Source: an uncultured Candidatus Saccharibacteria bacterium
GTDB taxonomy: Bacteria > Patescibacteriota > Minisyncoccia > Phycocordibacterales > UBA1006
Length of the DNA stretch: 64,000 nt
Reading direction: 5' to 3'
NCBI GenBank assembly: GCA_964592365.1
Contig: CAZQDL010000002.1
Coordinates: 86,139 to 150,138, forward strand
This document shows, one piece after another, positions 1-64,000 of the stretch (position 1 is its first letter; every line of letters starts with the position of its first letter). A model generated the notes under the pieces. It did no database searches, was not told the origin of the DNA, and was given only the letters and a program-made list of their open reading frames with translations. The position numbers and the translations under genes were made by a program.

Positions 1-9
1 TTGTATAAC

Positions 10-372
10 ATGACTACTAAGACAGAAAAAAAAGAATATGTGTATGATGCTGATGGGCAAAGTCTAGGACGTCTATGTACAAAGATTGCTATGGATCTAC
101 GTGGAAAAAGTGAAGCATCATTTGCTCCAAACGTTGCTCCTGATGTTACTGTTATTGTAAATAATGCATCTAAGGTTAAGTTATCTGATACTCAGCTAAA
201 AGCTGAATACAAGCGATACAGTGGATATCCTGGAGGTTTAAAGCACGAAACACGAGGACACTTAGTTGATCGAAAAGGATACCGTGAGGTATTTGAGAAG
301 GCTGTGTTTGGTATGCTTCCAAACAATAGATTACGAGCAGTTATGATGAATAATCTCATCATTAACGAATAA
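10..372 (+). CDS. rplM: 50S ribosomal protein L13 (uL13)
   Basis: Translation MTTKTEKKEYVYDADGQSLGRLCTKIAMDLRGK...FGMLPNNRLR matches the uL13 family pattern (W/YxVxDAxGQxLGRLA...KG MLP). ORF track starts at 1 with TTG; first ATG is at 10. Classic rplM-rpsI pairing with the next gene. Confidence 0.85.
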   Translation: MTTKTEKKEYVYDADGQSLGRLCTKIAMDLRGKSEASFAPNVAPDVTVIVNNASKVKLSDTQLKAEYKRYSGYPGGLKHETRGHLVDRKGYREVFEKAVFGMLPNNRLRAVMMNNLIINE

Positions 373-385
373 CCCAATACTATAT

Positions 386-787
386 ATGGCAACCGAAAAA
401 AAATACATTTCTGCTATTGGGCGACGTAAATCAGCTTCTGCACAGGTTCGAATTGTTCCTGCGTCTAAGATGACTTATGTGGTTAACGATAAAAACCTTG
501 ATGAATACTTTACCGTAGGAGAACTACGAAAAGTTGTTCAAGCTCCATTTATGGAAACTGAAAGAAAAGATGATTTTACTGTTTCAGTAGTAGTAAAAGG
601 AGGAGGAATTTCTGCACAGGCAGATGCAATACGTCACGGTATCTCTCGAGCACTAATCAAGTACAACGAGGAATTACGTGGAGGATTGAAGTCAGCCGGA
701 TATCTAAAGAGAGATCCACGCTCAAAAGAACGAAAGAAACCAGGACTACGAAAGGCACGAAAGAGCCCAGCTTGGTCAAAACGATAA
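386..787 (+). CDS. rpsI: 30S ribosomal protein S9 (uS9)
   Basis: GRRKSASAQVRIVP...GGGISAQADAIRHGISRAL...RDPRSKERKKPGLRKARKSPAWSKR is the canonical uS9 C-terminal signature. Immediately follows rplM. Confidence 0.92.
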   Translation: MATEKKYISAIGRRKSASAQVRIVPASKMTYVVNDKNLDEYFTVGELRKVVQAPFMETERKDDFTVSVVVKGGGISAQADAIRHGISRALIKYNEELRGGLKSAGYLKRDPRSKERKKPGLRKARKSPAWSKR

Positions 788-812
788 AAACACCATATGG
801 TGTTTTTTTGTG
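788..812 (+). terminator. Rho-independent terminator after rpsI (perfect palindrome aacaccatatggtgtt + T-run)
   Basis: Sequence aaaaacaccatatggtgtttttttg read directly. Confidence 0.7.
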
Positions 813-827
813 GTATATTTACAGAGT

Positions 828-1487
828 ATGAAAAACATTATTATTATTTTCTTATTCGCAGCATTATCATTTACAACGTATCAACTTATCACTTTAGATA
901 ATACAATCCCATCAGGTATTGACCCGGTAGTCGAAGAGGTAGTTTCAACTGATGTTGAAAAAAAGAGGGTGCCAAATGAAAAAATATGTGTTGGAGAGGG
1001 TTGTGATGGTAGTATGAGCGGTGATAGTGAATCATATACCGTAGTATCAGTTCCACTTGTAACCAGTACTGGTAACATTGGTTGTGGTGAAGGAATAGTT
1101 TTCAGTCCACATGCGGTAAACAAGACAAGCGCAGTGCTTGATGCAACATACAAAAAGTTATTTAGTTTAGAACATGAACCTAATGTTGAATCAGATGATG
1201 TTCGAAATGTTGTTGCTTTGGAAAAAGATCTGTTCTACAAAGGAGTGTCTATTGATAATTCAAAAACAGCACGACTACTTCTTGAAGGAAAATCAACCTA
1301 CATATATAACTGTACGATTCCAACGTTTAGAGCTCAAATTGAGCAAGCTGCTCTTCAATTTAGTACGGTAGATTCTCTTGAAGTGTATATTAATAATAAA
1401 CTATGGGATTGGTGTGATTTTTCTCAAGCTGACCCAGAAGAAGATGGTTGTGATATTAATCCAAAACATTGGATTGCAACTAAGTAA
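828..1487 (+). CDS. hypothetical secreted/membrane-anchored protein (N-terminal hydrophobic segment)
   Basis: ORF track 810..1487; internal ATG at 828 (MKNIIIIFLFAALSF...) lies 8 nt downstream of TGGTATATT, so 828 preferred. No recognisable catalytic motif. Confidence 0.5.
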   Translation: MKNIIIIFLFAALSFTTYQLITLDNTIPSGIDPVVEEVVSTDVEKKRVPNEKICVGEGCDGSMSGDSESYTVVSVPLVTSTGNIGCGEGIVFSPHAVNKTSAVLDATYKKLFSLEHEPNVESDDVRNVVALEKDLFYKGVSIDNSKTARLLLEGKSTYIYNCTIPTFRAQIEQAALQFSTVDSLEVYINNKLWDWCDFSQADPEEDGCDINPKHWIATK

Positions 1488-1518
1488 AAAAAAGAAGATT
1501 TAATCTTCTTTTTTTGTA
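1488..1518. terminator. bidirectional hairpin terminator (aaaagaagatt/aatcttctttt)
   Basis: Inverted repeat flanked by A-run and T-run between convergent genes. Confidence 0.65.
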
Positions 1519-2066
1519 AACCTTCTTTCAAGAAGTGCTTCTGTTCCTGAATCAAGCTTATCCGTTACAATTACCATGAGTTCATCCTCAAGACCCAAGT
1601 CTTCTTTCATGTTGATCATCATGTGTTCAAGGGGAAAAGGGGATATCCAAATTGAACTTTTTAGTTGAACAAATTGTGCTTTTTTAAGTATGTATCGAAC
1701 AGCATCTCGTTGGGTTTTTTGGTCTTCTTTGATATCTAAAATGATAATACGCCAATATCCATCCCATGTAGTTGGAACAAGGTGGTTTCTAGCAGATAAT
1801 TTAATGTTCCTTAGTTTATGTCTACCCTCAGAAGAAAGACTTAAAAAAGAAGACTGTTCTGTTTCATGCTCATGTAGCATCTCACCTTCAATCATTTGCT
1901 TAATAGCCCTATTCACAAGATATTTAGGTTTTACCTTTCTTTCCTCATCTTGATCTTCGATAATGGCTTCCACGTATCGTGTCACTTCATCAGAACGAGC
2001 TGCTTTTTTTCCGGAAAGGAAATCAAGAATAAGTTCTTGAATGCTTTTTTTAGACGAATTTTTCAT
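1500..2066 (-). CDS. PaaX-like transcriptional regulator (winged-helix N-terminus + PaaX_C/Cas2-like C-terminal domain)
   Basis: C-terminal WDGYWRIIILDIKEDQKTQRDAVRYILKKAQFVQLKSSIWISP resembles the PaaX C-terminal W.G.W..V.Y......R..R......GFG.L...VWISP pattern; N-terminal part is HTH-like. Shorter than E. coli PaaX. Divergent from the grpE operon. Confidence 0.5.
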   Translation of the reverse strand: MKNSSKKSIQELILDFLSGKKAARSDEVTRYVEAIIEDQDEERKVKPKYLVNRAIKQMIEGEMLHEHETEQSSFLSLSSEGRHKLRNIKLSARNHLVPTTWDGYWRIIILDIKEDQKTQRDAVRYILKKAQFVQLKSSIWISPFPLEHMMINMKEDLGLEDELMVIVTDKLDSGTEALLERRFTKKED

Positions 2067-2149
2067 TAAACTTAAATATACATCAAATTCTTATTTTTTC
2101 AAGTATTTTTACATAAATTTCATTTAAGTGAAAAACTTGTCAAAATATT

Positions 2150-2162
2150 GTGGTTGTGTATA
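2150..2162 (+). promoter_or_regulatory. candidate sigma-70 promoter for grpE operon (TTGTCA-N16-TGtGTATACT)
   Basis: cttgtcaaaatattgtggttgtgtatact read upstream of grpE; no CIRCE/HrcA operator found in this intergenic region. Confidence 0.4.
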
Positions 2163-2185
2163 CTTACTTCGTAACTAAATAGTAT

Positions 2186-2743
2186 ATGAGTAAAAAAAAT
2201 AATCATGAAGAAGTAGAAATTGAATATGAAGATGAAATTGTTGAAGAACATGGAATGAAGGATAAACTAAAACAATTAAGAGAAGAGCTTAAGGAAGCAA
2301 AACTTCAATCCCAGGAATATTTAACAGGTTGGCAAAAAGAGAGAGCTTCATTTGCGAATTATAAGACTGAAGAAGAAAAAAAGAGACAAGAACGTATTGC
2401 TCTTTTGAAGACAAATCTTGTTTCTGATTTTTTTCCGGTACTTGATAGTTTTGATATGGCGTTTGGAAACAAAGATGCTTGGGAAAAAGTAGATCAAAAT
2501 TGGCGTATTGGAGTTGAATATATCTATACCCAATTTATGAATACACTTGAAGGATATGGAATTTCAGTTATCGATACAACCCATGTCCCTTTTGACCCTG
2601 TTATACATGATCCTGTTGAAAATGTCCCTGTTGATGAAAAGGATGATGGACACATCATTTCAGTTATTCAAAAGGGATATAGAACCAAGGATATGGTATT
2701 ACGACCAGCAAAGGTTCGTGTAGGAAAGTATGAAAACAAATAG
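2186..2743 (+). CDS. grpE: nucleotide exchange factor GrpE
   Basis: GWQKERASFANYK...FFPVLDSFDMAF...ISVIDTTHVPFDPVIHD matches the GrpE family; position directly upstream of dnaK. Confidence 0.9.
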   Translation: MSKKNNHEEVEIEYEDEIVEEHGMKDKLKQLREELKEAKLQSQEYLTGWQKERASFANYKTEEEKKRQERIALLKTNLVSDFFPVLDSFDMAFGNKDAWEKVDQNWRIGVEYIYTQFMNTLEGYGISVIDTTHVPFDPVIHDPVENVPVDEKDDGHIISVIQKGYRTKDMVLRPAKVRVGKYENK

Positions 2744-3104
2744 GCTTGAAGTAATGATAGACGCTCCTATTTCATCAGTATTTGAATTCACCTTAGATCC
2801 TAAGTACAGAAAATCATGGATTCCAAATCTAGGTGAAGAAACCGTTGATAGTTCTGTAATTGGCTTGGGTACAAAATATCAAAATGATGTCGGTACCTAT
2901 CTGGTTACTGATTATGAAAAAAATGTCTTTATGGAGCTTTCCTCTACAAAATCAAGTTATATTTGTTCGTATTCATTTCGTGAACATGAAAAGCAAACAA
3001 AGATTACCTATTTTGAATATATGGAAGATGGATCAGAACTTGATTCACCAATTTTAGAATCATCATTTACTACATTAAAAGAATTAATAGAAACTAATAA
3101 CTAA
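2730..3104 (+). CDS. hypothetical small protein, possibly SRPBCC/Bet v1-like fold, inserted between grpE and dnaK
   Basis: 124 aa ORF whose start overlaps the grpE stop by 14 nt (translational coupling). Weak resemblance to polyketide-cyclase/START-like small proteins; not firm. Confidence 0.4.
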
Positions 3105-3111
3105 TATTACT

Positions 3112-4986
3112 ATGTCAAAAATTATTGGAATTGATCTTGGTACCACAAACTCAGCAGTTGCTATTGTTGAGGGAGGACAACCAAAAATTATCGAAAACAG
3201 CGAAGGAAATAGAACAACTCCTTCAATTGCTGCAATGGGGAAGAATAAGGATCGTTTAGTTGGTTTACTTGCAAAACGTCAGGCGGTAACAAATCCAGAA
3301 AACACAATCTTTGGAGTGAAGCGTTACATGGGTCACAAGTATGACGATGAAGCTATCCAGTCTGATATGAAAGCATCACCTTTTAAAATATCAAAAGGTG
3401 AAAACAACGGAGTTGCTATTACTATGCAAGATAAGGAATATCGACCAGAAGAAATTTCTGCAATGATATTGAAAAAGATAAAAGCAGACGTTGAAGAAAA
3501 GCTTGGTGAAAAAGTTACTGAAGCAGTTATCACAGTACCTGCATATTTTGATGATGCACAGAGACAAGCAACAAAAGATGCTGGAAAAATTGCAGGTCTT
3601 GAAGTAAAAAGAATCATCAATGAACCAACAGCTGCAGCACTTGCATATGGTTTCAACAAAAAGAAAGATGAGAAAATCGTTGTGTATGACTTTGGTGGTG
3701 GAACGTTTGATGTTTCAGTTCTTGAAGTTGGAGATGATGTAGTTGAAGTTAAATCAACTGATGGTGATGCACATATGGGTGGAGAAGACATTGATAGAGC
3801 TATCATCAATTGGATTGGATCTGAATTCAAAAAGGAATCAGGAATTGATGTAACTGGAGATGTGCTTGCTTTGCAACGTTTGAAAGAAGCTGCAGAAAAG
3901 GCAAAGCATGAACTTTCTAATACCTCAGAAAGTGAAATCAATATTCCTTTCATTACCTCAGATGAATCAGGGCCAAAACATCTTCTTCTTAAACTTTCAC
4001 GAGCTAAATTAGAAGAATTAGCAGCACCATTTCTTGAAAAATCAATTGAGATTACCAAACGAGCTGTTGAAGCTTCAGGATTTAAAACATCAGAGATTGA
4101 TGAAATTATCCTCGTAGGAGGTCAAACAAGAATGCCTAAAATTACTGAAATGGTAAAAGGAGTGTTTGGAAAAGAACCAAATAAGTCTATCAATCCAGAT
4201 GAGGTAGTTGCTTTAGGAGCAGCATTACAAGGAGGAGTGATGCAAGGAGATGTAAAAGACGTATTACTTCTTGATGTAATCCCTCTTTCACTTTCAATTG
4301 AAACTATGGGAGGAGTTGCTACAAAACTTGTAGAAAGAAATACTACCATCCCAGCAGAAGCATCACAGGTATTTTCTACCGCAGCAGATAATCAACCTTC
4401 AGTTGAAATTCATGTGGTTCAAGGAGAACGTCCTTTAGCTTCTGACAACAAGTCTCTTGGAAAATTCATTCTTGATGGAATTCCACCAGCACCTCGAGGT
4501 GTACCGCAAGTTGAAGTAACCTTCAATGTTGATGCTAACGGAATTCTTGAGGTGAAGGCAAAAGATAAAACTTCAGGAAAAGAAAATTCAATTAGAATCG
4601 AAGGTGGTTCAAAACTTTCAGATGAAGAAATCAAGCGAATGCAACAAGAAGCAGAAGAACATGCAGATGAGGATAAGAAAAAGAAGGAATTAATTGATAC
4701 TCGTAATCTCGCAGAAACAATGATCTTCTCAGCTGAAAAAGCACTTAAAGAATATGGAGAGAAGGTTGATGAAGAAACAAGAACTTCAGTTCAAACAGCT
4801 ATCACTGAACTTAAGGAAGCAAAAGATAAAGATGATAAGGCTGATATTGAATCAAAAACTCAAAAACTTTCAGAATCAATGCAAAAAATTGGTGAAGTTA
4901 TGCAAAAAGAAGCTGAAACAAAAAACGAAGAATCTTCAGATACTGAAACCGTTGACGTAGAAGCAGAAGAGAAAAAAGAAGAATAA
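3112..4986 (+). CDS. dnaK: molecular chaperone DnaK (Hsp70)
   Basis: N-terminus [35 protein letters not shown] and [10 protein letters not shown] / [16 protein letters not shown] motifs are unmistakable Hsp70 signatures; 624 aa. Confidence 0.97.
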
Positions 4987-4998
4987 TTGATATTCATG

Positions 4999-5024
4999 GA
5001 TGCTAAGGAATATTCCTTAGCATC
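4999..5024 (+). promoter_or_regulatory. perfect 13-bp-stem palindromic hairpin between dnaK and dnaJ (gatgctaaggaatattccttagcatc) without U-tract
   Basis: Read directly. No T-run follows, so more likely an attenuator, processing or stability element than a full terminator. Confidence 0.5.
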
Positions 5025-5046
5025 AATGAGCAGCAATACATTACAT

Positions 5047-6099
5047 ATGAGCAAAGACTATTACAAAATTTTAGGAGTAGAAAAAGGAGCATCACAAGAT
5101 GAAATTAAGAAGGCTTTTAGAAAAGTCGCGCATCAATATCATCCTGATAAGAAAGATGGTGATGAAGTTAAGTTTAAAGAGGCAAATGAGGCGTATCAAG
5201 TGCTCTCAGACGAAAAAAAACGTGCCTCATATGATAGATTTGGTTCTTCAGGATCAAATCCATTTGGTGGACAACAACATGCAGGATTCGGAGGTTTTGG
5301 ACAGGGTGGTGCTTCATTTGATTTTGGTGATATTGATCTAGGAGATATTTTTGGATCTGGATTCGGAGGTGGAAGACGTGCACAGAGAAAAGGGGAAGAT
5401 CTTCAAACAAGGATAACTTTAAGTTTCAAAGAGTCTGTGTTTGGTGTAACAAAGAGTATTAATTTAGAACACATGGTTATGTGTGACACCTGTGAGGGTT
5501 CTGGGGCTAAAGATAAGACTAAGGTAAAAACATGTTCTCATTGTGAGGGAAGAGGAAAAGTTCAATCCCAAATGATGGGTATCTTCACTACGGTAACTGA
5601 GTGTCCTCGTTGTCTAGGAAGAGGAAATGTTCCTCAGGAATCTTGTTCACGATGTAATGGATCTGGGGTAATGAGAAAAAAGGAAACCGTTGAGGTAACT
5701 ATTCCATCTGGAATTCAACACGGTGATACTCTCCGTGTAAAAGGAAAGGGAAATGCTATTGAAAATGGAATTGCAGGAGACCTGTTTATTCAAATAATGG
5801 TAGAACCTGACAAGGTCTTCAAGAGAAGAGGTCTTGACCTCATTGTTGAAAGAACATTGAAAATCTCAGAAGCTGTTTTGGGGACACAACAACACCTTAC
5901 TTTGCTTGATGGAAAGGATATTGAATTTTCAGTTCCTGAGGGGACAAGAGATGGTACCACCTTACGTATTCGTAACAAGGGAATTGAAGCTGGTTCAACA
6001 AAAGGAGATATTCTCGTACTTGTTTCAATTGAGGTACCTAAAAAGCTAAGTAAAAAGCAACGAGAATTGTTTGAGAATATGCAGAAAGAAGGCCTCTAG
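5047..6099 (+). CDS. dnaJ: molecular chaperone DnaJ
   Basis: J-domain [34 protein letters not shown]-rich linker, four CxxCxGxG zinc-finger repeats ([32 protein letters not shown]). ORF track begins upstream at 4987; ATG at 5047 (MSKDYY) is the likely start. Confidence 0.93.
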
Positions 6100-6170
6100 A
6101 CCCTTTTACATTTAACTATAATAGTATATACTTTATGTACATTATTCGATTAAGAAAATACATAACAGAT

Positions 6171-6386
6171 ATGAAGAAGTTTTTATACCTTGTTGCTCTT
6201 ATCGCTATTGTAGTTATCGCAATTTCAGCAATGAATAACAACGAAACTGCTACAGTAGAAGTTGAGAACGATCCTATTGTTGAAGAAACTACAACGGAAG
6301 ATGCTGCTACTGAACCAGTAACGGAAGAAGTAGTTGTAGAAGAAGCAATGAATGCTGAAACTACCGTTGAAGTTGAAGCACTATAA
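6171..6386 (+). CDS. small single-pass membrane protein with acidic E/T/V-rich tail
   Basis: MKKFLYLVALIAIVVIAISAMNNNETATVEVEND...; ORF track start 6135, hydrophobic start at 6171 preferred. Paralogous architecture to 10092..10352. Confidence 0.4.
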   Translation: MKKFLYLVALIAIVVIAISAMNNNETATVEVENDPIVEETTTEDAATEPVTEEVVVEEAMNAETTVEVEAL

Positions 6387-6387
6387 T

Positions 6388-6414
6388 AAAAAAAACCGTT
6401 ATCGGTTTTTTTTA
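6388..6414. terminator. bidirectional terminator (aaaaaaaaccgttatcggtttttttt)
   Basis: Hairpin with A-run/T-run between convergent genes. Confidence 0.7.
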
Positions 6415-6594
6415 TTTAACTCCAACGAGAAGAGAAAGTTTCTCAATAATTTCTTGTTTTTGTTTTTTTAGTTCTTCAAAAACTAAACGTTCTTCATCGG
6501 TTTGTGATTCTTGAATATAGTGATGTTCAATTCTCCAAAGAGATTTTTGTTCTTGAACAAGCTGATTTAAGATATTAAAAGTATTATTATTCAT
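6412..6594 (-). CDS. small hypothetical protein, possibly DUF465/YdcH-like
   Basis: 60 aa; ...DEERLVFEELKKQKQEIIEKLSLL resembles the YdcH LKKqKL.LKDEI motif. Weak. Confidence 0.3.
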   Translation of the reverse strand: MNNNTFNILNQLVQEQKSLWRIEHHYIQESQTDEERLVFEELKKQKQEIIEKLSLLVGVK

Positions 6595-6659
6595 ATAATG
6601 TTTTGTTATGTTACTAATATATCTATTATATCACCTATCATGTGCTAGGATGTTACTGT

Positions 6660-7088
6660 ATGAGAGAAATCGTTATTATCTTCCCATTTAACACTCGTGA
6701 ACAAAAAATCTTAGTCATTGAAGAATATATACATCACTATAACAGATCCTTTTGGAAGTATGTAAGTGGTGGAGTAGACAAAGAAGAAAAAGATTTCATC
6801 ACCCATGCAAAAGAAGAACTTGCTGAAGAAGTTGGTATGAGTTCTGAGGGTTGGCACCATTTTCATCAATTAGAAAAAATTTTTGGTAATAGAGAAATTC
6901 ATTTTTTCATTGCTGAAGATCCAATTGAAATGGAAAACCCACAAGAGAATCCAGACGCTGATATCATCCTACAATCTGTTTGGGTAAACTATGAAGAATT
7001 TATGCATATGCTTGATACCAAACAATTAATGTGGGATCAAGCGAGTATGGCAGCATTGATGGTATTTAGAAAATACCAAATAAAATAA
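6660..7088 (+). CDS. NUDIX-family hydrolase (degenerate Nudix box)
   Basis: GGVDKEEKDFITHAKEELAEEVG approximates the Nudix box Gx5Ex7REUxEExGU; ATG at 6660 (MREIVIIF) sits 9 nt after TGcTAGGAT. Confidence 0.5.
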   Translation: MREIVIIFPFNTREQKILVIEEYIHHYNRSFWKYVSGGVDKEEKDFITHAKEELAEEVGMSSEGWHHFHQLEKIFGNREIHFFIAEDPIEMENPQENPDADIILQSVWVNYEEFMHMLDTKQLMWDQASMAALMVFRKYQIK

Positions 7089-7110
7089 CCGAATATTTCG
7101 GTTATTTTAT
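7087..7110 (+). terminator. terminator hairpin aaccgaaatattcggtt + T-rich tail
   Basis: Read directly after the Nudix gene stop. Confidence 0.6.
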
Positions 7111-7244
7111 TTACCTGTGTAGTGACGGCTGTTTCTTCGAGTCTTTGCTACTCCAAGCATATCCTTCTTTACTTCTAATCGTTTTACTGTTTTGTGAGAT
7201 GAAGTTGTCTTCATGTTTCCCACGCTATTTGTTCTTTTTCCCAT
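7107..7244 (-). CDS. unlisted small basic ORF (45 aa, MGKRTNSVGNMKTTSSHKTVKRLEVKKDMLGVAKTRRNSRHYTGK); possible tiny ribosomal-like protein
   Basis: Below the 60-aa ORF-track cutoff. On the minus strand TGTATACT lies 8 nt upstream of its ATG, the same leaderless promoter geometry as annotated genes. Lys/Arg-rich with faint similarity to the bL35 N-terminus (MKTxSSxKxRxK); unresolved. Confidence 0.3.
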   Translation of the reverse strand: MGKRTNSVGNMKTTSSHKTVKRLEVKKDMLGVAKTRRNSRHYTGK

Positions 7245-7337
7245 ATGTGATGAGTATACATGTTATTAATAATATGAATAGTGTTTGACAAATACGTATT
7301 TTGTACTATTTTACGTTAAACCTTAAATTATATAAAA

Positions 7338-7844
7338 ATGAATATTAGAACAATTATGTACTGCCTAGGCATCTTCCTTTTCACTTCATGTGACTTCTCA
7401 CCGAGTTCAAATGAATTAACAAATCAAACCTTCAAACAGGTCTTGATGGTCGAAAATCAGGTTTTAGTTAAAGAACTAAATGTTCCTGATGAGTTTAGTA
7501 TGCAAAAAGTATTTGAAGAAAGTGCTTTAAAGATAAAAAAGCTTATAGAGCAAAAAGCAAATGGCAACATTCAGGGTGTGAAAAGCTACTCATTTATCCT
7601 AGATGGCGAAAAAATTTACAAAATTGTAACGTTGTATCAACGTAGCGAAAATGCGATTGTGATAAAAAAAACAGCGTTTAACAATCCTGAAAATTATTAC
7701 ATCACCTCGTACTACCTAAGTGAAAATGGAAAGTTAGTTGATGTTATCCAAATGGATAGTGACAAAAAAATTCATTTTTCAAGATTCGTTGAGATTAAAC
7801 AGTTTAGCGATTCTTTAGAAAAAGAATTAGGTTTTGAAATTTAA
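7338..7844 (+). CDS. hypothetical lipoprotein (signal peptide ending ...LFTSC)
   Basis: MNIRTIMYCLGIFLFTSC: hydrophobic signal with Cys in lipobox-like position; no known domain recognised. Confidence 0.45.
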   Translation: MNIRTIMYCLGIFLFTSCDFSPSSNELTNQTFKQVLMVENQVLVKELNVPDEFSMQKVFEESALKIKKLIEQKANGNIQGVKSYSFILDGEKIYKIVTLYQRSENAIVIKKTAFNNPENYYITSYYLSENGKLVDVIQMDSDKKIHFSRFVEIKQFSDSLEKELGFEI

Positions 7845-7851
7845 TAGACAT

Positions 7852-7882
7852 AAAAAACACTGAGTTACCCTCAGTGTTTTTA
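7852..7882. terminator. bidirectional terminator (aaaaaacactgagttaccctcagtgttttt)
   Basis: 7-bp stem cactgag/ctcagtg flanked by A- and T-runs between convergent genes. Confidence 0.7.
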
Positions 7883-9646
7883 TAATTGATTCTTTATCTG
7901 ATTGATAAAATCATCAATTGATATTCCTTTCTGTTGGCCATCTTTTGATTCAATAGTTAGTGTTTGTGTACTTACTTCTTCGTCTCCTATGATAATCCAG
8001 AAGGGAAGTTTTGAAGTCTTAGCTTTCCTTACTTTCTTCCCGAATCCCTCATGGTCATCGTTCCATAATTCAACTCTCATACCAACTGATGCAAGTGATG
8101 TATATACTTCAGTTGCATATGTTGAGTGAACGTCTGACTTGATTGGAATAATGGCTAGTTGAAGTGGTGCAAGCCAAACAGGAAAATAACCTTCGAAATG
8201 TTCAATTGCAAGTGACATGAATCTTTCAAGGGATCCTGCAATCGCTCTATGAATCATCACCGGAGTTTTCTTGTTTCCTTCTTGATCAGTATACGTTAAT
8301 TCAAATCGTGTCGGCTGAACAAAATCAAGCTGTGCAGTACCCAATTGCCATTCTCGTCCAATGGCATCTTTGAATTGAAAATCCAACTTTGGTCCGTAGA
8401 ATGCAGCTTCACCTTCTACTCGCATATAGTTTAGGTTATTTTCTTTGGCAATATCCTCAAGAATAGATTCTGCTTTATCCCATAGATGATTGTCGCCAAT
8501 ATACTTATCTAAGTTTTGTGGATCTCGAACAGAAAGTGAAACCCAATAGTTTCCTTCGTGGAACATATCCATCGTGGTGTAGAATTTTTTTATGATGGCT
8601 ACAATATTATTTACCTCTTCTTTTATTTGCTCTTCGGTACAGAAAATATGACCATCATCTTGTGAAATAGATCGAACACGTGAGAGTCCCATGAGTTCTC
8701 CTGCTTGTTCATCACGGTATACCATTGTCGTTTCAGCATACCGTAATGGGAGATCTCTGTATGAACGTGGTTCAGCATCATATATTTGTGTATGGTGCGG
8801 ACAATTCATAGGTTTCATAACAAATTCTACATTTGATTTTCCGGTAACATGGAATAGATCATCTTTATACTTATCCCAGTGACCTGATGTTTTATATAAA
8901 TCAGATTTAGTGATATGTGGAATACATACCTGTTGGTATCCGTATGGAGATTGTATTTCATCAATCTTTTTGATTACCAAGTTTCGAATCATCGTTCCTT
9001 TTGGAGTGAATAAAGGAAGACCGGAACCTACTTTTTCAGAGAAGGTGAATAGACCTAGTTCCTTCCCAATTTTTCTATGATCTCGTTTCTTCGCCTCTTC
9101 TTGCTTTGTTATGTATTCATCTAAATCTTCTTTTGTATCAAAAGCAAGACCATATATACGAGTAAGCATCGGATTGTTTTCATTACCTCTCCAGTATGCA
9201 CCTGCAACCCTGTCTAATTTCCAGGCATCCATATTGATACTTGAAAAATCGTCAACATGTCCTCCTCTACATAGGTCGGTAAAAGATCCAGAAGTATAGA
9301 AGGTAATTTCCTCACCCTTTTCTGCGATTTCTCGAATAAGTTCTTCTTTGTATGGATTTCCTGAAAAGAATGAAAGTGCTTCATCTTTTGTTACCACTTT
9401 GTGATCAAAATGCTTCCAGGTATTAGCAATCTTCTTCATTCTTTTTTGAATATCCTTTAAATCACCATCTGAAAGAGGGTGCTTAAGATCAATATCGTAA
9501 TAGAAACCATTATCGATTGCTGGACCTAGGCTTAAATATGCATCAGGATAGCTTTCAAGTACTGCTGCAGCAAGAAGGTGTGCAAGTGAATGTCTTTTCT
9601 TTTCTAATTCGTTCATATGCATATTGTAGCTGGCAATGGCATGCAT
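7880..9646 (-). CDS. thrS: threonyl-tRNA synthetase (short N-terminus, no TGS domain)
   Basis: HSLAHLLAAAV (editing-domain HxxxH), DHRKIGKELGLF, RDEQAGELMGLSRVRSISQDDGHIF (class II motif 2). ORF track start 9697; internal ATG at 9646 sits 7 nt after TGATATAAG; ATG at 9616 also possible. Confidence 0.9.
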   Translation of the reverse strand: MHAIASYNMHMNELEKKRHSLAHLLAAAVLESYPDAYLSLGPAIDNGFYYDIDLKHPLSDGDLKDIQKRMKKIANTWKHFDHKVVTKDEALSFFSGNPYKEELIREIAEKGEEITFYTSGSFTDLCRGGHVDDFSSINMDAWKLDRVAGAYWRGNENNPMLTRIYGLAFDTKEDLDEYITKQEEAKKRDHRKIGKELGLFTFSEKVGSGLPLFTPKGTMIRNLVIKKIDEIQSPYGYQQVCIPHITKSDLYKTSGHWDKYKDDLFHVTGKSNVEFVMKPMNCPHHTQIYDAEPRSYRDLPLRYAETTMVYRDEQAGELMGLSRVRSISQDDGHIFCTEEQIKEEVNNIVAIIKKFYTTMDMFHEGNYWVSLSVRDPQNLDKYIGDNHLWDKAESILEDIAKENNLNYMRVEGEAAFYGPKLDFQFKDAIGREWQLGTAQLDFVQPTRFELTYTDQEGNKKTPVMIHRAIAGSLERFMSLAIEHFEGYFPVWLAPLQLAIIPIKSDVHSTYATEVYTSLASVGMRVELWNDDHEGFGKKVRKAKTSKLPFWIIIGDEEVSTQTLTIESKDGQQKGISIDDFINQIKNQL

Positions 9647-9682
9647 GCAAGGGCTTATATCATAGTGTATGCTGTATGTATG

Positions 9683-10063
9683 AACGAAATGAAACACTAT
9701 CCAGATTCAATATCAATTAAAGGGCTCATACGAAGTTTTCAGAGTGCCTTTCGTGGAGTTAGAGTCTTGTTAAAAAGTGAATATAACTTATATATTCAAA
9801 TTGGTTTTGCTGTAATAGCGATCGTTGCTGGTTTTTACTACCAAATAAGTTCTGTGCAATGGATGTTTCAAATCATTGCAATTGGTTTAGTAATATATTC
9901 AGAATTAGTAAATACCGCGATAGAAAAAATTCTTGATGTTCTCCACCCAGATTATCGAAGGGAAGTAGGGGAAATAAAAGAACTGGCATCAGCTTCAGTT
10001 CTATTCATGGTTCTTATCTCAGTTTGTATTGCTTTCATTATTTATATTCCTTATATTTTTTAG
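9683..10063 (+). CDS. dgkA: diacylglycerol/undecaprenol kinase DgkA family
   Basis: C-terminal NTAIEKILDVLHPDYRREVGEIKELASASVL matches the DgkA conserved region; three TM helices. Start approximate (9683 or 9692). Confidence 0.75.
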   Translation, partial: NEMKHYPDSISIKGLIRSFQSAFRGVRVLLKSEYNLYIQIGFAVIAIVAGFYYQISSVQWMFQIIAIGLVIYSELVNTAIEKILDVLHPDYRREVGEIKELASASVLFMVLISVCIAFIIYIPYIF

Positions 10064-10069
10064 TCAAAA

Positions 10070-10094
10070 ATAAAACAACCGAAAGGTTGTTTTA
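10070..10094. terminator. bidirectional terminator (aaaacaaccgaaaggttgtttt)
   Basis: Read directly. Confidence 0.7.
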
Positions 10095-10352
10095 TTCTAG
10101 TTCTAGTGATGATAGTGATGCATCAAGATCGAAATCTAAATCAGATTCAATAGCTTCAATATCTGTTTCAGGTGAAGTTTCAGAGATTTCTTCAATCACT
10201 TCAGCTTCTTGTTCTTCCATAAGGATAACTTGTTCTTCCTCAGGGGTGATCATTTCACCTTCCATCATTTGCCCTGCATTATTATTAGCAAGCAAGATTA
10301 ATCCACCAGCTACAATAACGATAAGTAGAGCAATAGTTAAATTTTTATTCAT
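10092..10352 (-). CDS. small single-pass membrane protein with acidic tail (paralog-like of 6171..6386)
   Basis: MNKNLTIALLIVIVAGGLILLANNNAGQMMEGEMITPEEEQ...: TM helix, Asn triplet, D/E-rich tail. Confidence 0.4.
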   Translation of the reverse strand: MNKNLTIALLIVIVAGGLILLANNNAGQMMEGEMITPEEEQVILMEEQEAEVIEEISETSPETDIEAIESDLDFDLDASLSSLELE

Positions 10353-10353
10353 A

Positions 10354-11061
10354 TTATGCAGTGTTAGTTATTCCTTTTAATGATGATACTAATGTCTTTG
10401 CTTGCTCCCATGCTTGAGCAATCTGTACTTTTGATTTTTCAAAAAGAGACTTTGCATCGTTAAGTTTCGCCTTTACTTCTTCTTCTGTCATGTTTTCACG
10501 ATCAACTGATTCAACTACAAGGGTAGCTTGGTCAATTAGTGATTCTGCTTCAGCTACTGATGATGATACTGCATCAAGACTTGATTGGTATGATGAAATA
10601 TCAACACCACGTCCTTCTAGGTCAACAAGCCGAGCCTGAATCTTATCAACAATTCCATATGATCGAGCGATCACAGCTTGGAATCTTTTTGCAATCATCT
10701 CATTACGTTGATTACGGATATCTTTCCCAGCTTCTTTAAGTTCAGCTCGTTTCACTTCAGCATCTGCTTTCATGTTTTCACGATGTGCTTTTGCTTCATC
10801 GAGCACTGCTTTTCGTTCTTCTTCAGAACTTGCGCTACTCAAAGCTTCTTTTACTTCAACTCGTTTTAATTCACGCTCTTGTTTCCGTTCTTCAATGTAT
10901 GCGTTACGTTCTTCTGTTAGTTGTGTACGTGCTTGTTGTAACTGTGCACGCATTTCAGTTGCTTCAGTAGAAACTTCAGGTCGTTCTTGTCGTTGCGCAT
11001 GGACAATAGCTGTCGTTGCAAACAAGGCAAGGGTGGTAAAAATAGTAAGTAATGTTTTCAT
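10354..11061 (-). CDS. secreted coiled-coil protein (signal peptide, Q/E/R/K-rich heptad-like region)
   Basis: MKTLLTIFTTLALFATTAIVHA signal then long charged helical region; co-oriented directly downstream of dnaE. Confidence 0.45.
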   Translation of the reverse strand: MKTLLTIFTTLALFATTAIVHAQRQERPEVSTEATEMRAQLQQARTQLTEERNAYIEERKQERELKRVEVKEALSSASSEEERKAVLDEAKAHRENMKADAEVKRAELKEAGKDIRNQRNEMIAKRFQAVIARSYGIVDKIQARLVDLEGRGVDISSYQSSLDAVSSSVAEAESLIDQATLVVESVDRENMTEEEVKAKLNDAKSLFEKSKVQIAQAWEQAKTLVSSLKGITNTA

Positions 11062-11135
11062 ATATATATTGCATGAGAATAAATCTCACTTCTGTATTAT
11101 ATTATCTGCTAGTAAAAATAACAATGAGTGATTAA

Positions 11136-14100
11136 TTATTGCAATGGCTTAACCCCTTGCATAAGTAAACTTTTCTTTCCATCTTTGTCAGACATTTTTC
11201 CTTGAATTGCTATGATGGCATCTTCAACAAGTAGTTCTGCGTGTTCTTTGTAGAGTTTTGGAAAAACTACTACTTCTGCTGATCCTGTAAAATCAGAAAG
11301 TGTGATGAATGCCATTTTGTCACCCTTCTTGGTGTTAATTACCTTAACAGTTTCAATGATTCCACCAACAACTACCGTCTGCTCATTTCTAATTTCACCT
11401 GTTGATATCATTCCTAAATGATAGCTACTTTTTTTAAACCTATCTCGCATATGATCAAGTGGATGACCAGATACATAGACACCTAGAATTTCTTTCTCCA
11501 TAGCTAAGCAATCTTCCTTTGAAAGCGGTTCTGTTTCTTTGAGACTTATGTGAGATTGCCCAATGTTTCCAAATAGGGAGGCCTGATCAGAGTGCATACT
11601 CTTTACCTCTTTGTTGTACTGAAGAAGTGCTTCAAGATTTCCAAGTAATGATCCTCGTTCTCCAAATTGATCAAGAGCTCCTGCCATGATGAGTGCTTCA
11701 AGTGATTTCTTGTTGAAATTCTTGTGACGAACTCTGTTTAAGAGATCTTCAAGTGAGTTAAATTTTCCTGCTCGTTTTCGTTCTTGGATAATTGCATCTG
11801 CAATTCCTTCACCAAAATTCTTGATGGTGTAGAAACCGAATCTGATTGCATTCTTCTCATCATTTTGAATTATGGTAAATGAACCAAAGCATTCATTAAT
11901 ATCAGGAGGAAGTACTTCAATGTTCATTGAGGCACATTCATGAATAATTATTGCAATCTTATCAGTATCTCCAGACTCAGCTGATAGCATTGCTGTCATA
12001 TATTCAACGGGGTAGTTTGCCTTCATGTACGCTGTTTCATAGCTGATACGTCCATAGCTTGCCGCATGTGACTTGTTGAATCCATACGCAGCAAAGGTTT
12101 CTATTTGATCCCATAGTTCTTCTACAGCCTGTGGTTTCATTCCGTAATCTAAACACCCTTGCATAAGTTTTTCTTTTTGCTCTGCCATCAGCTCAGGAAT
12201 CTTTTTTCCAATAGCTTTTCGTAACTTATCAGCATCACCCCAAGTGAAACCAGCAAGGTCAACAGAGATTTGCATTACGTCTTCTTGATATACCAAAATT
12301 CCATATGTCGGAGCAAGAATTTCCTTCATTCGAGGATCAAGATATCTAACCAAAGATGGATTTCTCTTTCTTTGAATATATTCAGGTATGAATTCCATAG
12401 GTCCTGGTCGGTACAGGGCAATCATCGCATTGATTTCATAAATATTACTTGGTTTCAAGTCAATAATATACTTAGTCATACCGGCACTACCCATCTGAAA
12501 GACTCCCATGGTTGAACCTGCTCCAAGAAGATCATATGTTTTCTTGTCATTAAGACTGATGGTATTCAAATCGATATCAATATTCTGTATTTGCTTTACT
12601 AAACGAACTGCATCAGCAAGTATTGAGAGGTTTCTAATTCCAAGAAGGTCAAATTTTGGCATATTCACAACACCATCACGATCACCAGTATACATATCGT
12701 ATTGAGTGATAAGTTTTCCTCCTTTCGGATCAAACTGAACAGGAGAAAAATCATCAACGCGTGTTGGTGAAATAACAACACCAGCAGCATGAACTGAAAC
12801 GTGACGAGCACATCCTTCAATTTTTTGTGCAAGATCAATAATTTTTTTGACATCAGCTTCTGACTTATACAAAGCACGAAGATCTTCCTCTTCTTCGAGT
12901 GCTCTTGCAATAGTCATCGGAAAACCCTGTGACCCCATTGGGATAAGTTTTGCGATCTTGTCACCAAGTTCATACGGATAGTCTAAGGCTCGAGCAACAT
13001 CACGAACAGATCCTCGTGCCGCCATAGTTCCAAAGGTACCAATTTGTGCCACAGATTTTGAACCATATTTTTCACGTATGTAATCAATCACTTTGTCCCT
13101 ATGAATATCAGAAATATCAAGATCAATATCAGGGATACCTTTTCTTCCAGGGTTCATAAATCGTTCAAAGGGAAGATCCATTTCAAGAGGATTTACCTTG
13201 GTAATGAAATTAAGATATGACACAAGAGAACCTGCTGCAGAACCTCTTGTATTTGTATAGATACCCATTTTCAAAGCAGCTTCTACAAGATCAGCCATAA
13301 TTAAAAAGTATGAAGAATATCCTTTCGAAGAGATAATACCAAGTTCATATTCTATTCGTTCAACAACTTCCTTTGTCTCTTCCATATTACGATCAGGAAT
13401 ACGACGATATGTTTGTTCTCTTAGAGCTCTGTCATAATCATATCCTTCTGGAATAGGGAAGTCAGGGAAATACCAACTATCAATATCAATCTCAACATTA
13501 CACCTATCTGCTATTCTTCGTGTTTCTTCAATTGCTTCAGGATAGTCTTTGAAGCGCTCAGCAATATCTTCAGGAGATGCAAAATGAAATTCTCCTCGCA
13601 TAAATCCACTAGACACTCTGTTTCCTGTGGTTGAAACACCAAGCAGGGTATCAAATGCTTCACGATCATCTGGATGTATATAATGACTATTATGTGTTGC
13701 TACTAAAGGAGCTCCTGTTTCTTTTGATATCCTTGCAAGATCTGCATTGATCTCTTTCAGACCATCAATATGATCATTGAACATGATTTCAATGTAATAG
13801 TTTTCTTTTCCAAAAATCTCTTGATATTGCAATACTAATTCCTTTGCATGATCATAGTTTTTGGTAAGGATTGCTTGTCCTACTTCACCATATATTGAAC
13901 CAGAAAGACAGATAAGACCTTCTTTGTATTCCCTTAGAAGTTCTTTGTCCATTCTTGGTCGATAATAGAATCCTTTAATAAAGGATTGAGTAACTAACTT
14001 CATAAGGTTCTTGTACCCCTGGTTATCCTTTGCCAAAAGAGTGAAAGGATATCGTTTAGTATCAATACCATGATCCTTCTGTTCCATGCTTCTGAAAGCC

Positions 14101-14306
14101 ATATATGCATCAACACCGATTATTGGTTTGATGTCATACTTCTTGCATGTTTTGTAGAACTCGATAGTTCCGTACATTGATCCATAGTCGGTTAAAGCAA
14201 GGGCACTCATGTTGAATTCTTTTGCTTTTGTGACAAGTTCAGGGATTTTCGAAAGACCCTGTAAAAGTGAAAAATGGCTATGGGTATGTAGATGAATAAA
14301 TGACAT
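11136..14306 (-). CDS. dnaE: DNA polymerase III alpha subunit
   Basis: PHP domain (IHLHTHSHFSLLQGLSKI...ALALTDYGSMYG), palm/fingers motifs; ~1056 aa from ATG at 14306. ORF track start 14324. Confidence 0.95.
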   Translation of the reverse strand: MSFIHLHTHSHFSLLQGLSKIPELVTKAKEFNMSALALTDYGSMYGTIEFYKTCKKYDIKPIIGVDAYMAFRSMEQKDHGIDTKRYPFTLLAKDNQGYKNLMKLVTQSFIKGFYYRPRMDKELLREYKEGLICLSGSIYGEVGQAILTKNYDHAKELVLQYQEIFGKENYYIEIMFNDHIDGLKEINADLARISKETGAPLVATHNSHYIHPDDREAFDTLLGVSTTGNRVSSGFMRGEFHFASPEDIAERFKDYPEAIEETRRIADRCNVEIDIDSWYFPDFPIPEGYDYDRALREQTYRRIPDRNMEETKEVVERIEYELGIISSKGYSSYFLIMADLVEAALKMGIYTNTRGSAAGSLVSYLNFITKVNPLEMDLPFERFMNPGRKGIPDIDLDISDIHRDKVIDYIREKYGSKSVAQIGTFGTMAARGSVRDVARALDYPYELGDKIAKLIPMGSQGFPMTIARALEEEEDLRALYKSEADVKKIIDLAQKIEGCARHVSVHAAGVVISPTRVDDFSPVQFDPKGGKLITQYDMYTGDRDGVVNMPKFDLLGIRNLSILADAVRLVKQIQNIDIDLNTISLNDKKTYDLLGAGSTMGVFQMGSAGMTKYIIDLKPSNIYEINAMIALYRPGPMEFIPEYIQRKRNPSLVRYLDPRMKEILAPTYGILVYQEDVMQISVDLAGFTWGDADKLRKAIGKKIPELMAEQKEKLMQGCLDYGMKPQAVEELWDQIETFAAYGFNKSHAASYGRISYETAYMKANYPVEYMTAMLSAESGDTDKIAIIIHECASMNIEVLPPDINECFGSFTIIQNDEKNAIRFGFYTIKNFGEGIADAIIQERKRAGKFNSLEDLLNRVRHKNFNKKSLEALIMAGALDQFGERGSLLGNLEALLQYNKEVKSMHSDQASLFGNIGQSHISLKETEPLSKEDCLAMEKEILGVYVSGHPLDHMRDRFKKSSYHLGMISTGEIRNEQTVVVGGIIETVKVINTKKGDKMAFITLSDFTGSAEVVVFPKLYKEHAELLVEDAIIAIQGKMSDKDGKKSLLMQGVKPLQ

Positions 14307-14453
14307 ATATCTGTAGTATACCAAAAAGCAGGTGTGGTGATATACTTGAACATATGAAGTACGGAAAAATAGTTTTGTACATACTCACCCTTCTTCTTGG
14401 TACCTTCTACATATTTTCTTTCAGTGGAGAACCAGAAGGCCTCCAATCTCAAT

Positions 14454-15053
14454 ATGAAGTATCCAAAGGGAACTAAATATGTAATAGGTATAGATGAGGT
14501 AGGAAGGGGTCCTCTTGCGGGTCCTGTTACCCTATGTGCTTTTTTGGTTCCTGTTTCGAAATTAGCAAAGGTTAATAGAAAACTCTCGGGTATTACTGAT
14601 TCAAAAAAACTAACAAGGAAAAAAAGAGAGATGTTTGAAAAACTCATAAAAGAAGTAGCTAGCCAAGAAGATATAAAATATGCAATTGCAAGTGTTTCAG
14701 CCCAAGTGATCGATTCAAAAGGAATTTCTTTTGGAATACGAAATGCAATATCTCGAACTCTTAAAAAACTGTCTGTTGATCCATTAACAAGTTATGTATA
14801 TCTTGATGGTAGTTTACATGCTCCAATTTCATTTGCTCAAGAGACAATAATAAAAGGTGATGTTCATAATTGGCTGATATCATCTGCATCCGTTCTTGCA
14901 AAAACACATCGTGATATGAAGATGAGGAGATATTCAAAAACATATCCAGAATATGGATTCGATACTCATATGGGATACGGGACAAAGATGCATAGGGAAA
15001 ACATTAGAAAATATGGGCCTTGCGATATACACAGGAAGACTTGGATACACTAA
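14454..15053 (+). CDS. rnhB: ribonuclease HII
   Basis: IGIDEVGRGPLAGPV and LDGS...AKTHRD motifs of RNase HII. ORF track start 14397; ATG at 14454 (MKYPKG) likely. Confidence 0.85.
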   Translation: MKYPKGTKYVIGIDEVGRGPLAGPVTLCAFLVPVSKLAKVNRKLSGITDSKKLTRKKREMFEKLIKEVASQEDIKYAIASVSAQVIDSKGISFGIRNAISRTLKKLSVDPLTSYVYLDGSLHAPISFAQETIIKGDVHNWLISSASVLAKTHRDMKMRRYSKTYPEYGFDTHMGYGTKMHRENIRKYGPCDIHRKTWIH

Positions 15054-15107
15054 CATTTTTTTAAAATACATATATAATAAAGTCAAGAATTATAAAAATT
15101 AAAAAAA

Positions 15108-15686
15108 ATGGATTTTGAAAACAAAGAGCATTCAGTAGGTTTTTTCACCGAAAGCGCTCATGAAAGAAAATCTCCCGATATAGGACATCCATATACCTTA
15201 CTCATTCAAAGAAAAGATGTCTGGAAGGGAGTAGGTACAACCCAAATGTCACCAAAGCTTGGTGAAAATAAGGTATACCGAATGATCTTGAAACAACATA
15301 TTGAACATCTTCCTTTGATGTTTCGATATCTTGTATTGTGGTGTGAATTATTCATATCAAGAACTATTTCTGAAAAACTGCTTGTGTTGGCTTTCTTGAA
15401 AAAAGCTAATCTATATCCAATTTCTTTTTATTTGGCATACCAAAGGGATGAACAAATAATGAGAAATGTATTTCATGTAACGAGGGTTGTAACTGCTGAT
15501 TATCGACGAATCAATTCACCACTTGAGTTAACCATGGAAAATCTCTTAGAGATGAAAAAAGAAGAAATAATTTCTGGTAATATTTTTACAGCAGTCATTG
15601 CAGAAGAAAATTTATACCAAAGAAGAAACCCAAATGCTGTGCCATATATTGGTTTCAAAAAAATTATGCAAATGAATAAAAGTTGA
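15108..15686 (+). CDS. hypothetical protein
   Basis: 192-aa ORF, no recognisable motif; followed by a terminator. Confidence 0.35.
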   Translation: MDFENKEHSVGFFTESAHERKSPDIGHPYTLLIQRKDVWKGVGTTQMSPKLGENKVYRMILKQHIEHLPLMFRYLVLWCELFISRTISEKLLVLAFLKKANLYPISFYLAYQRDEQIMRNVFHVTRVVTADYRRINSPLELTMENLLEMKKEEIISGNIFTAVIAEENLYQRRNPNAVPYIGFKKIMQMNKS

Positions 15687-15707
15687 TACTTCGGTATCAA
15701 CTTTTTA
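15681..15707 (+). terminator. terminator (agttgatac ttcg gtatcaact + ttttt)
   Basis: Read directly. Confidence 0.7.
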
Positions 15708-15746
15708 CTTGCCAAAATATTGAATGTACGTATACTCTAGTGCATT

Positions 15747-15950
15747 ATGGTAATTCGAATGAGACATACACGTGCACACACAGGGAACAGACGTTCTCAT
15801 CATGCACTAAAAGCTAATACTATCGTTACTGATGCTGAAACTAAAGTTCCTCATCTACGTCATCGAGCTTCTCTTGAAACAGGAATGTATCGAGGTCGAC
15901 AGGTAATTGATGTTGTAAAACAAGTAACGAAAAAAGCTAAAAAAGCCTAA
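15747..15950 (+). CDS. rpmF: 50S ribosomal protein L32 (bL32), zinc-ribbon cysteines absent
   Basis: MRHTRAHTGNRRSHHALKANTIV...PHLRH matches the bL32 N-terminal K/RRRSHxAL signature; Cys-less form. Confidence 0.7.
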   Translation: MVIRMRHTRAHTGNRRSHHALKANTIVTDAETKVPHLRHRASLETGMYRGRQVIDVVKQVTKKAKKA

Positions 15951-15998
15951 TATAGGTTTTTTATTTTTATTTACCATTAATTTTGGTACAATCTCCAT

Positions 15999-17063
15999 AT
16001 GGCAAACCGACAACTGCACCGAACCGTACTATTACAAACACTTTTTGAATGGGATATACGTGGAAAGAATAGTCTTGAAATTCCTCTGTACCTTTCATAC
16101 ATATCAACTGCATTTAATGAAATTCATGATGCTGATCAAAAGGAACTTTCAATGTTCCTTCAAGAGCTCATGAAAAAACAGGTAGTTATTGATGACATTA
16201 TTGAAAAAGCAGCCCCATCATGGCCACTTGAAAAAATTTCCATTACTGATCGTAATGTACTTCGACTTGGATTATATGAACTGTTGTTTGGAGACAGGGA
16301 ACAGGTACCACCTAAGGTTGCAATAAATGAATCTATTGAATTAGCAAAACGCTTTGGAGGTCCAAAGAGTGGAAGATTCGTAAATGGAATTATCGGTGCT
16401 GTGTATAAAGAAATTGGTGAACCTGGAAAAGAAGATTTCGTAAATCAAAAAGTTCAATCTGTTTCATATGAAGATATGCCTATCGAACAAAAAGGTGCTG
16501 CTGTTGTGTACAGTATTGATGCACAGGGAGTTATTAGAATTGGAATGGTGCATGATGTTTTTGGGTATTGGACCCTATCAAAAGGGAGTATCGGAGAACA
16601 AGAAGCTGTAACTGATGGTGTTATTCGAAAGATAAAAGAAGAAACAAATTGGGATATAGAAATCATTGCTGATTTAGGTGATAACGAGTACATCGCATAT
16701 CCACCTGAAAAAGGACCAACACGAAAACATGTTCATTATTTTCTTGCGAAATCACCATACGTTAATCCTACCTTAGGATCACAATCAGGTGGATTAAATG
16801 ATGTTCGTTGGTTTGAACTATCAGAGATCACTGACCTAACCATCTATGATGATGTTTCTCAAATGCTTATCAAATCAATTGGACTCATTAGTGAAAAAGA
16901 AGGAAGAATAGAAAAATTAGGAGCAACAGCACCAAACCTTTCACAGCCTGATATTGATAGTATGAATAGAGATCAACTCGAAGTTCTTGCGCGATCAAGA
17001 GGAGTTGAGGAAACTGAAACTATGGATGATATAACCTTAAAAACTAAGTTACGAGAATCATAA
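15999..17063 (+). CDS. nusB: NusB-domain / Nudix-like-domain fusion protein with Rho_N/SAP-like C-terminal tail
   Basis: N-terminal ~135 aa: R..LLQTLFEWD...PPKVAINESIELAKRFGGPKSGRFVNGIIGAV = NusB fold motifs. Central region YWTLSKGSIGEQEAVTDGVIRKIKEETNW fits the Nudix box Gx5Ex7REUxEExGU (RK..EE present). C-terminal SMNRDQLEVLARSRGVEETETMDDITLKTKL resembles a Rho-N/SAP-like helix-extended-helix. TGgTACAAT 6 nt upstream of ATG. Confidence 0.7.
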   Translation: MANRQLHRTVLLQTLFEWDIRGKNSLEIPLYLSYISTAFNEIHDADQKELSMFLQELMKKQVVIDDIIEKAAPSWPLEKISITDRNVLRLGLYELLFGDREQVPPKVAINESIELAKRFGGPKSGRFVNGIIGAVYKEIGEPGKEDFVNQKVQSVSYEDMPIEQKGAAVVYSIDAQGVIRIGMVHDVFGYWTLSKGSIGEQEAVTDGVIRKIKEETNWDIEIIADLGDNEYIAYPPEKGPTRKHVHYFLAKSPYVNPTLGSQSGGLNDVRWFELSEITDLTIYDDVSQMLIKSIGLISEKEGRIEKLGATAPNLSQPDIDSMNRDQLEVLARSRGVEETETMDDITLKTKLRES

Positions 17064-17064
17064 T

Positions 17065-17751
17065 ATGGAAGCATATCTAACATTTGAATCTTCATTGGGA
17101 ATTTCTTTTGAAAACAAGCGTTTGCTACAACAAGCCTTTATCCATCGATCGTATATCAATGAAAATAAAGGTCTTGGTCTTGAGCATAATGAACGACTTG
17201 AGTTTTTAGGTGATGCCGTACTTGAACTTGTCGTAACTGATTTCTTGTACAAGCAGTATCCAGACATTGATGAGGGAATTCTAACAGCATATCGTTCATC
17301 ATTGGTACGCACAGAATCAATTTCAGAAGCAGCACGAACAATGGGAATGAATGAGTTACTTCTTCTTTCTAAGGGGGAATCAAAAGATCAGGGAAAAGCT
17401 CGTGATTATATTCTCGCTAACACTTTTGAATCTTTTGTTGGTGCTGTTTATTTAGATCAAGGGTATGACGTTGCACGTAAGGTAATTGCTGATGCATTAT
17501 TTGATAATATTCTACATGTTATTGATAATGGGACATGGAAAGATGCTAAGTCTCGCTTTCAAGAACTTGCCCAAGAGAAATATTCTGAAACTCCACGCTA
17601 CGAACTAATTTCTGCAGTTGGTCCAGACCATCAAAAGAAATTTATCATCGCCGTATATGTTGGAGAAAAAGAATGTGCACGAGGAACAGGAAAAAGTAAA
17701 CAAGAGGCACAGCAAGATGCAGCTGCACAAGCATTAGAAAAAGAAGCCTAG
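17065..17751 (+). CDS. rnc: ribonuclease III
   Basis: ERLEFLGDAVLELVVTDFLY RNase III signature plus C-terminal dsRBD; 2-nt gap from the previous gene. Confidence 0.93.
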   Translation: MEAYLTFESSLGISFENKRLLQQAFIHRSYINENKGLGLEHNERLEFLGDAVLELVVTDFLYKQYPDIDEGILTAYRSSLVRTESISEAARTMGMNELLLLSKGESKDQGKARDYILANTFESFVGAVYLDQGYDVARKVIADALFDNILHVIDNGTWKDAKSRFQELAQEKYSETPRYELISAVGPDHQKKFIIAVYVGEKECARGTGKSKQEAQQDAAAQALEKEA

Positions 17752-17809
17752 TTATTATGGCTTTTTTCTATATATCAACTCATGATTGTGATATACTAGA
17801 ATATTATAT

Positions 17810-20017
17810 ATGCATCTTAAACGATTAGAACTTAACGGTTTTAAGTCATTCGCTCATACTAGTGAATTTGTTTTTGATGTCCCTATCATTGCTATTGTAG
17901 GACCAAATGGATCTGGAAAATCAAATGTGGTTGAAGCTATTCGATTTGTGTTAGGAGAACAGTCAGTGAAATCAATGAGAGGGAAGACTGGATCGGATTT
18001 GATTTTCAAGGGATCAAAAGACATATCAAAAATGTCTCGTGCACGAGTGTCAATTACTTTTGATAACAAAAATCGAGTTTTCTATATCAATCAAGGTGAC
18101 ACCAAAGAAATTAGTGTAGACTTCGATGAGGTGACCATCGGAAGAGAAGTTTTTTCAGATGGAAGTAGTGTATATCGAATTAATGGTACTGAAGTGAGAA
18201 TGAAAGATATCCATGAACTTATCGCTTCTATTAACATTGGTTCTTCAGGGCACCATATTATCTCTCAAGGAGAAGCTGATCGATATTTAAATGCAAATGC
18301 AAGAGATCGTCGTACATTAATCGAAGAAGCACTTGGTTTAAAGGTGTATCAATATCGATTAAAAGAATCATTACGAAAGTTAAAGAAAGCAGAAGAAAAT
18401 CTAAGAGAAACTGAATTGTTAAGAAGAGAGATTGCCCCACACATTCGTTTCCTTAAAAAACAGGTTGAAAAAATACAACGAGCTAAAGAGCTACGAGTTA
18501 TTCTTGAAGAACAGTACCTTGATTATCTCAAACGAGAAGATTTTTATATAAAACATCTTCAAAAAACTTTGCAGCAACAAGAGGAAATTCTTCTTGAAGA
18601 AAAGAGAGAGGTTGATATTTATCTTGCTTCTCATCAGCAACAAACAGTAGAGCAGATTTCAGAGGAAAAAGATTTAATGGATGTTGAAAGAAAACTTTCA
18701 GGTATTAGACAGCAAAAACAAGAATACCTAAGAGAGATTGGCCGACTTGAAGGAATGATTTCAGTGTTGCAAAAACCAAAGCAAACTTCGGTGAATAAGC
18801 AGTTTTCGTACCAAAGAATTGTAACATTCAAAGAAGAGATTCAGGGTATTATAAATACTCTTAACCGTACTGATATCAGTTCACTTACTCATTTCCTCTC
18901 TATTCTTTCTGAAAAATTAGATCATCTCATCGGAGAGCATACAGAAGAAACTATCCATGAAGATACCTCGCTTCAGGAATTCCTAGCAAAGGAGAGTCTT
19001 TTGAGAGAATCACTTTCTGATATTTCTCTTCAAGAAGATGGCTTGATAAAAGAAATTGTAGGAATTCAAGAAGTAATTTCTAAAAAAAGAATCAAGCAAC
19101 AAGAAGAACAGAGAGAATTCTTCATCATGCAATCAAGGAAAAAGGAACTTGATGGAAAACAAGAACTTCTCCATTCGAAAAAACAATCACTTCTTCATCG
19201 TATTGCTGATCGTGATTTAGAATATCAAGAAGCTCTTGTTTTATTAGGATTAAATCAACTTGAAATACAAGAAACTGATTTCAATGAGGTAACTACAGAA
19301 TCTCAAACACAGTTAAGAAGAGAACTTGAACGTAACAAGATTCGTCTTGAAGACATGGGTGGAGGAACTGGAATAGAAACAGTTAAAGAATATGAGGAAA
19401 CAGTACAGCGGGATGAATTTTTGTCGAAAGAAATTGATGATGTACAAACCACTATTACTTCCTTAAATCAGATCATTAATGAATTAAAGGGAACCTTAAA
19501 TATTGAATTCAATGCTGGAGTAGAAAAAATTAATATTCAATTCAATAACTTCTTTACCCTTATGTTTGGTGGAGGAAAGGCTGTGCTAAAAGAGGTTATT
19601 ATGAAAAAGAAAAAGTCACCAGAAGAAGAATTTGATACTTCTGAAGACGAAAACCAAGAAGAGTATGGTATTGATATTGCTGTAGAGCTACCTCGAAAGA
19701 AAGTATCTGATCTTGATATGCTCTCAGGAGGAGAACGATCATTAACATCAATTGCTTTGCTTTTTGCACTGTCTCAAGTAAATCCACCACCTTTTTTGGT
19801 ACTTGATGAAACTGATGCTGCCTTAGATGAAGCAAATAGTCAAAAGTATGGTGATATGATTGAATCACTATCAGCATATTCACAACTTATTTTAGTTACG
19901 CATAACAGAGAAACCATGAGTAGAGCACAGACACTATTTGGAGTTACGCTTGGTCGGGATGATGCATCAACAATGCTTTCGCTTCGATTAGAGGATGCAG
20001 AAAAGTATGCGAAATAA
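17810..20017 (+). CDS. smc: SMC-family chromosome-segregation ATPase, unusually short (735 aa), no recognisable hinge
   Basis: N-terminus MHLKRLELNGFKSFAHTSEFVF...IVGPNGSGKSNVVEAIRFVLGEQS is a textbook SMC head; C-terminus LSGGERSLTSIALLFAL...LVLDETDAALD carries the signature motif and Walker B. Middle ~400 aa are coiled-coil-like with no glycine-rich hinge. rnc-smc synteny as in B. subtilis. Confidence 0.75.
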   Translation: MHLKRLELNGFKSFAHTSEFVFDVPIIAIVGPNGSGKSNVVEAIRFVLGEQSVKSMRGKTGSDLIFKGSKDISKMSRARVSITFDNKNRVFYINQGDTKEISVDFDEVTIGREVFSDGSSVYRINGTEVRMKDIHELIASINIGSSGHHIISQGEADRYLNANARDRRTLIEEALGLKVYQYRLKESLRKLKKAEENLRETELLRREIAPHIRFLKKQVEKIQRAKELRVILEEQYLDYLKREDFYIKHLQKTLQQQEEILLEEKREVDIYLASHQQQTVEQISEEKDLMDVERKLSGIRQQKQEYLREIGRLEGMISVLQKPKQTSVNKQFSYQRIVTFKEEIQGIINTLNRTDISSLTHFLSILSEKLDHLIGEHTEETIHEDTSLQEFLAKESLLRESLSDISLQEDGLIKEIVGIQEVISKKRIKQQEEQREFFIMQSRKKELDGKQELLHSKKQSLLHRIADRDLEYQEALVLLGLNQLEIQETDFNEVTTESQTQLRRELERNKIRLEDMGGGTGIETVKEYEETVQRDEFLSKEIDDVQTTITSLNQIINELKGTLNIEFNAGVEKINIQFNNFFTLMFGGGKAVLKEVIMKKKKSPEEEFDTSEDENQEEYGIDIAVELPRKKVSDLDMLSGGERSLTSIALLFALSQVNPPPFLVLDETDAALDEANSQKYGDMIESLSAYSQLILVTHNRETMSRAQTLFGVTLGRDDASTMLSLRLEDAEKYAK

Positions 20018-20021
20018 AAAC

Positions 20022-21170
20022 CTAGTTTCCTAGGTTTTTATCATACACCACATGTTCTTTAAGGTAATCAAGAATGTTACGAGTATCCTGCTGGCGTGTA
20101 TTTGATTGAAGAATCACTACCCCAATATTTTTTATTTCACCATTTGAAAGAGCAATTTCGTAATATCCAATACTTGTTTGTTGAGCAGCATTAGTAAATC
20201 CAGTTTTACCTCCTCTAAATTCAGGAAATCCTGATGCTTTGTTAATATTTCTCCAAGTATATTCGTTGATACTTTTTTCAGATAGCTGAGAAATTCCGAC
20301 TATCTGTGGATAGGTGTTACGAGTAATCTGCATGAAAGAAAAGAGGTCTCTTGCTGTTGAAACATTTTGGATAGAGAGTCCTGTAGGATCTCCAAACCCT
20401 GTATCTAATAGCTCGTATGATTCAACTATCTCATTCATACTTGCGATAAAATTAGCCCTATCTCTCTGTTGAGCAATAACTTCACCTGCATCATTTGATG
20501 ATACTAGCAAAAGAGGGTAAATGAGTTCCCGAATGGTAAGGGTATCTCCGGGTATAAATCTACCTCTGTTTCCTAATACCTCAAGTTCTTTGGGATCAAT
20601 AGTAGCAATTTCGTTTGGTGGAAATTTTTCTGCTGCAGTAAACGCTGTAAAGTATTTGGTAATTGATGCGATAGGGTATATTTCCTTTGCTTTTCGTTCA
20701 AAAATTATCTCTCCTGTATCAAGATCACCTACCAAGAAACTTCGAGCATTAACTGATCCAAGTCTTTCAAGAGACTGTAAATAATATTTTCCCTGAACCT
20801 CATCTTCAATATCAAGTGCTGCAAGAAGTTCTTTCTTTTGTCGTTCATATTCTTGAAAAAGTCGGAGATCTTCTTTTGCTTGTTCTAGGGTTATAGGGCT
20901 AAGATTTTGTAGATTAAATACTCGTTGAGCAGGGTAGATACGCTGATCTTTAGGAAGAGGAGCTGGATCATAGTCAAGAACAATTTCTTCTTCGTTACCT
21001 ACTAGATTTGCTGCAAGTTGGTCTTGTATTGGGTCAGATACTTTTTCTTTGGTATTTGTTATTCCGTTATCAAAACCAAAAATAACTGAAAACACAAAAA
21101 AGGCTCCAATGAGGAGCAATATTGCCATAAATAATTCACCTATTATTTCTGAACCACTTTGTTTAGCCAT
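20022..21170 (-). CDS. D-alanyl-D-alanine carboxypeptidase (S11/PBP5-like), N-terminal membrane anchor
   Basis: SxxK (ASITK), SxN (SSND) and KTG (KTGFT) motifs in canonical order. TATACT 9 nt upstream of ATG on minus strand. Confidence 0.8.
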   Translation of the reverse strand: MAKQSGSEIIGELFMAILLLIGAFFVFSVIFGFDNGITNTKEKVSDPIQDQLAANLVGNEEEIVLDYDPAPLPKDQRIYPAQRVFNLQNLSPITLEQAKEDLRLFQEYERQKKELLAALDIEDEVQGKYYLQSLERLGSVNARSFLVGDLDTGEIIFERKAKEIYPIASITKYFTAFTAAEKFPPNEIATIDPKELEVLGNRGRFIPGDTLTIRELIYPLLLVSSNDAGEVIAQQRDRANFIASMNEIVESYELLDTGFGDPTGLSIQNVSTARDLFSFMQITRNTYPQIVGISQLSEKSINEYTWRNINKASGFPEFRGGKTGFTNAAQQTSIGYYEIALSNGEIKNIGVVILQSNTRQQDTRNILDYLKEHVVYDKNLGN

Positions 21171-21198
21171 ATTATTATTAGTATACGATATACAATGG

Positions 21199-23106
21199 CT
21201 ATTTACTACTTTCTACTTTAGGAATATCTAATTGATAATCAATTAAGGTACGTTCAAGATCAACTTTTTTGATTCTCATTTTTACTTTGTCACCAATCTT
21301 AAATCTCTTATTACTCTTTTTTCCCACAATTGTTGCGGTTTTTTCTTTAAATTCCCAAAAATCATTACCTAAATCTTGGAGTCTAATCATTCCTTCTGAA
21401 CGTGAGTGTTCCTCTGCAACAAAGACACCAAATTTTGATGCTCCAGTAACTATTCCATCAAACACATCGTGTTGATTTCTTGCTGACATGTATTCAACTT
21501 GTTTGAGTTTAATTGAATTACGTTCAGCTGTTACCGCTGACTGTTCTTGTTGTGAACAATGGTTGCACATTTTTTCATGCCATGGCTGATCATATTCTGG
21601 TGCTGTTCCATTTAGAGCGTGTTCAAGAAGCCGGTGTGCAAGTACGTCAGGATATCGTCTAATCGGAGAAGTAAAATGACTATATGCATCAAAAGCTAGT
21701 CCAAAGTGACCAATATTATTCGTTGTATAGATAGCTTTTTGCATTGAACGAACAATAACTGATTGTAGGGTTTCATAAATTTCAGAACCTTCTGCTTCTT
21801 TGATAATTCTCTGAAGAGTTTCAGCAGGGATAATATTATCCTTAAGGGTTACTTGGTATCCTAATAGTGAAAGAAAATCTTTTAGTTTTTGTGCCTTCTC
21901 AGGATCAGGAGTATCGTGAACACGGTATACGAAGAAGGGAAGTTCTGTCTTTTTTACCGCAAGCGCAACTTCATTGTTTGCTAAAAGCATAAACTCTTCG
22001 ATAAGTTTATTAGTATCAATACGTTCTTTTATTTTTACATCAACAGGTTTTCCTTTCTCGTCTAAGATGAATTTAACTTCATATGTTTCAAAGTTAAGAG
22101 CTCCTTTTGCATACCGCTGTTCTGTATATATCTTTGAAAGCCTATTAAGCTCTAATAGTTCATGAGCATACAGACCTTCTTGTGCATCAAGAATATCTTG
22201 TGCTTCTTCATAGGTGAATCGCTTATTTGAATTAATTAGTGTTCTTCCAAACCATCTATCAAGAACATTTCCATTTTCAGGGTTGATGGTAAATACGGCA
22301 GAGTAAGCAAGTTTTTCTTCATCTTGTCGTAGAGAACATAATCCGTTTGAAAGTTCCTCAGGAAGCATAGGAATCGTCCTATCAACAAGATATACCGAAG
22401 TAGTTCTTTTCTGTGCTTCTTGATCTAAAGCGGTTCCTGGCCGCACATAATGAGAAACATCTGCAATATGAATACCAATTTCATAATTACCGTTATCATC
22501 TTTCTTGAATGAAAGCGCATCATCAAAATCCTTTGCGTCTGCTGGATCTATCGTAAAGGTTAAGGTATCTCTCATATCACGTCTTCCTTCTCGATCAGTG
22601 TCAGTAATTCCACGTCGTTCAAGTTCTTGTGCTTCATGCTCAACTGCTTCAGGAAAAGCAAAGTCAAATCCTTGTTCAAGAGCAATTCCATTCATGTGAG
22701 CATCGTTGCTTTCAGGGTGCCCAAGATCTTTTTGAATAGTTCCAACTAAAGGATTTCCATATTGCTCTACGACTGCAAATACCTTATTTCCTAGTTTGAT
22801 AGAAACGCTATCACCATTAGGAATTACAATATCCGGAATCTTAAAATTATCAGTATCAACAATATAGTGATCTCCTTGTTTTTTGAAGATTCCTCCGAAA
22901 CCAACTTGTGATCGGTTAATTACAGAAACTACTTTTCCTTCAGATTTCTTTTCATCAGTCATTACAACTTCTACCTCATCTTTGTGAAGTGCTGTGTTAC
23001 TTTCATGTTTAGGTATTTCAATTACCGTATCTTTTTCCTGGGTTTTTACGAAACCAATACCATTTTTCCCAAGAGAATAGATACCTTTAAATGTTGTTTG
23101 TATGTT
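21199..23106 (-). CDS. rnr: ribonuclease R (RNB family exoribonuclease with cold-shock and S1 domains)
   Basis: CSD-like GIGFVKTQEK, RNB-domain DRTIPMLPEELSNGLCSL...SPIRRYPD, C-terminal S1. ORF track start 23169; internal ATG at 23106 (MNIQTT) is 7 nt downstream of TGGTATACT and preferred. Confidence 0.88.
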   Translation of the reverse strand, partial: NIQTTFKGIYSLGKNGIGFVKTQEKDTVIEIPKHESNTALHKDEVEVVMTDEKKSEGKVVSVINRSQVGFGGIFKKQGDHYIVDTDNFKIPDIVIPNGDSVSIKLGNKVFAVVEQYGNPLVGTIQKDLGHPESNDAHMNGIALEQGFDFAFPEAVEHEAQELERRGITDTDREGRRDMRDTLTFTIDPADAKDFDDALSFKKDDNGNYEIGIHIADVSHYVRPGTALDQEAQKRTTSVYLVDRTIPMLPEELSNGLCSLRQDEEKLAYSAVFTINPENGNVLDRWFGRTLINSNKRFTYEEAQDILDAQEGLYAHELLELNRLSKIYTEQRYAKGALNFETYEVKFILDEKGKPVDVKIKERIDTNKLIEEFMLLANNEVALAVKKTELPFFVYRVHDTPDPEKAQKLKDFLSLLGYQVTLKDNIIPAETLQRIIKEAEGSEIYETLQSVIVRSMQKAIYTTNNIGHFGLAFDAYSHFTSPIRRYPDVLAHRLLEHALNGTAPEYDQPWHEKMCNHCSQQEQSAVTAERNSIKLKQVEYMSARNQHDVFDGIVTGASKFGVFVAEEHSRSEGMIRLQDLGNDFWEFKEKTATIVGKKSNKRFKIGDKVKMRIKKVDLERTLIDYQLDIPKVESSK

Positions 23107-23169
23107 CATACCTGAAAGTATACCACATGTACTTGCTAAATAAGGACGATTTGATAGGATAGCGGTCAT

Positions 23170-23739
23170 ATGTTAATGATGAGATTACAAAGAATTGGTC
23201 GTCGAAACGAAGCACACTTTAAAGTTGTGGTTATTGAAAAGACCAAAGGACCAAAGTCACAAAAGTATGTTGATATTATTGGTTCATACAATCCAAAGCT
23301 AGGGAATGTAACTATTAATGCTGAAAAGGCAAATAAGTGGTTATCAGAGGGAGTACAACCTTCAGATACCGTACGTAACTTCCTAATTAGCCAAGGAATC
23401 CTTGAAGGAAGAAAGGTAAATGCATTACCAAAGAAATCTCCTACAAAGAAGAAAAATGCCCCTGAGGTAGAAGAAAAACCAGAACCAAAGGTAGTTGTAG
23501 AAGAAGTTAAGGCTCCAGAAGTTGTTGAAGAAGTAACTGAAGCACCAGCTGAAGTTGTTGAAGAAACTCCAGAAGCAAGTGAAGAAGTATCTGAAGTTGT
23601 TGAAACACCAGAAGTTGCAGAAGAAGTTTCAGAACCTGGTGCTGAAGAGGTAGAAACACCAGCTGAAGTAGTTGAAGAAGCACCTGAAATAGTTACAGAA
23701 GAGTCTTCAGAAGAAGAAAAAGAAGAAACCACCGTATAG
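23170..23739 (+). CDS. rpsP: 30S ribosomal protein S16 (bS16) with ~110-aa acidic PEV-repeat C-terminal extension
   Basis: N-terminal ~80 aa MRLQRIGRRNEAHFKVVVIEKTKGPKSQKYVDIIGSYNP... = bS16; remainder is low-complexity PEVVEE(V/T)... repeats. Confidence 0.85.
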   Translation: MLMMRLQRIGRRNEAHFKVVVIEKTKGPKSQKYVDIIGSYNPKLGNVTINAEKANKWLSEGVQPSDTVRNFLISQGILEGRKVNALPKKSPTKKKNAPEVEEKPEPKVVVEEVKAPEVVEEVTEAPAEVVEETPEASEEVSEVVETPEVAEEVSEPGAEEVETPAEVVEEAPEIVTEESSEEEKEETTV

Positions 23740-23771
23740 TGTGGTTTCTTTTTATTTGGTATAATTTGTGG

Positions 23772-23889
23772 GTCACATTGTCTTCAGTGTAAGTCAGTGG
23801 CGGCACTCACATAGGATGTTCAATGGAGCTCGCACCCACTGGCTTACATTGGAGATAAATAAAAAAATATCTGAAAAGATATTTTTTTT
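23772..23889 (+). ncRNA. candidate structured small RNA of unknown class, own promoter and terminator
   Basis: Extended -10 TGGTATAAT at 23757..23765. A 20-bp helix (23781..23800 pairs with 23836..23855) whose three mismatches are all G-U wobbles on the plus strand but A/C clashes on the minus strand. Ends with hairpin aaaaaaatatc-tgaaaa-gatattttttt. No match to SRP RNA domain IV, tRNA or RNase P motifs. Confidence 0.4.
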
Positions 23890-23896
23890 ATTTTGA

Positions 23897-23905
23897 TGAT
23901 ATAAT
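23897..23905 (+). promoter_or_regulatory. extended -10 TGATATAAT 7 nt upstream of pilin-1 ATG (leaderless)
   Basis: Identical TGATATAATTC element precedes three of four pilin paralogs at 7-9 nt from the ATG. Confidence 0.55.
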
Positions 23906-23912
23906 TCGTTGT

Positions 23913-24416
23913 ATGAAATCTAAAGGATTTACATTAATTGAACTGCTGGTCGTGGTAGCCATTATTGGGATATTGGCAACGGTAGTGTTGGCATCACTAG
24001 GAAGTGCCCGAGTGAGAGCTCGAGATGCTTCAATTAGAGCATCACTTACAGGAATGCGGGCTCAAGCAGAGTTGCAATACCTTGTTGATGGTAATTACAA
24101 TAATATTTGTGATCCTGAAAGTCAGTCAGGAAAGATGTTTGCAGCAGCACATGCTTTATCTTCCGTCTCTTCAACAACAATGAATCTTTGTGCAGATCAA
24201 GATGGATATTTTGGAGTAGTTCCTGGAGGTACTTTACCAACAGGAGATCTAGGAGCTTATATGGGAACGGATTCAAATGGAACTGTTTGGCTTGCTGAAA
24301 TTCAGTTAAATAGCGGAGGATGGTTTTGTGTTGATTCAAATGGAGCAGCGAATAATGTGAGTACGATATCTCGTGTAGGAAGCCCAATGGATAAGACGTG
24401 TAATCCAGCTTCTTAA
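23913..24416 (+). CDS. type IV pilin-like protein (prepilin N-terminal cleavage/methylation motif), paralog 1
   Basis: [39 protein letters not shown]: class III signal (G|FTLIEL), hydrophobic alpha1-N helix; two C-terminal Cys (D-region). Confidence 0.85.
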
Positions 24417-24425
24417 TTGTTATAT

Positions 24426-24452
24426 AAAAAATAAACCATTACGGTTTATTTT
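24426..24452. terminator. bidirectional terminator (ataaacc attac ggtttat + T-run)
   Basis: Read directly between convergent genes. Confidence 0.6.
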
Positions 24453-24455
24453 TTA

Positions 24456-25133
24456 TTATTTCAAAATATATCTGAGTGTTGAAACAACTCGTACATTCTT
24501 ATATTCAGGAGAGGCTTGATCCTTGTTGGTGATAGAGAATACTCCTTGATTTGCTCTCGCAAGATCACCTAAAGATGCATCTGAATCTTCAGCAAATTTT
24601 TCAGCAGCTTCCTTTCCGTTTGCTATAGCTTCAGCTAACATATCAGATTTAATGCTGTTAAGATCAGTGAATTCGAATTCTATATAGCTGTTGTTGAAGA
24701 TAACACCATTTTGGATAAGGGATGCAGTATTTTCTGAGCTTGTTCGAAGTAGATCAACTTTGTCAGTATATACTGACATTTGAACACTAGCGTTGTATCG
24801 AAATACTGAATCACGATAGGTGTCTTGATATACATTGATAGGTGCTACGTTGAATTCTTCCTCTTGGAATCCTTGTTTGATAAGGAATGATTTAATAGTA
24901 CTTGTGTTGGTATCAATCTGCTTATACAAATCATCAATATCATTTGATTTTACATCAATTCCAATTGACCAAATACCTCTATCAGCTTTTACGATTCTTT
25001 CAGAAAGACCTTTTACTTCAACATATTTTCCTTGATCTGAAAAATTACGAGAGGCACTTAGGAAGAATATTCCTGCAATGATGACCGTTGTGATAATAAC
25101 AATGTCTTGTGTTCTGATGGTTATGTTTTTCAT
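24456..25133 (-). CDS. SIMPL/YggE-like (DUF541) membrane-anchored protein
   Basis: N-terminal TM then a domain resembling SIMPL family proteins; TGGTATACT 6 nt upstream of ATG (MKNITIR). ORF track start 25151 is TTG. Confidence 0.45.
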   Translation of the reverse strand: MKNITIRTQDIVIITTVIIAGIFFLSASRNFSDQGKYVEVKGLSERIVKADRGIWSIGIDVKSNDIDDLYKQIDTNTSTIKSFLIKQGFQEEEFNVAPINVYQDTYRDSVFRYNASVQMSVYTDKVDLLRTSSENTASLIQNGVIFNNSYIEFEFTDLNSIKSDMLAEAIANGKEAAEKFAEDSDASLGDLARANQGVFSITNKDQASPEYKNVRVVSTLRYILK

Positions 25134-25216
25134 ATACATAGTATACCACAAATAGCATCATCTGACTTGTAAAAAAAAATAACCAGGTTGTGGTTATTTT
25201 AAGGGGGATGTTCTCT

Positions 25217-25304
25217 TGGCGGAGGCGACAGGATTCGAACCTGCGAAGGTATTACCCTTACTTCGTTAGCAGTGAAGCGCTTTCGACCACTCAGCCACGC
25301 CTCC
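25217..25304 (-). tRNA. tRNA-Ser (anticodon GCU), class II with long variable arm
   Basis: Minus-strand read ggaggcg-t-ggctgagtggtcgaaagc-g-cttca-CUGCUAA-cgaag-taagggtaataccttc-gcagg-TTCGAAT-cctgt-cgcctcc-g + CCA: 7-bp acceptor, 3-bp D stem, GCU anticodon, long extra arm, canonical T-loop, CCA encoded. Confidence 0.85.
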
Positions 25305-25383
25305 GTTGACTATTAAAGCAGAAAATTAGGATTCTGCAAAAGACTTTATGTTTATTTTATTTTTACTGGGGTAGAATAATTTT

Positions 25384-26049
25384 ATGAGGCTTTTAATTAT
25401 TGAAGATCAGAAAAAAATCAGAGATTATTTAAAAAAACATCTACAGACTGATTTCTTTGAAGTAGATACTGTTGGTGACGGAAAAAAGGGTTTAGAAATG
25501 ATTCGTCTTCATGATTATGACCTAGTTATTTTAGATAATTTACTTCCAGAAAAGAATGGTGTTGAAGTATGTAGAGAAGCGCGTTCATTTGGAATTCAAA
25601 CACCAATCCTTATCCTTTCTGTACTCAGCAGTGCAAAGGAAAAAACTGAACTTCTAAATGCTGGTGCTGATGATTATCTTTCTAAACCCTTTTCTTTTGA
25701 AGAATTGCAGGCTCGTATGCAAGCATTGCTACGAAGACCCAAAATTATCAAACAAGAAGTATTACAAGTAGGAAATATACAACTCAATGATACTACCAAC
25801 GTAGTGAGTGTTGGTGATGTTCGAGTAAAACTTACCAGAAAAGAATTTATGCTACTTCGTTATTTTATGACCAATGTAAACATTGTGCTGTCACGATCAA
25901 TGATCATTGATCATGTATGGGATATGAATGCTGATCCATTTTCAAATACCATAGAGGCTCATATCGTAAGTTTAAGAAAAAAGATATTTGATAAAAAGCA
26001 TATGGTTATTACCACTATTTCAGGAAGAGGATACAAAATGATTGGCTAG
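25384..26049 (+). CDS. OmpR/PhoB-family response regulator (receiver + winged-helix), orphan (no kinase adjacent)
   Basis: MRLLIIEDQKKIRDYL...DLVILDNLLPEKNG...DDYLSKPFSFEELQARMQALLRR and C-terminal wHTH. Confidence 0.8.
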   Translation: MRLLIIEDQKKIRDYLKKHLQTDFFEVDTVGDGKKGLEMIRLHDYDLVILDNLLPEKNGVEVCREARSFGIQTPILILSVLSSAKEKTELLNAGADDYLSKPFSFEELQARMQALLRRPKIIKQEVLQVGNIQLNDTTNVVSVGDVRVKLTRKEFMLLRYFMTNVNIVLSRSMIIDHVWDMNADPFSNTIEAHIVSLRKKIFDKKHMVITTISGRGYKMIG

Positions 26050-27416
26050 ATACTTCTAATATCTTGATCTCCATTAATATCACGAACTTCAAAACCTAAA
26101 TCTAAAAGTTCTTTCCTTATCGCATCTGAACTATCCCAGTTCTTTTCTTCCCGAGCGATTTTTCGTTCTTCAAGAAGTTTTATAACTGAAGCAGGAAGAG
26201 CATCTTCCTGTGTTTTATGTACTGATGATAATCGTAGTCCAAGTACCACATCCATTTTGAAAATGGTTGCAAGCATTTGAGATTGATCCTCAAGCTTTAG
26301 TACTTCATGAAATACTGCCAAGGCTTGAGGAACATTCATGTCATCTAAGATAGCTGAAGTGAAGGTGTTCAAAAGATCTGTATGAGGTTCAGAAGGAGAT
26401 ATTGAAGCTAGATCTTTTACTCTATTTACTATTTTCTTGTAACCTTCTTGGGCTTGACTAAGAATTTCAAAACTAAAATTCATAGGAGAACGATAGTGAC
26501 TTTGAAGACAAAGATATCGATATGCCAAAGGATCAATACCTTGTTCATTCAATGTAGCAAGAGTTATATTTCCACCAGTTGATTTTGAAAGTTTAGCTCC
26601 TTTCATATTTAACATACCTCCATGAAGCCAATATGATACATATGGACTACATCCTGTTGCACATTCACTTTGTGCAATTTCATTATTATGGTGAATACTC
26701 ATTAAATCACTTCCCCCTGTATGAATATCAAATTGTTCTCCTAGATATTTCATTCCCATTCCAGAACATTCAATATGCCAACCTGGAAATCCTTGTCCCC
26801 AAGGACTAGCCCAACCATGCTTTTCATCAAACTTCCATAGTGCAAAGTCACTAGGATGCTCTTTTTCAGAATTTACATGAATACGTGATGTTCCTTGATC
26901 TCCTATACCACCTAAGGCACCATATGAGGGCATATGTGAGGTTCTGAAATATATTCCATCACTTGTTTGGTAGGTAAATCCACGTACTTCTAACTTTTGG
27001 ATGATATCAATATCTTCTTGGATATGATCTGATGCTTTTGGAAGATAATGCGGGATATGGATATTTAAGGTATGGAGGTCTTGTATAAATGATTGGGTAT
27101 ATTTTTCAGCTACTGAAAGCATATTTTCAAGAGTGATTTCCATTCCTTCTCGTTTCAATGCCTTTGTCATTTTGTCATCACCTTCATCGCCATCTGAGAC
27201 AAGATGACCAACATCAGTAATGTTCATTACCTGTTTAGTTGTATATCCAAGAAATTCAAAAATTCTTCGGGTAATATCACCCAAAAGAAATGAACGAAGG
27301 TTTCCAATATGAATATGATCATATACCGTTGGTCCACAGTGATACATTGAAATTTCATTATCACGAAGAGGAATAACCTCTTCTTTTTGCTTACTTAGAC
27401 TGTTGTAAAGTTTCAT
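26046..27416 (-). CDS. cysS: cysteinyl-tRNA synthetase
   Basis: MYHCGPTVYDHIHIGNLRSF (HIGH region), KLSKSTGGN (KMSKS). ORF track begins at GTG 27422; ATG at 27416 (MKLYNSL) lies 6 nt after TGATACAAT. Confidence 0.93.
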   Translation of the reverse strand: MKLYNSLSKQKEEVIPLRDNEISMYHCGPTVYDHIHIGNLRSFLLGDITRRIFEFLGYTTKQVMNITDVGHLVSDGDEGDDKMTKALKREGMEITLENMLSVAEKYTQSFIQDLHTLNIHIPHYLPKASDHIQEDIDIIQKLEVRGFTYQTSDGIYFRTSHMPSYGALGGIGDQGTSRIHVNSEKEHPSDFALWKFDEKHGWASPWGQGFPGWHIECSGMGMKYLGEQFDIHTGGSDLMSIHHNNEIAQSECATGCSPYVSYWLHGGMLNMKGAKLSKSTGGNITLATLNEQGIDPLAYRYLCLQSHYRSPMNFSFEILSQAQEGYKKIVNRVKDLASISPSEPHTDLLNTFTSAILDDMNVPQALAVFHEVLKLEDQSQMLATIFKMDVVLGLRLSSVHKTQEDALPASVIKLLEERKIAREEKNWDSSDAIRKELLDLGFEVRDINGDQDIRSI

Positions 27417-27471
27417 ATTCACATTGTATCATGAGCTTTATTGTATCAGTACTTGTGATACACTCAGACTT

Positions 27472-29916
27472 ATGAGTTTTTTACAAAAAATATTTGGAGA
27501 TGAAGGATCAAAAATCCTCAAAAGATTAGAAAAGAGAGTACATGAAATTAATGCTCTTGAATCACGAATCGAAGCATTGACTGACGAAGAACTTGCTCTT
27601 CAGACTTTAGTGTTTAAAGATCAACTAAAGCAGGGGAGTACTCTTGATGATATTCTTCCTGAAGCATTTGCAACGGTACGTGAAGTTGCAAAAAGAACCT
27701 TAGGTCAACGTCACTATGACGTACAACTTATCGGTGGAATGGTACTTCACGAAGGACTGATTGCTGAAATGAGAACTGGAGAAGGAAAAACTCTGGTTTC
27801 AACACTTCCGGTATATCTTAATGCTCTTGAAGGAAAAGGTGTTCATGTTGTTACCGTAAATGACTATCTTTCACGACGTGATGCTCAGTGGATGGGGCAA
27901 ATTTTTGCCTTTCTTGGTCTTTCTGTTGGAGTGGTGAATGACCAGAACAAGTCATATTTATATGATTCAGGTCACCAAGAAGTTGATGAAGAACGTGATG
28001 AAATAGGTTCATATCATATCTTCTATGAATTCCTTAAACCATCGACACGAAAACAGGCATATGATGCAGATATTACCTATGGAACTAATAACCAGTTTGG
28101 TTTTGATTACCTACGAGATCACACAACACAACGAGTTGATCAGGTAGTTCAACGTGGGCATCACTATGTTGTAATTGATGAGGTGGATTCAATCCTTATC
28201 GACGAAGCAAGAGTTCCTTTAATTCTCTCAACAGCAAGTGACAATCCTGCATCGCTATATACAACTATGGATACCATTGCAAGAACCTTGCAAGAGGGTA
28301 GTGACTATGAGCTTGATGAAAAATTGAAAGCAGTTTCACTTACCGACATGGGTATATCAAAAGCTGAAAAGGCATTGAATATTGATAATATGTATACCCA
28401 AGAACATATTAACTTAGTGCATCATCTTGAAACAGCTGTTCGTGCTCATGCTGTATTTCAACGTGACCGTGATTATGTAATTCAGAAAAATGAAGTACTT
28501 ATCGTTGATCAGTTCACTGGACGTTTACAAGAAGGACGACGATATAGTGATGGTCTTCATCAGGCACTTGAAGCAAAGGAACGAGTACCGATTCAACAAG
28601 AATCTAAGACTCTTGCTTCAATTACCTATCAAAACTATTTTAAATTCTATACCAAGATTTCTGGAATGACCGGAACAGGAAAGACTTCAGAAGAAGAATT
28701 TCAAAAGGTATATGGTCTTGACGTTGTAGTTATCCCAACAAACCGTCCAATTGCTCGTATTGATCAGGTTGATTTAATCTATCAAAATGAAAAAGCAAAA
28801 TTCAAGGCGATTGCAAGAAAAATTAAAGAGAAACAAAAAGAAGGTCAACCAGTACTTGTAGGTACTGTATCTGTTGAAAAGAATGAATTGCTTTCAGCAT
28901 ATCTAAAACAGGAAGGAGTTCCTCATAAAATGTTGAACGCAAAGAACCATGAGCAGGAAGGAGAAATTATCGCTCAAGCTGGAAAACCAGGATCTGTAGT
29001 AATTGCAACAAACATGGCAGGACGAGGAGTTGATATAAAGCTTGGAGGAAATCCATGTACCAAAGAAGAACAACAGGTAAAGGATTTAGGAGGATTGTTT
29101 GTATTAGGTACTGAACGTCATGATGCTCGAAGAATTGATGATCAGCTAAGAGGTCGTGCTGGACGACAAGGAGATCCAGGAGAAACTCAGTTCTTTGTTT
29201 CTATGGATGATCCAATTATGAAAATATTTGGAGGTGACAAGATAAAGACAATAGTTTCTGCATTAGGGCTAGCTGATGATGAAGCTATTCAAAACAAAAC
29301 TATTTCAAAGCAACTACAAGGAGCTCAGGAAAAAGTAGAAGGATTCCATTTTGATGGAAGAAAGTCTACTCTTGATTATGATAACGTGTTGTCATACCAA
29401 AGAAACACCGTGTATGAACGACGACAAAAGATTCTTTTTGGTGATGAAGCATACTTGAAAACTATTGAAGATCGAATTGCAAATTCAGGCACTGAACTAC
29501 AAGAATTAATTGAAAAGAAACGTGCATCAGCAAATAGGGAAGACTATGTGGAAGCTCTAAGACGTATTTCACTATATGTAAATGATATGCTTTGGATGCA
29601 ACATCTTCAGGTGATGGACTACACTCGATCATCAGTAACTCTTCGAGCATATGGTCAGCGTGAACCACTCGTTGAATACAAAAAAGAAGGTTTACGACTA
29701 TTCAATGAAATGCAACAGGCTTTCGATATAAAGGTTGCTGAAATGATGTCCCGAGTTGATATACAAGCGATGCTTGGTGAACCAAAACAAGAGACGGCTA
29801 CTCCTGAATTATTTAAAGATGAGGATAGTGTAGAGATAATAAAAAATGGAGAAGTAAGAAAGGTAAAGAAAAAGAAACTTTCAAACTATATTGATGCAGG
29901 ATGGAAAGAGAGATAA
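27472..29916 (+). CDS. secA: preprotein translocase ATPase SecA
   Basis: MSFLQKIFGDEGSKILKRLEK..., DEAD-like motor domains. Start at ATG 27472, 7 nt after TGTGATACACT. Confidence 0.95.
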   Translation: MSFLQKIFGDEGSKILKRLEKRVHEINALESRIEALTDEELALQTLVFKDQLKQGSTLDDILPEAFATVREVAKRTLGQRHYDVQLIGGMVLHEGLIAEMRTGEGKTLVSTLPVYLNALEGKGVHVVTVNDYLSRRDAQWMGQIFAFLGLSVGVVNDQNKSYLYDSGHQEVDEERDEIGSYHIFYEFLKPSTRKQAYDADITYGTNNQFGFDYLRDHTTQRVDQVVQRGHHYVVIDEVDSILIDEARVPLILSTASDNPASLYTTMDTIARTLQEGSDYELDEKLKAVSLTDMGISKAEKALNIDNMYTQEHINLVHHLETAVRAHAVFQRDRDYVIQKNEVLIVDQFTGRLQEGRRYSDGLHQALEAKERVPIQQESKTLASITYQNYFKFYTKISGMTGTGKTSEEEFQKVYGLDVVVIPTNRPIARIDQVDLIYQNEKAKFKAIARKIKEKQKEGQPVLVGTVSVEKNELLSAYLKQEGVPHKMLNAKNHEQEGEIIAQAGKPGSVVIATNMAGRGVDIKLGGNPCTKEEQQVKDLGGLFVLGTERHDARRIDDQLRGRAGRQGDPGETQFFVSMDDPIMKIFGGDKIKTIVSALGLADDEAIQNKTISKQLQGAQEKVEGFHFDGRKSTLDYDNVLSYQRNTVYERRQKILFGDEAYLKTIEDRIANSGTELQELIEKKRASANREDYVEALRRISLYVNDMLWMQHLQVMDYTRSSVTLRAYGQREPLVEYKKEGLRLFNEMQQAFDIKVAEMMSRVDIQAMLGEPKQETATPELFKDEDSVEIIKNGEVRKVKKKKLSNYIDAGWKER

Positions 29917-29938
29917 AAAACACCACACGGTGTTTTTT
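29915..29938 (+). terminator. terminator after secA (aaaaaacacc acac ggtgtttttt)
   Basis: Read directly. Confidence 0.7.
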
Positions 29939-29941
29939 ATA

Positions 29942-29950
29942 TGATATAAT
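29942..29950 (+). promoter_or_regulatory. extended -10 TGATATAAT 9 nt upstream of pilin-2 ATG
   Basis: Same element as at 23897 and 41816. Confidence 0.55.
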
Positions 29951-29959
29951 TCATTGTAT

Positions 29960-30430
29960 ATGAAGAATAAAGGATTCACCTTAATTGAATTACTTGTAGT
30001 TGTTGCCATTATCGGAATACTCGCAACGGTGGTATTAGCATCACTTGGAAGTGCAAGAACAAGAGCTCGAGATGCAGCAATCAAATCATCACTATCAAGT
30101 ATGAGAACTCAAGCTGAGTTACAGTATCTTGTAGCAAATAACTATAATGATATTTGTGATTTAGAATCACAAACTGGAAAAATATTTAGAGATGCTTTTT
30201 CAAAAGCAGGAGTTGGTTCTTCAAGTAATGCTTGTAGAGATAGTAACGGGACCTTTAGTGGAAACACTGGAGGAACACTTATCTCAAGCGCACCGGTGTT
30301 TCCAGATGCATGGAAAGTTCGAATTAAGCTAAATGCAGGAGATTGGATCTGTTTAGATAGTACAGGTTCATTGGTTGAAGTTACGACAGCCCCATCATAC
30401 GATACGGGAAATTCTGACTGTACTACATAA
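29960..30430 (+). CDS. type IV pilin-like protein, paralog 2
   Basis: [39 protein letters not shown]; closest to paralog 1 (…[25 protein letters not shown]…). ORF track start 29954 is TTG; ATG at 29960. Confidence 0.85.
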   Translation: MKNKGFTLIELLVVVAIIGILATVVLASLGSARTRARDAAIKSSLSSMRTQAELQYLVANNYNDICDLESQTGKIFRDAFSKAGVGSSSNACRDSNGTFSGNTGGTLISSAPVFPDAWKVRIKLNAGDWICLDSTGSLVEVTTAPSYDTGNSDCTT

Positions 30431-30458
30431 AGAAAACGAGCATACGCTCGTTTTCTTT
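30431..30458. terminator. bidirectional terminator (gaaaacgagc atac gctcgttttc)
   Basis: Read directly. Confidence 0.7.
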
Positions 30459-30828
30459 ATTTCCCAAAACAACAATTTTTACAAGACTTAGAATCACAAA
30501 CTCCTTCACATGAACGTAAGTAAATTACGAGAGAAAGAATTGCAACAATAAGTGCTAAGATGTTAAATCCAACAAGAATGAGTGCCCCAATCATATTTGC
30601 AAGAAGTAGTGCTGATGCAATCTTTTCTGTTTTTTTACAAAACAGCATGGTTACAAGGAGCACTTGAGCAATACCTAAAACCATTCTACTTTCATCAGGC
30701 ATACCAAACATATTAAGTTGATTAAAAAGTTCTACTGACATGTCTGCCCCTGATATTTTTCCAAAAGCTGACATAAGTACAATAACTGCTACCACAACAT
30801 GTGGTAAATAACATAGGTATTTTTTCAT
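30457..30828 (-). CDS. DoxX-like small multi-pass membrane protein with Cys-rich C-terminus (CEGVCDSKSCKNCC)
   Basis: Four hydrophobic helices typical of DoxX/SURF4-like proteins; likely ATG at 30828 (MKKYLCYL). Confidence 0.4.
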   Translation of the reverse strand: MKKYLCYLPHVVVAVIVLMSAFGKISGADMSVELFNQLNMFGMPDESRMVLGIAQVLLVTMLFCKKTEKIASALLLANMIGALILVGFNILALIVAILSLVIYLRSCEGVCDSKSCKNCCFGK

Positions 30829-30942
30829 GATATTAAATATAAATTTGATTAATATAAATATCATATCATTGAATAATTATTTTCAATTATTGCTCTTTGT
30901 ATTTTATATTGTATTGTTTGATAAAACATTAAAAAAATATAT

Positions 30943-31890
30943 ATGGTACAGATAATAGTTATACTCGTTATCATTTGGTTTCTTCAAATGTTAAGAGATC
31001 TAAGAAAGATGTGGATACGATTAGATTCTCACGCTCGCATTGAAAAAAAATTTGAAATTCTTGTTAATCAGAAATTACTGACCCGTAAGAGAAATTCAAT
31101 TTTCAATTTCTATGGTGAGATTGGATCAAAAAATCCACAAAAGGTAGTACTTCTTCAATCTGGAGTTCATGGTGGACTTGAACTTTTTGCTATTGAAGTG
31201 TTGCTCGATAAGATTGCTAAATTAGATTTAGAAATGTTAGAAGAAAAAAGAATTAAGGTGATTGTTATCCCAATTGTTAATCAATATGGGTTTGATAATT
31301 CAAAACGAACTAATGAGAATGGGGTAGATTTGGCTCGTAATAGTGGATATATAACCACACACCTTAATAAAATTCCTTTTGTGGTTGGCTGGTCCTTCTA
31401 CAATATCTTCATGATTATTCCTGTTTTGTTAACAGGGAAGACTTGGTACAACAAAGGTTTCAATCTACAAAGAGAAACTGATACCTTAATGAGATTGTAT
31501 AGAAAGAATCTAAGGAAGTATAAAGATAATTTCTTTTGCTTTGATTTCCATACAGGAAATACTTCAGGAGAAAGTAGATTGTTCTTTCAAGAATTGTACA
31601 AGCAACCACATGTTTCATTCATCAATACCTTATGCTCAGAAACATCTATGCATATAGAAATGATTGATTATGGAACTGATGGTGGTTTCTTTGAAAAAGT
31701 TGCGCTTGATACGGGTATAAATTTTAATGCCTTTACTGTGGAATTAGCAGTAATTGCAAAATATACTCATAAAAAGTATGTCATGAGATACTTTTTCCAT
31801 ACAGTTTTTGAACCTACTGAAAAAGAGTATGAACAACAGAAAAAAGAAGCTGATAAAGAGATAGATAATATCTTTTCATCAGTTATATAA
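30943..31890 (+). CDS. M14-like zinc carboxypeptidase / AstE-AspA (succinylglutamate desuccinylase) superfamily protein
   Basis: VHGGLE (HxxE zinc site), ...GVDLARN (DLNR-like arginine motif), FDFHTG (second His) in the order expected for this fold. Confidence 0.5.
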   Translation: MVQIIVILVIIWFLQMLRDLRKMWIRLDSHARIEKKFEILVNQKLLTRKRNSIFNFYGEIGSKNPQKVVLLQSGVHGGLELFAIEVLLDKIAKLDLEMLEEKRIKVIVIPIVNQYGFDNSKRTNENGVDLARNSGYITTHLNKIPFVVGWSFYNIFMIIPVLLTGKTWYNKGFNLQRETDTLMRLYRKNLRKYKDNFFCFDFHTGNTSGESRLFFQELYKQPHVSFINTLCSETSMHIEMIDYGTDGGFFEKVALDTGINFNAFTVELAVIAKYTHKKYVMRYFFHTVFEPTEKEYEQQKKEADKEIDNIFSSVI

Positions 31891-31918
31891 AATACAGAAA
31901 TATTTCTGTATTTTTTGT
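31891..31918 (+). terminator. terminator (atacagaaa tat ttctgtat + T-run)
   Basis: Read directly. Confidence 0.65.
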
Positions 31919-31945
31919 TTACAGCATAGTAATTTAAGCTATGAT
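31918..31945 (+). promoter_or_regulatory. promoter for tmRNA (TTTACA-N16-TATGAT)
   Basis: -10 ends ~9 nt before the mature GGGG 5' end. Confidence 0.5.
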
Positions 31946-31954
31946 ACAAGGTAT

Positions 31955-32330
31955 GGGGATGATCGGCTTCGAAAGAAAGCATCATAACCCTGTTGCATAC
32001 CTGGTTGGTAGTGAACCAGTCAAAAGACTACGGCTCATAGATGCAGAAAATTCTATTGCTTCTCCTTACTTTAAGGGAAGCCTTGCATACGCATAACAAA
32101 CCTTGCAGCAAGTGCACCTCAGTACATTGTTCAGTAGTATTGCCGGTGTATCATAATCATTGAACTAGGGAAGAGAAATTGTTTCGATCTTTTCTTGAAT
32201 TAAAGAAACTCGAGGGTAGTACGCTTATGCTTATTTTTTAGTACTATTCTTTAACAACATAAGATAAGCTAAGTATGTAGATATAGGCTTGTGACCTTAC
32301 TTCACGCGGGTTCGATTCCCGCCATCTCCA
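31955..32330 (+). ncRNA. ssrA: tmRNA (transfer-messenger RNA)
   Basis: 5' end GGGGAUGAUCGGCUUCGAAAG (acceptor 5' strand + D-analogue UUCGA). 3' end GCGGG-UUCGAUU-CCCGC-CAUCUCC-A (T-arm + acceptor pairing to 5' GGGGAUG with one G-U); CCA not encoded. Internal candidate tag frame gca gaa aat tct att gct tct cct tac ttt aag gga agc ctt gca tac gca TAA (…SPYFKGSLAYA*). ~376 nt. Confidence 0.8.
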
Positions 32331-32336
32331 CATAGT

Positions 32337-32358
32337 CGGAACCACTTTCGAGTGGTTT
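32337..32358 (+). terminator. terminator after tmRNA (aaccact ttcg agtggtt + T-run)
   Basis: Read directly. Confidence 0.65.
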
Positions 32359-32490
32359 TTCTATTACGTTGAAAATACTGACGATTTCACTGATTTGAGC
32401 GTTTTTCAACTAAAATCATTTACCTCTAAAGTATTGACTTTAATGTATATTTATAGTATTGTTTTTTAAAACAATTTAAAAACTATAAAT

Positions 32491-32949
32491 ATGATAAAAC
32501 AAGGTCTAAAAGTTTATCCTGCTGAACCCTACGAGTACGGCAGAATGGGAACCTTTGGAAAAGCAAGTAATATGCTAATTAAACAGTATTGTTTTCCAGA
32601 CACTTATGATGAAAAAGATCAAATCCTTAGAGCAGATCATGACAGATGCAAACAATGGGATTATGAACACGCAACTGGATGTATTAAAAAGCATACTGGT
32701 TGGGGTGAAATGGGTATAGGTGGTTGGGTTGAAAAATCAAATCACGAGAAAGTTTTTGCCTTTTTGAAGGATATTCTTAAAGCAGACGAAAAAGTAGTCT
32801 GGACAGGGTATAGAGTAACAGGGTCAGTAAACCGTTCAAATGGTTATCCAGTATTTAGTTTAGAGCTTTTCTCTAAACATCCAGAATCCGATACGAAAGT
32901 ATATTCAAGAGTAACAGCACCAAATGTTTTACCAGGACCAAGAAATTAA
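32491..32949 (+). CDS. hypothetical protein
   Basis: 152 aa, no recognisable motif; first gene of a block of uncharacterised genes between ssrA and smpB. Confidence 0.4.
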   Translation: MIKQGLKVYPAEPYEYGRMGTFGKASNMLIKQYCFPDTYDEKDQILRADHDRCKQWDYEHATGCIKKHTGWGEMGIGGWVEKSNHEKVFAFLKDILKADEKVVWTGYRVTGSVNRSNGYPVFSLELFSKHPESDTKVYSRVTAPNVLPGPRN

Positions 32950-32961
32950 AGAAATCAATAA

Positions 32962-33000
32962 GCCAGATAATATATTAGATATGTTATCTGGTCTTTTTAT
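32962..33000 (+). terminator. terminator (ccagataa...ttatctgg + T-run)
   Basis: 8-bp stem with 13-nt loop then ttttt. Confidence 0.55.
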
Positions 33001-33269
33001 ATACAATTGACTTTATATAATTTTGTTGTATTATAAAAAACAAATAAGGTCGGAATATTTCTGATAAATAATAACAAAAAAATAAAGGAACCTGATGAAA
33101 AAAAATGGAATCATAGGCGTTTTCATTTGCTCTAAGAGAAAATGATGAACCAAACCCATGTAATTTTAGACTAGTTGAAGAGGTTATTCGGATCGCGGAA
33201 GAAGAAAAAGAAAATGGGAATACCGTAGAAATCATCGCACAGTGGGAAATAACCAAGGCTCTTAAAACA

Positions 33270-33578
33270 ATGAACTATCCTGTTTCACTGAGTGTCGAGA
33301 GATTACCAAATGAATATTCGGATAGTGAAGATGTAATGATTGCTGCAAAAGTATTACTTGAGAAACAAGGAATAGGGGAAGTAATACCTGTTGCTCAATC
33401 TTTTCTACATATTATAAAATGTAGAAAGTTGATAAAAAACTCTGGTTTTATTATTTCAAACAAACCTATAAAGAAGATTGGTTTTGATTCCAAATCTGAT
33501 CAGCAATGGACACGAAGTCCTTTAAGACTGGTAGTTTATGCAATCAAACAAGCTCTTCTTGGAAGTAAAGGAAATTAA
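33270..33578 (+). CDS. hypothetical protein
   Basis: 102 aa; preceded by a TTGACT..TATTAT promoter and a ~230-nt leader containing a 16-codon mini-ORF (MKKNGIIGVFICSKRK). Confidence 0.35.
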   Translation: MNYPVSLSVERLPNEYSDSEDVMIAAKVLLEKQGIGEVIPVAQSFLHIIKCRKLIKNSGFIISNKPIKKIGFDSKSDQQWTRSPLRLVVYAIKQALLGSKGN

Positions 33579-33587
33579 TTTCCTTAC

Positions 33588-33621
33588 AAAGACTCTAACG
33601 TTATTGTGTAGAGTCTTTTTA
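33588..33621 (+). terminator. terminator (aagactcta...tagagtctt + T-run)
   Basis: Read directly. Confidence 0.6.
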
Positions 33622-33701
33622 TATATAAAGAGAACATATCTCTCTATCTTTTGTTTCTAAAAATTCATGGTATAGTTTCCTAAACTTAAAACTACATTTG
33701 T

Positions 33702-34205
33702 ATGGGAATAGTAGGAACTTTTAGAATTGAAATACCTAAAAATAATTTGCGCAATATGCAAGGAGGCACTTGTGGATACATATATTGTGAAAATTTTCGC
33801 TTAGGTAAAAATCTTTTATGTATACCTCTTTGTACTGAAGTATTCTATTCATTGGAAGACATGTATGAATTAAATTATGGAACCTACGTATCTGTGTATA
33901 AATTTGATGATGGTTTCAGTTCAGATTCTTTTGAAATTGATTTAACTGAAGATCCAAATTTTGATATCGAAGATTGGGAATTACTTCCAGAAAGTCTGCT
34001 TTTGCAGTATGCAAAGAGCAAAGATTGGATTGTATTTAAGAACCCTCCAATATTCTTAGATGAAATTGATAGTTTAGATGAATTAGATAAAGAAAGTCTT
34101 CAAGAACATGAAAATGCTAATATTGATGAAAACATCAAAGAAAAGTATGCCATGTCAGTTAGCCTTCAGAATTTAAATCAAGCTGAACTTCAAAAACTGC
34201 CTTAG
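33702..34205 (+). CDS. hypothetical protein; a UVR-like motif (EEENYNYAAKIRDALEHQKKKG) is encoded in the +1 frame just past the stop
   Basis: ORF ends ...NQAELQKLP*. Shifting +1 at the A5 run (caaaaac) gives LEEENYNYAAKIRDALEHQKKKG*, a good match to the second half of the UVR domain (..eeeF.eAA.lRDei..L). Confidence 0.4.
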   Translation: MGIVGTFRIEIPKNNLRNMQGGTCGYIYCENFRLGKNLLCIPLCTEVFYSLEDMYELNYGTYVSVYKFDDGFSSDSFEIDLTEDPNFDIEDWELLPESLLLQYAKSKDWIVFKNPPIFLDEIDSLDELDKESLQEHENANIDENIKEKYAMSVSLQNLNQAELQKLP

Positions 34206-34261
34206 AAGAAGAAAACTATAATTACGCGGCAAAAATTAGAGATGCTTTAGAACACCAAAAG

Positions 34262-34296
34262 AAAAAAGGTTGATATATATCAACCTTTTTATTTTT
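34262..34296 (+). terminator. terminator (aggttgatat atatcaacct + T-run)
   Basis: Read directly. Confidence 0.65.
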
Positions 34297-34581
34297 AGTA
34301 ATGTTTCCTTACAATCATCGTATTCACTTCCTTTTTCATGCAACTATATTCAAACCAAGGATTACCTTGATCATCTTCGGGTTCATGTTTTTCACCGCAG
34401 TTTTTGCAGGTTTGCATTTGTTTTTTCTTTCTTTTGAAAGGAGTAAGTACTTTTAATAGATTCATAATGTTGTATATGTTTTAGTTTCATAAAATATGCT
34501 ACCTTCGTATATTGAATTGTCAACATATCTTGTAAAATACAAAAAATGTTGTATAAATATAGAAACTAAAAACTAAATAAC

Positions 34582-35244
34582 ATGAAAGAACTAATAAAAA
34601 CAGTGGATTGGAACCTCAGTAAAACCAACAAAAAAAAGTTTATTGATGAGATCAGAGATGCTTTCCACAACATTGGGTGTGTTGCAATTATCAATCATCC
34701 GGTGAACATGGATAACATGAATGAAAACCAAGAATTTTTAAATGGTTTTTTGAATAATATTCGGGGACACTACACGGAAATCTCGATGCCTGGTAACCAA
34801 ATGCATTCGTTGTTCTTACAATTCCGTAGTATGTACATAGCTTTGTTAAAGCTATTAGCACAAAGCTTAGATTCAAAACCTACACATTTTGTTGAAAAAA
34901 TGAGTGATTATGATTTAACATACAGGTTTAGTGAACAGCCTATATCATGTGCTTCTTTGTTAACAATATTGTCTCCGAAATCTGAATTTCAGATATGGAA
35001 TAGAGAAAAATATGTTGATGTACAGTTAGAACCAAATGCAGTGCTTGTTTGTGTTGGTGAGATTCTTGAATATATAACTTCAGGATTCTATCAATCAGCA
35101 ATATATATAATTGATGATCAATTGGTTCAACAGTTTTCAGGGTTACTCAATCATGGAGCAAGCATCGAAACGTGTCCTAACTACCGCTGGTTAAATCAAA
35201 AATCAGTTGTATACAAAACAGTTGGCGATTTTTTAAAAAAGTGA
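34582..35244 (+). CDS. 2OG-Fe(II)-oxygenase-like fold protein with apparently degenerate iron-binding triad
   Basis: N-terminus FHNIGCVAIINHPVN resembles DIOX_N; C-terminal NAVLVCVGEILEYITSGFYQSAIYII parallels ..vvNiGD.le..TNG.ykS.lHRV, but the HxD and distal His positions are replaced (CAS / IYII). Confidence 0.3.
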   Translation: MKELIKTVDWNLSKTNKKKFIDEIRDAFHNIGCVAIINHPVNMDNMNENQEFLNGFLNNIRGHYTEISMPGNQMHSLFLQFRSMYIALLKLLAQSLDSKPTHFVEKMSDYDLTYRFSEQPISCASLLTILSPKSEFQIWNREKYVDVQLEPNAVLVCVGEILEYITSGFYQSAIYIIDDQLVQQFSGLLNHGASIETCPNYRWLNQKSVVYKTVGDFLKK

Positions 35245-35248
35245 ATAT

Positions 35249-35278
35249 TAAAAACAGTACTTCTTAGTACTGTTTTTC
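35249..35278 (+). terminator. terminator (aacagtact tct tagtactgtt + T-run)
   Basis: Read directly. Confidence 0.65.
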
Positions 35279-35305
35279 ATTTGCAAAATGTAATATAATC
35301 TAAGT

Positions 35306-35647
35306 ATGGAGGAAATAATTAAGGCAGATATATTTTTCTTCATTACTAGTATTAGCGTCATTATTTCAACCATACTTCTTTCAATATTTTCATACTATGG
35401 AATTAAAATTTTGAAAAAGTTTTCACAACTTGTTGACACCGTAGAAGAGGAAGTTGGTGAACTAGTTGAAGACTTCCAAGGAGTACGCAAGGATGCAACC
35501 GAAGAAGTTCATGAAATAATTAGCAGTATTGGAAATGGAAGAAAACATATTGAACAGCATATTGTTCAAACCAGTTGGCAGGAGATATTCGGAGCATTAT
35601 TTATCTCAGCTGCAAAGATTAAAAGATTAACATCAAAAAAGAAATAA
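35306..35647 (+). CDS. small membrane-anchored coiled-coil protein (DUF948-like)
   Basis: N-terminal TM helix then charged helical region; TGTAATATAAT 6 nt upstream of ATG. Confidence 0.4.
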   Translation: MEEIIKADIFFFITSISVIISTILLSIFSYYGIKILKKFSQLVDTVEEEVGELVEDFQGVRKDATEEVHEIISSIGNGRKHIEQHIVQTSWQEIFGALFISAAKIKRLTSKKK

Positions 35648-35648
35648 C

Positions 35649-36056
35649 ATGGAAAATAAAAAAGTATCACCAGCATTAGTAGCAGGAATTATCGCAGCAG
35701 GAGCAGTAGGGTATTTATTATTTGGACCACAGGGAAAAAAGAATCGTAAACAATTACAAGACTGGATGTATGATGCAAAAACTGACATTGTAAAACAAGC
35801 AAAGAAAGTAAAAGCAGCAACGAAAGAGGAATTTGGTTCAGTAATTGATGAGGTAATGAAGAAATATACTGAACTTAAGAAAGTAAGTAAAAAAGAAGTT
35901 CAAGATTTAAAGTCTGAACTTATGGGAAATTGGGATCAGCTTTCTTCACTTCTATCTCATGGAGAATACAAGGAAGTTAAAAAAGTTATCACCGCTAAAC
36001 CAAAAGCTGAAAAGAAAGTTGTAAAAAAGGCAGCGAAAGCAAAGAAGAATAAATAA
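35649..36056 (+). CDS. YtxH-like membrane protein (general-stress family), Lys-rich tail
   Basis: VAGIIAAGAVGYLLFGPQGKKNRKQL matches the YtxH domain (small-residue helix + LFAP.sG...R). Confidence 0.5.
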   Translation: MENKKVSPALVAGIIAAGAVGYLLFGPQGKKNRKQLQDWMYDAKTDIVKQAKKVKAATKEEFGSVIDEVMKKYTELKKVSKKEVQDLKSELMGNWDQLSSLLSHGEYKEVKKVITAKPKAEKKVVKKAAKAKKNK

Positions 36057-36057
36057 A

Positions 36058-36090
36058 AAAATAACAACCCGAAAGGGTTGTTATTTTTCT
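36058..36090. terminator. bidirectional terminator (aacaaccc gaaa gggttgtt + T-run); contains smpB stop codon
   Basis: Read directly. Confidence 0.7.
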
Positions 36091-36527
36091 CTTAACTCTC
36101 GATCAATATCCATATTAATTGACCGTTTTTTCAAGTCTTCTCGCTTATCATATTGATGCTTTCCTTTTGCAATGGCAATTTCTACTTTGATAAATCGTTT
36201 CGTTGCGTAAATACGAACAGGAACTACAGTATGTCCTTTTTGTTTGATTGCCTTACGTATATGTTCTAATTCCCTTGTTGAAAGAAGGAGTGTTCTTTTT
36301 TGATATGGATCATACGTTTCATACATTAGCTGAGTTCCTTGGTATGGTGGAATGTATGCACTCGTAAGATATGCTCCATGATCATCAACCTTTATATATG
36401 CCTCTTTCAGTGATCCATTTTTTGACCTTAATGATTTCACCTCAGCTCCGGTAAGTTTAATTCCTGCTTCATATGATTCAAGAAGGTGATAGTTTAAACC
36501 TACTGTTTTATTTACCACTAAATTCAT
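36081..36527 (-). CDS. smpB: SsrA-binding protein SmpB
   Basis: ...AGIKLTGAEVKSLRSKNGSLKEAYI...VVPVRIYATKRFIKVEIAIAKGKHQYDKREDLKKRS aligns along the whole length with SmpB. Confidence 0.92.
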   Translation of the reverse strand: MNLVVNKTVGLNYHLLESYEAGIKLTGAEVKSLRSKNGSLKEAYIKVDDHGAYLTSAYIPPYQGTQLMYETYDPYQKRTLLLSTRELEHIRKAIKQKGHTVVPVRIYATKRFIKVEIAIAKGKHQYDKREDLKKRSINMDIDRELREK

Positions 36528-36584
36528 GTATCTAGTGTACCTGAAGGCTTGCTTACGGCAATATGCCTAGGTATACTCAACAGC

Positions 36585-38495
36585 ATGAAGTTCAATATAC
36601 CAAAACAACCAAAAGGAAAAATGAAAAAGAAGAATCAAGATAATATAAAGAAATTATGGAGCGTGATTCTTATTATCATGATCTATCTTATTGCATCAGA
36701 TATTATTGCAATGATGAGTACTAATGAAGAGCCACTTCCTGTTTCAGAATTGGTAAACCTTATTCAATTACAAGAGGTACAGGAGATCATCGTAAAGGGG
36801 GATATGCTTGACGTTGCCTTGATTCCTGATGAATCAGGAGTATCAGTAACAAAGGAGGTAAAGAAAGAAGTTGGAACAGCTCTGTCTGAAACTTTGGTGA
36901 ATTATGGAATTACCAGTGAACAGCTTGCAGGTATTTCAATTAAAATCGAAGATCCTTCAGGATTTGCATATTGGCTATCACAGTTACTTCCATTTCTGTT
37001 ACCGTTGATAATGTTAGTTTTCATTATTTGGTTTTTTGCACGACAGATGAAGGGAAATAATATGAAGGCACTTTCATTTGGTGATTCAAAGGCACAGATG
37101 ATTGATCCTAAGAATAAGGATAAAAGAGTAACTTTTGATGACGTAGCTGGTAATCAAGAAGCTAAGCAAGAACTTGTTGAAATGGTTGAGTTTCTTAAAA
37201 ATCCTAAAAAGTTTCTTGATATGGGTGCAACCATTCCAAAAGGAGTTCTGATGACAGGTGAACCAGGAACAGGGAAGACAATGCTTGCTCGAGCGGTAGC
37301 AGGGGAAGCACAAGTACCATTTTTCTATCTTTCAGGTTCAGACTTTGTTGAAATGTTTGTTGGAGTTGGAGCATCTCGAGTACGTGATCTTTTCAGGATT
37401 GCAAAGCGAATGTCACCGTCAATTATCTTTATCGATGAAATTGACGCGGTAGGAAGGTCACGAGGTGTTGGTATTGGAGGTGGAAATGATGAACGAGAAC
37501 AAACACTAAACCAAATTCTTGTTGAAATGGATGGTTTTGAACCAAAAGAAAAGGTTATCGTTATGGCAGCTACCAACCGTGCAGATGTGTTGGATAAGGC
37601 GTTGTTACGACCTGGACGTTTTGATAGGCAGGTTACGTTGGAACTACCTGATCGTGGGGATAGAAAAAAAATTCTTGATGTCCACGCTAAAAAGAAACCG
37701 TTAGCAGAAGATGCTGATTTACAAGTAATTGCAGAACGCACTGCAGGATTTTCTGGTGCTGATCTTGAATCACTCATGAATGAAGGAGCAATTATTGCTA
37801 CACTTCATGATATGAAAGAAATTACTCAGGAACATCTCATTGATGCTTTAGAGAAGGTTATGGTTGGTCCAAAAAGAAAATCACACCTAGCTTCAGAGCA
37901 CGAGAAGAAGGTTACAGCATACCATGAGGCTGGACATGCTATTGTAGCTTCTGTTCTTCCTGATGCTGATCCTGTTCATAAAGTAACAATTATTCCACGA
38001 GGTCGCGCAGGAGGATTTACCATGAAGCTTCCACTAGATGAACGACGACTTCCAACAAGATCAGTATTTAAAGATGATATTGCAATGGGATTAGGTGGTT
38101 ATGTTGCAGAGAAAACTATTTTTGGTGACATTACTACAGGACCTTCAAATGATCTTAAAGTAGTTACAGCTACCGCAAGAAATATGGTTACTAAATATGG
38201 AATGTCAGATGTTATTGGCCCTATCGTAGTTGATGGTGCAGCATCTCAAACGATGTTTGGAGGAAGTGTTCCCGCAAAGAATGTTTCAGGGGAAATAATG
38301 AAAACAATTGATGCTGAGGTGAAAGCTATTATTACTGAAGCTGAACAAAGAGCACAAAAGGTTATTGATGATTACAGAGATGCTTTTGTTGAAATTGCTG
38401 AAACATTACTTGAAGTTGAAACATTGGAACAGGAGGCGTATAACAAGATTATTCAAAAGTATGGAATTCCAATTAAAGAATTACCAAAGGCATAG
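36585..38495 (+). CDS. ftsH: ATP-dependent zinc metalloprotease FtsH
   Basis: Walker [22 protein letters not shown] region, HEAGHA zinc motif, two N-terminal TM helices. ORF track start 36549; ATG at 36585 (MKFNIPKQ) sits 8 nt after GGTATACT. Confidence 0.95.
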
Positions 38496-38497
38496 GT

Positions 38498-38596
38498 ATG
38501 GGAACAATCATTGATATTCTCTTCAGACTTTTAGGACTTATCCTTGTATTCTGGTTGATTAATGAAATGTATCAGTGGTGGGTTTGGTATATATAA
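38498..38596 (+). CDS. unlisted 32-aa hydrophobic peptide immediately downstream of ftsH (MGTIIDILFRLLGLILVFWLINEMYQWWVWYI)
   Basis: ATG 2 nt after the ftsH stop (tagGTATGG); single predicted TM helix with Trp-rich end; followed directly by the operon terminator. Below the ORF-track size cutoff. Confidence 0.35.
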   Translation: MGTIIDILFRLLGLILVFWLINEMYQWWVWYI

Positions 38597-38624
38597 AAAA
38601 CTACTCAATTGAGTAGTTTTTTTC
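38597..38624 (+). terminator. terminator (aactactc aatt gagtagtt + T-run)
   Basis: Read directly. Confidence 0.7.
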
Positions 38625-38627
38625 TTG

Positions 38628-38701
38628 TACGCCCAGAGGGATTCGAACCCCCAACTTCCGAGGAATAAGCTCGGCACTCTAGCCAATTGAGTTATAGGCG
38701 C
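38628..38701 (-). tRNA. tRNA, anticodon apparently UAU (Ile/AUA) with unusual U37 and two G-U pairs in the acceptor stem
   Basis: Minus-strand read gcgccua-u-a-acuc-aauuggcua-gagu-g-ccgag-cuUAUuc-cucgg-aaguu-ggggg-UUCGAAU-cccuc-ugggcgu-a (73 nt; CCA not encoded). Perfect anticodon stem; 7-nt loop c-u-U-A-U-u-c. Confidence 0.55.
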
Positions 38702-38758
38702 ATATCATCCGGTTACCCGAACGATATATAGCATATCGCATTGTAGAATATGCTCAAG

Positions 38759-40936
38759 TTATTCAAAGTGGATATTGTAATTTTCCTTTGAAATGATATC
38801 ACGTAATTCTGGAAAATTATCCAACACTGGATCATGTTTGATGATATCCTGAGCTTCATTTCTTGCAAATTCAACCATTTTGATGTTTTTGATGGCTTCC
38901 ATAGCAAGGTCTGATATACCCCATTGTTTTACTCCTGCAAGATCTCCAATACCTCGTAGCATCATATCCATTTCTGCTAATTCAAATCCATTCTTCGCGT
39001 GCTTAATGGCCTGTAATCGTTCAATTGTTTTTTCACTTTTAGCATCTGCAAATAAGTAGCAATATGCCTGATGATTAGAACGTATTACTCGACCACGAAG
39101 CTGATGTAATTGAGCTAATCCAAAACGTTCAGCTCCTTCGATGATGATAGAGGTAGCATTAGGAACATTTACTCCAACCTCAACTACAGAAGTAGAAACA
39201 AGAATATCAATTTCATGATTATAGAATTTTTCCATGACCTTTTCTTTTTGTATCTTGGTCATTTTGCTATGCATAATATCAATACGAAACTCCTTATAAA
39301 CTGTATTCTTTAATCTTTGTGCCTCTGCCTTTACCGAAGTTAATTGCAAAGATTGTTCTTTACTTTGATCTGCTTCCTCGATTCGTGGGCAGATAACATA
39401 GGCTTGTCTACCTTCTTTAAGTGATGATCGGATTGATTCATATACTTCTGAACGTGAACTGATATCTGGTGATACAATCTCTGTGATAACCTGTTTTCTT
39501 CCTTGAGGCATAGTGTCAATTACAGAAAGATCAAGATCTCCGTATATGGTAAGAGCAAGTGTTCTTGGAATTGGTGTCGCTGTCATGGAAAGAAAGTGAG
39601 GAATTCTCTTTTCTTTGGAACCAAGTTTCATTCTCTGCTTCGTACCAAATCGATGCTGTTCATCTATGATGGCAAGAGCAAGATCTTGAAATACTACTTT
39701 CTTTTGTATTAGCGTATGTGTTCCTATAACAATCGGAATTTCACCATTTGCAATCCATTTAGTTAATTGAGATCGTGAAATATTAGTCCACGCTTCTCCA
39801 GGAACTTTGGAGGGAAATTTCCTACATCCAGATCCTGTTAAGAGTCCAATTTGAATACCAAGACCTTTGAAATATTCAACGAAATTTTCAAAAAGTTGTG
39901 TTGCAAGAACTTCTGTTGGTGCCATATATGCAACCTGTAGTCTTCCATAGCTTTGATTTCCTGGACGGTTTGAAACTGTTGCATATGCAGCTGTTGCTGC
40001 AACGAATGTCTTTCCGGAACCAACATCACCCTCAAGAAGTCGTGACATTGGATGTGACGATGTCATATCATTGATAATCGCATTAACCGCGTCATGTTGT
40101 GCTTTTGTTGGAGTAAAAGGAAAGCGATCGATAAATGATTGAATTGTTTTTTGCTCAACATTGAGTTTGTATGAAAAATGCTTCTGGTATTGCAATCTTC
40201 TCTGTTGATTTTTTAATTGAATGAGGAATATTTCTTCAAAGGCAAATCTTTTCTGTGCTGCTTTTGCGTGATTACTTGATTGTGGTGAATGAATCCAAAC
40301 CAAGGCTGTTTGTAGAGTAGGTAACTTGTATTTTTGAAGAATAAAAGAGGGTAAAGGATCTTCTAATTTATCTAGAATTCCTGATCCAAGAATTTTAATG
40401 ATACTGTGATATATCCATTTTGAAGTAATCCCTTTTGATTCACGATATATAGGGTAACCGAACTCCTTTTCTTCAGGAGATTCGTTGAATAACGAATCTC
40501 CTGTATCAATAGGGAACGATGAAAGTTTTTCAAATTCTGGATTTGTTAAGGTTTTACCATACTTTCCATCAGATATTTTCCCAGTTAATTTAACCATCTG
40601 GCCTTCATTGAGGGTTTTTGCAATAAATGCTTGGTTGAACCAAATAATTTTCACCGTGTTATTTTGAAGATCAGTTAATGTTGCTTGAGCAGTAGGAACG
40701 TTAGTACGATATGTCTTTTTGATACTAATTTTTGAAAGTACTCCATAAATGGTAACTACATCATCACTATTGCTTTGTGCAATGCTACTTACCGTACTCA
40801 TATGACTATATCGAGTCGGGAAATAGTAAAGAAGGTCTTTTATCGTTTCAATGCCTAAACGCGAAAGAGCCCTCTTCTGTGTCTCTTGGGTTCGTAGTGT
40901 CTCAAATATTTTTGTATCAAGATTAATATTCTTCAC
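38759..40936 (-). CDS. recG: ATP-dependent DNA helicase RecG
   Basis: N-terminal LSRLGIETIKDLLYYFPTRY wedge/HhH region, Walker A DVGSGKTFVAATAAYA, DEQH box IDEQHRFG, motif VI QLRGRV. ORF track starts at TTG 40954; GTG at 40936 (MKNINLDTK) is 8 nt after TGATATACT. Confidence 0.9.
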   Translation of the reverse strand: MKNINLDTKIFETLRTQETQKRALSRLGIETIKDLLYYFPTRYSHMSTVSSIAQSNSDDVVTIYGVLSKISIKKTYRTNVPTAQATLTDLQNNTVKIIWFNQAFIAKTLNEGQMVKLTGKISDGKYGKTLTNPEFEKLSSFPIDTGDSLFNESPEEKEFGYPIYRESKGITSKWIYHSIIKILGSGILDKLEDPLPSFILQKYKLPTLQTALVWIHSPQSSNHAKAAQKRFAFEEIFLIQLKNQQRRLQYQKHFSYKLNVEQKTIQSFIDRFPFTPTKAQHDAVNAIINDMTSSHPMSRLLEGDVGSGKTFVAATAAYATVSNRPGNQSYGRLQVAYMAPTEVLATQLFENFVEYFKGLGIQIGLLTGSGCRKFPSKVPGEAWTNISRSQLTKWIANGEIPIVIGTHTLIQKKVVFQDLALAIIDEQHRFGTKQRMKLGSKEKRIPHFLSMTATPIPRTLALTIYGDLDLSVIDTMPQGRKQVITEIVSPDISSRSEVYESIRSSLKEGRQAYVICPRIEEADQSKEQSLQLTSVKAEAQRLKNTVYKEFRIDIMHSKMTKIQKEKVMEKFYNHEIDILVSTSVVEVGVNVPNATSIIIEGAERFGLAQLHQLRGRVIRSNHQAYCYLFADAKSEKTIERLQAIKHAKNGFELAEMDMMLRGIGDLAGVKQWGISDLAMEAIKNIKMVEFARNEAQDIIKHDPVLDNFPELRDIISKENYNIHFE

Positions 40937-40993
40937 TGAAATGTAGTATATCAAATACTCAAAGAAAAATATTAATTTACGCCCTACTTGAAA

Positions 40994-41018
40994 TTAAAAA
41001 GCACAAATGTGCTTTTTA
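40994..41018. terminator. short hairpin terminator (aagcac aaat gtgctt + T-run)
   Basis: Read directly. Confidence 0.5.
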
Positions 41019-41381
41019 TGTGAACGATATTTTTTCTTGATCAGTTATGTAGTTGATAATATTCTGAATTGAAAGCTTATCAATATCAACTTGTGCATGT
41101 TTAGGTAAGTATGAGATATTCTCCTTGCTTTCATTGATGATAAATATATCTGGATTTGAAAAGGAAACATTCAGGAAGTTAATACTTTGTTTCCCTTTAA
41201 ATTCATCACAATTTGTACTCATTATAATATGCTTGATATCCATACCGGAAGCTTGTTTAACTGCATCATTAATACATCGAGCATTAATAATATAATAACC
41301 TTTTTTATGAAGTAGATTTCCAATAATTTCTCTCATGAAATCATCAGCATTAAGGATAAGTATTTTGGGTCTTGTAGGCAT
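41016..41381 (-). CDS. stand-alone receiver-like (CheY-fold) protein, probable pseudo-receiver
   Basis: KILILNADDFMREIIGNLL (beta1 with acidic pair) but the phospho-acceptor position in the beta3 region reads HIIMSTNC (Ser/Thr instead of Asp). Likely start MPTRPK. Confidence 0.4.
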   Translation of the reverse strand: MPTRPKILILNADDFMREIIGNLLHKKGYYIINARCINDAVKQASGMDIKHIIMSTNCDEFKGKQSINFLNVSFSNPDIFIINESKENISYLPKHAQVDIDKLSIQNIINYITDQEKISFT

Positions 41382-41465
41382 AGATACAGTATACAACACT
41401 TTACTATTTTTTTAATGAGCCAGTCTATTGTCAATACCATTTTGCTATGTATAATGGACGCTATT

Positions 41466-41786
41466 ATGAGTACATTTGCAGTTATTGAAACCGGTGGTAA
41501 ACAATACCGAGTTTCAGAAGGTGATATAATCACCATTGAAAAATTGAAAGGAACATACAGCGAAGGAGATAAAATTGTTTTCGACAATGTATTGATGATT
41601 GACGATGGGTCATCATCAACCATTGGGACTCCAACTCTTGCTGATACTACCGTTACCGCTGAATATATTGAAGAAGGTAGAGGTAAAAAGGTTAACGTTA
41701 TCCGTTACAAAGCTAAGTCACGTTACTTTAAGAAGAACGGACATCGACAACCATTCACATTGGTAAAAGTTACAAAGATTGGATAA
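41466..41786 (+). CDS. rplU: 50S ribosomal protein L21 (bL21)
   Basis: FAVIETGGKQYRVSEGDIITIEKL matches the bL21 N-terminus; ATG at 41466 follows TTGTCA-N16-TATAAT by ~10 nt. No rpmA follows; a terminator and a pilin gene do. Confidence 0.85.
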   Translation: MSTFAVIETGGKQYRVSEGDIITIEKLKGTYSEGDKIVFDNVLMIDDGSSSTIGTPTLADTTVTAEYIEEGRGKKVNVIRYKAKSRYFKKNGHRQPFTLVKVTKIG

Positions 41787-41787
41787 T

Positions 41788-41814
41788 TAAAAAACCTCCC
41801 AGGAGGTTTTTTTT
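41788..41814 (+). terminator. terminator (aaaaaacctcc cag gaggtttttttt)
   Basis: Read directly. Confidence 0.65.
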
Positions 41815-41815
41815 C

Positions 41816-41824
41816 TGATATAAT
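41816..41824 (+). promoter_or_regulatory. extended -10 TGATATAAT 8 nt upstream of pilin-3 ATG
   Basis: Same element as before pilins 1 and 2. Confidence 0.55.
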
Positions 41825-41832
41825 TCAGCTAT

Positions 41833-41997
41833 ATGAAATCAAAAGGATTCACCCTCATTGAACTATTGGTAGTAGTTGCCATTATTGGAATACTTGCAAC
41901 TGTGGTATTAGCTAGTCTAAGTTCTGGTCGAGCATCAGCACGAGATGCACGACGTTTAGCTGATATTAAAACCATTCAGACAGCACTTGAGTTATAT
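41833..41997 (+). repeat. ~165-bp near-identical direct repeat (5' end of pilin-3), copy A
   Basis: The first ~165 nt of genes 41833 and 43126 differ at one position (cagaca vs caaaca) by direct comparison. Confidence 0.8.
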
Positions 41998-42354
41998 AAT
42001 ACCGAAAATGGTAAATATCCTACGACAGCTTGGGCTGTAGGAGATCAACCTTCTTGGACTACCTTAGAAAACATTTTAGGAGTTAATTTACCTGATGACC
42101 CACTAAACACGAACACAAACAACGTATCAAATGCAGCTACGGCAGGAGATTACATGTATGCATATTTTGCAAATAATGACACTGGCTTCTGCTTTGGAAG
42201 AGCTTATATGATTGTTGCTAACTTTGAAACTAAAATTGATACTTCTCCAGGGGTAAGATTCTGTAATAATGCTACTTTTGGATACGGTAACTCAATTGTA
42301 GTTGGTGTTAATGACAGAGGAGAATTTATTGGTCCTACTTTAACAAAAAAGTAA
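41833..42354 (+). CDS. type IV pilin-like protein, paralog 3
   Basis: [55 protein letters not shown]...; two C-terminal Cys. Confidence 0.85.
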   Translation: MKSKGFTLIELLVVVAIIGILATVVLASLSSGRASARDARRLADIKTIQTALELYNTENGKYPTTAWAVGDQPSWTTLENILGVNLPDDPLNTNTNNVSNAATAGDYMYAYFANNDTGFCFGRAYMIVANFETKIDTSPGVRFCNNATFGYGNSIVVGVNDRGEFIGPTLTKK

Positions 42355-42382
42355 ATTTATTTTACTCTTGGTATGATATTAA

Positions 42383-42416
42383 AAAACACTAGGGATGCAC
42401 CTTAGTGTTTTTTACT
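42383..42416. terminator. bidirectional terminator (aacactag ggatgcac cttagtgtt + T-run)
   Basis: Read directly. Confidence 0.6.
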
Positions 42417-42433
42417 AATATATGAATTTCTCA

Positions 42434-43042
42434 TTACTGAGTAATACGTGAAGACAGTGCATACTTTAAGGTTTCCACATCAGAGTACTCAAGCTCTGTA
42501 CCTGTAGAAAGACCTCTTCCTAGGGTACTGAATATTAAGTTTGGAAATGAATCCTTAAGCATCGAAAGAAGTCGAAATCGAGTATGTTCAGCTTCAGGCG
42601 AAACTGATAAGCCAAAGATTACTTCCATAAGTATTCCTGCTTCAGTATCTTTCTTGATACGTTCCATAAGTTGTTCTGTTCGTGCATAAGAGCGTTTTTT
42701 CTCGTGACTTGAGATATACCCCCCTAATACGAAATATACTCCTTCATAAAGCTTTGTATTGTTTAGGTTTTCAAGATCAGCATCTTTTTCAATAATAAGA
42801 AGCTGTGAACGATTCGCTTGCATACAAATAGAACAGGTATCGTTAATATCTTTTTTATAGAATCTAAAGCATAAGCGACATTGATTAATTTCTTGTTTTA
42901 ACTGAACAATATTCTCAACTAAACGCTTAATGTATTCGTTATCTTTGTGTAATAATGAATACACAAAACGCTGTGCTTGGCGTCTTCCAATTCCTGGAAA
43001 TTGAAGAAATAGTTCAGTTAGTTGGTCGATGTGTTGTGACAT
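42434..43042 (-). CDS. recR: recombination protein RecR
   Basis: HhH LQFPGIGRRQAQRFVYSLL, C4 zinc finger CRLCFRF...CSIC, Toprim domain; 202 aa. Confidence 0.9.
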   Translation of the reverse strand: MSQHIDQLTELFLQFPGIGRRQAQRFVYSLLHKDNEYIKRLVENIVQLKQEINQCRLCFRFYKKDINDTCSICMQANRSQLLIIEKDADLENLNNTKLYEGVYFVLGGYISSHEKKRSYARTEQLMERIKKDTEAGILMEVIFGLSVSPEAEHTRFRLLSMLKDSFPNLIFSTLGRGLSTGTELEYSDVETLKYALSSRITQ

Positions 43043-43125
43043 GGTAGATATAGTATATCATTTCTTTTCTTGTTTCTTGATCAGCACTTTAAATAGACAG
43101 CCATGTATAGTAATATACTAAGTAT

Positions 43126-43290
43126 ATGAAATCAAAAGGATTCACCCTCATTGAACTATTGGTAGTAGTTGCCATTATTGGAATACTTGCAACTGTGGTA
43201 TTAGCTAGTCTAAGTTCTGGTCGAGCATCAGCACGAGATGCACGACGTTTAGCTGATATTAAAACCATTCAAACAGCACTTGAGTTATAT
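43126..43290 (+). repeat. ~165-bp near-identical direct repeat (5' end of pilin-4), copy B
   Basis: See copy A; the two copies flank recR. Confidence 0.8.
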
Positions 43291-43650
43291 GCTCTTGATA
43301 ACGGAGGACAATATCCTACCCCAGGTTGGGCAAGTAGCAACGTTGCAAGCTCCTGGGCAGCTTTAGAAACTCAATTAGGAACCACCTTACCTAAAGACCC
43401 TACTAATCAAACGAGTACGAGTACCTCTTCTGTCACCACAGGTTTGTATACCTATGGATATTACGCACATGCTCAGGCTGCACAATGCTCAGGAAGAGCA
43501 TATATGCTTGTTGTAAATCTTGAAACTAAAAGAGATACTTCTGCTGGTGTATACTTATGTGATACAACTCGTGGATATGGTGATGCTCTTGTTGTTGGTA
43601 TGGATGGAAATGGAAATTTAATTGGACCAGGTACCTTAACTAACAAGTAA
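43126..43650 (+). CDS. type IV pilin-like protein, paralog 4
   Basis: N-terminal 55 aa identical to paralog 3; C-terminal CSGRAYMLVVNLETKRDTSAGVYLCDTTRGYG parallels paralog 3 CFGRAYMIVANFETKIDTSPGVRFCNNATFGYG. Confidence 0.85.
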   Translation: MKSKGFTLIELLVVVAIIGILATVVLASLSSGRASARDARRLADIKTIQTALELYALDNGGQYPTPGWASSNVASSWAALETQLGTTLPKDPTNQTSTSTSSVTTGLYTYGYYAHAQAAQCSGRAYMLVVNLETKRDTSAGVYLCDTTRGYGDALVVGMDGNGNLIGPGTLTNK

Positions 43651-43686
43651 TTCTAAAAATCACCCTTTGTGGGTGATTTTTAGAAT
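43651..43686. terminator. 16-bp-stem inverted repeat/bidirectional terminator (ttctaaaaatcaccc tttg tgggtgatttttagaa); contains dnaB stop
   Basis: Read directly. Confidence 0.7.
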
Positions 43687-45047
43687 TCAGCATCAAGACT
43701 GTGAGGATCAATCTCTCCATGATTCTTATCCAAATCAAGAAATGTTGTTCGTGCAGTATCGAAGTAAAGTTGAGCATATCCTGTTGCTCCATTTCGATGT
43801 TTTTCAATGAGTACTTCTGTAATTTCAGAACGACCTGTATTTTCCTCGTTACGATCACGATGTAAGAACATAACAACATCAGCATCTTGTTCAATCGAAC
43901 CTGAATCTCTAAGGTCAGAAAGTCGAGGTCTACCCCCACGTTGTTCAACGGCACGTGAAAGCTGAGAAAGAGCAATTACTGGTACCTCAAGTTCTCGAGC
44001 CAGAGATTTAAGTGATCGAGAAATTTCAGTAACTTGATTCACCATAGAATCATAGTTCTTGCTGGTGGTCATAAGTTGCATGTAATCAACAAGGATAAGG
44101 CCAAGTCCGTGTTCAGCCTTAAGTCTTCTTGCTGTTGATCTCATTTGAAGAATTGAGTTTCCTGGCTTGTCATCAATATAGATAGGAGCTTTTGAAAGAG
44201 TCTCCATTCCTTGAGAAATCCTGGTGAAATCATCCTCAGTTAATCCTTTTCCTGTACGCATTCGCCATGCATCAACCTGTGCTTGTGCTGAAAGCATTCT
44301 GTCGGTAAGTTGGTCAGCACTCATCTCAAGAGAGAAGAATCCAACAGGAATATTGTGTTGTACAGCAGCCTTCCTTGCTATATCAAGTGCTAGTGCTGTT
44401 TTTCCTGTAGAAGGCCGAGCTGCAAGAATAATCAAGTCAGATTTTTGGAATCCTGAAAGAATATTATCCAAACCAGCATATCCGGTTGGAACTCCTCGTA
44501 ACTCATTTCCTACCGTTAATCTTTCAAGTTTTTCCCATACCAAAGGAAGAATCTCTTTAATACTTGTAAATTTTTGAGCATTTGTTGGGTTTGAAGTAAT
44601 TTCAAAAATTGTTTTCTCAGCTTGATCAAGAATTGATTCTACATCTTCTTTTTCTTCAAAACCAAGATTACTTACGAAGTCACCAGCAATGATAAGTTTT
44701 CGTAATAATGATTTTGTAGCAACGTTTTTTGCATAATATTCAATGTTTGTAGAGGAGGGAACAATATTTGCAATATCGTTAAGGTAGCTCATACCACCTG
44801 CCTGTTCAAGGAGATTTAGACGTCTGAGGGTATCTGAAACAGATACTATATCAATAGGGTCACCAGTACGTGATAGTTCCATCATGGCTCTGAAGATAAC
44901 CTTGTGTTTCTGCACATAGAAATCATCTTCAGCTATCGTGTCGATAATATCATGAAGGGCAACAGGACGAAGCATAATTGATCCTAAGAGAGCTTTTTCA
45001 GCATCAATGTTCTGAGGAGGTGTTCGTAAGTTCTTGTTCGTTTGCAT
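43680..45047 (-). CDS. dnaB: replicative DNA helicase DnaB
   Basis: N-terminal PPQNIDAEKALLGSIML, Walker A ARPSTGKTALALDIARKAA, H4/RecA-fold motifs; 455 aa, no intein. Confidence 0.93.
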   Translation of the reverse strand: MQTNKNLRTPPQNIDAEKALLGSIMLRPVALHDIIDTIAEDDFYVQKHKVIFRAMMELSRTGDPIDIVSVSDTLRRLNLLEQAGGMSYLNDIANIVPSSTNIEYYAKNVATKSLLRKLIIAGDFVSNLGFEEKEDVESILDQAEKTIFEITSNPTNAQKFTSIKEILPLVWEKLERLTVGNELRGVPTGYAGLDNILSGFQKSDLIILAARPSTGKTALALDIARKAAVQHNIPVGFFSLEMSADQLTDRMLSAQAQVDAWRMRTGKGLTEDDFTRISQGMETLSKAPIYIDDKPGNSILQMRSTARRLKAEHGLGLILVDYMQLMTTSKNYDSMVNQVTEISRSLKSLARELEVPVIALSQLSRAVEQRGGRPRLSDLRDSGSIEQDADVVMFLHRDRNEENTGRSEITEVLIEKHRNGATGYAQLYFDTARTTFLDLDKNHGEIDPHSLDAEF

Positions 45048-45145
45048 GTCTCAAATCTTATCACGATACTCCATGTTATGCTTTTGTTAGGTGTACAACT
45101 TATGTGTATAGTCATGTGGAATACGGTATGTGATATACTAATTAC

Positions 45146-46942
45146 ATGTCATCTGATCAAAAAGTTACCTATTTCGGGGTTACTGATTTTAGGAATAATA
45201 GAACAAAATTTGGAATCAAGAATATTGATCGATCTCGTCATGTCTATGTGATAGGGAAGACAGGTATGGGAAAATCAACTCTCCTTGAAAACATGGCAGC
45301 ACAAGACATTCTCAATGGAGAAGGAATGTGTTTTGTTGATCCTCATGGTTCTGCAATTGATACTTTGCTACAGTATGTTCCTGAACATCGAATCAACGAT
45401 GTAGTATATTTTGCTCCCTTTGATACCGACTTCCCAATTACCTTTAACGTAATGGAAGATGTTGGTGTAGATAAACGGCATTTGGTGGTAAATGGCCTTA
45501 TGGCTTCATTTAAAAAAATATGGCAAGACGCATGGTCTGCGCGAATGGAGTATATCCTTACCAACACCTTACTTGCTTTACTTGAATACCCTGGTTCAAC
45601 CCTTCTTGGGGTAAACAGAATGCTTGCTGAAAAAGAGTATAGAAATGAAGTGGTGAAGCATGTGACTGATGCTTCTGTACGATCTTTTTGGATTGATGAG
45701 TATGGAAAATGGGATCCTCGATATGCAAAAGAGGCAGGGGCTGCAATTCAAAACAAGATTGGACAATTCACAGCAAATCCATTAATTAGGAATATTATCG
45801 GACAAGAACAATCATCGTTTGATATTCGAAAGGTAATGGATGAACGAAAAATATTGTTAGTAAATCTTTCTAAAGGAAGAATTGGAGAACAAAATGCAAA
45901 ACTATTAGGAGGAATGCTTATTACTAAAATATATTTAGCTGCAATGAGTCGCGCTGAAGTTGGAGCTTCTAATCTTTCTCAACTACCTAATTTCTTTTTC
46001 TTTGTGGACGAGTTTCAGAACTTCGCAACAGAGTCTTTCGCAGACATTCTATCAGAAGCAAGAAAGTATAAGTTAAACCTTACTATTGCACACCAATATG
46101 TTGCACAGATGCAAGAAGAGGTAAAAGACGCAGTGGTGGGTAACGTTGGAACGATGATAACTTTCAGGATTGGAGCAGAAGATGCTGAATTATTTGAAAA
46201 ACAATTCGCTCCAGTATTTACCGCAGAAGATATTGTAAATCTTGGGAAGTTTCAAATATATCTTTCACTAATGATTGATGGAATTGGTTCACGACCATTT
46301 TCTGCAGAAACCATGTCTCCTATCGAAAAGCCAAGAGTGAGCTTGGTACGCGAGGTAATAGAGGCATCACGAGCTAAATACGCACAATCAAGAGTTCTTG
46401 TAGAACAGGATATTGCTAAATGGTATGAACCAATAACAAAACCAGAAAAGAGAAGTATTAATGGTACTAATACAGGAACACAGAAGCCACAAGTCTCAGC
46501 TGAACCAGTTGTGAAGAAAACATTCATCGTTGCAAAAGAAAGAGATACTTCAGGTCCTTTTAAAAAGGCATTGAAAGAACTTGATGAAAAAGAAGCGGAG
46601 CTTGAAATGAAAAAAATAGTTTCCCCACGTTTGAATACTCTTCTTGAAAAACTTGATGGAAAAAAGGAGGTGCTTGGAACAACAACAAAGATACCTGAGG
46701 TTATCAAGAATATTAAAAAGAATGATTCATATGCAACTTCTACACAAAAAAGTGATAGAGCAGCTGACAAAAGTACAAAATCATCCTTACAAGACGCATT
46801 AGCTCGAGCATTAGCTGAAAATAAGCAGAAGGTAGAGAAAAATATTCCTAAGGTGAACATCCCTCAAGAAAAAGAGGAAAATGTTAATGTAAATCAAAAA
46901 AAGGAGATTCCTGAAGATGTACTGAGAGATATTTTAAATTAG
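45146..46942 (+). CDS. TraD/TraG/VirD4-family (HerA/FtsK superfamily) P-loop ATPase, soluble, with K/E-rich C-terminal tail
   Basis: Walker A VIGKTGMGKSTLLEN, then CFVDPHGSAID (vfDPkG-like), Walker B FFFFVDEFQNF, and EARKYKLNLTIAHQYVAQM (TraG-D_C-like RkyGi.l.lA.Q..sQl). No N-terminal TM helices. TGTGATATACT 9 nt upstream of ATG. Confidence 0.6.
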   Translation: MSSDQKVTYFGVTDFRNNRTKFGIKNIDRSRHVYVIGKTGMGKSTLLENMAAQDILNGEGMCFVDPHGSAIDTLLQYVPEHRINDVVYFAPFDTDFPITFNVMEDVGVDKRHLVVNGLMASFKKIWQDAWSARMEYILTNTLLALLEYPGSTLLGVNRMLAEKEYRNEVVKHVTDASVRSFWIDEYGKWDPRYAKEAGAAIQNKIGQFTANPLIRNIIGQEQSSFDIRKVMDERKILLVNLSKGRIGEQNAKLLGGMLITKIYLAAMSRAEVGASNLSQLPNFFFFVDEFQNFATESFADILSEARKYKLNLTIAHQYVAQMQEEVKDAVVGNVGTMITFRIGAEDAELFEKQFAPVFTAEDIVNLGKFQIYLSLMIDGIGSRPFSAETMSPIEKPRVSLVREVIEASRAKYAQSRVLVEQDIAKWYEPITKPEKRSINGTNTGTQKPQVSAEPVVKKTFIVAKERDTSGPFKKALKELDEKEAELEMKKIVSPRLNTLLEKLDGKKEVLGTTTKIPEVIKNIKKNDSYATSTQKSDRAADKSTKSSLQDALARALAENKQKVEKNIPKVNIPQEKEENVNVNQKKEIPEDVLRDILN

Positions 46943-46954
46943 CTTAATGCTGTA

Positions 46955-48286
46955 TTGATAAAAACGAATGATATGTATTTCATTCGTTTTTGTTTTCTCT
47001 TAGTTATTTTTCTACCAACACTTGCACATGCACAATTTTCTATTACAGAAATTATGTATGATGCAGAGGGAACAGATACAGGAAATGAATGGGTGGAGGT
47101 GAAAAATACTTCCAATCAGGAACATGATTTTTCAAAGTGGTACTTTAGAGAAAATGAAGTGGATCATAGGTTAACATCATTTGGATCTGAACTTATACAA
47201 CCAGGAGAATATGCCATTATTATCTCAAACCAAGAAAACTTCGAAGCCGCATTTGGTGCAAATCACCAATTATTCAAAAGTTCATTTTCTTTGAATAATA
47301 CAGGAGAGTTAATTGCACTAAGAAATCCAGAGAAAGAATTAGTGACACAATATTTATATTCTTCAGATAGTGGGGCAGCAGGGGATGGAAATAGTCTTCA
47401 ATATAATGGAACAACTTTTGTTTCGAGATCTCCAAGCCCCTCTGAAGATATCAATAATCAACAGGAACAAACAAATACTACAGAATCAGGAACTACATCA
47501 AAAACAACAAGTACACGTTCACAGGAAAAAGAATTCATTCCATACTATGAAGCACATATACAAGTAGACGAAACTATCCTTGCTGGGAATCAGACAACAA
47601 TACGCCCCTTGGTATATCATCATAAAGAAAGAGAAGTATCTCATGTAAAAATAAGAGGTGTGTATTTATTAAATATGGGTGATGGTACCCAACATATATA
47701 TGATGAACGTATGGAGTTTGATCATATATATCAATCTCCTGGAACATATATTCAAAGTCTTGCTTTCTATTCAAGTTCCTTCAGATATGAACAGCAAGAA
47801 CAACCAACATTGATATATACTCAATTGATCACCGTATATCAACCAGATGTATCAATATCAGCTAATGAATTTGGAGGATTGGAAATTGCTAATATGCAAA
47901 ATCATCCACTTGATGTCTCAGGGTGGAAGATTACTCACCCTCTTGGATCCTTTGAATTTCCTTCATATAGCTACATTACTCAAAAGGCTTCCATTTCAAT
48001 TCCATATCATATCCTTGGTGCTTACGTTACAAGTGAAATCATTCATGACATTGATATATGGAACCATGATAATTACTCTGTGGTTGCTAAAGAAGAAGTT
48101 CAAGAACCAATCCAGAAAATTGAAAAAGTCGAAGAAGTAATTGTAAGGGAAGAAGTGACTCTTCCTGAAGCTAAGGATGAAGATACTAATCAATATCCCT
48201 TCATCGTTGGTTTTATTATCTCAACTCTTATCATCGCAGGTGTACGTTACTACAAGAAAAATATTGAAAAAGAACCTATTGGATAG
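46955..48286 (+). CDS. secreted lamin-tail-domain (LTD) protein with C-terminal membrane anchor
   Basis: Signal peptide then FSITEIMYDAEGTDTGNEWVEVKNTSNQEHDFSKWYF...IQPGEYAIII...NNTGELIALRNPEKELVTQY = canonical LTD; a second LTD-like segment (SANEFGGLEIANMQNHPLDVSGWKITH); C-terminal TM FIVGFIISTLIIAGV. 12 nt after the ATPase gene. Confidence 0.8.
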   Translation: MIKTNDMYFIRFCFLLVIFLPTLAHAQFSITEIMYDAEGTDTGNEWVEVKNTSNQEHDFSKWYFRENEVDHRLTSFGSELIQPGEYAIIISNQENFEAAFGANHQLFKSSFSLNNTGELIALRNPEKELVTQYLYSSDSGAAGDGNSLQYNGTTFVSRSPSPSEDINNQQEQTNTTESGTTSKTTSTRSQEKEFIPYYEAHIQVDETILAGNQTTIRPLVYHHKEREVSHVKIRGVYLLNMGDGTQHIYDERMEFDHIYQSPGTYIQSLAFYSSSFRYEQQEQPTLIYTQLITVYQPDVSISANEFGGLEIANMQNHPLDVSGWKITHPLGSFEFPSYSYITQKASISIPYHILGAYVTSEIIHDIDIWNHDNYSVVAKEEVQEPIQKIEKVEEVIVREEVTLPEAKDEDTNQYPFIVGFIISTLIIAGVRYYKKNIEKEPIG

Positions 48287-49388
48287 GTTCTTTTTCAACA
48301 ACTTGTTGTTCTTTTGATTTGTTAACAAGATCTGACTTTCTTTCAAGCATTATTTCAAGAGCTGCCAATGCTTGTGAATATTCTCTAGCTGCGACATGTG
48401 AGCTAATGTTTTTACGAAGGGTAGAGAACTCAAGAGCAAGTTCTTCAGTTATTGATAATTTATTAAACTCAATATTTATCTTCTCAATCTTGTCCTCAAG
48501 AAGAACAATACTTTCAAGAATTCTAATATTCTGTTGGTATCTAAGATCTTCATCAGAAACAATTTCTTTAACGATAGGTTTTTCTTCTGTATTTGAAGCA
48601 GTTTGTTCTTTCGTATCAATATCCTTTTGAACGTTGAGGGAAACAATTTCAGTTTCTTTAATATCTGCTTCGATAGCATCAAGAAGAATATTTTTTTCTT
48701 CAATAACAGCGACAGCTTTAGCTACAGGGATAGCATCACTAGCGGGAACCATAGTAGCACTAAAAGCGCTTACATCAGCAGACACAATCTCTTCTTCAAC
48801 TGATGTAAGGGCTATTGCTAGATGTTCTTCCTTACTAGTTACATCTTTAAGTTTTTGTACATTCTCTTCAAGAGATACCATCAATTGATTATTTAGCTCA
48901 AGTGCCTTTTGAGGATCTTGTATTTTAATTTCTTGAATAGTTTCTTGCGCTTTATCAGTATGCTTTTGAATGTTCTGTGCAATGATTACTTGCTCAGCGT
49001 CATCAAGTTTATCTCTAGAAGAAAGTTCTGCAGCTTCTTGGATTCTCTTTTCTGCTCGTTTTATTTCGTAACTGATTTTCTTTTCAGGACTTTGCTTGGT
49101 AACCGCTCGTATTTCTTCGTGAATTATCTTAACAGGGTAGAGAAATTCTCCAGGAAGTGCTCCTGCTGATGCTGGTTGTGAAATTGATCCCACAACTAAT
49201 ACCGCGATTACCGCAATACTGAAGATTCTATGAAATGAAAACACCAAGGGAGCATATGGGCTTTTTTGTGATGATTGATATGTATGAGTAAAAGCCAACA
49301 GATTTTTCTGTATGGTTTCCTTTTCTGAATCACTCATCTTAATTGACATGAGATTATCTATGAGATTGTTTATTTTAGATTTATCCAT
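48276..49388 (-). CDS. anti-sigma-factor-like membrane protein (DUF5667-type extracytoplasmic helical domain)
   Basis: Short cytoplasmic N-terminus, one TM (IFSIAVIAVLVVGSI), long helical ectodomain; start ATGGATAAA overlaps the stop of the sigma gene. ORF track start 49499; ATG 49388 or 49406. Confidence 0.55.
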   Translation of the reverse strand: MDKSKINNLIDNLMSIKMSDSEKETIQKNLLAFTHTYQSSQKSPYAPLVFSFHRIFSIAVIAVLVVGSISQPASAGALPGEFLYPVKIIHEEIRAVTKQSPEKKISYEIKRAEKRIQEAAELSSRDKLDDAEQVIIAQNIQKHTDKAQETIQEIKIQDPQKALELNNQLMVSLEENVQKLKDVTSKEEHLAIALTSVEEEIVSADVSAFSATMVPASDAIPVAKAVAVIEEKNILLDAIEADIKETEIVSLNVQKDIDTKEQTASNTEEKPIVKEIVSDEDLRYQQNIRILESIVLLEDKIEKINIEFNKLSITEELALEFSTLRKNISSHVAAREYSQALAALEIMLERKSDLVNKSKEQQVVEKEPIQ

Positions 49389-49902
49389 GGTTCGTAATGA
49401 GCTCATTGAGCTTTTTAAGTCCTCGATGAAGGTATACAGAAACAATTTTACTATCACGGTTAACGATTGCAGCAATTTCAGAAACTGAAAAATCTTCAAG
49501 AAATCGAAGAGTTACAATTTCTCTAGTTACCTCAGGTAGCTGTCCAAGAAGTTGCATGGCAAGTTGTCCATCAATGACATCTTCCATCCGCTTTTGAGGG
49601 TTATCTTCTAGATGTTGTTCGATTGGTTCATCAGTATAATTATCAATTTGAATATCTTTTTTCTTACGATACCCATCGATGATAAGGTTATTCGCCATTC
49701 TATATAAGAGTGCACGATGATTTACTATCTCTCTTCCATCAACAAGATACGACCAGAATTTCATAAATGATTCTTGTGTAATATCCAATGAAGTATCCCT
49801 GTTCCTTGTCTTTATCATGCAGAAACGAAAAATATCATCACTGTATTTTTCATAATAATGCATGAATGCTTCGTTATGTGATTGTAAATGGTCATTTCTC
49901 AT
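49381..49902 (-). CDS. ECF (group IV) sigma-70 factor
   Basis: Region 2 (HNEAFMHYYEKYSDDIFRFCMIKTRNRDTSLDITQESFMKFW) and region 4 (REIVTLRFLEDFSVSEIAAIVNRDSKIVSVYLHRGLKKL). ORF track start 49944; ATG MRNDHLQ likely. Confidence 0.8.
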   Translation of the reverse strand: MRNDHLQSHNEAFMHYYEKYSDDIFRFCMIKTRNRDTSLDITQESFMKFWSYLVDGREIVNHRALLYRMANNLIIDGYRKKKDIQIDNYTDEPIEQHLEDNPQKRMEDVIDGQLAMQLLGQLPEVTREIVTLRFLEDFSVSEIAAIVNRDSKIVSVYLHRGLKKLNELITNHG

Positions 49903-49994
49903 AGTATATGACGTTTGATACCTTATATTATTACACTTATCCAAAAGCTTGAACAGGGTGGTAAAGGTATATTTTTTTGATACGATGTATCTAT

Positions 49995-50243
49995 ATGGGA
50001 ATTAAAAACTTTTTAACAAGAAAACTTATTGAATCAAAGTTAAAACATTTACCAAAAGAACAGCAAGATATGATTATTGCATTGGTAACTGAAAACCCTG
50101 AATTCTTTAAGAAGATTCAAGATCAAATTGAAACAAAGAAGAAGCAAGGTCAAAATGAACAGTTGGCGATGATGCAGGTAATGAGAGAAAACCAAGCTGA
50201 AATTCAAAAACTTATGATACAACACGCTTCTAACAAGAAGTAA
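49995..50243 (+). CDS. small hypothetical helical protein
   Basis: ~82 aa, charged/helical, no motif recognised. Confidence 0.3.
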   Translation: MGIKNFLTRKLIESKLKHLPKEQQDMIIALVTENPEFFKKIQDQIETKKKQGQNEQLAMMQVMRENQAEIQKLMIQHASNKK

Positions 50244-50247
50244 TATT

Positions 50248-52095
50248 ATGAAAACACAACAACTCACAACATCACTTTTCTACATACTCTTAGTGATAGG
50301 TGGGTTGTTTTGTTGTCTGTTATTATATTTTTTCATTGATGCTCCTAAATACAGAGAGCGTATTTACAGAAATACTACCTTTCTTGATATTGATGTTGCT
50401 CAAATGAATAGGCAGGAGTTCTCTCAAATAGTTGCTGGTATAGAGAATAATCTACAAGAAAAAAAGGTATATCTTAATGCTGAAGTACCCATTGTAGTTC
50501 GTGCCGTTGATTTAGGTATTGGGTTTGATGAAGAACTTCTTTGGCAGCAACTTTACGAATATGAAAAAAGAGACTCTCTTCTTGAGGAAATGAAATATTG
50601 GTTGGAATCTTTTTCAAGGGATAAACATATTGAACCTAAAGCTTTGGCAAGTTCAAAGAAATTAGAAGAAGCAATTGAAAAATGGAAAATGAATATTAAA
50701 GAGGAAAATCCTTTTGAAGGTGATATTTCCATTGAAGGAGTTTCATCAATAGTTCGTCTACCACAGCCAGGATATATGATTGATAGGGAGGCGTTAAAAA
50801 ATATTGCTACGTATACCCTTATTTATAAAGAAGAGGGCGCTTTTGTAGAAATACCTTTTATCTCAGTTGAACCACTTCGCAGTACTGATGATTTGTATAA
50901 GATGCAAAGAGAGGTTGATCGCATCATAGGATTACCTATACAGCTCTATTCAAAAAAATATGATGAGCATATTTTAGATCTAGGAATTGAAGATATTGTA
51001 TCTATGATCCGCATTTCTCTACCAGAAAATCCAGAAGAATATATCATTATCGATATAGATGAACAGGTACTCATTGAAAAACTCTCACCGTTGTATCCTA
51101 AAGAAGCCAAATTTGAAATCTCAGAAGACGGACTTACAATGAATATTATTCCAAGCCAAAGTGGTTTTGATATTGATGTAGATAAGACAGCAGAGAATAT
51201 TTTAAGAGTGAAGGCTGATATTACCCAAAGAAGGGTGCCTTTTGAATTTACTGAATATATTGTTCCAACATTTACTACCCAGGAAGCAGAATCATTAGGA
51301 ATCAAACATCTTGTTTCCTCGTTCACTACTCATCATAGTTGCTGTGCTCCACGAGTTGATAACATTCATCTTGTTGCTGAGATACTTGATGGAAAGATTT
51401 TGAAACCAGGAGAGACTCTTGCGATGAATGAGTTTTTAGGTGAACGGACTGAAGAGAGAGGATTTAAATCAGCAGGTACCATTATTGAAGGTAGATTAGA
51501 AGATACTATTGGTGGTGGAATCTCACAATTTATCACAACCTTACATAATGCTGTGTATTGGGGTGGATATCAAATTGTTGAACACAAGACACACACAATA
51601 CATTTTTCAAGGTATCCACTTGGGATTGAAGCAACCATTAATTGGCCCTATGTTAATTATGTATTTCGTAATGATACTCCGAATGGAATATATATAGATG
51701 CATCATATACCGATACCTCAATTACTATTCGAATCTATGGTGAAAATGATGGACGTTCGGTGATTGGAGATCATCGTGCTTCTTCAGGAACTGACTTTGA
51801 AATAATTAAAGGAGGGGAATCAGCAAGAATAGTAGAATCAACTGTTTCAAATAAGTATAACTTCAGAAAACCTGTAGTTGAATTTGTTGCAGATGATCAA
51901 CTAGCACGTGGTGATCAAATTATAGAATCACCTGGTGAAGATCAGTTTAATGTACATGTAATTCGTTCAGTTAAGCAAAAAGAAGATTTACTTAGGTACG
52001 ATATTTGGCCAGTTCACTATCAGCAAGATAGTATGATAATTCGTAAACATCCTTGTGATTTTTATGATCCTGAATTTGACTATACTCAGTGTTAA
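50248..52095 (+). CDS. VanW-family protein (N-terminal TM)
   Basis: GERTEERGFKSAGTIIEGRLEDTIGGGISQFITTLHNAVYWGG matches the VanW domain core. Confidence 0.8.
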   Translation: MKTQQLTTSLFYILLVIGGLFCCLLLYFFIDAPKYRERIYRNTTFLDIDVAQMNRQEFSQIVAGIENNLQEKKVYLNAEVPIVVRAVDLGIGFDEELLWQQLYEYEKRDSLLEEMKYWLESFSRDKHIEPKALASSKKLEEAIEKWKMNIKEENPFEGDISIEGVSSIVRLPQPGYMIDREALKNIATYTLIYKEEGAFVEIPFISVEPLRSTDDLYKMQREVDRIIGLPIQLYSKKYDEHILDLGIEDIVSMIRISLPENPEEYIIIDIDEQVLIEKLSPLYPKEAKFEISEDGLTMNIIPSQSGFDIDVDKTAENILRVKADITQRRVPFEFTEYIVPTFTTQEAESLGIKHLVSSFTTHHSCCAPRVDNIHLVAEILDGKILKPGETLAMNEFLGERTEERGFKSAGTIIEGRLEDTIGGGISQFITTLHNAVYWGGYQIVEHKTHTIHFSRYPLGIEATINWPYVNYVFRNDTPNGIYIDASYTDTSITIRIYGENDGRSVIGDHRASSGTDFEIIKGGESARIVESTVSNKYNFRKPVVEFVADDQLARGDQIIESPGEDQFNVHVIRSVKQKEDLLRYDIWPVHYQQDSMIIRKHPCDFYDPEFDYTQC

Positions 52096-52137
52096 AGCAT
52101 TATTCCAAAAGAATATAATTATGATACAGTATCTGAC

Positions 52138-53250
52138 ATGAGCTTATCTATTGGAATTGTAGGTCTTCCTAATGTGGGGAAGTCAACACTTTTTAACGCA
52201 TTAACTAAAAAATCAGTACCAGCTGAAAACTATCCATTTTGTACTATTGATCCTTCAGTGGGCATTGTTGCTGTACCTGATGCACGGCTATGGAAACTAT
52301 CTGAGTTTTCACATTCACAAAAAACCATCCCAGCTGCTATTGAGTTCGTTGATATTGCTGGTCTTGTTGAAGGTGCTTCAACAGGTGAAGGATTGGGTAA
52401 CAAGTTTTTGGCAAATATCCGTGAAGTTGATGCTATTTTACACATGGTTCGTATTTTTGATATTGTTGATAGTACTTCAACAGAACAAACTCATGTATAT
52501 GGTTCAATTGATCCTCTTCGTGATATTAAAGTTATCAATATGGAACTTATTCTTGCTGATATGGAAACCGTATCAAATCGAATTGAAAAACTAATTCGTG
52601 ATGTTAAGCGTGGAGATAAAGATGCAATACAAGAAGATGCTCTTGCAAGAAAAATCCTTTCCGCTCTAGAAGATGAGAAAATGGCAAATCGTATGATTCT
52701 AACTGAGGAAGAAAAGGGAATTGCAAAGGGGTGGCACCTTCTTACCATGAAACCAGTTCTTTATGGATTTAATAAAAAAACAGGCGGAAGAAACTTAGAT
52801 GTTACTCAGCCTGATGAATTTAAAAAAGTTGTAGAAGAGGTTCTTGAAACAGGTTCTTCATATGTGGTACTTGATGCAAAAACAGAACATGAGCTTTCAG
52901 CTTTTGAGGGTGAAGAGAAACTTATGATGAAAGAAGAGATTGAACACACTGACGACGGTGTTGACGAACTTATCGTTCAATCATACAAGCTTTTGGGTCT
53001 TATGACCTATTTCACAACAGGGGAAACTGAAAGTAGAGCATGGACAGTGAAGGTAGGTTCTACTGCACCTCAGGCTGGAAGGGCAATCCATTCTGATTTT
53101 CAGGATAGGTTTATCCGAGCTGATGTTGTTAGCTACACAGACCTTATCGATAGTGGTTCATATGCAGAAGCTCGATCACGAGGGTTATTACGACTTGAAG
53201 GAAAAGAGTACATAGTGAAAGATGGTGATATCATTGAATTCAAAATATAG
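52138..53250 (+). CDS. ychF: ribosome-binding ATPase YchF (Obg-family)
   Basis: [20 protein letters not shown]1 motif, [11 protein letters not shown]3, C-terminal TGS-like domain; 370 aa. Confidence 0.93.
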
Positions 53251-53335
53251 TTGACTATTTTTTAAATAAGTTGTAGTATCCAATAAAAGATTAGTTCGTA
53301 ATATTTATTTTTGGTTGTTAGATTTTTTTTGACAT

Positions 53336-53370
53336 GGCGCTGTTGTATTCATTGCTTCAGCGCTTTTTTT
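53336..53370 (+). terminator. terminator after ychF (gcgctg-15nt loop-cagcgc + T7)
   Basis: Read directly. Confidence 0.55.
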
Positions 53371-53375
53371 ATTTG

Positions 53376-53403
53376 TTGACCAAATCCTAGCTAGTTGTAT
53401 AAT
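53376..53403 (+). promoter_or_regulatory. near-consensus sigma-70 promoter TTGACC-N16-TGTATAAT
   Basis: ttgaccaaatcctagctagttgtataat read directly; ~29-nt leader to the small ORF at 53433. Confidence 0.6.
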
Positions 53404-53432
53404 TCTAAAGAACCATAAATTAAATAAATATC

Positions 53433-53642
53433 ATGAGCGACCAAGAAAAAAAACTAGCAAAAAAATTAACTGATTTGGTAATGGTATGCCTTTGTTTATC
53501 AGAAGAAGATAACAAAAAAGATCCCATAAAAAATGCAGTATCGTTAGAGGAAGCAGGCTTACTAGACCAAGTCGACTATTCAATTTCTGGCAATGAAAGT
53601 AATGAAGAGTATGGAGAAAAGCTATCTGTAGGTATCCGATAA
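53433..53642 (+). CDS. small hypothetical acidic protein
   Basis: 69 aa; driven by the strongest consensus promoter in the window. Confidence 0.35.
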   Translation: MSDQEKKLAKKLTDLVMVCLCLSEEDNKKDPIKNAVSLEEAGLLDQVDYSISGNESNEEYGEKLSVGIR

Positions 53643-53654
53643 CTATTCTTACTT

Positions 53655-53690
53655 AAAAAAAATGACCAAGCTTTTGCTTAGGTCATTTTC
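53655..53690. terminator. bidirectional terminator (aatgacc-13nt-ggtcatt + T-run)
   Basis: Read directly. Confidence 0.55.
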
Positions 53691-55520
53691 TTATACTCCA
53701 AGTATTACTGGAATAACAATAGGTCTTTTTCCTGTATTTTGAACTAGGTACCGTGATACATCATCAGTAACCTTCTTTTTGAGGATATCAAAATCAATTG
53801 GATTTTTACCAGCTGATGCTTGAGTAACTGTTTTCCTTACGAGCATTCGAGTGTTTTGAATGAGTTCTCGTGAATCTCTTAAATATACAAAACCTCGAGA
53901 AATAATATCTGGAGACTTTCGCATTTTTCCAGTTCGAGGATCGATAGTTGCAATAATTACAAAGATTCCTTCATTTGTTAATGTCTTTCGGTCTCTAATT
54001 ACAACATCTTGAATATCTCCAACTCGGAATCCTTCAACAGTTGTTATATTATTCGGAGCCTTAGCCTTGTGAACAATGTATTCCTTGTCATTAAGGTCAA
54101 CAATTGAACCATTGTCAGGAATGATAATATTTTCTTTAGGGAAATTATTTCTTTCAATAACCGCAAGGGCATGTGCTCGTAGCATTGAATGGTATCCATG
54201 AACCGGCATAAAGTACTGTGCATTGATGGTTTTCTGAATCCAAAGAAGTTCATCTTGGTTTCCATGACCTGAGGCGTGAATTTCATTTGTTTGATATTCA
54301 ACCAGACGTAGTCCATGGCGTGATAAGTTATCTTTAAGTTTTCTCACTGAACCATCATTTCCAGGAATTACTGAAGAAGAAAGTATTACGGTATCTCGTT
54401 CTGTAAATCTAATTTTTGGATGCTTACGAGCAGAGATTCGCATAAGTGCAGCAAACTCTTCTCCTTGTGAACCTGTTAATAGATATATTAACTTATCAGG
54501 TGGAACATTAACTGCTTCATCAGCATTGATGATAACTCCTTTAGGAGCAATGTATCTGCCTGATTTAATACAGATATCAATATTTGTTTTAATTGATCTT
54601 CCTTCAAGAACTACTTTCTTTCCTTGTTTATGAGCACCATCAATGATAGCGGTAAGTCGAGTAATTTGAGAAGCAAAGGTTCCAATAAAAACACGTGAAT
54701 TTGCTTCTGCAATCATTTCGATAATGTTATCAATAATTTCAGGTTCATTTTTTGACCAACCTGGTTTTTCAGCACTTGTAGAATCAGAAAGGAACAGAAG
54801 ATTTTTTTGTCCCTCTGTAGTCAATCCACCATATGCATCTTGCTCAATTTGATCAACTACTCCATTGTTGTGACTTAATTTTGTATCACCTGCAAAAATG
54901 ATATTTCCATATTTAGTTTCAAATGAAAATCCGATAGCATCTGGAATAGAGTGGGTAACATGAAAGATTTTAACTTTCATGGTTCCAACGGTAATTCGTT
55001 CTCCTGGTTCTACTACGATGTATTCAAGTGGTTTTAGGTGAGGAAATTCAGAATTTCTCTTATCAACCATCCACTTAGTGAGAAGTCCACAGTATACTGG
55101 TGGGTATCCTAATTGATCGATGATGTATGGAAAAGCTCCAATGTGGTCCAAGTGACCGTGCGTCACAAAAACTCCTCTAATCTTATGCTTTTTATCAAGA
55201 AGGTATTTGAAGTTAGGGATAATATAGTCTACTCCTGGAGTATCAACCTCAGAAGAAAATTGAATTCCAATATCGATAACAAAGATGTCATCCTTAGTTT
55301 CAACAATAGTCATATTCTGACCAATTTGTTCAACTCCACCAATTGGTATTACTCGCACATGAGTATCACTCAGTTCAGGTAGAGGGTTTCTTTTATGAGC
55401 ATTTGGCTCATGATTTATTTTATTTGTTCCTTTGCGATTATCGAAGTTTCTTTTTCTGTTTCGATTTGGTGATCGCTTTGGTCCTGTCTTTTGTATAGCA
55501 GGTGTTGTTTCGTTATTCAT
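53691..55520 (-). CDS. rnj: ribonuclease J (beta-CASP metallo-beta-lactamase) with ~50-aa basic N-terminal extension
   Basis: HGHLDHIGAFPYII (HxHxDH), beta-CASP and C-terminal domain; N-terminal R/N/K-rich leader MNNETTPAIQKTGPKRSPNRNRKRNFDNRKG. Confidence 0.9.
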   Translation of the reverse strand: MNNETTPAIQKTGPKRSPNRNRKRNFDNRKGTNKINHEPNAHKRNPLPELSDTHVRVIPIGGVEQIGQNMTIVETKDDIFVIDIGIQFSSEVDTPGVDYIIPNFKYLLDKKHKIRGVFVTHGHLDHIGAFPYIIDQLGYPPVYCGLLTKWMVDKRNSEFPHLKPLEYIVVEPGERITVGTMKVKIFHVTHSIPDAIGFSFETKYGNIIFAGDTKLSHNNGVVDQIEQDAYGGLTTEGQKNLLFLSDSTSAEKPGWSKNEPEIIDNIIEMIAEANSRVFIGTFASQITRLTAIIDGAHKQGKKVVLEGRSIKTNIDICIKSGRYIAPKGVIINADEAVNVPPDKLIYLLTGSQGEEFAALMRISARKHPKIRFTERDTVILSSSVIPGNDGSVRKLKDNLSRHGLRLVEYQTNEIHASGHGNQDELLWIQKTINAQYFMPVHGYHSMLRAHALAVIERNNFPKENIIIPDNGSIVDLNDKEYIVHKAKAPNNITTVEGFRVGDIQDVVIRDRKTLTNEGIFVIIATIDPRTGKMRKSPDIISRGFVYLRDSRELIQNTRMLVRKTVTQASAGKNPIDFDILKKKVTDDVSRYLVQNTGKRPIVIPVILGV

Positions 55521-55745
55521 AGTTTTTTTGTCCCTTATATATAAATGATAAGGTGGCTAGAATGGGTCAGCATAAGCTGATATACCCGTGATTAAATAAT
55601 AATGTATATTACGATCCTTCTTTAATCATTAACGTAAGAAAGAGATTGCTCCAAAGAAAAGCAATAAAAGGAGGTGTAATAGATACCAATAGTATAAATC
55701 AAGATAGGTGAAATGCAAGTAAAAAACCTCTTTGTAGAGAGGTCT

Positions 55746-58184
55746 TTACGGTAGCAATTTAATTGCATCTTCAAGAGTGAATGCTTGTATATCTACTTTA
55801 TCAGGAAGATATATACGTCTTAATCCTTTTTGGATATAGTATCCAGATTTTGATTTAAGAACTCTAATATCCTTTTTAGTTTGCGGATGTTTTCCTAAGT
55901 CTTTCGCTAGTTCAACTCCTTTAGGGAGAGCTTTTGCTTCATTGAGTAACGCAAGAGCTTCTTGAAAGGTGATGGTATATGGATCATAACCTGAACTTTT
56001 TTTAACTGATCTGAACTCTCTTCCATGTCCAACATATGGTCCGAATCTACCAACATTAGCTATAATCATTTCTCCTGATTCGGGATGTATTCCTAATTCA
56101 CGAGGAAGAATCAAGAGATGAATTGCTTGTTCTAATGTAATGTTTTCAGGAAGTATGTTTTTAGGCAGACTTGCGCGTTTTGGTTTGGGTAATTCTTTTG
56201 CCAAACGTATCATTTCTTTTTCTTTCTTGAGAAATTCTTTTTCTTCTGCTGTCTTTTTGTGGTCCTTTGGGAAAGATGTTTTTTTAGGTATCTTTGGAGT
56301 TTCTCCTAGTTGTACATAGGGACCAAATTTTCCATCCAAAATATAAATATTCTTTTTTGTCTCAGGATGAATTCCAAGTGGTGCTTCTTCCCCTAAGGCT
56401 TTTCCATCAATGGTAAGGGCTCCTTCACAGCTTGGATACTGTGAACATGACATGAATTTTCCAGCACGTCCGAGTTTATATACCATTTGAGCTTTACATT
56501 CAGGACAAGTAAAGTCCGAAGGAGCATCTCCAAGATTTGTTAATTTTGGAATATTTTCTTTTGATGCAACTACCTTCAAGAATGGAAAGTAAAAATCCTT
56601 GAGGGTTTCAACATAGGCTCGAGAACCTAGAGCAATTTCATCAAGTTGATTTTCCATGGTTGCGGTAAAATCATCTCCAATATATTGATCAAAATGTTCT
56701 TCAAGGAAACTTGAAACTACATCTCCAGTATCAGTTGGGATAAGAGTACGTCCTTCTTTTTCAACATATCCTCGATCAACAATGGTTTTAATAATTGATG
56801 CATAGGTTGAGGGTCTTCCTATTCCACGTTTTTCTAATTCCTTGATAAGGCCTGCTTCTGAATATCGATTAGGTGCAGTGGTATATTTTTCTGTACTTGT
56901 AATCTTATGAACTTTAAGAATATCTCCCTTGTTTACAGAAGGAAGTTCTACATCATCTCCTTTGCTTTGAGGGTCTGCTTTCAACCATCCTTCAAAGGTT
57001 ATCCTTACTCCATTACTTACAAAAGAAGGAATACTTCCGTCTTCAATATTTGCAAAGAGTTTTGTTCGTATCATTAACGCTGGCTTCATTTGAGAACTAA
57101 TAGTTCTCCTTCGTATCAGTTGATATAACTTACGTTCATCCTCAGTTGATCCTGCTTCTTCTAACATAATATTTGTTGGACGAATTGCCTCATGCGCTTC
57201 TTGTGCATTCTTGCTCGTAGTTTGATATTGAGTAACTTTTAAGTATTCGCTACCATATCGTTTTTCTACAAAACTGGCTGTTTGGGCTAGCGCTTGCTTT
57301 GATAGGGTGAATGAATCAGTACGCATGTAAGTAATGTATCCTGCTTCATATAACTTTTGAGCTGCTCTCATGCTTCGTGAAGGTGAAAAACCAAGTCGTG
57401 ATGATGCAGTTTGTTGTAGAGTTGAAGTTCTAAATGGTGGTTTAGGACTTCTTGATGTTTCTGATTCTTTAATATCAATAACAGACCATGTTTGAGATTC
57501 TGCCTTCTTTAGTATTTCATCAGCATCTTCTTTGTTGGTAAGTTCTTTACTACAGGTTAAAGGAAATGTTTCTTCCTTTGAACTAAAGATACCTTCAAGT
57601 ACCCAATATGCTTCAGGAACAAAAGCTCTAATTTCACGTTCCTTCTCCATGAGAATCCTTAAGGCTGGTGATTGTACTCGTCCAGCTGAAAGCCCATAAC
57701 GAACCTTTTTCCAGATAAGTCCAGATAGTTCATATCCAACCAATCTATCAAGAACTCTTCGTGCTTCTTGAGCTTGCTTTAGATTCATATCGATATCCCT
57801 TGGATGTTCAATAGCAAGAATAACGGCATCTTTTGTTACTTCGTTGAAAGTAACCCGTTTAATACGGGGAAGAGAGTTTTTCAGTTTTTGCTTGAGGGTA
57901 TCCTCTAGGTGCCAAGCAATTGCTTCTCCTTCACGGTCAGGATCGGGAGCAAGAATTATTTCATCTGCTTTTGAGGCTAGTTCAACGAGTTCATTGATAA
58001 CTTTTTGTTTTCCAGGTGATACAACATATCGTGGTACAAAACCTGCATTGATATCAATGGCATCATTGTTTGATTTAGGAAGATCACGTATATGTCCAAC
58101 AGATGAACGTACTATATATTCACTCCCAAGATATTTTTCAATGGTCTTTGCCTTTGAAGGGGACTCTACGATAACTAGTTTCAT
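55746..58184 (-). CDS. topA: DNA topoisomerase I
   Basis: Toprim MKLVIVESPSKAKTIEKYLG...VGHIRDLP, catalytic Tyr region, C-terminal C4 zinc ribbons (CPECKAQMVYKLGRAGKFMSCSQYPSC). ORF track start 58202. Confidence 0.93.
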   Translation of the reverse strand: MKLVIVESPSKAKTIEKYLGSEYIVRSSVGHIRDLPKSNNDAIDINAGFVPRYVVSPGKQKVINELVELASKADEIILAPDPDREGEAIAWHLEDTLKQKLKNSLPRIKRVTFNEVTKDAVILAIEHPRDIDMNLKQAQEARRVLDRLVGYELSGLIWKKVRYGLSAGRVQSPALRILMEKEREIRAFVPEAYWVLEGIFSSKEETFPLTCSKELTNKEDADEILKKAESQTWSVIDIKESETSRSPKPPFRTSTLQQTASSRLGFSPSRSMRAAQKLYEAGYITYMRTDSFTLSKQALAQTASFVEKRYGSEYLKVTQYQTTSKNAQEAHEAIRPTNIMLEEAGSTEDERKLYQLIRRRTISSQMKPALMIRTKLFANIEDGSIPSFVSNGVRITFEGWLKADPQSKGDDVELPSVNKGDILKVHKITSTEKYTTAPNRYSEAGLIKELEKRGIGRPSTYASIIKTIVDRGYVEKEGRTLIPTDTGDVVSSFLEEHFDQYIGDDFTATMENQLDEIALGSRAYVETLKDFYFPFLKVVASKENIPKLTNLGDAPSDFTCPECKAQMVYKLGRAGKFMSCSQYPSCEGALTIDGKALGEEAPLGIHPETKKNIYILDGKFGPYVQLGETPKIPKKTSFPKDHKKTAEEKEFLKKEKEMIRLAKELPKPKRASLPKNILPENITLEQAIHLLILPRELGIHPESGEMIIANVGRFGPYVGHGREFRSVKKSSGYDPYTITFQEALALLNEAKALPKGVELAKDLGKHPQTKKDIRVLKSKSGYYIQKGLRRIYLPDKVDIQAFTLEDAIKLLP

Positions 58185-58281
58185 TGTCATCATTATTCTC
58201 ACAAAACATATTTTTATGCAAATGATGAATGAAGAATAAATAAAAAAAGAAGTAACAAAGGTGCTACTTCTTTTGGCCCAA

Positions 58282-58776
58282 TTAGGCTGCTTGTTTTTCT
58301 AAGAGGATCAATACCTCATCAAGAAATTTTTCTTCACTTGAATTATTTTCAGTGGCAGCAAGTTTTTCAATAACAATCTCTCCTAATGTTTTAGAAGGCA
58401 TTGATTTGATATAACTATAAATAGTTCTCAGCTTCTCATCGTTGAACATTCGTTCTTTGATTTCTGCTTTTAGGAATTTCCCAAATTTAATTGGATCGTT
58501 GAAATTATGACTAACTCTTTTTAAAAAGGGAATGATCATATTTTCTGCTTGAAAGATTTTTATCTTTTTTACAAAATCTTCAGGAGATATATCTTGAAAG
58601 TTTGTAGTGCTTCTAATAACTCCAACAACAGTTTCAACCTTAAGAACTTTTACTAATTCTTTTATTTCTTTTGGTTGTTCAATATTATTAAACAAAGCTT
58701 CAAAATTTTCTTTTGTGCCATATCGTGAATAAATTCTTTTTATCTCACGAATAAATAATTCTAGATGTATATTCAT
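58282..58776 (-). CDS. hypothetical protein between dprA and topA
   Basis: 164 aa, helical, no motif; occupies the slot held by smg in the enterobacterial smf-smg-topA arrangement, but no sequence similarity to Smg is evident. Confidence 0.4.
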   Translation of the reverse strand: MNIHLELFIREIKRIYSRYGTKENFEALFNNIEQPKEIKELVKVLKVETVVGVIRSTTNFQDISPEDFVKKIKIFQAENMIIPFLKRVSHNFNDPIKFGKFLKAEIKERMFNDEKLRTIYSYIKSMPSKTLGEIVIEKLAATENNSSEEKFLDEVLILLEKQAA

Positions 58777-58825
58777 TTTTTTTGGTTTTAAATTTAAATG
58801 AATAGTAAAATAAAATAGGAATATG

Positions 58826-59467
58826 TCAATTTAAATTGAAGTAGTTGATAATGTCCTTGCCTGAACATATTGCAACAGCACCTTCTGTGATAAGTTTGTT
58901 ACAACCTGCTGAATATTTGCTGAAGATGGATCCAGGAACAGCAAGTACTTCGCGATTGTAGTCATAGGCAAGATCTGCTGTAATTTTTGATCCTGATTTA
59001 TCTTCTGCTTCTATCACGAGTACTGCATGTGATATACCTGCCATGATTCTGTTTCGTTTTGGAAAACTCCAACGTTTAGGTGTAAACATATAATCATATT
59101 CGGAAATAAGGCATCCGCCTTTCTTTACAATATTTTGAGCAAGCATCCTGTTTGAAGGAGGGTACAGTACTTCTTCTGAAAGTCCTGATCCTAAAACAGC
59201 TATCGTTGGAAGACCATATTCAAGTGCATAGGTGTGTGCATAGGTGTCAATTCCTACAGCTAAACCAGAGACAATAACAACAGGATAATCCTTTAATTCT
59301 TTGATAATAGTACGGCATACCTCTTTGCCATAATTTGTTGCATTTCTTGACCCAACAATAGTAAGAAAAAGATGATGTTCTTGATCAGGATAGGTACCAT
59401 TTATATATATCTTTTTAGGTAAATCAGGTATTTCCTGAAGTAATTTTGGTATATGAATTTGCTGCAT
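58826..59467 (-). CDS. dprA: DNA processing protein DprA/Smf (Rossmann-fold core only, 213 aa)
   Basis: TIVGSRNATNYGKEVCRTIIKEL...VIVSGLAVGIDTYAHTYAL matches the DprA core GSR.....G...A......G..vvSGlA.GID..AH. Confidence 0.85.
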   Translation of the reverse strand: MQQIHIPKLLQEIPDLPKKIYINGTYPDQEHHLFLTIVGSRNATNYGKEVCRTIIKELKDYPVVIVSGLAVGIDTYAHTYALEYGLPTIAVLGSGLSEEVLYPPSNRMLAQNIVKKGGCLISEYDYMFTPKRWSFPKRNRIMAGISHAVLVIEAEDKSGSKITADLAYDYNREVLAVPGSIFSKYSAGCNKLITEGAVAICSGKDIINYFNLN

Positions 59468-59548
59468 ATATTAGGTATATATCTGAGTTTCTTTAAAACA
59501 ATATAAAGCTTGCACAAGGTTTCATACAAGGCTACACTTACGAGTATG

Positions 59549-60820
59549 TTAGATATTAAATTTATCAAAGAACACCCACAGCTTGTTAAAGATGCTGCAA
59601 GAAAAAAGCATTTGAATGTTGATGTTGATTTACTGCTTAGCTTAGATGAACAACGACTTTCTCTTCTTCGGGAGATTGAATCACTAAGAAGTGAACAAAA
59701 CAAAGAATCAAATCTTATCGCATCAGCTCAAAGTGAAGTAGAAAAAGTTCAAAGGATTGAAGAGGTTTCTAAAATAAAAGAAGAGTTGAAGAAAAAAGAA
59801 GATGCCTATAAAGATATTGTTGTTCCTTGGCAGAAACTTATGTATGCCATTCCTAATATCCCTGATATGTCTGTCCCTGAAGGTTTTTCAGACGAAGACA
59901 ATGTAGTGATAAAAACATGGGGAAACATGCCAACACTAGATTTCGAAGCAAAAAGCCATATTGATATTATGGAAGCACTTGATTTAGTTGATTTCAAACG
60001 TGGTTCAAAAGTTCATGGTTTCAGAGGGTATTATTTGAAGAATGATGCCGTACTTCTTTCTTTCGCTATATGGCAATATGCTCTTAATTTTTTCGCTCAA
60101 AAAGGGTTTAACCCAATGATAGCTCCAGCTATTGTAAAAGAAGAATATCTATATGGAACAGGACACCTTCCAAATGATGCAGAAGATGTTTATATAACTC
60201 AAGATCAAGATTACCTAGCTGGTACCGCTGAAGTTCCTGTAATGGGATATCATGCTGATGAAGTATTGGAAATATCACAATTTCCTATCAAATATCTTGC
60301 ATACACTCCTTGCTATCGTCGAGAAGCAGGATCACATGGAAAAGATACCAAAGGGTTGATTCGTGTGCATGAATTCCAAAAGTGGGAACAGGTAGTTTTG
60401 TGTGAAGCGTCTCATCAGCAATCAGTTGATTTCCATGAAGAGTTAAACAGAAACACAGAAGAATTTATCGAATCACTGAATATTCCATATCAAACCGTAT
60501 TGAATTGTGGTGGTGATCTAGGGCAAGGTCAGGTAAAGAAATACGACATTGAACTATGGGTTCCTGGAGAACAGAAATATAGGGAAATATCATCTGCATC
60601 ATACTTTAATGATTTTCAGACACGCCGATTAAATATTCGTTATAAAGATAACGATGGTGTTATGAGATTTGCTCACTCATTGAATTGTACGGCAATTCCT
60701 ACTCCACGTATTTTAGTTTCACTTATTGAGAATTTTCAACAAGCAGATGGAAGTATCGCTATCCCTGAGGTACTGCAACCATATATGCAAGGGAAAAAAT
60801 ATATCAAAAGCCTGACATAA
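59549..60820 (+). CDS. serS: seryl-tRNA synthetase
   Basis: N-terminal coiled-coil MLDIKFIKEHPQLV..., class II motifs (FRGYYLK..., TPCYRREAGSHGKDTKGLIRVHEFQKWEQV, GSIAIPEVL). ORF track start 59510. Confidence 0.92.
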   Translation, partial: LDIKFIKEHPQLVKDAARKKHLNVDVDLLLSLDEQRLSLLREIESLRSEQNKESNLIASAQSEVEKVQRIEEVSKIKEELKKKEDAYKDIVVPWQKLMYAIPNIPDMSVPEGFSDEDNVVIKTWGNMPTLDFEAKSHIDIMEALDLVDFKRGSKVHGFRGYYLKNDAVLLSFAIWQYALNFFAQKGFNPMIAPAIVKEEYLYGTGHLPNDAEDVYITQDQDYLAGTAEVPVMGYHADEVLEISQFPIKYLAYTPCYRREAGSHGKDTKGLIRVHEFQKWEQVVLCEASHQQSVDFHEELNRNTEEFIESLNIPYQTVLNCGGDLGQGQVKKYDIELWVPGEQKYREISSASYFNDFQTRRLNIRYKDNDGVMRFAHSLNCTAIPTPRILVSLIENFQQADGSIAIPEVLQPYMQGKKYIKSLT

Positions 60821-60852
60821 TTTGCAGGCTTTTGATATGATAGATAACAGAT

Positions 60853-61692
60853 ATGTCACGAAAGAATTTTAACACTCCTGAATACACTAAAAGAAAAAGA
60901 ATGCGAAACATTCTTTCTGTTAGTATTTTCATAGTGCTTTTTTCTGCTTTGATCTATCTTGTAAATATTCCATATTTCAAAGTTAAAAGTATTGCTGTTG
61001 TTGGACAGCAAACTATTACTACCCGACATCTTGAAGAAAGTATTAATGAATATCTAGATGAATATTGGTTTTGGGTAATACCAAAAAGAAATATACTCTT
61101 CGTTATCCCTCGTAAATTAGATGAACGGTTAAAAAAAGAATTCTCTAAAATATATAAAGTAGATATTGATGTTGATGTTGATACATTACGAGTTGGTATA
61201 GAAGAGAGGACACCGCATTCTTTGTGGTGTACGAATAAAGAATATACCTCTAAGTTTAACCAAGATTGTATGTTTTCTGATCAGCGAGGTCTCCTGTATG
61301 CTCGTGCTCCATATTTTTCTGATAATGTGTTTCTAAAGATATTTGTTCCAAAACGAGTAAAACAAGGTGAACGATATCTTAAGCCAAAAGCTTTTGAATC
61401 ACTGTTTTCTTTTTTAGATGAACTTGAAAAAGAAAAAAATATTTCATTACAATCAGTGGTTTTCCTTGAACACAGTGATCTTGAGCTATATATCAATCGA
61501 ATTGGAGATACTGTATTTCAAGAGAAACCAAGTATACGAATGAATATGGATACTTCATATGTACAGTTAAAGAGAAACATCAATGTTGTTTTGGAGCAAC
61601 CTGATTTTATTGAAAAGTTTAGTGTGAATCCTCAAGGTTTAGTTTCCATTGATTTACGATTTGATGATAGGGCATTTTACCAATACCGATAA
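60853..61692 (+). CDS. FtsQ/DivIB-like cell-division protein (TM + POTRA-like)
   Basis: Cytoplasmic basic N-terminus, TM (ILSVSIFIVLFSALIYLV), then YFKVKSIAVVGQQTITTRHLEESINEY resembling the POTRA start of FtsQ. Confidence 0.45.
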   Translation: MSRKNFNTPEYTKRKRMRNILSVSIFIVLFSALIYLVNIPYFKVKSIAVVGQQTITTRHLEESINEYLDEYWFWVIPKRNILFVIPRKLDERLKKEFSKIYKVDIDVDVDTLRVGIEERTPHSLWCTNKEYTSKFNQDCMFSDQRGLLYARAPYFSDNVFLKIFVPKRVKQGERYLKPKAFESLFSFLDELEKEKNISLQSVVFLEHSDLELYINRIGDTVFQEKPSIRMNMDTSYVQLKRNINVVLEQPDFIEKFSVNPQGLVSIDLRFDDRAFYQYR

Positions 61693-61693
61693 T

Positions 61694-62737
61694 ATGAATA
61701 CTAAAGAAGATAACAAAATAGTAATGGGATTTTGGGATACCTTACCAAAAGATGGATCTATCATTATGGCCCCTATGGCTGATGTTACTGATTCAGCTTT
61801 TAGGAAAATAATTGCAAAATACTCACGATGCGGACAAGAGGGTGGTGGTCCCGATGCTTTTTATACTGAATTCGTTTCAGCAGATGGATTAGCCTCACAG
61901 CAAGGAAGACCAAAGTTATTACATAACTTTGTATTCAGTGAACAAGAGCGACCTATCATGGCTCAAATTTTTTCTAATAATCCAAAAAATATGGAACAAG
62001 CAGCGGCACTATGTGTTGATCTTGGTTTTGACGGTATTGATATAAACATGGGGTGTCCTGAGAAAAATATATGTAAACAAGGAGCAGGTTCTGCCCTTAT
62101 TCAAACCAAGGAGCTTGCAAAAGAGGTCATTAGAGCAACGATAAAGGGTGCAAATGGAAAGATACCAGTTTCAGTAAAAACACGCGTTGGATGGACCCAG
62201 AATGAGATTGAAACATGGATACCAGCAATTTTGGAATGTAATGTTGCTGCTATTATCCTTCACGGAAGGACCCGTAAAGTCATGAGCAAAATACCTGCAA
62301 ATTGGGATTGGATACAACGTGCTTCTGAAATAGTTAAAGCCTCTGGAAAACCAACAAAAATAATTGGAAATGGAGATATTGTATCTTTGGAGCAGGGACG
62401 AGAATATATTAAACGATATCATGTTGATGGGGTATTGGTTGCTCGTGGAATCTTTGGAAATCCTTGGTTCTTTGATGCAGAAAAAACTCAAGTGACTGTT
62501 GAAGAGAAATTGCAAGTAATGCTTGAGCATACAGAAATTTTCTTAGAAGAGCTCAAGGACCACAAGAATTTTGCAGTAATGAAAAAACACTACAAAGCCT
62601 ACGTAAATGGTTTTGATGGTGCTAAAGAACTTCGTGTGAAGTTAATGGAATCAGATACTTATGAAGAAATAGTAGAACATGTACATGCTTTCTTGGAAGA
62701 ACATGAAGAAGTAAAAAAGGTAATGATTCCTTGTTAA
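61694..62737 (+). CDS. dus: tRNA-dihydrouridine synthase
   Basis: IMAPMADVTDSAFRKI, FDGIDINMGCPEKNICKQGAGSALI (catalytic Cys), PVSVKTRVGW. ORF track start 61649; ATG at 61694 abuts the previous stop. Confidence 0.88.
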   Translation: MNTKEDNKIVMGFWDTLPKDGSIIMAPMADVTDSAFRKIIAKYSRCGQEGGGPDAFYTEFVSADGLASQQGRPKLLHNFVFSEQERPIMAQIFSNNPKNMEQAAALCVDLGFDGIDINMGCPEKNICKQGAGSALIQTKELAKEVIRATIKGANGKIPVSVKTRVGWTQNEIETWIPAILECNVAAIILHGRTRKVMSKIPANWDWIQRASEIVKASGKPTKIIGNGDIVSLEQGREYIKRYHVDGVLVARGIFGNPWFFDAEKTQVTVEEKLQVMLEHTEIFLEELKDHKNFAVMKKHYKAYVNGFDGAKELRVKLMESDTYEEIVEHVHAFLEEHEEVKKVMIPC

Positions 62738-62768
62738 AGAAAGCTCTATTAGAATAGAGCTTTTCCTT
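62738..62768. terminator. terminator (gaaagctcta ttagaa tagagctttc)
   Basis: Read directly. Confidence 0.65.
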
Positions 62769-62973
62769 TTTGATTCTCATTAACAAGAAATGTATACACT
62801 TCATGTAAGGTTCGATGTATGGTTAGTTTAACCCTCTTTTTTCCTTGAGTGTTGATTATCGTGGAAGAAGAATGTGATTTTATTGATATTTTCGTACCGC
62901 TTTCAAGTACATACTCTTCGGGGTGTACAAGTGGTGATATATCAATAGTAACTAATGTAGTAATGGTAATCAT
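62749..62973 (-). CDS. small hypothetical protein (74 aa), doubtful
   Basis: Only ORF in a ~290-nt gap; its stop lies inside the dus terminator hairpin; no motif. Confidence 0.2.
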   Translation of the reverse strand: MITITTLVTIDISPLVHPEEYVLESGTKISIKSHSSSTIINTQGKKRVKLTIHRTLHEVYTFLVNENQKGKALF

Positions 62974-63026
62974 AGTATTTAATTTGTATTCCTTACAAGT
63001 ATACCGTAGTTTGATATACTAGGTCT

Positions 63027-64000
63027 ATGTCAGAACAACATCACGTATTATATAGAAAATATCGACCTGAAAAATTTAGCGAAGTTTTTGGACAGGAACA
63101 TATTGTGAAGGTACTTAAAGGTTCACTTGAGTTAGGAAATATTGGTCATGCATATCTCTTTTCTGGTCCACGTGGAACAGGGAAGACTACCATGGCACGT
63201 ATCATGGCACGTGAACTGCAATGTAGTGATACCGATATTATTGAAATCGATGCTGCTTCTAATCGTGGAATTGATGATATCCGTCAATTGAGAGAGGGAA
63301 TACATTCACTACCATTTTCTTCACCGTACAAGATGTATATTATCGATGAAGTACATATGCTTACCAAAGAAGCATTCAATGCACTTTTAAAGACACTTGA
63401 GGAGCCACCTTCACATGTTATCTTTATCCTTGCTACTACAGAACTACACAAAGTATTACCAACGGTGGTTTCTCGATGCATGAGTTTTGTTTTCAGAGCT
63501 CCAAGTAAGAATGTACTAAAAGAAATGATCAAGGGGGTGGTAGAAAAGGAAGGTTGTACCATTGATGCTCCTTCACTTGAACTCATTGCCTTGTTAGGAA
63601 ATGGATCATTTCGAGATACTCAGGGAGTATTACAAAAACTTATCTCATATACCAAAGATACAGCTATTACCAAAGAAGAAGTCGAACTAGTAACTGGAGC
63701 TCCTTCTTCTTTGCTAATTTCTAATCTTCTTTCCGCAATCAATGAAAAAGATATTTCAACATCACTTGATATCTTATCTGAGGCTCATGAACAAAATATT
63801 GATTCATTTATTTTTCTTCAGATGCTTACCGATGCTGTACGAAAAATACTATTCATGAGATTTTCAGAACAAGAGAAGGGAAGACTGAAAGATGAAATGG
63901 ATCCAAGTGAATATATTTTCTATACTGATCTTGCATCACAAGCAAAATATATTAACTCAAAACTTCTTGAAGAACTCCTGAATTCATATCAACATATGAA
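63027..64000 (+). CDS. dnaX: DNA polymerase III gamma/tau subunit, 5' partial (continues beyond window)
   Basis: LYRKYRPEKFSEVFGQEHIVKVLKGSLELGNIGHAYLFSGPRGTGKTTMARIMAREL... (AAA+ clamp-loader Walker A, SRC-like region). Not in the ORF track because no stop is reached. TTGATATACT 7 nt upstream of ATG. Confidence 0.9.
   Translation, partial: MSEQHHVLYRKYRPEKFSEVFGQEHIVKVLKGSLELGNIGHAYLFSGPRGTGKTTMARIMARELQCSDTDIIEIDAASNRGIDDIRQLREGIHSLPFSSPYKMYIIDEVHMLTKEAFNALLKTLEEPPSHVIFILATTELHKVLPTVVSRCMSFVFRAPSKNVLKEMIKGVVEKEGCTIDAPSLELIALLGNGSFRDTQGVLQKLISYTKDTAITKEEVELVTGAPSSLLISNLLSAINEKDISTSLDILSEAHEQNIDSFIFLQMLTDAVRKILFMRFSEQEKGRLKDEMDPSEYIFYTDLASQAKYINSKLLEELLNSYQHM

Follow-up and report, generated by a model that had tools for sequence, protein, structure and literature searches.

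The two trans-translation genes, smpB and the tmRNA gene (ssrA), commonly lie in tandem in bacteria, and in E. coli CP4-57 is integrated at ssrA. In the window, the 64,000-nucleotide stretch from an uncultured Candidatus Saccharibacteria bacterium analysed here, the same two genes share one neighbourhood but, unlike in the tandem, they are convergent and stand 3.75 kb apart, with six plus-strand ORFs between them. Is the block between them a mobile element that integrated at ssrA, or was the locus rearranged in place? We consider it probable that the ssrA-smpB interval is no integrated mobile element but a variable region of derived, locally rearranged structure. The features of the locus are as follows (ORF boundaries from the ORF list):

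31918..31945, plus strand: promoter-like site TTTACA-16-TATGAT, a consensus match located 10 nt upstream of the tmRNA 5′ end (10/12 matches in the consensus scan)
31955..32333, plus strand: tmRNA gene (ssrA); ARAGORN 31955-32331, Rfam RF00023 31955-32333 (103 bits against a threshold of 47)
32333..32363, plus strand: tmRNA terminator, hairpin and T-run (RNAfold dG -10.5)
32424..32977, plus strand: g1 cassette, with promoter-like TTGACT, ORF 32491-32949 (152 aa) and the first terminator arm
32962..32992, plus strand: g1 terminator hairpin (RNAfold)
33095..33578, plus strand: g2, ~161 codons, frame break near codon 7-9 (three-frame translation, homologue P0122); annotated ORF 33270-33578
33588..33618, plus strand: g2 terminator hairpin (RNAfold dG -12.6)
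33702..34273, plus strand: g3, of a rare family with an N-terminal domain, an acidic linker and a C-terminal UVR motif; ORF 33702-34205
34263..34290, both strands: bidirectional terminator hairpin of g3 and the minus-strand small ORF (RNAfold)
34295-34465, minus strand: 56-aa ORF with a CxxC motif, reality uncertain (gene call in public assemblies)
34582..35244, plus strand: g4, homologous to 2OG-Fe(II) oxygenases but shortened (220 aa) and lacking the catalytic residues; ORF 34582-35244
35250..35277, plus strand: g4 terminator hairpin (RNAfold)
35306..36056, plus strand: g5-g6 two-gene unit, DUF948-like g5 (ORF 35306-35647) and YtxH-like g6 (ORF 35649-36056)
36055..36090, both strands: bidirectional terminator common to g6 and smpB (RNAfold dG -17.8)
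36081..36527, minus strand: smpB (Pfam SmpB, PF01668, 2e-44)

The tmRNA gene passes the RF00023 covariance-model threshold and contains a tag reading frame, read by ARAGORN as AENSIASPYFKGSLAYA; smpB passes its profile threshold (PF01668). A sequence-only reading of the window had placed both genes and the six plus-strand ORFs at these positions, and ARAGORN, Rfam, Pfam and the ORF list agree with it. The cargo (32424-36056) is found 3′ of the plus-strand tmRNA gene, which ends at 32333. A hairpin with a T-run follows the tmRNA gene, g1, g2, g3, g4 and g6 (dG -10.5 to -17.8 kcal/mol, RNAfold). The earlier description of each gene as fenced by its own terminator holds for almost all of them, the exception being g5, which abuts g6 and uses the same terminator. 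As judged from the sequence, there are seven transcription units in three states: intact (g1 and g5-g6), degenerate but maintained (g4) and freshly broken (g2 and g3).

The 230-nt segment preceding the annotated g2 ORF had been described as a leader with a 16-codon mini-ORF. The mini-ORF exists (33095-33145, opened by the ATG at 33095), but the leader is coding and forms the 5′ part of g2. Residues 9-156 of the intact homologue P0122, a single ORF of 163 aa, align in one frame to 33117-33572 (52% identity, E 7e-51). The homologous frame extends from 33117 to 33578 and begins immediately after an in-frame TAG (33114-33116), and the annotated ORF covers only the 3′ two-thirds of the gene. The homologous frame has no start codon; the start codon stands out of frame. 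A regulatory role of the leader and mini-ORF was rejected in favour of a frame disruption, and g2 is, on the P0122 alignment, freshly broken.

The ORF of g3 ends early, at a stop codon at 34203-34205, and the UVR motif noticed in the sequence-only reading is indeed present in the -1 frame (34199-34270, stop 34271-34273). A base seems to have been lost near 34197-34199. At their C-terminus, g3 family proteins share the short helical-hairpin motif of the UVR-motif proteins (UvrB C-terminus, McsA, ClpC/ClpE middle domain), with weak profile matches, but the N-terminal domain of the family has no solved relative, and in this genome the motif is not in frame with the g3 protein. A homologue in L089 is also frame-broken, at a different position, and has the UVR motif in frame once repaired. 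The out-of-frame motif was rejected as a regulatory feature and attributed to a one-base deletion; on the family alignment, g3 is freshly broken, its UVR interaction motif lying out of frame. That g3 is frame-broken independently in the lineages of the window and of L089 is somewhat unexpected for a simple recent decay.

We give next to no credence to sequencing or assembly errors in the window as the source of these apparent frameshifts. The g3 break adjoins a short homopolymer (AAAAA), but the g2 break is outside any homopolymer, and both were checked in four independent assemblies, which come from separate samples and pipelines (contig names in MEGAHIT, SPAdes and JGI style). The region is 99.99-100% identical across the four, with identical sequence at both break sites, which indicates that the frame breaks are real; variant strains give the same shortened ORF lengths. 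It is also very unlikely that the breaks are programmed recoding sites (+1 in g2, -1 in g3) from which both proteins are expressed at full length. Recoding would account for the stop-free, conserved out-of-frame parts (51 codons in g2; 25 codons in g3, including AAKIRD), for the run of five A's beside the g3 break, on which tRNA-Lys could slip, and for the fixation of the breaks in all assemblies and minor strain variants, and the broken L089 homologue leaves some room for it. However, the break positions in the window and L089 are not the same, most of the 13 other g3 family members are single ORFs with the UVR-like motif in frame, and the g2 homologue is likewise a single ORF. A canonical X XXY YYZ heptamer and a nearby stimulatory structure are absent, the sole strong hairpin lying ~65 nt downstream; the g2 break at codon 7-9 is without a known +1 shift motif. 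We assume that the broken g2 and g3 are not rescued by recoding.

For g4, a 2OG-oxygenase-like fold with degenerate metal ligands had been proposed, and both parts of the proposal were borne out. Its matches to the 2OG-Fe(II) oxygenase families (PF14226, PF03171) are weak and below the Pfam thresholds: DIOX_N at 1.4e-5 (26.1 bits against a cut-off of 27.3) and 2OG-FeII_Oxy at 1.2e-3 (19.5 bits against 23). The intact L086 homologue (301 aa) passes both cut-offs and occupies the same genomic position beside g5-g6 and smpB; g4 is clearly homologous to this bona fide member (27% identity over 291 columns, tblastn E 3e-24). Aligned to PDB 3oox, the nearest solved structure, the L086 protein has the ligand motifs HTD, IHRV and RFS. 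In g4, internal deletions remove the HxD, the distal His is replaced by Tyr, and the RxS is lost, with the Arg absent. Unlike 2OG-Fe(II) oxygenases, g4 has neither the iron triad (HxD...H) nor the motif that binds 2OG (RxS); it behaves like a pseudoenzyme and probably encodes a non-catalytic protein. No more than 0.02% of neutral-simulation runs left the g4 ORF open, and by this measure g4 is degenerate but maintained as an open frame.

By its divergence, g4 has a history that disagrees with that of its neighbours: it is too divergent from the close relative L085. The nucleotide divergence of g4 is 0.50 (~50%), whereas neighbouring genes are 80-92% identical, and third-position divergence is 0.62 for g4 compared with 0.31-0.39 for g5, g6 and smpB. 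Identity between the window and L085 steps sharply near 35245-35290, at the g4/g5 boundary, and the g4 terminator hairpin coincides with this boundary of divergent and conserved segments. The pattern points to recombinational exchange, with g4 possibly replaced by a divergent allele; relaxed or positive selection could instead explain the excess divergence.

The proteins encoded by g5 and g6 each have one N-terminal membrane helix, visible from sequence as a hydrophobic segment, followed by a helical tail, features shared with the DUF948 (PF06103) and YtxH-like (PF12732) families. These families, already suggested for the pair, are the best Pfam matches, both under the curated cut-offs: 7e-3 for g5 (16.9 bits, cut-off 37.2) and 8e-7 for g6 (29.9 bits, cut-off 37.5). 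The L086 homologues likewise score under the Pfam cut-offs, making the resemblance weak but consistent. Amino acid identities of g5 and g6 are 81% and 96% to L085, and 50% and 70% to L086. With dN/dS values of 0.14 and 0.05, the pair reads as intact and under purifying selection. It is kept beside smpB in both relatives, and its synonymous divergence from L085 is about the same as that of smpB and ftsH, which argues that this part of the interval was vertically inherited.

The first cargo gene, g1, is intact and strongly conserved, its dN/dS of 0.04 indicating purifying selection; a search with its confident structure model for a solved structural relative found no match. Its history, as read from DNA identity, also disagrees with that of its neighbours, g1 being too similar to the distant relative L178. 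The cassette DNA is 94% identical between the two (dS 0.27), unlike secA (dS 3.3) and smpB (saturated), an anomaly that concerns one metagenomic contig only. The similarity stops inside the g1 terminator hairpin (32962..32992), and a 92-nt spacer 3′ of the tmRNA gene, holding its hairpin, is missing from L178. We infer recombinational exchange, and g1 seems to have been exchanged horizontally.

To place these genes in context, we compared the locus with 87 smpB loci from metagenomic relatives. The tandem is intact in ~45 of them, with ftsH on the minus strand, smpB and the tmRNA gene on the plus strand, and gaps of ~20-700 bp. SmpB clade B (L088, L101) has the order ftsH-, smpB+, tmRNA+, DoxX-like+, secA-. 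Turned to smpB on the plus strand, clade A (the window and L178) has ftsH-/smpB+, cargo-, tmRNA-, DoxX-like+, secA-, so that the flipped part comprises the tmRNA gene and the cargo only. Insertion alone was rejected as the origin of the locus, the tmRNA gene appearing inverted relative to the ancestral smpB-then-tmRNA tandem. The content of the interval differs between relatives gene by gene, not as a single unit. The interval is lineage-specific, in agreement with the earlier view of it as accessory. The L178 interval (1.27 kb) contains g1 and a 115-aa orphan, with g2-g6 absent; L085 and L086 have g6-g5-g4 beside smpB, L107 and L108 have g4 only, and in L089 g3 immediately follows the 3′ end of the tmRNA gene. 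The L178 interval possibly holds one more small ORF, read from sequence and not gene-called. In relatives down to ~50% SmpB identity, g4-g6 or g4 alone adjoin smpB. Across the wider group, what lies 3′ of the tmRNA gene varies: in 25 loci, the first two ORFs on that side represent 32 families. For the closest relatives (L085, L086, L087), whose contigs stop before any tmRNA gene, the comparison covers the smpB side.

This distribution bears on the idea of an ancestral core set of six genes, functionally coupled to trans-translation and kept between ssrA and smpB for co-regulation. Such a set would explain why both trans-translation genes physically enclose the six and why smpB is adjoined by g4-g6 in several relatives, and Clp-system partners do carry UVR motifs. 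We nevertheless accord it very little probability, since smpB and the tmRNA gene are directly adjacent in most relatives, with nothing between them, and g2-g6 are missing from L178. In addition, the genes run towards smpB and have separate terminators, half of the six are damaged, and g1 homologues elsewhere adjoin NifS and NifU genes rather than the tmRNA gene. The presence/absence pattern largely refutes this idea, and nothing found in this analysis ties the cargo functionally to trans-translation.

The remaining alternative is an eroded island: a tyrosine-integrase element would have entered the 3′ end of ssrA and later lost its integrase and attR. The 3′ side is the usual entry side for islands in tmRNA and tRNA genes (PMC4383910, PMC3146451), as defined by Islander (PMC4383910) and known from the ssrA islands of Dehalococcoides (PMC3146451). 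Like these, the window has variable cargo 3′ of a single-copy tmRNA gene, differing in content between relatives, and a gene, g1, that seems horizontally exchanged. Hypervariability of the tmRNA 3′ flank in relatives, self-contained units with their own terminators, the occurrence of the g1 family in phage-like contigs and the decay of several genes would also suit an old island. Yet no integrase is called or annotated among the genes of window positions 26081-41970 (precomputed Pfam), and no recombinase was matched in the block proteins (Pfam, NCBIfam, PHROGs). The last 24 nt of the tmRNA gene are unique within the 64 kb at up to 3 mismatches, and blastn-short with its last 94 nt returned just 10-14-nt chance matches (E >=1). 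The absence of an integrase and of a repeated tmRNA 3′ end, previously judged by eye, is thereby verified by gene and Pfam calls, mismatch scan and blastn-short; the BLAST search suggested earlier for an attR remnant revealed no displaced fragment.

Composition does not set the block apart either. Its GC is 0.31-0.37 (window mean 0.352±0.030) and its GC3 0.19-0.31 (window mean 0.233±0.031); GC, GC3 and codon bias fall within the spread of the window's 59 ORFs, except for the GC3 of g4 (0.308, ~+2.4 sd), and no compositional or codon-usage shift of the block relative to the window was found. The accessory character proposed earlier stands as regards gene presence, which is not universal among relatives, but not as regards composition, which is uniform. 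Searches of the block for defence systems gave no matches, and those for phage families nothing below E 1e-3. Of 10 genes sampled on the 3′ side of tmRNA genes in relatives, none encodes an integrase. In relatives, g4-g6 keep synteny with smpB rather than with the tmRNA gene, the divergence of g5 and g6 matches the core-gene rate, and the tmRNA gene itself appears inverted together with the cargo. An eroded island is therefore an unlikely origin, and the island-like label fails in its classical sense.

For the rearrangement in place that we favour, gene order and orientation suggest the following course. In the wider group, the ancestral layout would have been recG, ftsH, smpB and then directly the tmRNA gene, on the same strand as smpB. 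Genes would have piled up 3′ of the tmRNA gene, on the flank that varies in every relative. Within the window's sub-lineage, an inversion would then have turned round the segment carrying the tmRNA gene and its 3′ cargo between two fixed anchors, smpB at one end and the DoxX-like membrane gene with secA at the other, so that the tmRNA gene and smpB came to face each other across the cargo. Recombination and decay would subsequently have turned over the content. The inversion breakpoints were examined for repeats or other scars, and none mark them. On this reading, the 3.7-kb interval is rearranged, prone to recombination and made up of small genes restricted to the lineage, of which three are damaged; genome plasticity of this kind is ordinary for a small-genome uncultured bacterium.

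The interval also contains a seventh ORF, the 56-aa minus-strand ORF, which the sequence-only reading had missed. A search among the fetched relative loci found no homologue of it; public gene callers do call it, and the promoter scan places a promoter-like site at 34523-34496.

The interval between the tmRNA gene (ssrA) and smpB carries all six plus-strand ORFs, here g1 to g6, that an earlier, sequence-only reading had listed there.

Features of the tmRNA-smpB interval in the window
31955-32331/32333, plus strand: one-piece standard tmRNA gene (ARAGORN, Rfam)
32491-32949, plus strand: g1
33270-33578, plus strand: g2, annotated frame
33702-34205, plus strand: g3
34263-34290: bidirectional terminator beside the 56-aa minus-strand ORF
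34295-34465, minus strand: 56-aa ORF between g3 and g4 with a CxxC motif, predicted by public gene callers
34523-34496, minus strand: promoter-like site of the 56-aa ORF
34582-35244, plus strand: g4
35306-35647, plus strand: g5
35649-36056, plus strand: g6
36081-36527, minus strand: smpB (Pfam SmpB, 2e-44)

A hairpin followed by a T-run lies after the tmRNA gene, g1, g2, g3, g4 and g6 (dG -10.5 to -17.8 kcal/mol). The earlier description is therefore accurate; g5 abuts g6, one terminator being common to both. The 56-aa ORF has a homologue in none of the fetched loci, and it is uncertain whether it is a real gene. A 51-aa ORF at 31941-32096 (plus strand), listed as a gene in public assemblies, is an annotation artefact, namely the tmRNA read through its tag frame (ending ...AENSIASPYFKGSLAYA). 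Because four assemblies from different samples and pipelines agree with the window (99.99-100% identity over 26-42 kb), the odd features of the block reside in the DNA and are not a quirk of one assembly.

What had been taken for a mini-ORF-bearing leader upstream of g2 is the 5' coding part of that gene. The annotated frame is open upstream as far as an in-frame TAG at 33114-33116. Over 33117-33572 it matches, without a break, residues 9-156 of P0122, an intact homologue of 163 aa (52% identity, E 7e-51); the frame lacks a start codon before 33270. The 16-codon mini-ORF begins at ATG 33095 with AAGGA upstream, and its product (MKKNGIIGV...) is similar to the N terminus of P0122 (MSGTIGLV...), out of register by one base. 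g2 is therefore a gene of ~161 codons that carries an indel around codon 7-9 and is now either dead or cut down to a 102-aa C-terminal fragment. A DUF218/YdcF identity for g2 was unsupported by Pfam, NCBIfam, PHROGs and PDB sequence searches, and scans of viral contigs for g2, g3 and g6 gave no match.

The reported out-of-frame UVR motif is indeed present, and it is the C-terminal end that g3 has lost. When 1.84 billion representative proteins were scanned in full with HMMER, g3 had only 14 relatives. These proteins, of 160-220 aa, have an acidic linker in common as well as the N-terminal domain, and most carry a UVR-like C-terminal motif in frame (...EDYE.AA.IRDEI...); the family profile matches the UVR motifs of ClpE, UvrB, McsA and ClpC weakly but consistently. 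In the window the g3 ORF stops at 34203-34205, the motif ALEEENYNYAAKIRDALEHQKKKG runs on in the -1 frame to 34273, and by alignment with the family the window copy appears to have lost one base near 34197-34199. A metagenome search with a four-sequence alignment of the family gave no match, and no solved structural relative of the N-domain was found. In L089, a locus from a distant relative (SmpB 55% identical), the g3 homologue (12191-12752) lies directly 3' of the tmRNA gene and is split over three frames by two -1 breaks at sites unlike the window's, with intact flanking genes on the contig.

Sequencing error as the source of the frame breaks is ruled out by the four identical independent assemblies, and an alternative genetic code with TGA as sense by the blocking stops, which include TAG and TAA. 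There is a small chance that the breaks in g2 and g3 reflect programmed recoding; the sequence at the g3 break lacks a canonical -1 slippery heptamer.

For g4, the suggested 2OG-oxygenase-like fold with degenerate ligands was borne out by comparison with L086, a related locus (SmpB 63% identity). Its 301-aa protein at the g4 position exceeds both Pfam thresholds and aligns to PDB 3oox, including the HxD, distal His and RxS motifs. Relative to this protein, internal deletions common to g4 (220 aa) and its copy in the related locus L085 (216 aa) remove the HxD segment, and in both the distal His is replaced by Tyr and the Arg is missing. From its sequence, g4 is thus predicted to be homologous to 2OG oxygenases but without catalytic activity. 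Neutral simulations at the g4 divergence left a 220-codon ORF open in at most 0.02% of runs; g4 is therefore being retained, presumably in a non-catalytic role. Between the window and L085, g4 differs at 50% of nucleotides and 62% of third positions, compared with 31-39% of third positions in the adjacent g5, g6 and smpB, and the g4/g5 boundary is precisely where sliding identity falls from 80-92% to 38-60%. Such an excess at synonymous sites is suggestive of a replaced allele and not only of faster drift.

The remaining genes are intact. Both g5 and g6 encode one N-terminal hydrophobic helix and a helical tail; their best Pfam matches are to DUF948 and YtxH, as first proposed, each below threshold. 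They are 81% and 96% identical to their L085 counterparts (dN/dS 0.14 and 0.05), with dS of 0.80-0.86, close to that of smpB and ftsH (about 1.1). For g1 we found 14 homologue clusters, one named by NCBI as Patescibacteria group bacterium. Elsewhere its homologues do not adjoin a tmRNA gene; their neighbours are cysteine desulfurase and NifU genes, an arrangement that hints at a tie to iron-sulfur cluster assembly rather than to tmRNA. Other Patescibacteria carry g1 homologues beside cysteine desulfurase (Aminotran_5), NifU and Rrf2 genes (L093 6339-8712, L096 5613-8480, L097 234-2319). Four large IMG/VR contigs of 89-498 kb and GC 0.51-0.62 (L179 3163-3621, L180 8001-8414, L181 8001-8414, L182 8001-8420) contain further homologues at 43-48% identity, next to a CCA/poly(A) polymerase-like gene, an NAD-dependent DNA ligase, a helicase and many orphan ORFs; these contigs look like jumbo phages. 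No solved relative was found for the confident predicted structure of g1.

Two features define tDNA islands: an integrase adjoins the target gene, and a displaced piece of that gene marks the far end (PMC4383910). The island-like label does not hold here in this classical sense. No integrase was called in window 26081-41970 or among the block proteins, and the by-eye absence of a tmRNA 3'-end repeat stands: no second copy was found even at 3 mismatches in 24 nt. A compositional shift is likewise missing: for the block genes, GC (0.31-0.37), GC3 (0.19-0.31) and codon bias all fall inside the spread of the window's 59 ORFs. The host is probably of Patescibacteria (CPR) type, to judge from the NCBI name of one g1 homologue, from the window's low GC (about 35%) together with its pilin-like genes, and from the groundwater origin of some related contigs. 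PADLOC yielded no credible defence system in the block, PHROGs gave only marginal matches of the block proteins to families of unknown function, and no link of the block to trans-translation was found. An eroded island is a minor possibility, and 'accessory' fits only loosely, meaning that the block is variable and has in part been exchanged.

To place the block, we compared 87 smpB loci of relatives; an SmpB search of genome contigs returned distant genomes only (at most 46% identity). In about 45 of the 87, the order is ftsH (minus), smpB (plus), tmRNA (plus), the tmRNA gene lying directly downstream of smpB, and we infer that this tandem is ancestral. SmpB identities place the nearest relatives in clade A (window, L085, L086, L087, L091, L178) and clade B (L088, L089, L100, L101, L103, L107). 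Clade B has the smpB-tmRNA tandem, then a DoxX-like membrane gene, then secA. When the window and L178 are turned so that smpB reads on the plus strand, their ftsH, smpB, DoxX-like (window 30457-30864) and secA genes match clade B in order and orientation; the tmRNA gene is flipped, and cargo genes lie between it and smpB. The simplest account of the clade A layout would be that genes piled up 3' of the tmRNA gene and that the segment holding it and them was then inverted; neither inverted nor direct repeats were found at the proposed breakpoints. Comparison of the interval across relatives, as the earlier reading had advised, revealed contents that differ between lineages.

Interval content in relatives
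L178: g1 and a 115-aa orphan, possibly a further small ORF read from sequence; 1.27 kb
L085, L086: g6-g5-g4 beside smpB
L107, L108: g4 only
L087: DoxX-like gene

Sequence was sufficient in 25 relatives to compare the first two ORFs on the 3' side of the tmRNA gene; these ORFs sort into 32 families, and none of the 10 examined is an integrase. We regard the block as probably a derived, rearranged, mosaic variable region at the tmRNA 3' flank and not an integrated mobile element. Its genes are small and lineage-restricted, and some are intact, some degenerate yet retained and some newly broken.

In L113, the tmRNA gene is followed directly on its 3' side by a gene for a type I restriction-modification methylase (HsdM; 8589-10580), a further case of variable cargo at this flank. 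Two clade-B relatives have ~1.7 kb without an ORF of at least 70 aa at this position (L100 8331-10065, L102 11118-12852), which may be decayed sequence or a non-coding RNA. Between its secA and tmRNA genes, the window has a type IV pilin-like gene (29954-30430) and a DUF2817/AstE-AspA-like gene of zinc carboxypeptidase fold (30943-31890). Both are missing from that stretch in L178, so gene turnover also occurs on the tmRNA 5' side.

A 554-bp segment (32424-32977), comprising the g1 promoter, ORF and half of the terminator, is 93.9% identical between the window and L178, compared with 82.7% for the adjacent tmRNA, 74% for secA and 63% for SmpB protein. Over g1, dS is 0.27 and dN/dS 0.04; for secA, the DoxX-like gene and smpB, dS is 3.3 or saturated. 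The likeness stops inside the g1 terminator loop. With the single contig L178 as its basis, this points to g1 as a self-contained cassette moved by recombination. It seems improbable, though conceivable, that the tmRNA 3' flank in this Patescibacteria-like clade is an integrase-independent exchange site at which recombination swaps self-contained promoter-ORF-terminator units between lineages. In that case g1 would be a live example, because its DNA is 94% identical despite synonymous saturation of the flanking genes, its relatives sit in jumbo-phage-like contigs and its confident structural model lacks a solved relative. Repeated frame breakage among g3 homologues, whose N-terminal domain of unknown fold is joined by a UVR motif, would then be more than decay.

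For annotation, the locus illustrates that a gene pair seemingly split by an island can stem from inversion and gene turnover, and that a frame-broken gene can pass for a 'leader with a mini-ORF' or an 'out-of-frame motif'. It offers a side-by-side snapshot, in small-genome uncultured bacteria, of genes that are intact, catalytically dead but kept, and newly broken. Understanding of trans-translation or of islands is unchanged; the main by-products are gene-model corrections and three families of small uncharacterised proteins (g1, g2 and g3), which have no Pfam family for the whole protein, g3 being recognisable only by its UVR motif, and which could merit structural or functional work.

A tRNA-Ile with anticodon UAU lies beside ftsH in the window (38627-38701, minus strand). 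This tRNA is an uncommon bacterial route for AUA decoding; most bacteria use a lysidine-modified CAU tRNA, the product of TilS, and tilS often neighbours ftsH. The UAU tRNA-Ile adjoins ftsH in every near relative checked (L086 2453-2527, L087 7715-7789, L088 3514-3586, L089 7636-7710, L091 2902-2976).

Follow-up and report, generated by a model that had tools for sequence, protein, structure and literature searches.

Within the 64-kb stretch of DNA that we analysed (the window), which comes from a bacterium of the candidate phyla radiation, two adjacent forward-strand genes encode a type IV coupling protein (T4CP)-like ATPase without a transmembrane (TM) segment and a surface-anchored protein with a lamin-tail domain (LTD). 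Their features are collected in Table 1. The ATPase ORF cannot be extended upstream, and the maximal ORF of the LTD gene begins 12 nt past the ATPase stop codon. Given that the database protein P0121, identical to the LTD protein, has 437 residues, the true start of the LTD gene is probably the ATG at 46973, leaving a gap of 30 nt. A shared transcript for the pair is very probable. The hairpin that spans the likely LTD start has a minimum free energy of −19.5 kcal/mol (z = −5.0), and is not kept in relatives (mean z −0.5).

Table 1. Features of the ATPase–LTD locus and its surroundings (window positions)
Feature	Position	Strand	Remarks
Pilin genes	41833-42354 and 43126-43650		
Extended −10 promoter-like box TGATATACT	45131..45139	+	6 nt 5' of ATPase ATG
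TM-less T4CP-type ATPase gene	45146..46942	+	598 aa, ATG start
Conserved ATPase core, aa 1-430	45146..46435	+	P-loop nucleotide-binding domain
All-alpha domain inserted in ATPase nucleotide-binding domain	45467-45841	+	aa 108-232
Disordered K/E/P-rich ATPase C-terminal tail with short conserved motifs	46436..46939	+	pLDDT <50 over most
Surface-anchored LTD-PKD-LTD-like protein gene	46955..48286	+	Maximal ORF 443 aa, TTG start
AT-rich 15-bp hairpin across likely LTD start	46957..46994	+	ATG 46973 in loop; terminator-like match
Lamin-tail domain, aa 25-160	47027..47434	+	Pfam LTD and Foldseek lamin tail structures
PKD-type Ig-like domain, aa 197-295	47543..47839	+	ColG PKD match, TM 0.73; S/T/N/Q-rich linker precedes
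Short LTD-like beta domain, aa 299-370	47849..48064	+	hhalign against family LTD: 89.7%, E 1.8e-6
C-terminal TM helix, aa 416-437	48200..48265	+	AF2 helix; 6-residue tail after
Convergent anti-sigma-like (DUF5667) and ECF-type sigma factor genes	48276..49944	-	Pfam matches
dprA	58826-59467	-	Read from translation; 12 kb off, beside topA

We infer that the TGATATACT box ahead of the ATPase is a promoter, and its position suggests a leaderless or near-leaderless transcript. Related loci carry the same box 5–8 nt ahead of the ATPase ATG. An initial annotation of this DNA had described the promoter as one of a pilin/recG type. With at most one mismatch, however, the motif occurs 56 times in the window, where 25 occurrences would be expected, and several of those listed lie 3–12 nt ahead of ORF starts; it is a generic extended −10 and not the mark of a pilin/recG regulon.

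For comparison we used 80 ATPase loci, which fall into two clades, the sister clade (clade 2) comprising about 47 loci. The anti-sigma gene is found at 21 of the 80 and the sigma gene at 22, all in clade 1, and in most clade-1 loci these genes adjoin the pair. A functional tie between them and the pair is unproven.

Family of the ATPase

The translated ATPase contains all of the motifs that the initial annotation had named: Walker A (GKTGMGKST, residues 37–45, positions 45254–45280), a DPHG motif (residues 65–68), Walker B (FFFFVDEF, residues 283–290, positions 45992–46018), the T4CP-type segment EARKYKLNLTIAHQ (residues 304–317) and a K/E-rich tail from about residue 430. The catalytic motifs are intact, and the signature motifs are invariant across 34 homologues. 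A hydropathy scan bears out the claim that the protein contains no TM segment, every 19-residue window falling below 1.6. The fold is that of a T4CP, both overall and in the all-alpha insert within the nucleotide-binding domain. The last 13 residues of the tail, KEIPEDVLRDILN (46901–46939), are kept in both ATPase clades and are missing from five longer relatives whose sequences we inspected, while ATPases encoded next to a DUF8128 gene (see below) end differently, in (I/V)(L/M)(K/R)PGD(T/K)(I/L)x(F/L), for example ILKPGDTIRF. We found no tail motif exclusive to LTD-adjacent ATPases as a group.

The protein passes the Pfam cut-offs for TrwB_AAD_bind (PF10412; 30.8 bits against 20.5) and TraG-D_C (PF12696; 27.7 against 22), while the named NCBIfam T4CP families with which it was compared (SXT TraD, CD1115 VirD4-like and TOL TraD) give 45.5, 36.8 and 33.9 bits against cut-offs of 366, 250 and 648. 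A tblastn comparison with an 812-residue T4CP from an Embleya plasmid shows 28% identity (E 8e-47); the cluster that encodes the latter is annotated with a PrgI family protein, an ATP-binding protein, a replication-relaxation protein and NlpC/P60. PHROG 5156, which corresponds to gp156 of Bacillus phage G, matches the ATPase at 4e-55, and the gp156 gene adjoins a VirB-like gene. Pfam and homologues thus agree with the initial assignment to the T4CP/HerA–FtsK superfamily, and we classify the ATPase, by sequence, as a T4CP homologue. It belongs to the homologues already known from ∼96% of Patescibacteria genomes: 5,713 copies in 2,918 of 3,035 genomes, 148 of the 5,713 near virB4, according to a recent survey (Quinonero-Coronel et al. 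2025, PMC12102498). Its deep branch order is not settled by our neighbour-joining trees. There is no sign of virB4, relaxase or T4SS genes near the ATPase: apart from the ATPase and LTD genes, the window ORFs that were scanned with Pfam gave housekeeping or envelope families or no match, and two VirB4-like tblastn queries, a search of low sensitivity, had no match in 1.63 Mb of window and locus sequence.

Could the ATPase instead be a HerA-, MADS- or Dnd-DptH-like component of anti-phage defence? The PADLOC mad8 profile matches it at 1.4e-19, HerA models match weakly, and a Bradyrhizobium homologue has CHAT and TPR genes around it. However, MADS profiles derive from alignments of HHpred matches to PDB structures, and so we treat the mad8 match as non-specific to MADS. 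Only 36 residues precede Walker A, so that a HAS-barrel cannot fit; and no effector (NurA, Sir2, DUF4297, mad/dnd), methyltransferase or nuclease gene adjoins the ATPase in the window, where it is flanked by dnaB and the LTD gene, or occurs among recurrent neighbours at the loci. Moreover, the ATPase is single-copy and highly conserved, with T4CP homologues in ∼96% of the genomes of the phylum, unlike defence islands. The clustering with defence-associated HerA proteins that the initial annotation had allowed for is not seen: the ATPase groups with T4CPs (8e-47 for the Embleya protein against 3e-9 for the best HerA model). We find a defence function barely credible.

DUF8128 and a proposed split coupling protein

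The ATPase has relatives, 46–55% identical to it in the core, in which a membrane domain of ∼400 residues, Pfam DUF8128, is fused to the N-terminus. Among the best 150 cluster representatives there are many such long forms, 750–1100 residues in length, which share the same core, mostly at 43–55% identity, beginning at about residue 240–460. In their N-termini they share homology with the Embleya, phage G and CP-51 proteins; the actinomycete plasmid and Bacillus phage T4CPs also have DUF8128, which consists of one TM helix and a domain of ∼350 residues. In some Paceibacteria, DUF8128 is instead a gene of its own immediately 5' of the ATPase gene. Such a separate gene occurs at loci L106, L169 and L170, and in L106 it stops at a TAA with the ATPase start 24 nt downstream. 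All of the best 120 of 1,299 DUF8128 homologues are stand-alone proteins of 320–430 residues, and at five of the eight DUF8128 loci examined an ATPase gene follows, directly or past an insertion.

The ATPase polypeptide of the window has no N-terminal membrane domain, Walker A being reached at residue 37 already, and neither tblastn nor the family HMM found DUF8128 in the 64 kb. Since DUF8128 lies apart from any ATPase gene at three loci (L171–L173), an unlinked copy in this genome is plausible. The initial annotation had called the ATPase soluble. It is right that the protein has no TM segment, but gene fission is a better explanation of that fact, given that DUF8128 is fused, or an adjacent separate gene, in relatives. 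We therefore read the ATPase as the putative motor half of a split coupling protein, with the membrane half in a separate gene. Neither the available portion of PMC12102498 nor our literature searches brought up the missing membrane domain, the DUF8128 split or the conserved LTD-PKD neighbour, and none of the papers searched names DUF8128.

The lack of a TM segment would also fit a cytoplasmic, SftA- or HerA-like translocase of chromosomal DNA, acting in segregation or repair with no role at the envelope. Its neighbours in the window, dnaB, recR and recG, are in keeping with this, as is recA at locus L174, two genes past the ATPase with a 109-residue ORF between. However, dnaB adjoins the ATPase in only 10 of the 80 loci, and related genomes possess a canonical FtsK. 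Pfam FtsK_SpoIIIE reaches an E value of only 0.08 and no FtsK gamma-domain family is among the Pfam matches, so that the combination of motor and gamma domain that marks FtsK/SpoIIIE/SftA proteins is absent; nor can the N-terminal barrel of HerA fit before Walker A. The fused and split DUF8128 forms, furthermore, indicate a membrane-associated protein. We consider a purely cytoplasmic translocase very unlikely.

The LTD protein and its association with the ATPase

Pfam LTD (PF00932) matches the second protein over residues 25–135 at 5.9e-20 (72.1 bits against a cut-off of 34.3), and its AF2 model (pLDDT 81.6) has a signal helix at the N-terminus and a C-terminal helix at residues 416–437, in support of the initial view of a secreted, TM-anchored LTD protein. 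That it has a double LTD is true only in part: the first LTD and a third, LTD-like domain are there, but the PKD domain in the middle makes it other than a simple double. The protein is a plain array of three Ig-like domains, LTD, PKD and short LTD-like. Pfam PKD (PF00801/PF18911) is sub-threshold on the window copy (17.1 bits against 23.5) and is passed by homologues, and the L169 homologue has two Pfam LTD stretches. In most homologues the cytoplasmic tail is longer and finishes with the motif (F/Y/I/W)-x-(I/L)-(I/L/V)-(D/E), which the window copy does not have. Pfam and Foldseek returned only LTD and PKD matches, with no nuclease or known DNA-binding domain.

These results bear upon the function that the initial annotation had proposed, a DNA-uptake or surface-polymer-handling module in a competence context, with the LTD protein as a binder of extracellular DNA and the ATPase as the motor that draws it in. 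T4CPs are, as a family, DNA-translocating motors. The pilin and dprA genes on which the proposal drew are in the window, the pilin genes confirmed and lying 1.5–3 kb upstream of the ATPase, and PilT, PilC and pilin genes are directly upstream of it at loci L019, L060, L064, L068 and L031. PMC12102498 adds that ComEC is dispensable for the epibiotic growth of S. epibionticum, leaving room for another route. Against this, pilus genes adjoin in only 5–6 of ∼59 assessable loci, dprA occupies its ordinary place beside topA, and no com genes stood out among the recurrent neighbour families at the loci inspected, for which the queries included no com genes. A single-pass anchor provides no channel. 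With no com genes standing out at the inspected loci, no nuclease domain in the LTD protein and a promoter motif that is genome-wide, the uptake proposal is unsupported, and we judge it quite improbable.

The pairing of the two genes is itself well conserved. An LTD gene lies immediately 3' of the ATPase in 28/28 assessable clade-1 loci, in a lineage where the upstream neighbour of the pair changes at least five times, and where the ORFs are cleanly called the gap is mostly 1–25 nt. Conversely, among metagenome loci found with the LTD family, the ATPase is immediately 5' in 49 of the 67 that could be assessed, and adjacency persists at LTD identities as low as 22–25%. The order DUF8128, ATPase, LTD occurs at L106 and L169. 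ATPase and LTD genes have kept their adjacency across a deep Paceibacteria radiation, including lineages with DUF8128 directly upstream. The possibility raised at the outset, that the pair is not conserved, fails within clade 1, where the genes are kept and tightly spaced; in the sister clade, on the other hand, the ATPase is followed by glycosyltransferases (read from sequences) and there is no LTD gene.

Neighbours need not be partners. The ATPase could be the coupling protein of a T4SS encoded elsewhere, and the LTD-PKD protein an independent, possibly glycosylated, cell-surface protein of the envelope; their common transcript would be a legacy of ancestry in compact genomes. The absence of an LTD gene from clade 2 fits with this, as do the order ATPase, LTD, GT4 at L069 and L169, and LTD-PKD genes that have no ATPase, whether beside glycosyltransferase-like or SecD-/FtsW-like ORFs or, as distant homologues, elsewhere in the genome. 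The S/T-rich linker of the LTD protein is, on our reading, typical of glycosylated surface proteins; and T4CP genes often lie far from virB4, which is present in 80% of Patescibacteria genomes (PMC12102498). Yet the adjacency has outlived the upstream rearrangements and much LTD divergence, and is recovered in both search directions. T4CP homologues are also more widespread (96% of genomes) than virB4, and in S. epibionticum the T4CP homologue is non-essential while the T4SS is essential, as PMC12102498 reports, so that the classical role with a T4SS is not secure. We regard an association by ancestry alone as possible but somewhat doubtful.

Interpretation and comparison with known systems

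The best reading of the locus, which we hold with roughly balanced confidence, is a T4CP motor subunit with an extracellular accessory protein. The ATPase would be the motor half of a monoderm-type T4CP whose membrane-anchored DUF8128 half is encoded by another gene, not in the window. It may assemble into an ATP-driven hexamer that DUF8128 or some other partner tethers to the membrane. This hexamer would hand on a macromolecule, whether DNA or protein on the analogy of T4CPs, to a conduit in the envelope. The LTD protein would be a Sec-exported stalk of three Ig-like domains, held on the cell surface by its C-terminal TM helix, and may serve the same apparatus as an accessory outside the cell, whether by adhesion, by spanning the wall, by binding a ligand or in some other way. 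A bolder proposal, which we think unlikely to be right, is that DUF8128, the TM-less ATPase and the LTD-PKD-LTD protein constitute a minimal envelope-spanning transfer or uptake device, independent of VirB4-type T4SSs and widespread in Paceibacteria, in which the Ig-like stalk captures an external macromolecule or contacts a host and the split coupling protein powers passage. If true, this would give auxotrophic cells a route to DNA or nucleotides, or a means of cargo delivery, ComEC being dispensable.

Patescibacteria account for a large share of bacterial diversity and are reliant on other cells, and how macromolecules cross their envelope is an open question. The puzzle of T4CP homologues in ∼96% of genomes, left without a role by the survey, gains a putative split motor half, a DUF8128 counterpart and a conserved surface-protein neighbour, and DUF8128, an uncharacterised Pfam family, would be in this lineage the missing half of the ATPase. 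Should the parts cooperate, conjugation-derived machinery would here take on a new arrangement; otherwise, the result is still a useful correction of annotation, 'soluble' denoting a split gene and not a new cytoplasmic enzyme.

The ATPase fits the description of Patescibacteria T4CP homologues in PMC12102498, which states that their exaptation 'cannot be ruled out' and reports no PrgB-type adhesin in Patescibacteria. It shares its core with monoderm MPF-FATA-like T4CPs, namely WP_331738717.1 (812 residues) of Embleya sp. NBC_00896 plasmid unnamed2, phage G gp156 and CP-51 gp91, at 27–28% identity (E 8e-47 and 3e-32). Each of them is made as one polypeptide, encoded beside an ATP-binding or VirB-like gene, PrgI and a relaxase/nickase gene, with a DUF8128-type N-terminus that is fused in the related long forms and a separate gene in L106. 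The window ATPase, in contrast, lacks the N-terminal half in both gene and window, has no virB4 or relaxase gene nearby, and has been extended by a long, disordered tail whose end is conserved. Identity to TrwB (R388), VirD4, TraD, DotL and Cagbeta is only ∼15%; the two-helix N-terminal membrane domain of TrwB-type T4CPs is absent, and the protein scores below every NCBIfam T4CP cut-off.

PrgB is an Ig-like adhesin of Gram-positive T4SSs. In sequence, the LTD protein is unrelated to PrgB, and in place of an LPXTG motif it has a C-terminal TM anchor; by analogy, it may nonetheless be likened to PrgB and to bacterial LTD surface proteins as a secreted, envelope-anchored Ig-like array encoded beside transfer-machinery genes. 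TraJ of pIP501 is a T4CP without TM segments whose recruitment is attributed to a separate membrane protein, TraI. TraJ and TraI are encoded on a conjugative plasmid within a complete T4SS operon, unlike the window ATPase, but they resemble the split T4CP in having motor and membrane anchor on separate genes.

The ATPase and its split relatives

The ATPase, a 598-aa protein of the type IV coupling protein (T4CP) type, belongs to a family of at least 8,000 clusters at 90% identity by homologue search, with 5,889 representatives at E<=1e-30 in an exhaustive representative search, and has the fold and intact catalytic motifs of that family. Over 130 alignment columns of its core are invariant across 34 sequences, a very high degree of conservation. 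Many homologues found in the exhaustive search are longer (750-1100 aa) and share this core, mostly at 43-55% identity, placing it after ~240-460 residues that comprise one TM helix and a large domain. These N-termini are homologous to those of the Embleya, phage G and CP-51 proteins, and precomputed annotations assign the region to Pfam DUF8128 (PF26449), of which our literature searches found no mention. We conclude that DUF8128 forms the membrane domain at the N-terminus of monoderm-type T4CPs.

DUF8128 is also found as a gene of its own. In metagenome locus L106 this gene ends in TAA, and the ATPase starts 24 nt past that stop, at the point equivalent to the start of the window protein. 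Stand-alone DUF8128 is very common in Patescibacteria (1,299 matches, the best 120 of which are all of 320-430 aa), and directly upstream of it lies a gene containing sigma70_r4 in 8/8 loci examined, with a HARE-HTH match in 7/8. What follows it is the ATPase, either directly (L106, L169 and L170), beyond an IS/kinase insertion (L174) or in fragmented form (L175); in L171, L172 and L173 it is YceG, and the ATPase gene is absent nearby. DUF8128 is absent from the window and from the other 162 loci. Because the domain is fused to the core in the long forms, and is a separate gene in L106, the window protein is best read as the putative motor portion of a coupling protein split between two genes. 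The initial annotation had called it a soluble ATPase, which holds in so far as it lacks a membrane segment. Long, split and short forms all exist, and neighbour-joining trees give no support to their order (bootstrap ~0).

Two further assignments of the ATPase were rejected. Canonical FtsK exists in related genomes, and on this ground the ATPase was rejected as an FtsK replacement. Models of defence systems gave weak or non-specific matches; the PADLOC mad8 match is unlikely to be MADS-specific, given that the MADS profiles derive from aligned HHpred hits to PDB structures, and an effector is absent nearby.

Conservation of the gene pair and its junction

A neighbour-joining tree of the ATPases from 80 genome loci contains two clades. 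In clade 1 the gene for the lamin-tail domain (LTD) protein lies next to the ATPase gene in all 28 of the loci having downstream sequence, usually across a gap of 1-25 nt, and is followed by convergent anti-sigma (DUF5667) and ECF sigma genes, while the upstream neighbour is variable (dnaB, an S1-domain gene, a small membrane protein, a histidine kinase and others). In clade 2 (~47 loci), on our reading of the sequences, a secreted glycoside-hydrolase-like protein precedes the ATPase, which is followed by tandem GT4, GT2 or GT11 glycosyltransferases or by a large polytopic membrane protein; we read the ATPase of this clade (within L019-L080) as probably embedded in a cell-surface glycan locus. 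L069 and L169 are intermediates, with ATPase, LTD and GT4 genes in that order. When metagenomes were searched in the reciprocal direction, with the LTD family, 67 loci could be assessed: 49 carry the ATPase immediately upstream, and in two others it lies ~3 kb upstream. The proposal that the two genes are conserved together is thus borne out within the lineage; across relatives it holds for clade 1 and fails for clade 2, where glycosyltransferases stand in place of the LTD gene. Our conclusion is that the pair arose early and has persisted within one large lineage, and that the ATPase can occur without it.

The main rival explanation is that ancestry alone keeps the two genes adjacent, the ATPase serving a distant T4SS and the LTD protein belonging to a surface-glycan locus. 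In its favour, distant LTD-PKD homologues are located away from the ATPase, several of them without a TM anchor in the alignment, and some TM-anchored copies adjoin a glycosyltransferase-like ORF, or SecD- or FtsW-like ORFs. Against it stands the unbroken adjacency in clade 1.

The initial annotation had also placed the pair in a competence or DNA-uptake context. A competence role is not supported: com genes do not stand out among the recurrent neighbour families inspected; the LTD protein is without a nuclease or DNA-binding module; dprA adjoins topA, as it ordinarily does; and of ~59 loci only 5-6 have adjacent pilus genes. In L019, L060, L064, L068 and L031, which include both ATPase clades, the ATPase is immediately preceded by a type IV pilus cluster of PilT, response regulator, PilT, PilC and pilins.

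The ATPase gene is preceded by a TGATATACT box, earlier assigned to a pilin/recG promoter type. Such a regulon was rejected, as the motif is an extended -10 general to the genome, TGnTATA(C/A)T, with 56 window matches at <=1 mismatch against 25 expected. It sits 3-12 nt before the starts of smc, both pilin genes, recR and the ATPase gene, a pattern suggesting that leaderless transcription may be widespread in the source genome. The spacer of 30 nt between the two genes contains no such box, which makes their co-transcription likely. The hairpin at this junction, although strong (z = -5), is not conserved, and was rejected as a conserved attenuator; the same spacer in L031, L068 and L072 carries a different, GC-rich hairpin, and most other lineages have none. 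An Rfam scan of the region gave no matches.

The surface protein of the pair

The model of the LTD protein has a pLDDT of 81.6, and its Pfam LTD match is strong. Its order is a signal helix, the LTD, a low-complexity linker, a PKD-type domain, a short beta domain and, at the C-terminus, a TM helix. The short beta domain aligns with the LTD profile of the family (hhalign 89.7%), and one homologue yields two Pfam LTD stretches plus PKD. Of the "double LTD" first described, the LTD and a third, LTD-like domain therefore stand, with a PKD-type domain between them rather than as a plain repeat. Foldseek matches are confined to Ig-like arrays, lamin tails and PKD domains and include no enzyme, and literature searches on LTD in CPR bacteria found nothing relevant. 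In L123, L125 and L132 an LTD-PKD gene directly precedes a ~720-aa glycosyltransferase-like ORF, with no ATPase.

Most TM-anchored homologues in L001-L163 have a cytoplasmic tail of 12-30 residues ending in a short acidic-hydrophobic motif, (F/Y/I/W)-x-(I/L)-(I/L/V)-(D/E), as in DFKIIE and GEIELIE. The motif is lost in the window copy and in its two closest relatives among the matches listed, and shows no significant tie to adjacency to the ATPase (27/41 vs 4/10). We considered whether the LTD protein is a substitute membrane anchor for the ATPase. This idea is weakened, and we do not favour it, because DUF8128, probably the ancestral anchor, is found together with the LTD gene in L106 and L169, because no ATPase tail motif is confined to the LTD-adjacent group, and because the LTD tail motif is both untied to adjacency and missing from the window copy.

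The ATPases themselves end, in both clades (L001-L080), in KE(V/I)PEDVL(R/K)xIL, which is absent from the fused long forms inspected. Those adjoining DUF8128 end differently, in (I/V)(L/M)(K/R)PGD(T/K)(I/L)x(F/L), for example ILKPGDTIRF, and have a treble-clef zinc finger in the tail (by Pfam in L169, L170 and L174; by sequence reading in L106).

Genomic setting and comparison with known systems

The window (GC ~35%) is chromosomal DNA with no obvious mobile element. Its housekeeping genes include dnaK, dnaJ, thrS, dnaE, smc, RNase R, secA, ftsH, recG, recR, dnaB, ychF, RNase J, topA, dprA, tmRNA and two tRNAs, and Pfam scans of its ORFs gave no virB4, relaxase or second T4CP. The studied genes have their close homologues in Patescibacteria (CPR), chiefly in metagenome-assembled genomes of Paceibacteria type. 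The two type IV pilin genes are identical over their first 55 residues and then diverge, suggesting that the N-terminal half was recently duplicated or underwent gene conversion. The window also has a tRNA-Ile (anticodon TAT), an uncommon means among bacteria of reading AUA, and bacterial SMC is typically much longer than the protein encoded here.

Coordinates of features in the window and in two compared loci
Feature	Sequence	Position	Strand	Remark
NusB and NUDIX hydrolase domains, one ORF	window	15999-17063
Extended -10	window	17789-17797
SMC-family protein	window	17810-20017		735 aa; Pfam SMC_N over residues 2-719
tRNA-Ile	window	38627-38701	-	anticodon TAT
Extended -10	window	41816-41824
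Type IV pilin	window	41833-42354
Extended -10	window	43052-43060	-
Extended -10	window	43111-43119
Type IV pilin	window	43126-43650
Extended -10	window	45131-45139		before ATPase gene
ATPase gene	window	45146-46942	+
ATPase tail end	window	46901-46939	+
LTD gene	window	46955 (or 46973)-48286	+
Perfect AT-rich hairpin	window	46957-46994		over likely LTD start codon
DUF8128 gene	L106	1470-2639
ATPase homologue	L166	7995-9182		Sulfitobacter plasmid

According to PMC12102498, VirD4-type T4CP homologues are present in 2,918 of 3,035 Patescibacteria genomes and virB4 in 2,417, yet only 148 of 5,713 T4CP copies lie near virB4. In S. epibionticum the T4CP homologue is dispensable while the T4SS is essential (PMC12102498; PMC10633639), and an exapted role of these homologues is therefore considered possible (PMC12102498). 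We conclude that the two-gene unit is real and conserved, and we read it as a probable split T4CP paired with a conserved surface protein. We infer that the ATPase is an ATP-driven T4CP motor that would be recruited to the membrane, where the LTD protein may partner it as an extracellular Ig-like accessory.

Several relatives from beyond the Patescibacteria stand out. The closest found in the plasmid collection is a 395-aa TM-less protein of Sulfitobacter mediterraneus (NZ_CP081110.1, alphaproteobacterial), 40% identical to the core of the window ATPase and surrounded by transposase and recombinase genes. An 812-aa T4CP from an Embleya plasmid (28% identity, E 8e-47) is encoded inside a cluster annotated as PrgI family protein, ATP-binding protein, replication-relaxation protein and NlpC/P60. 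Among phages, the relative in Bacillus phage G (gp156, in gp155-gp156) adjoins a VirB-like gene, and that in CP-51 (gp91, in gp91-gp90) a nicking Rep, a replication initiator. By appearance, a DUF8128-type T4CP with such a neighbour in large Bacillus phages is a conjugation-like module.
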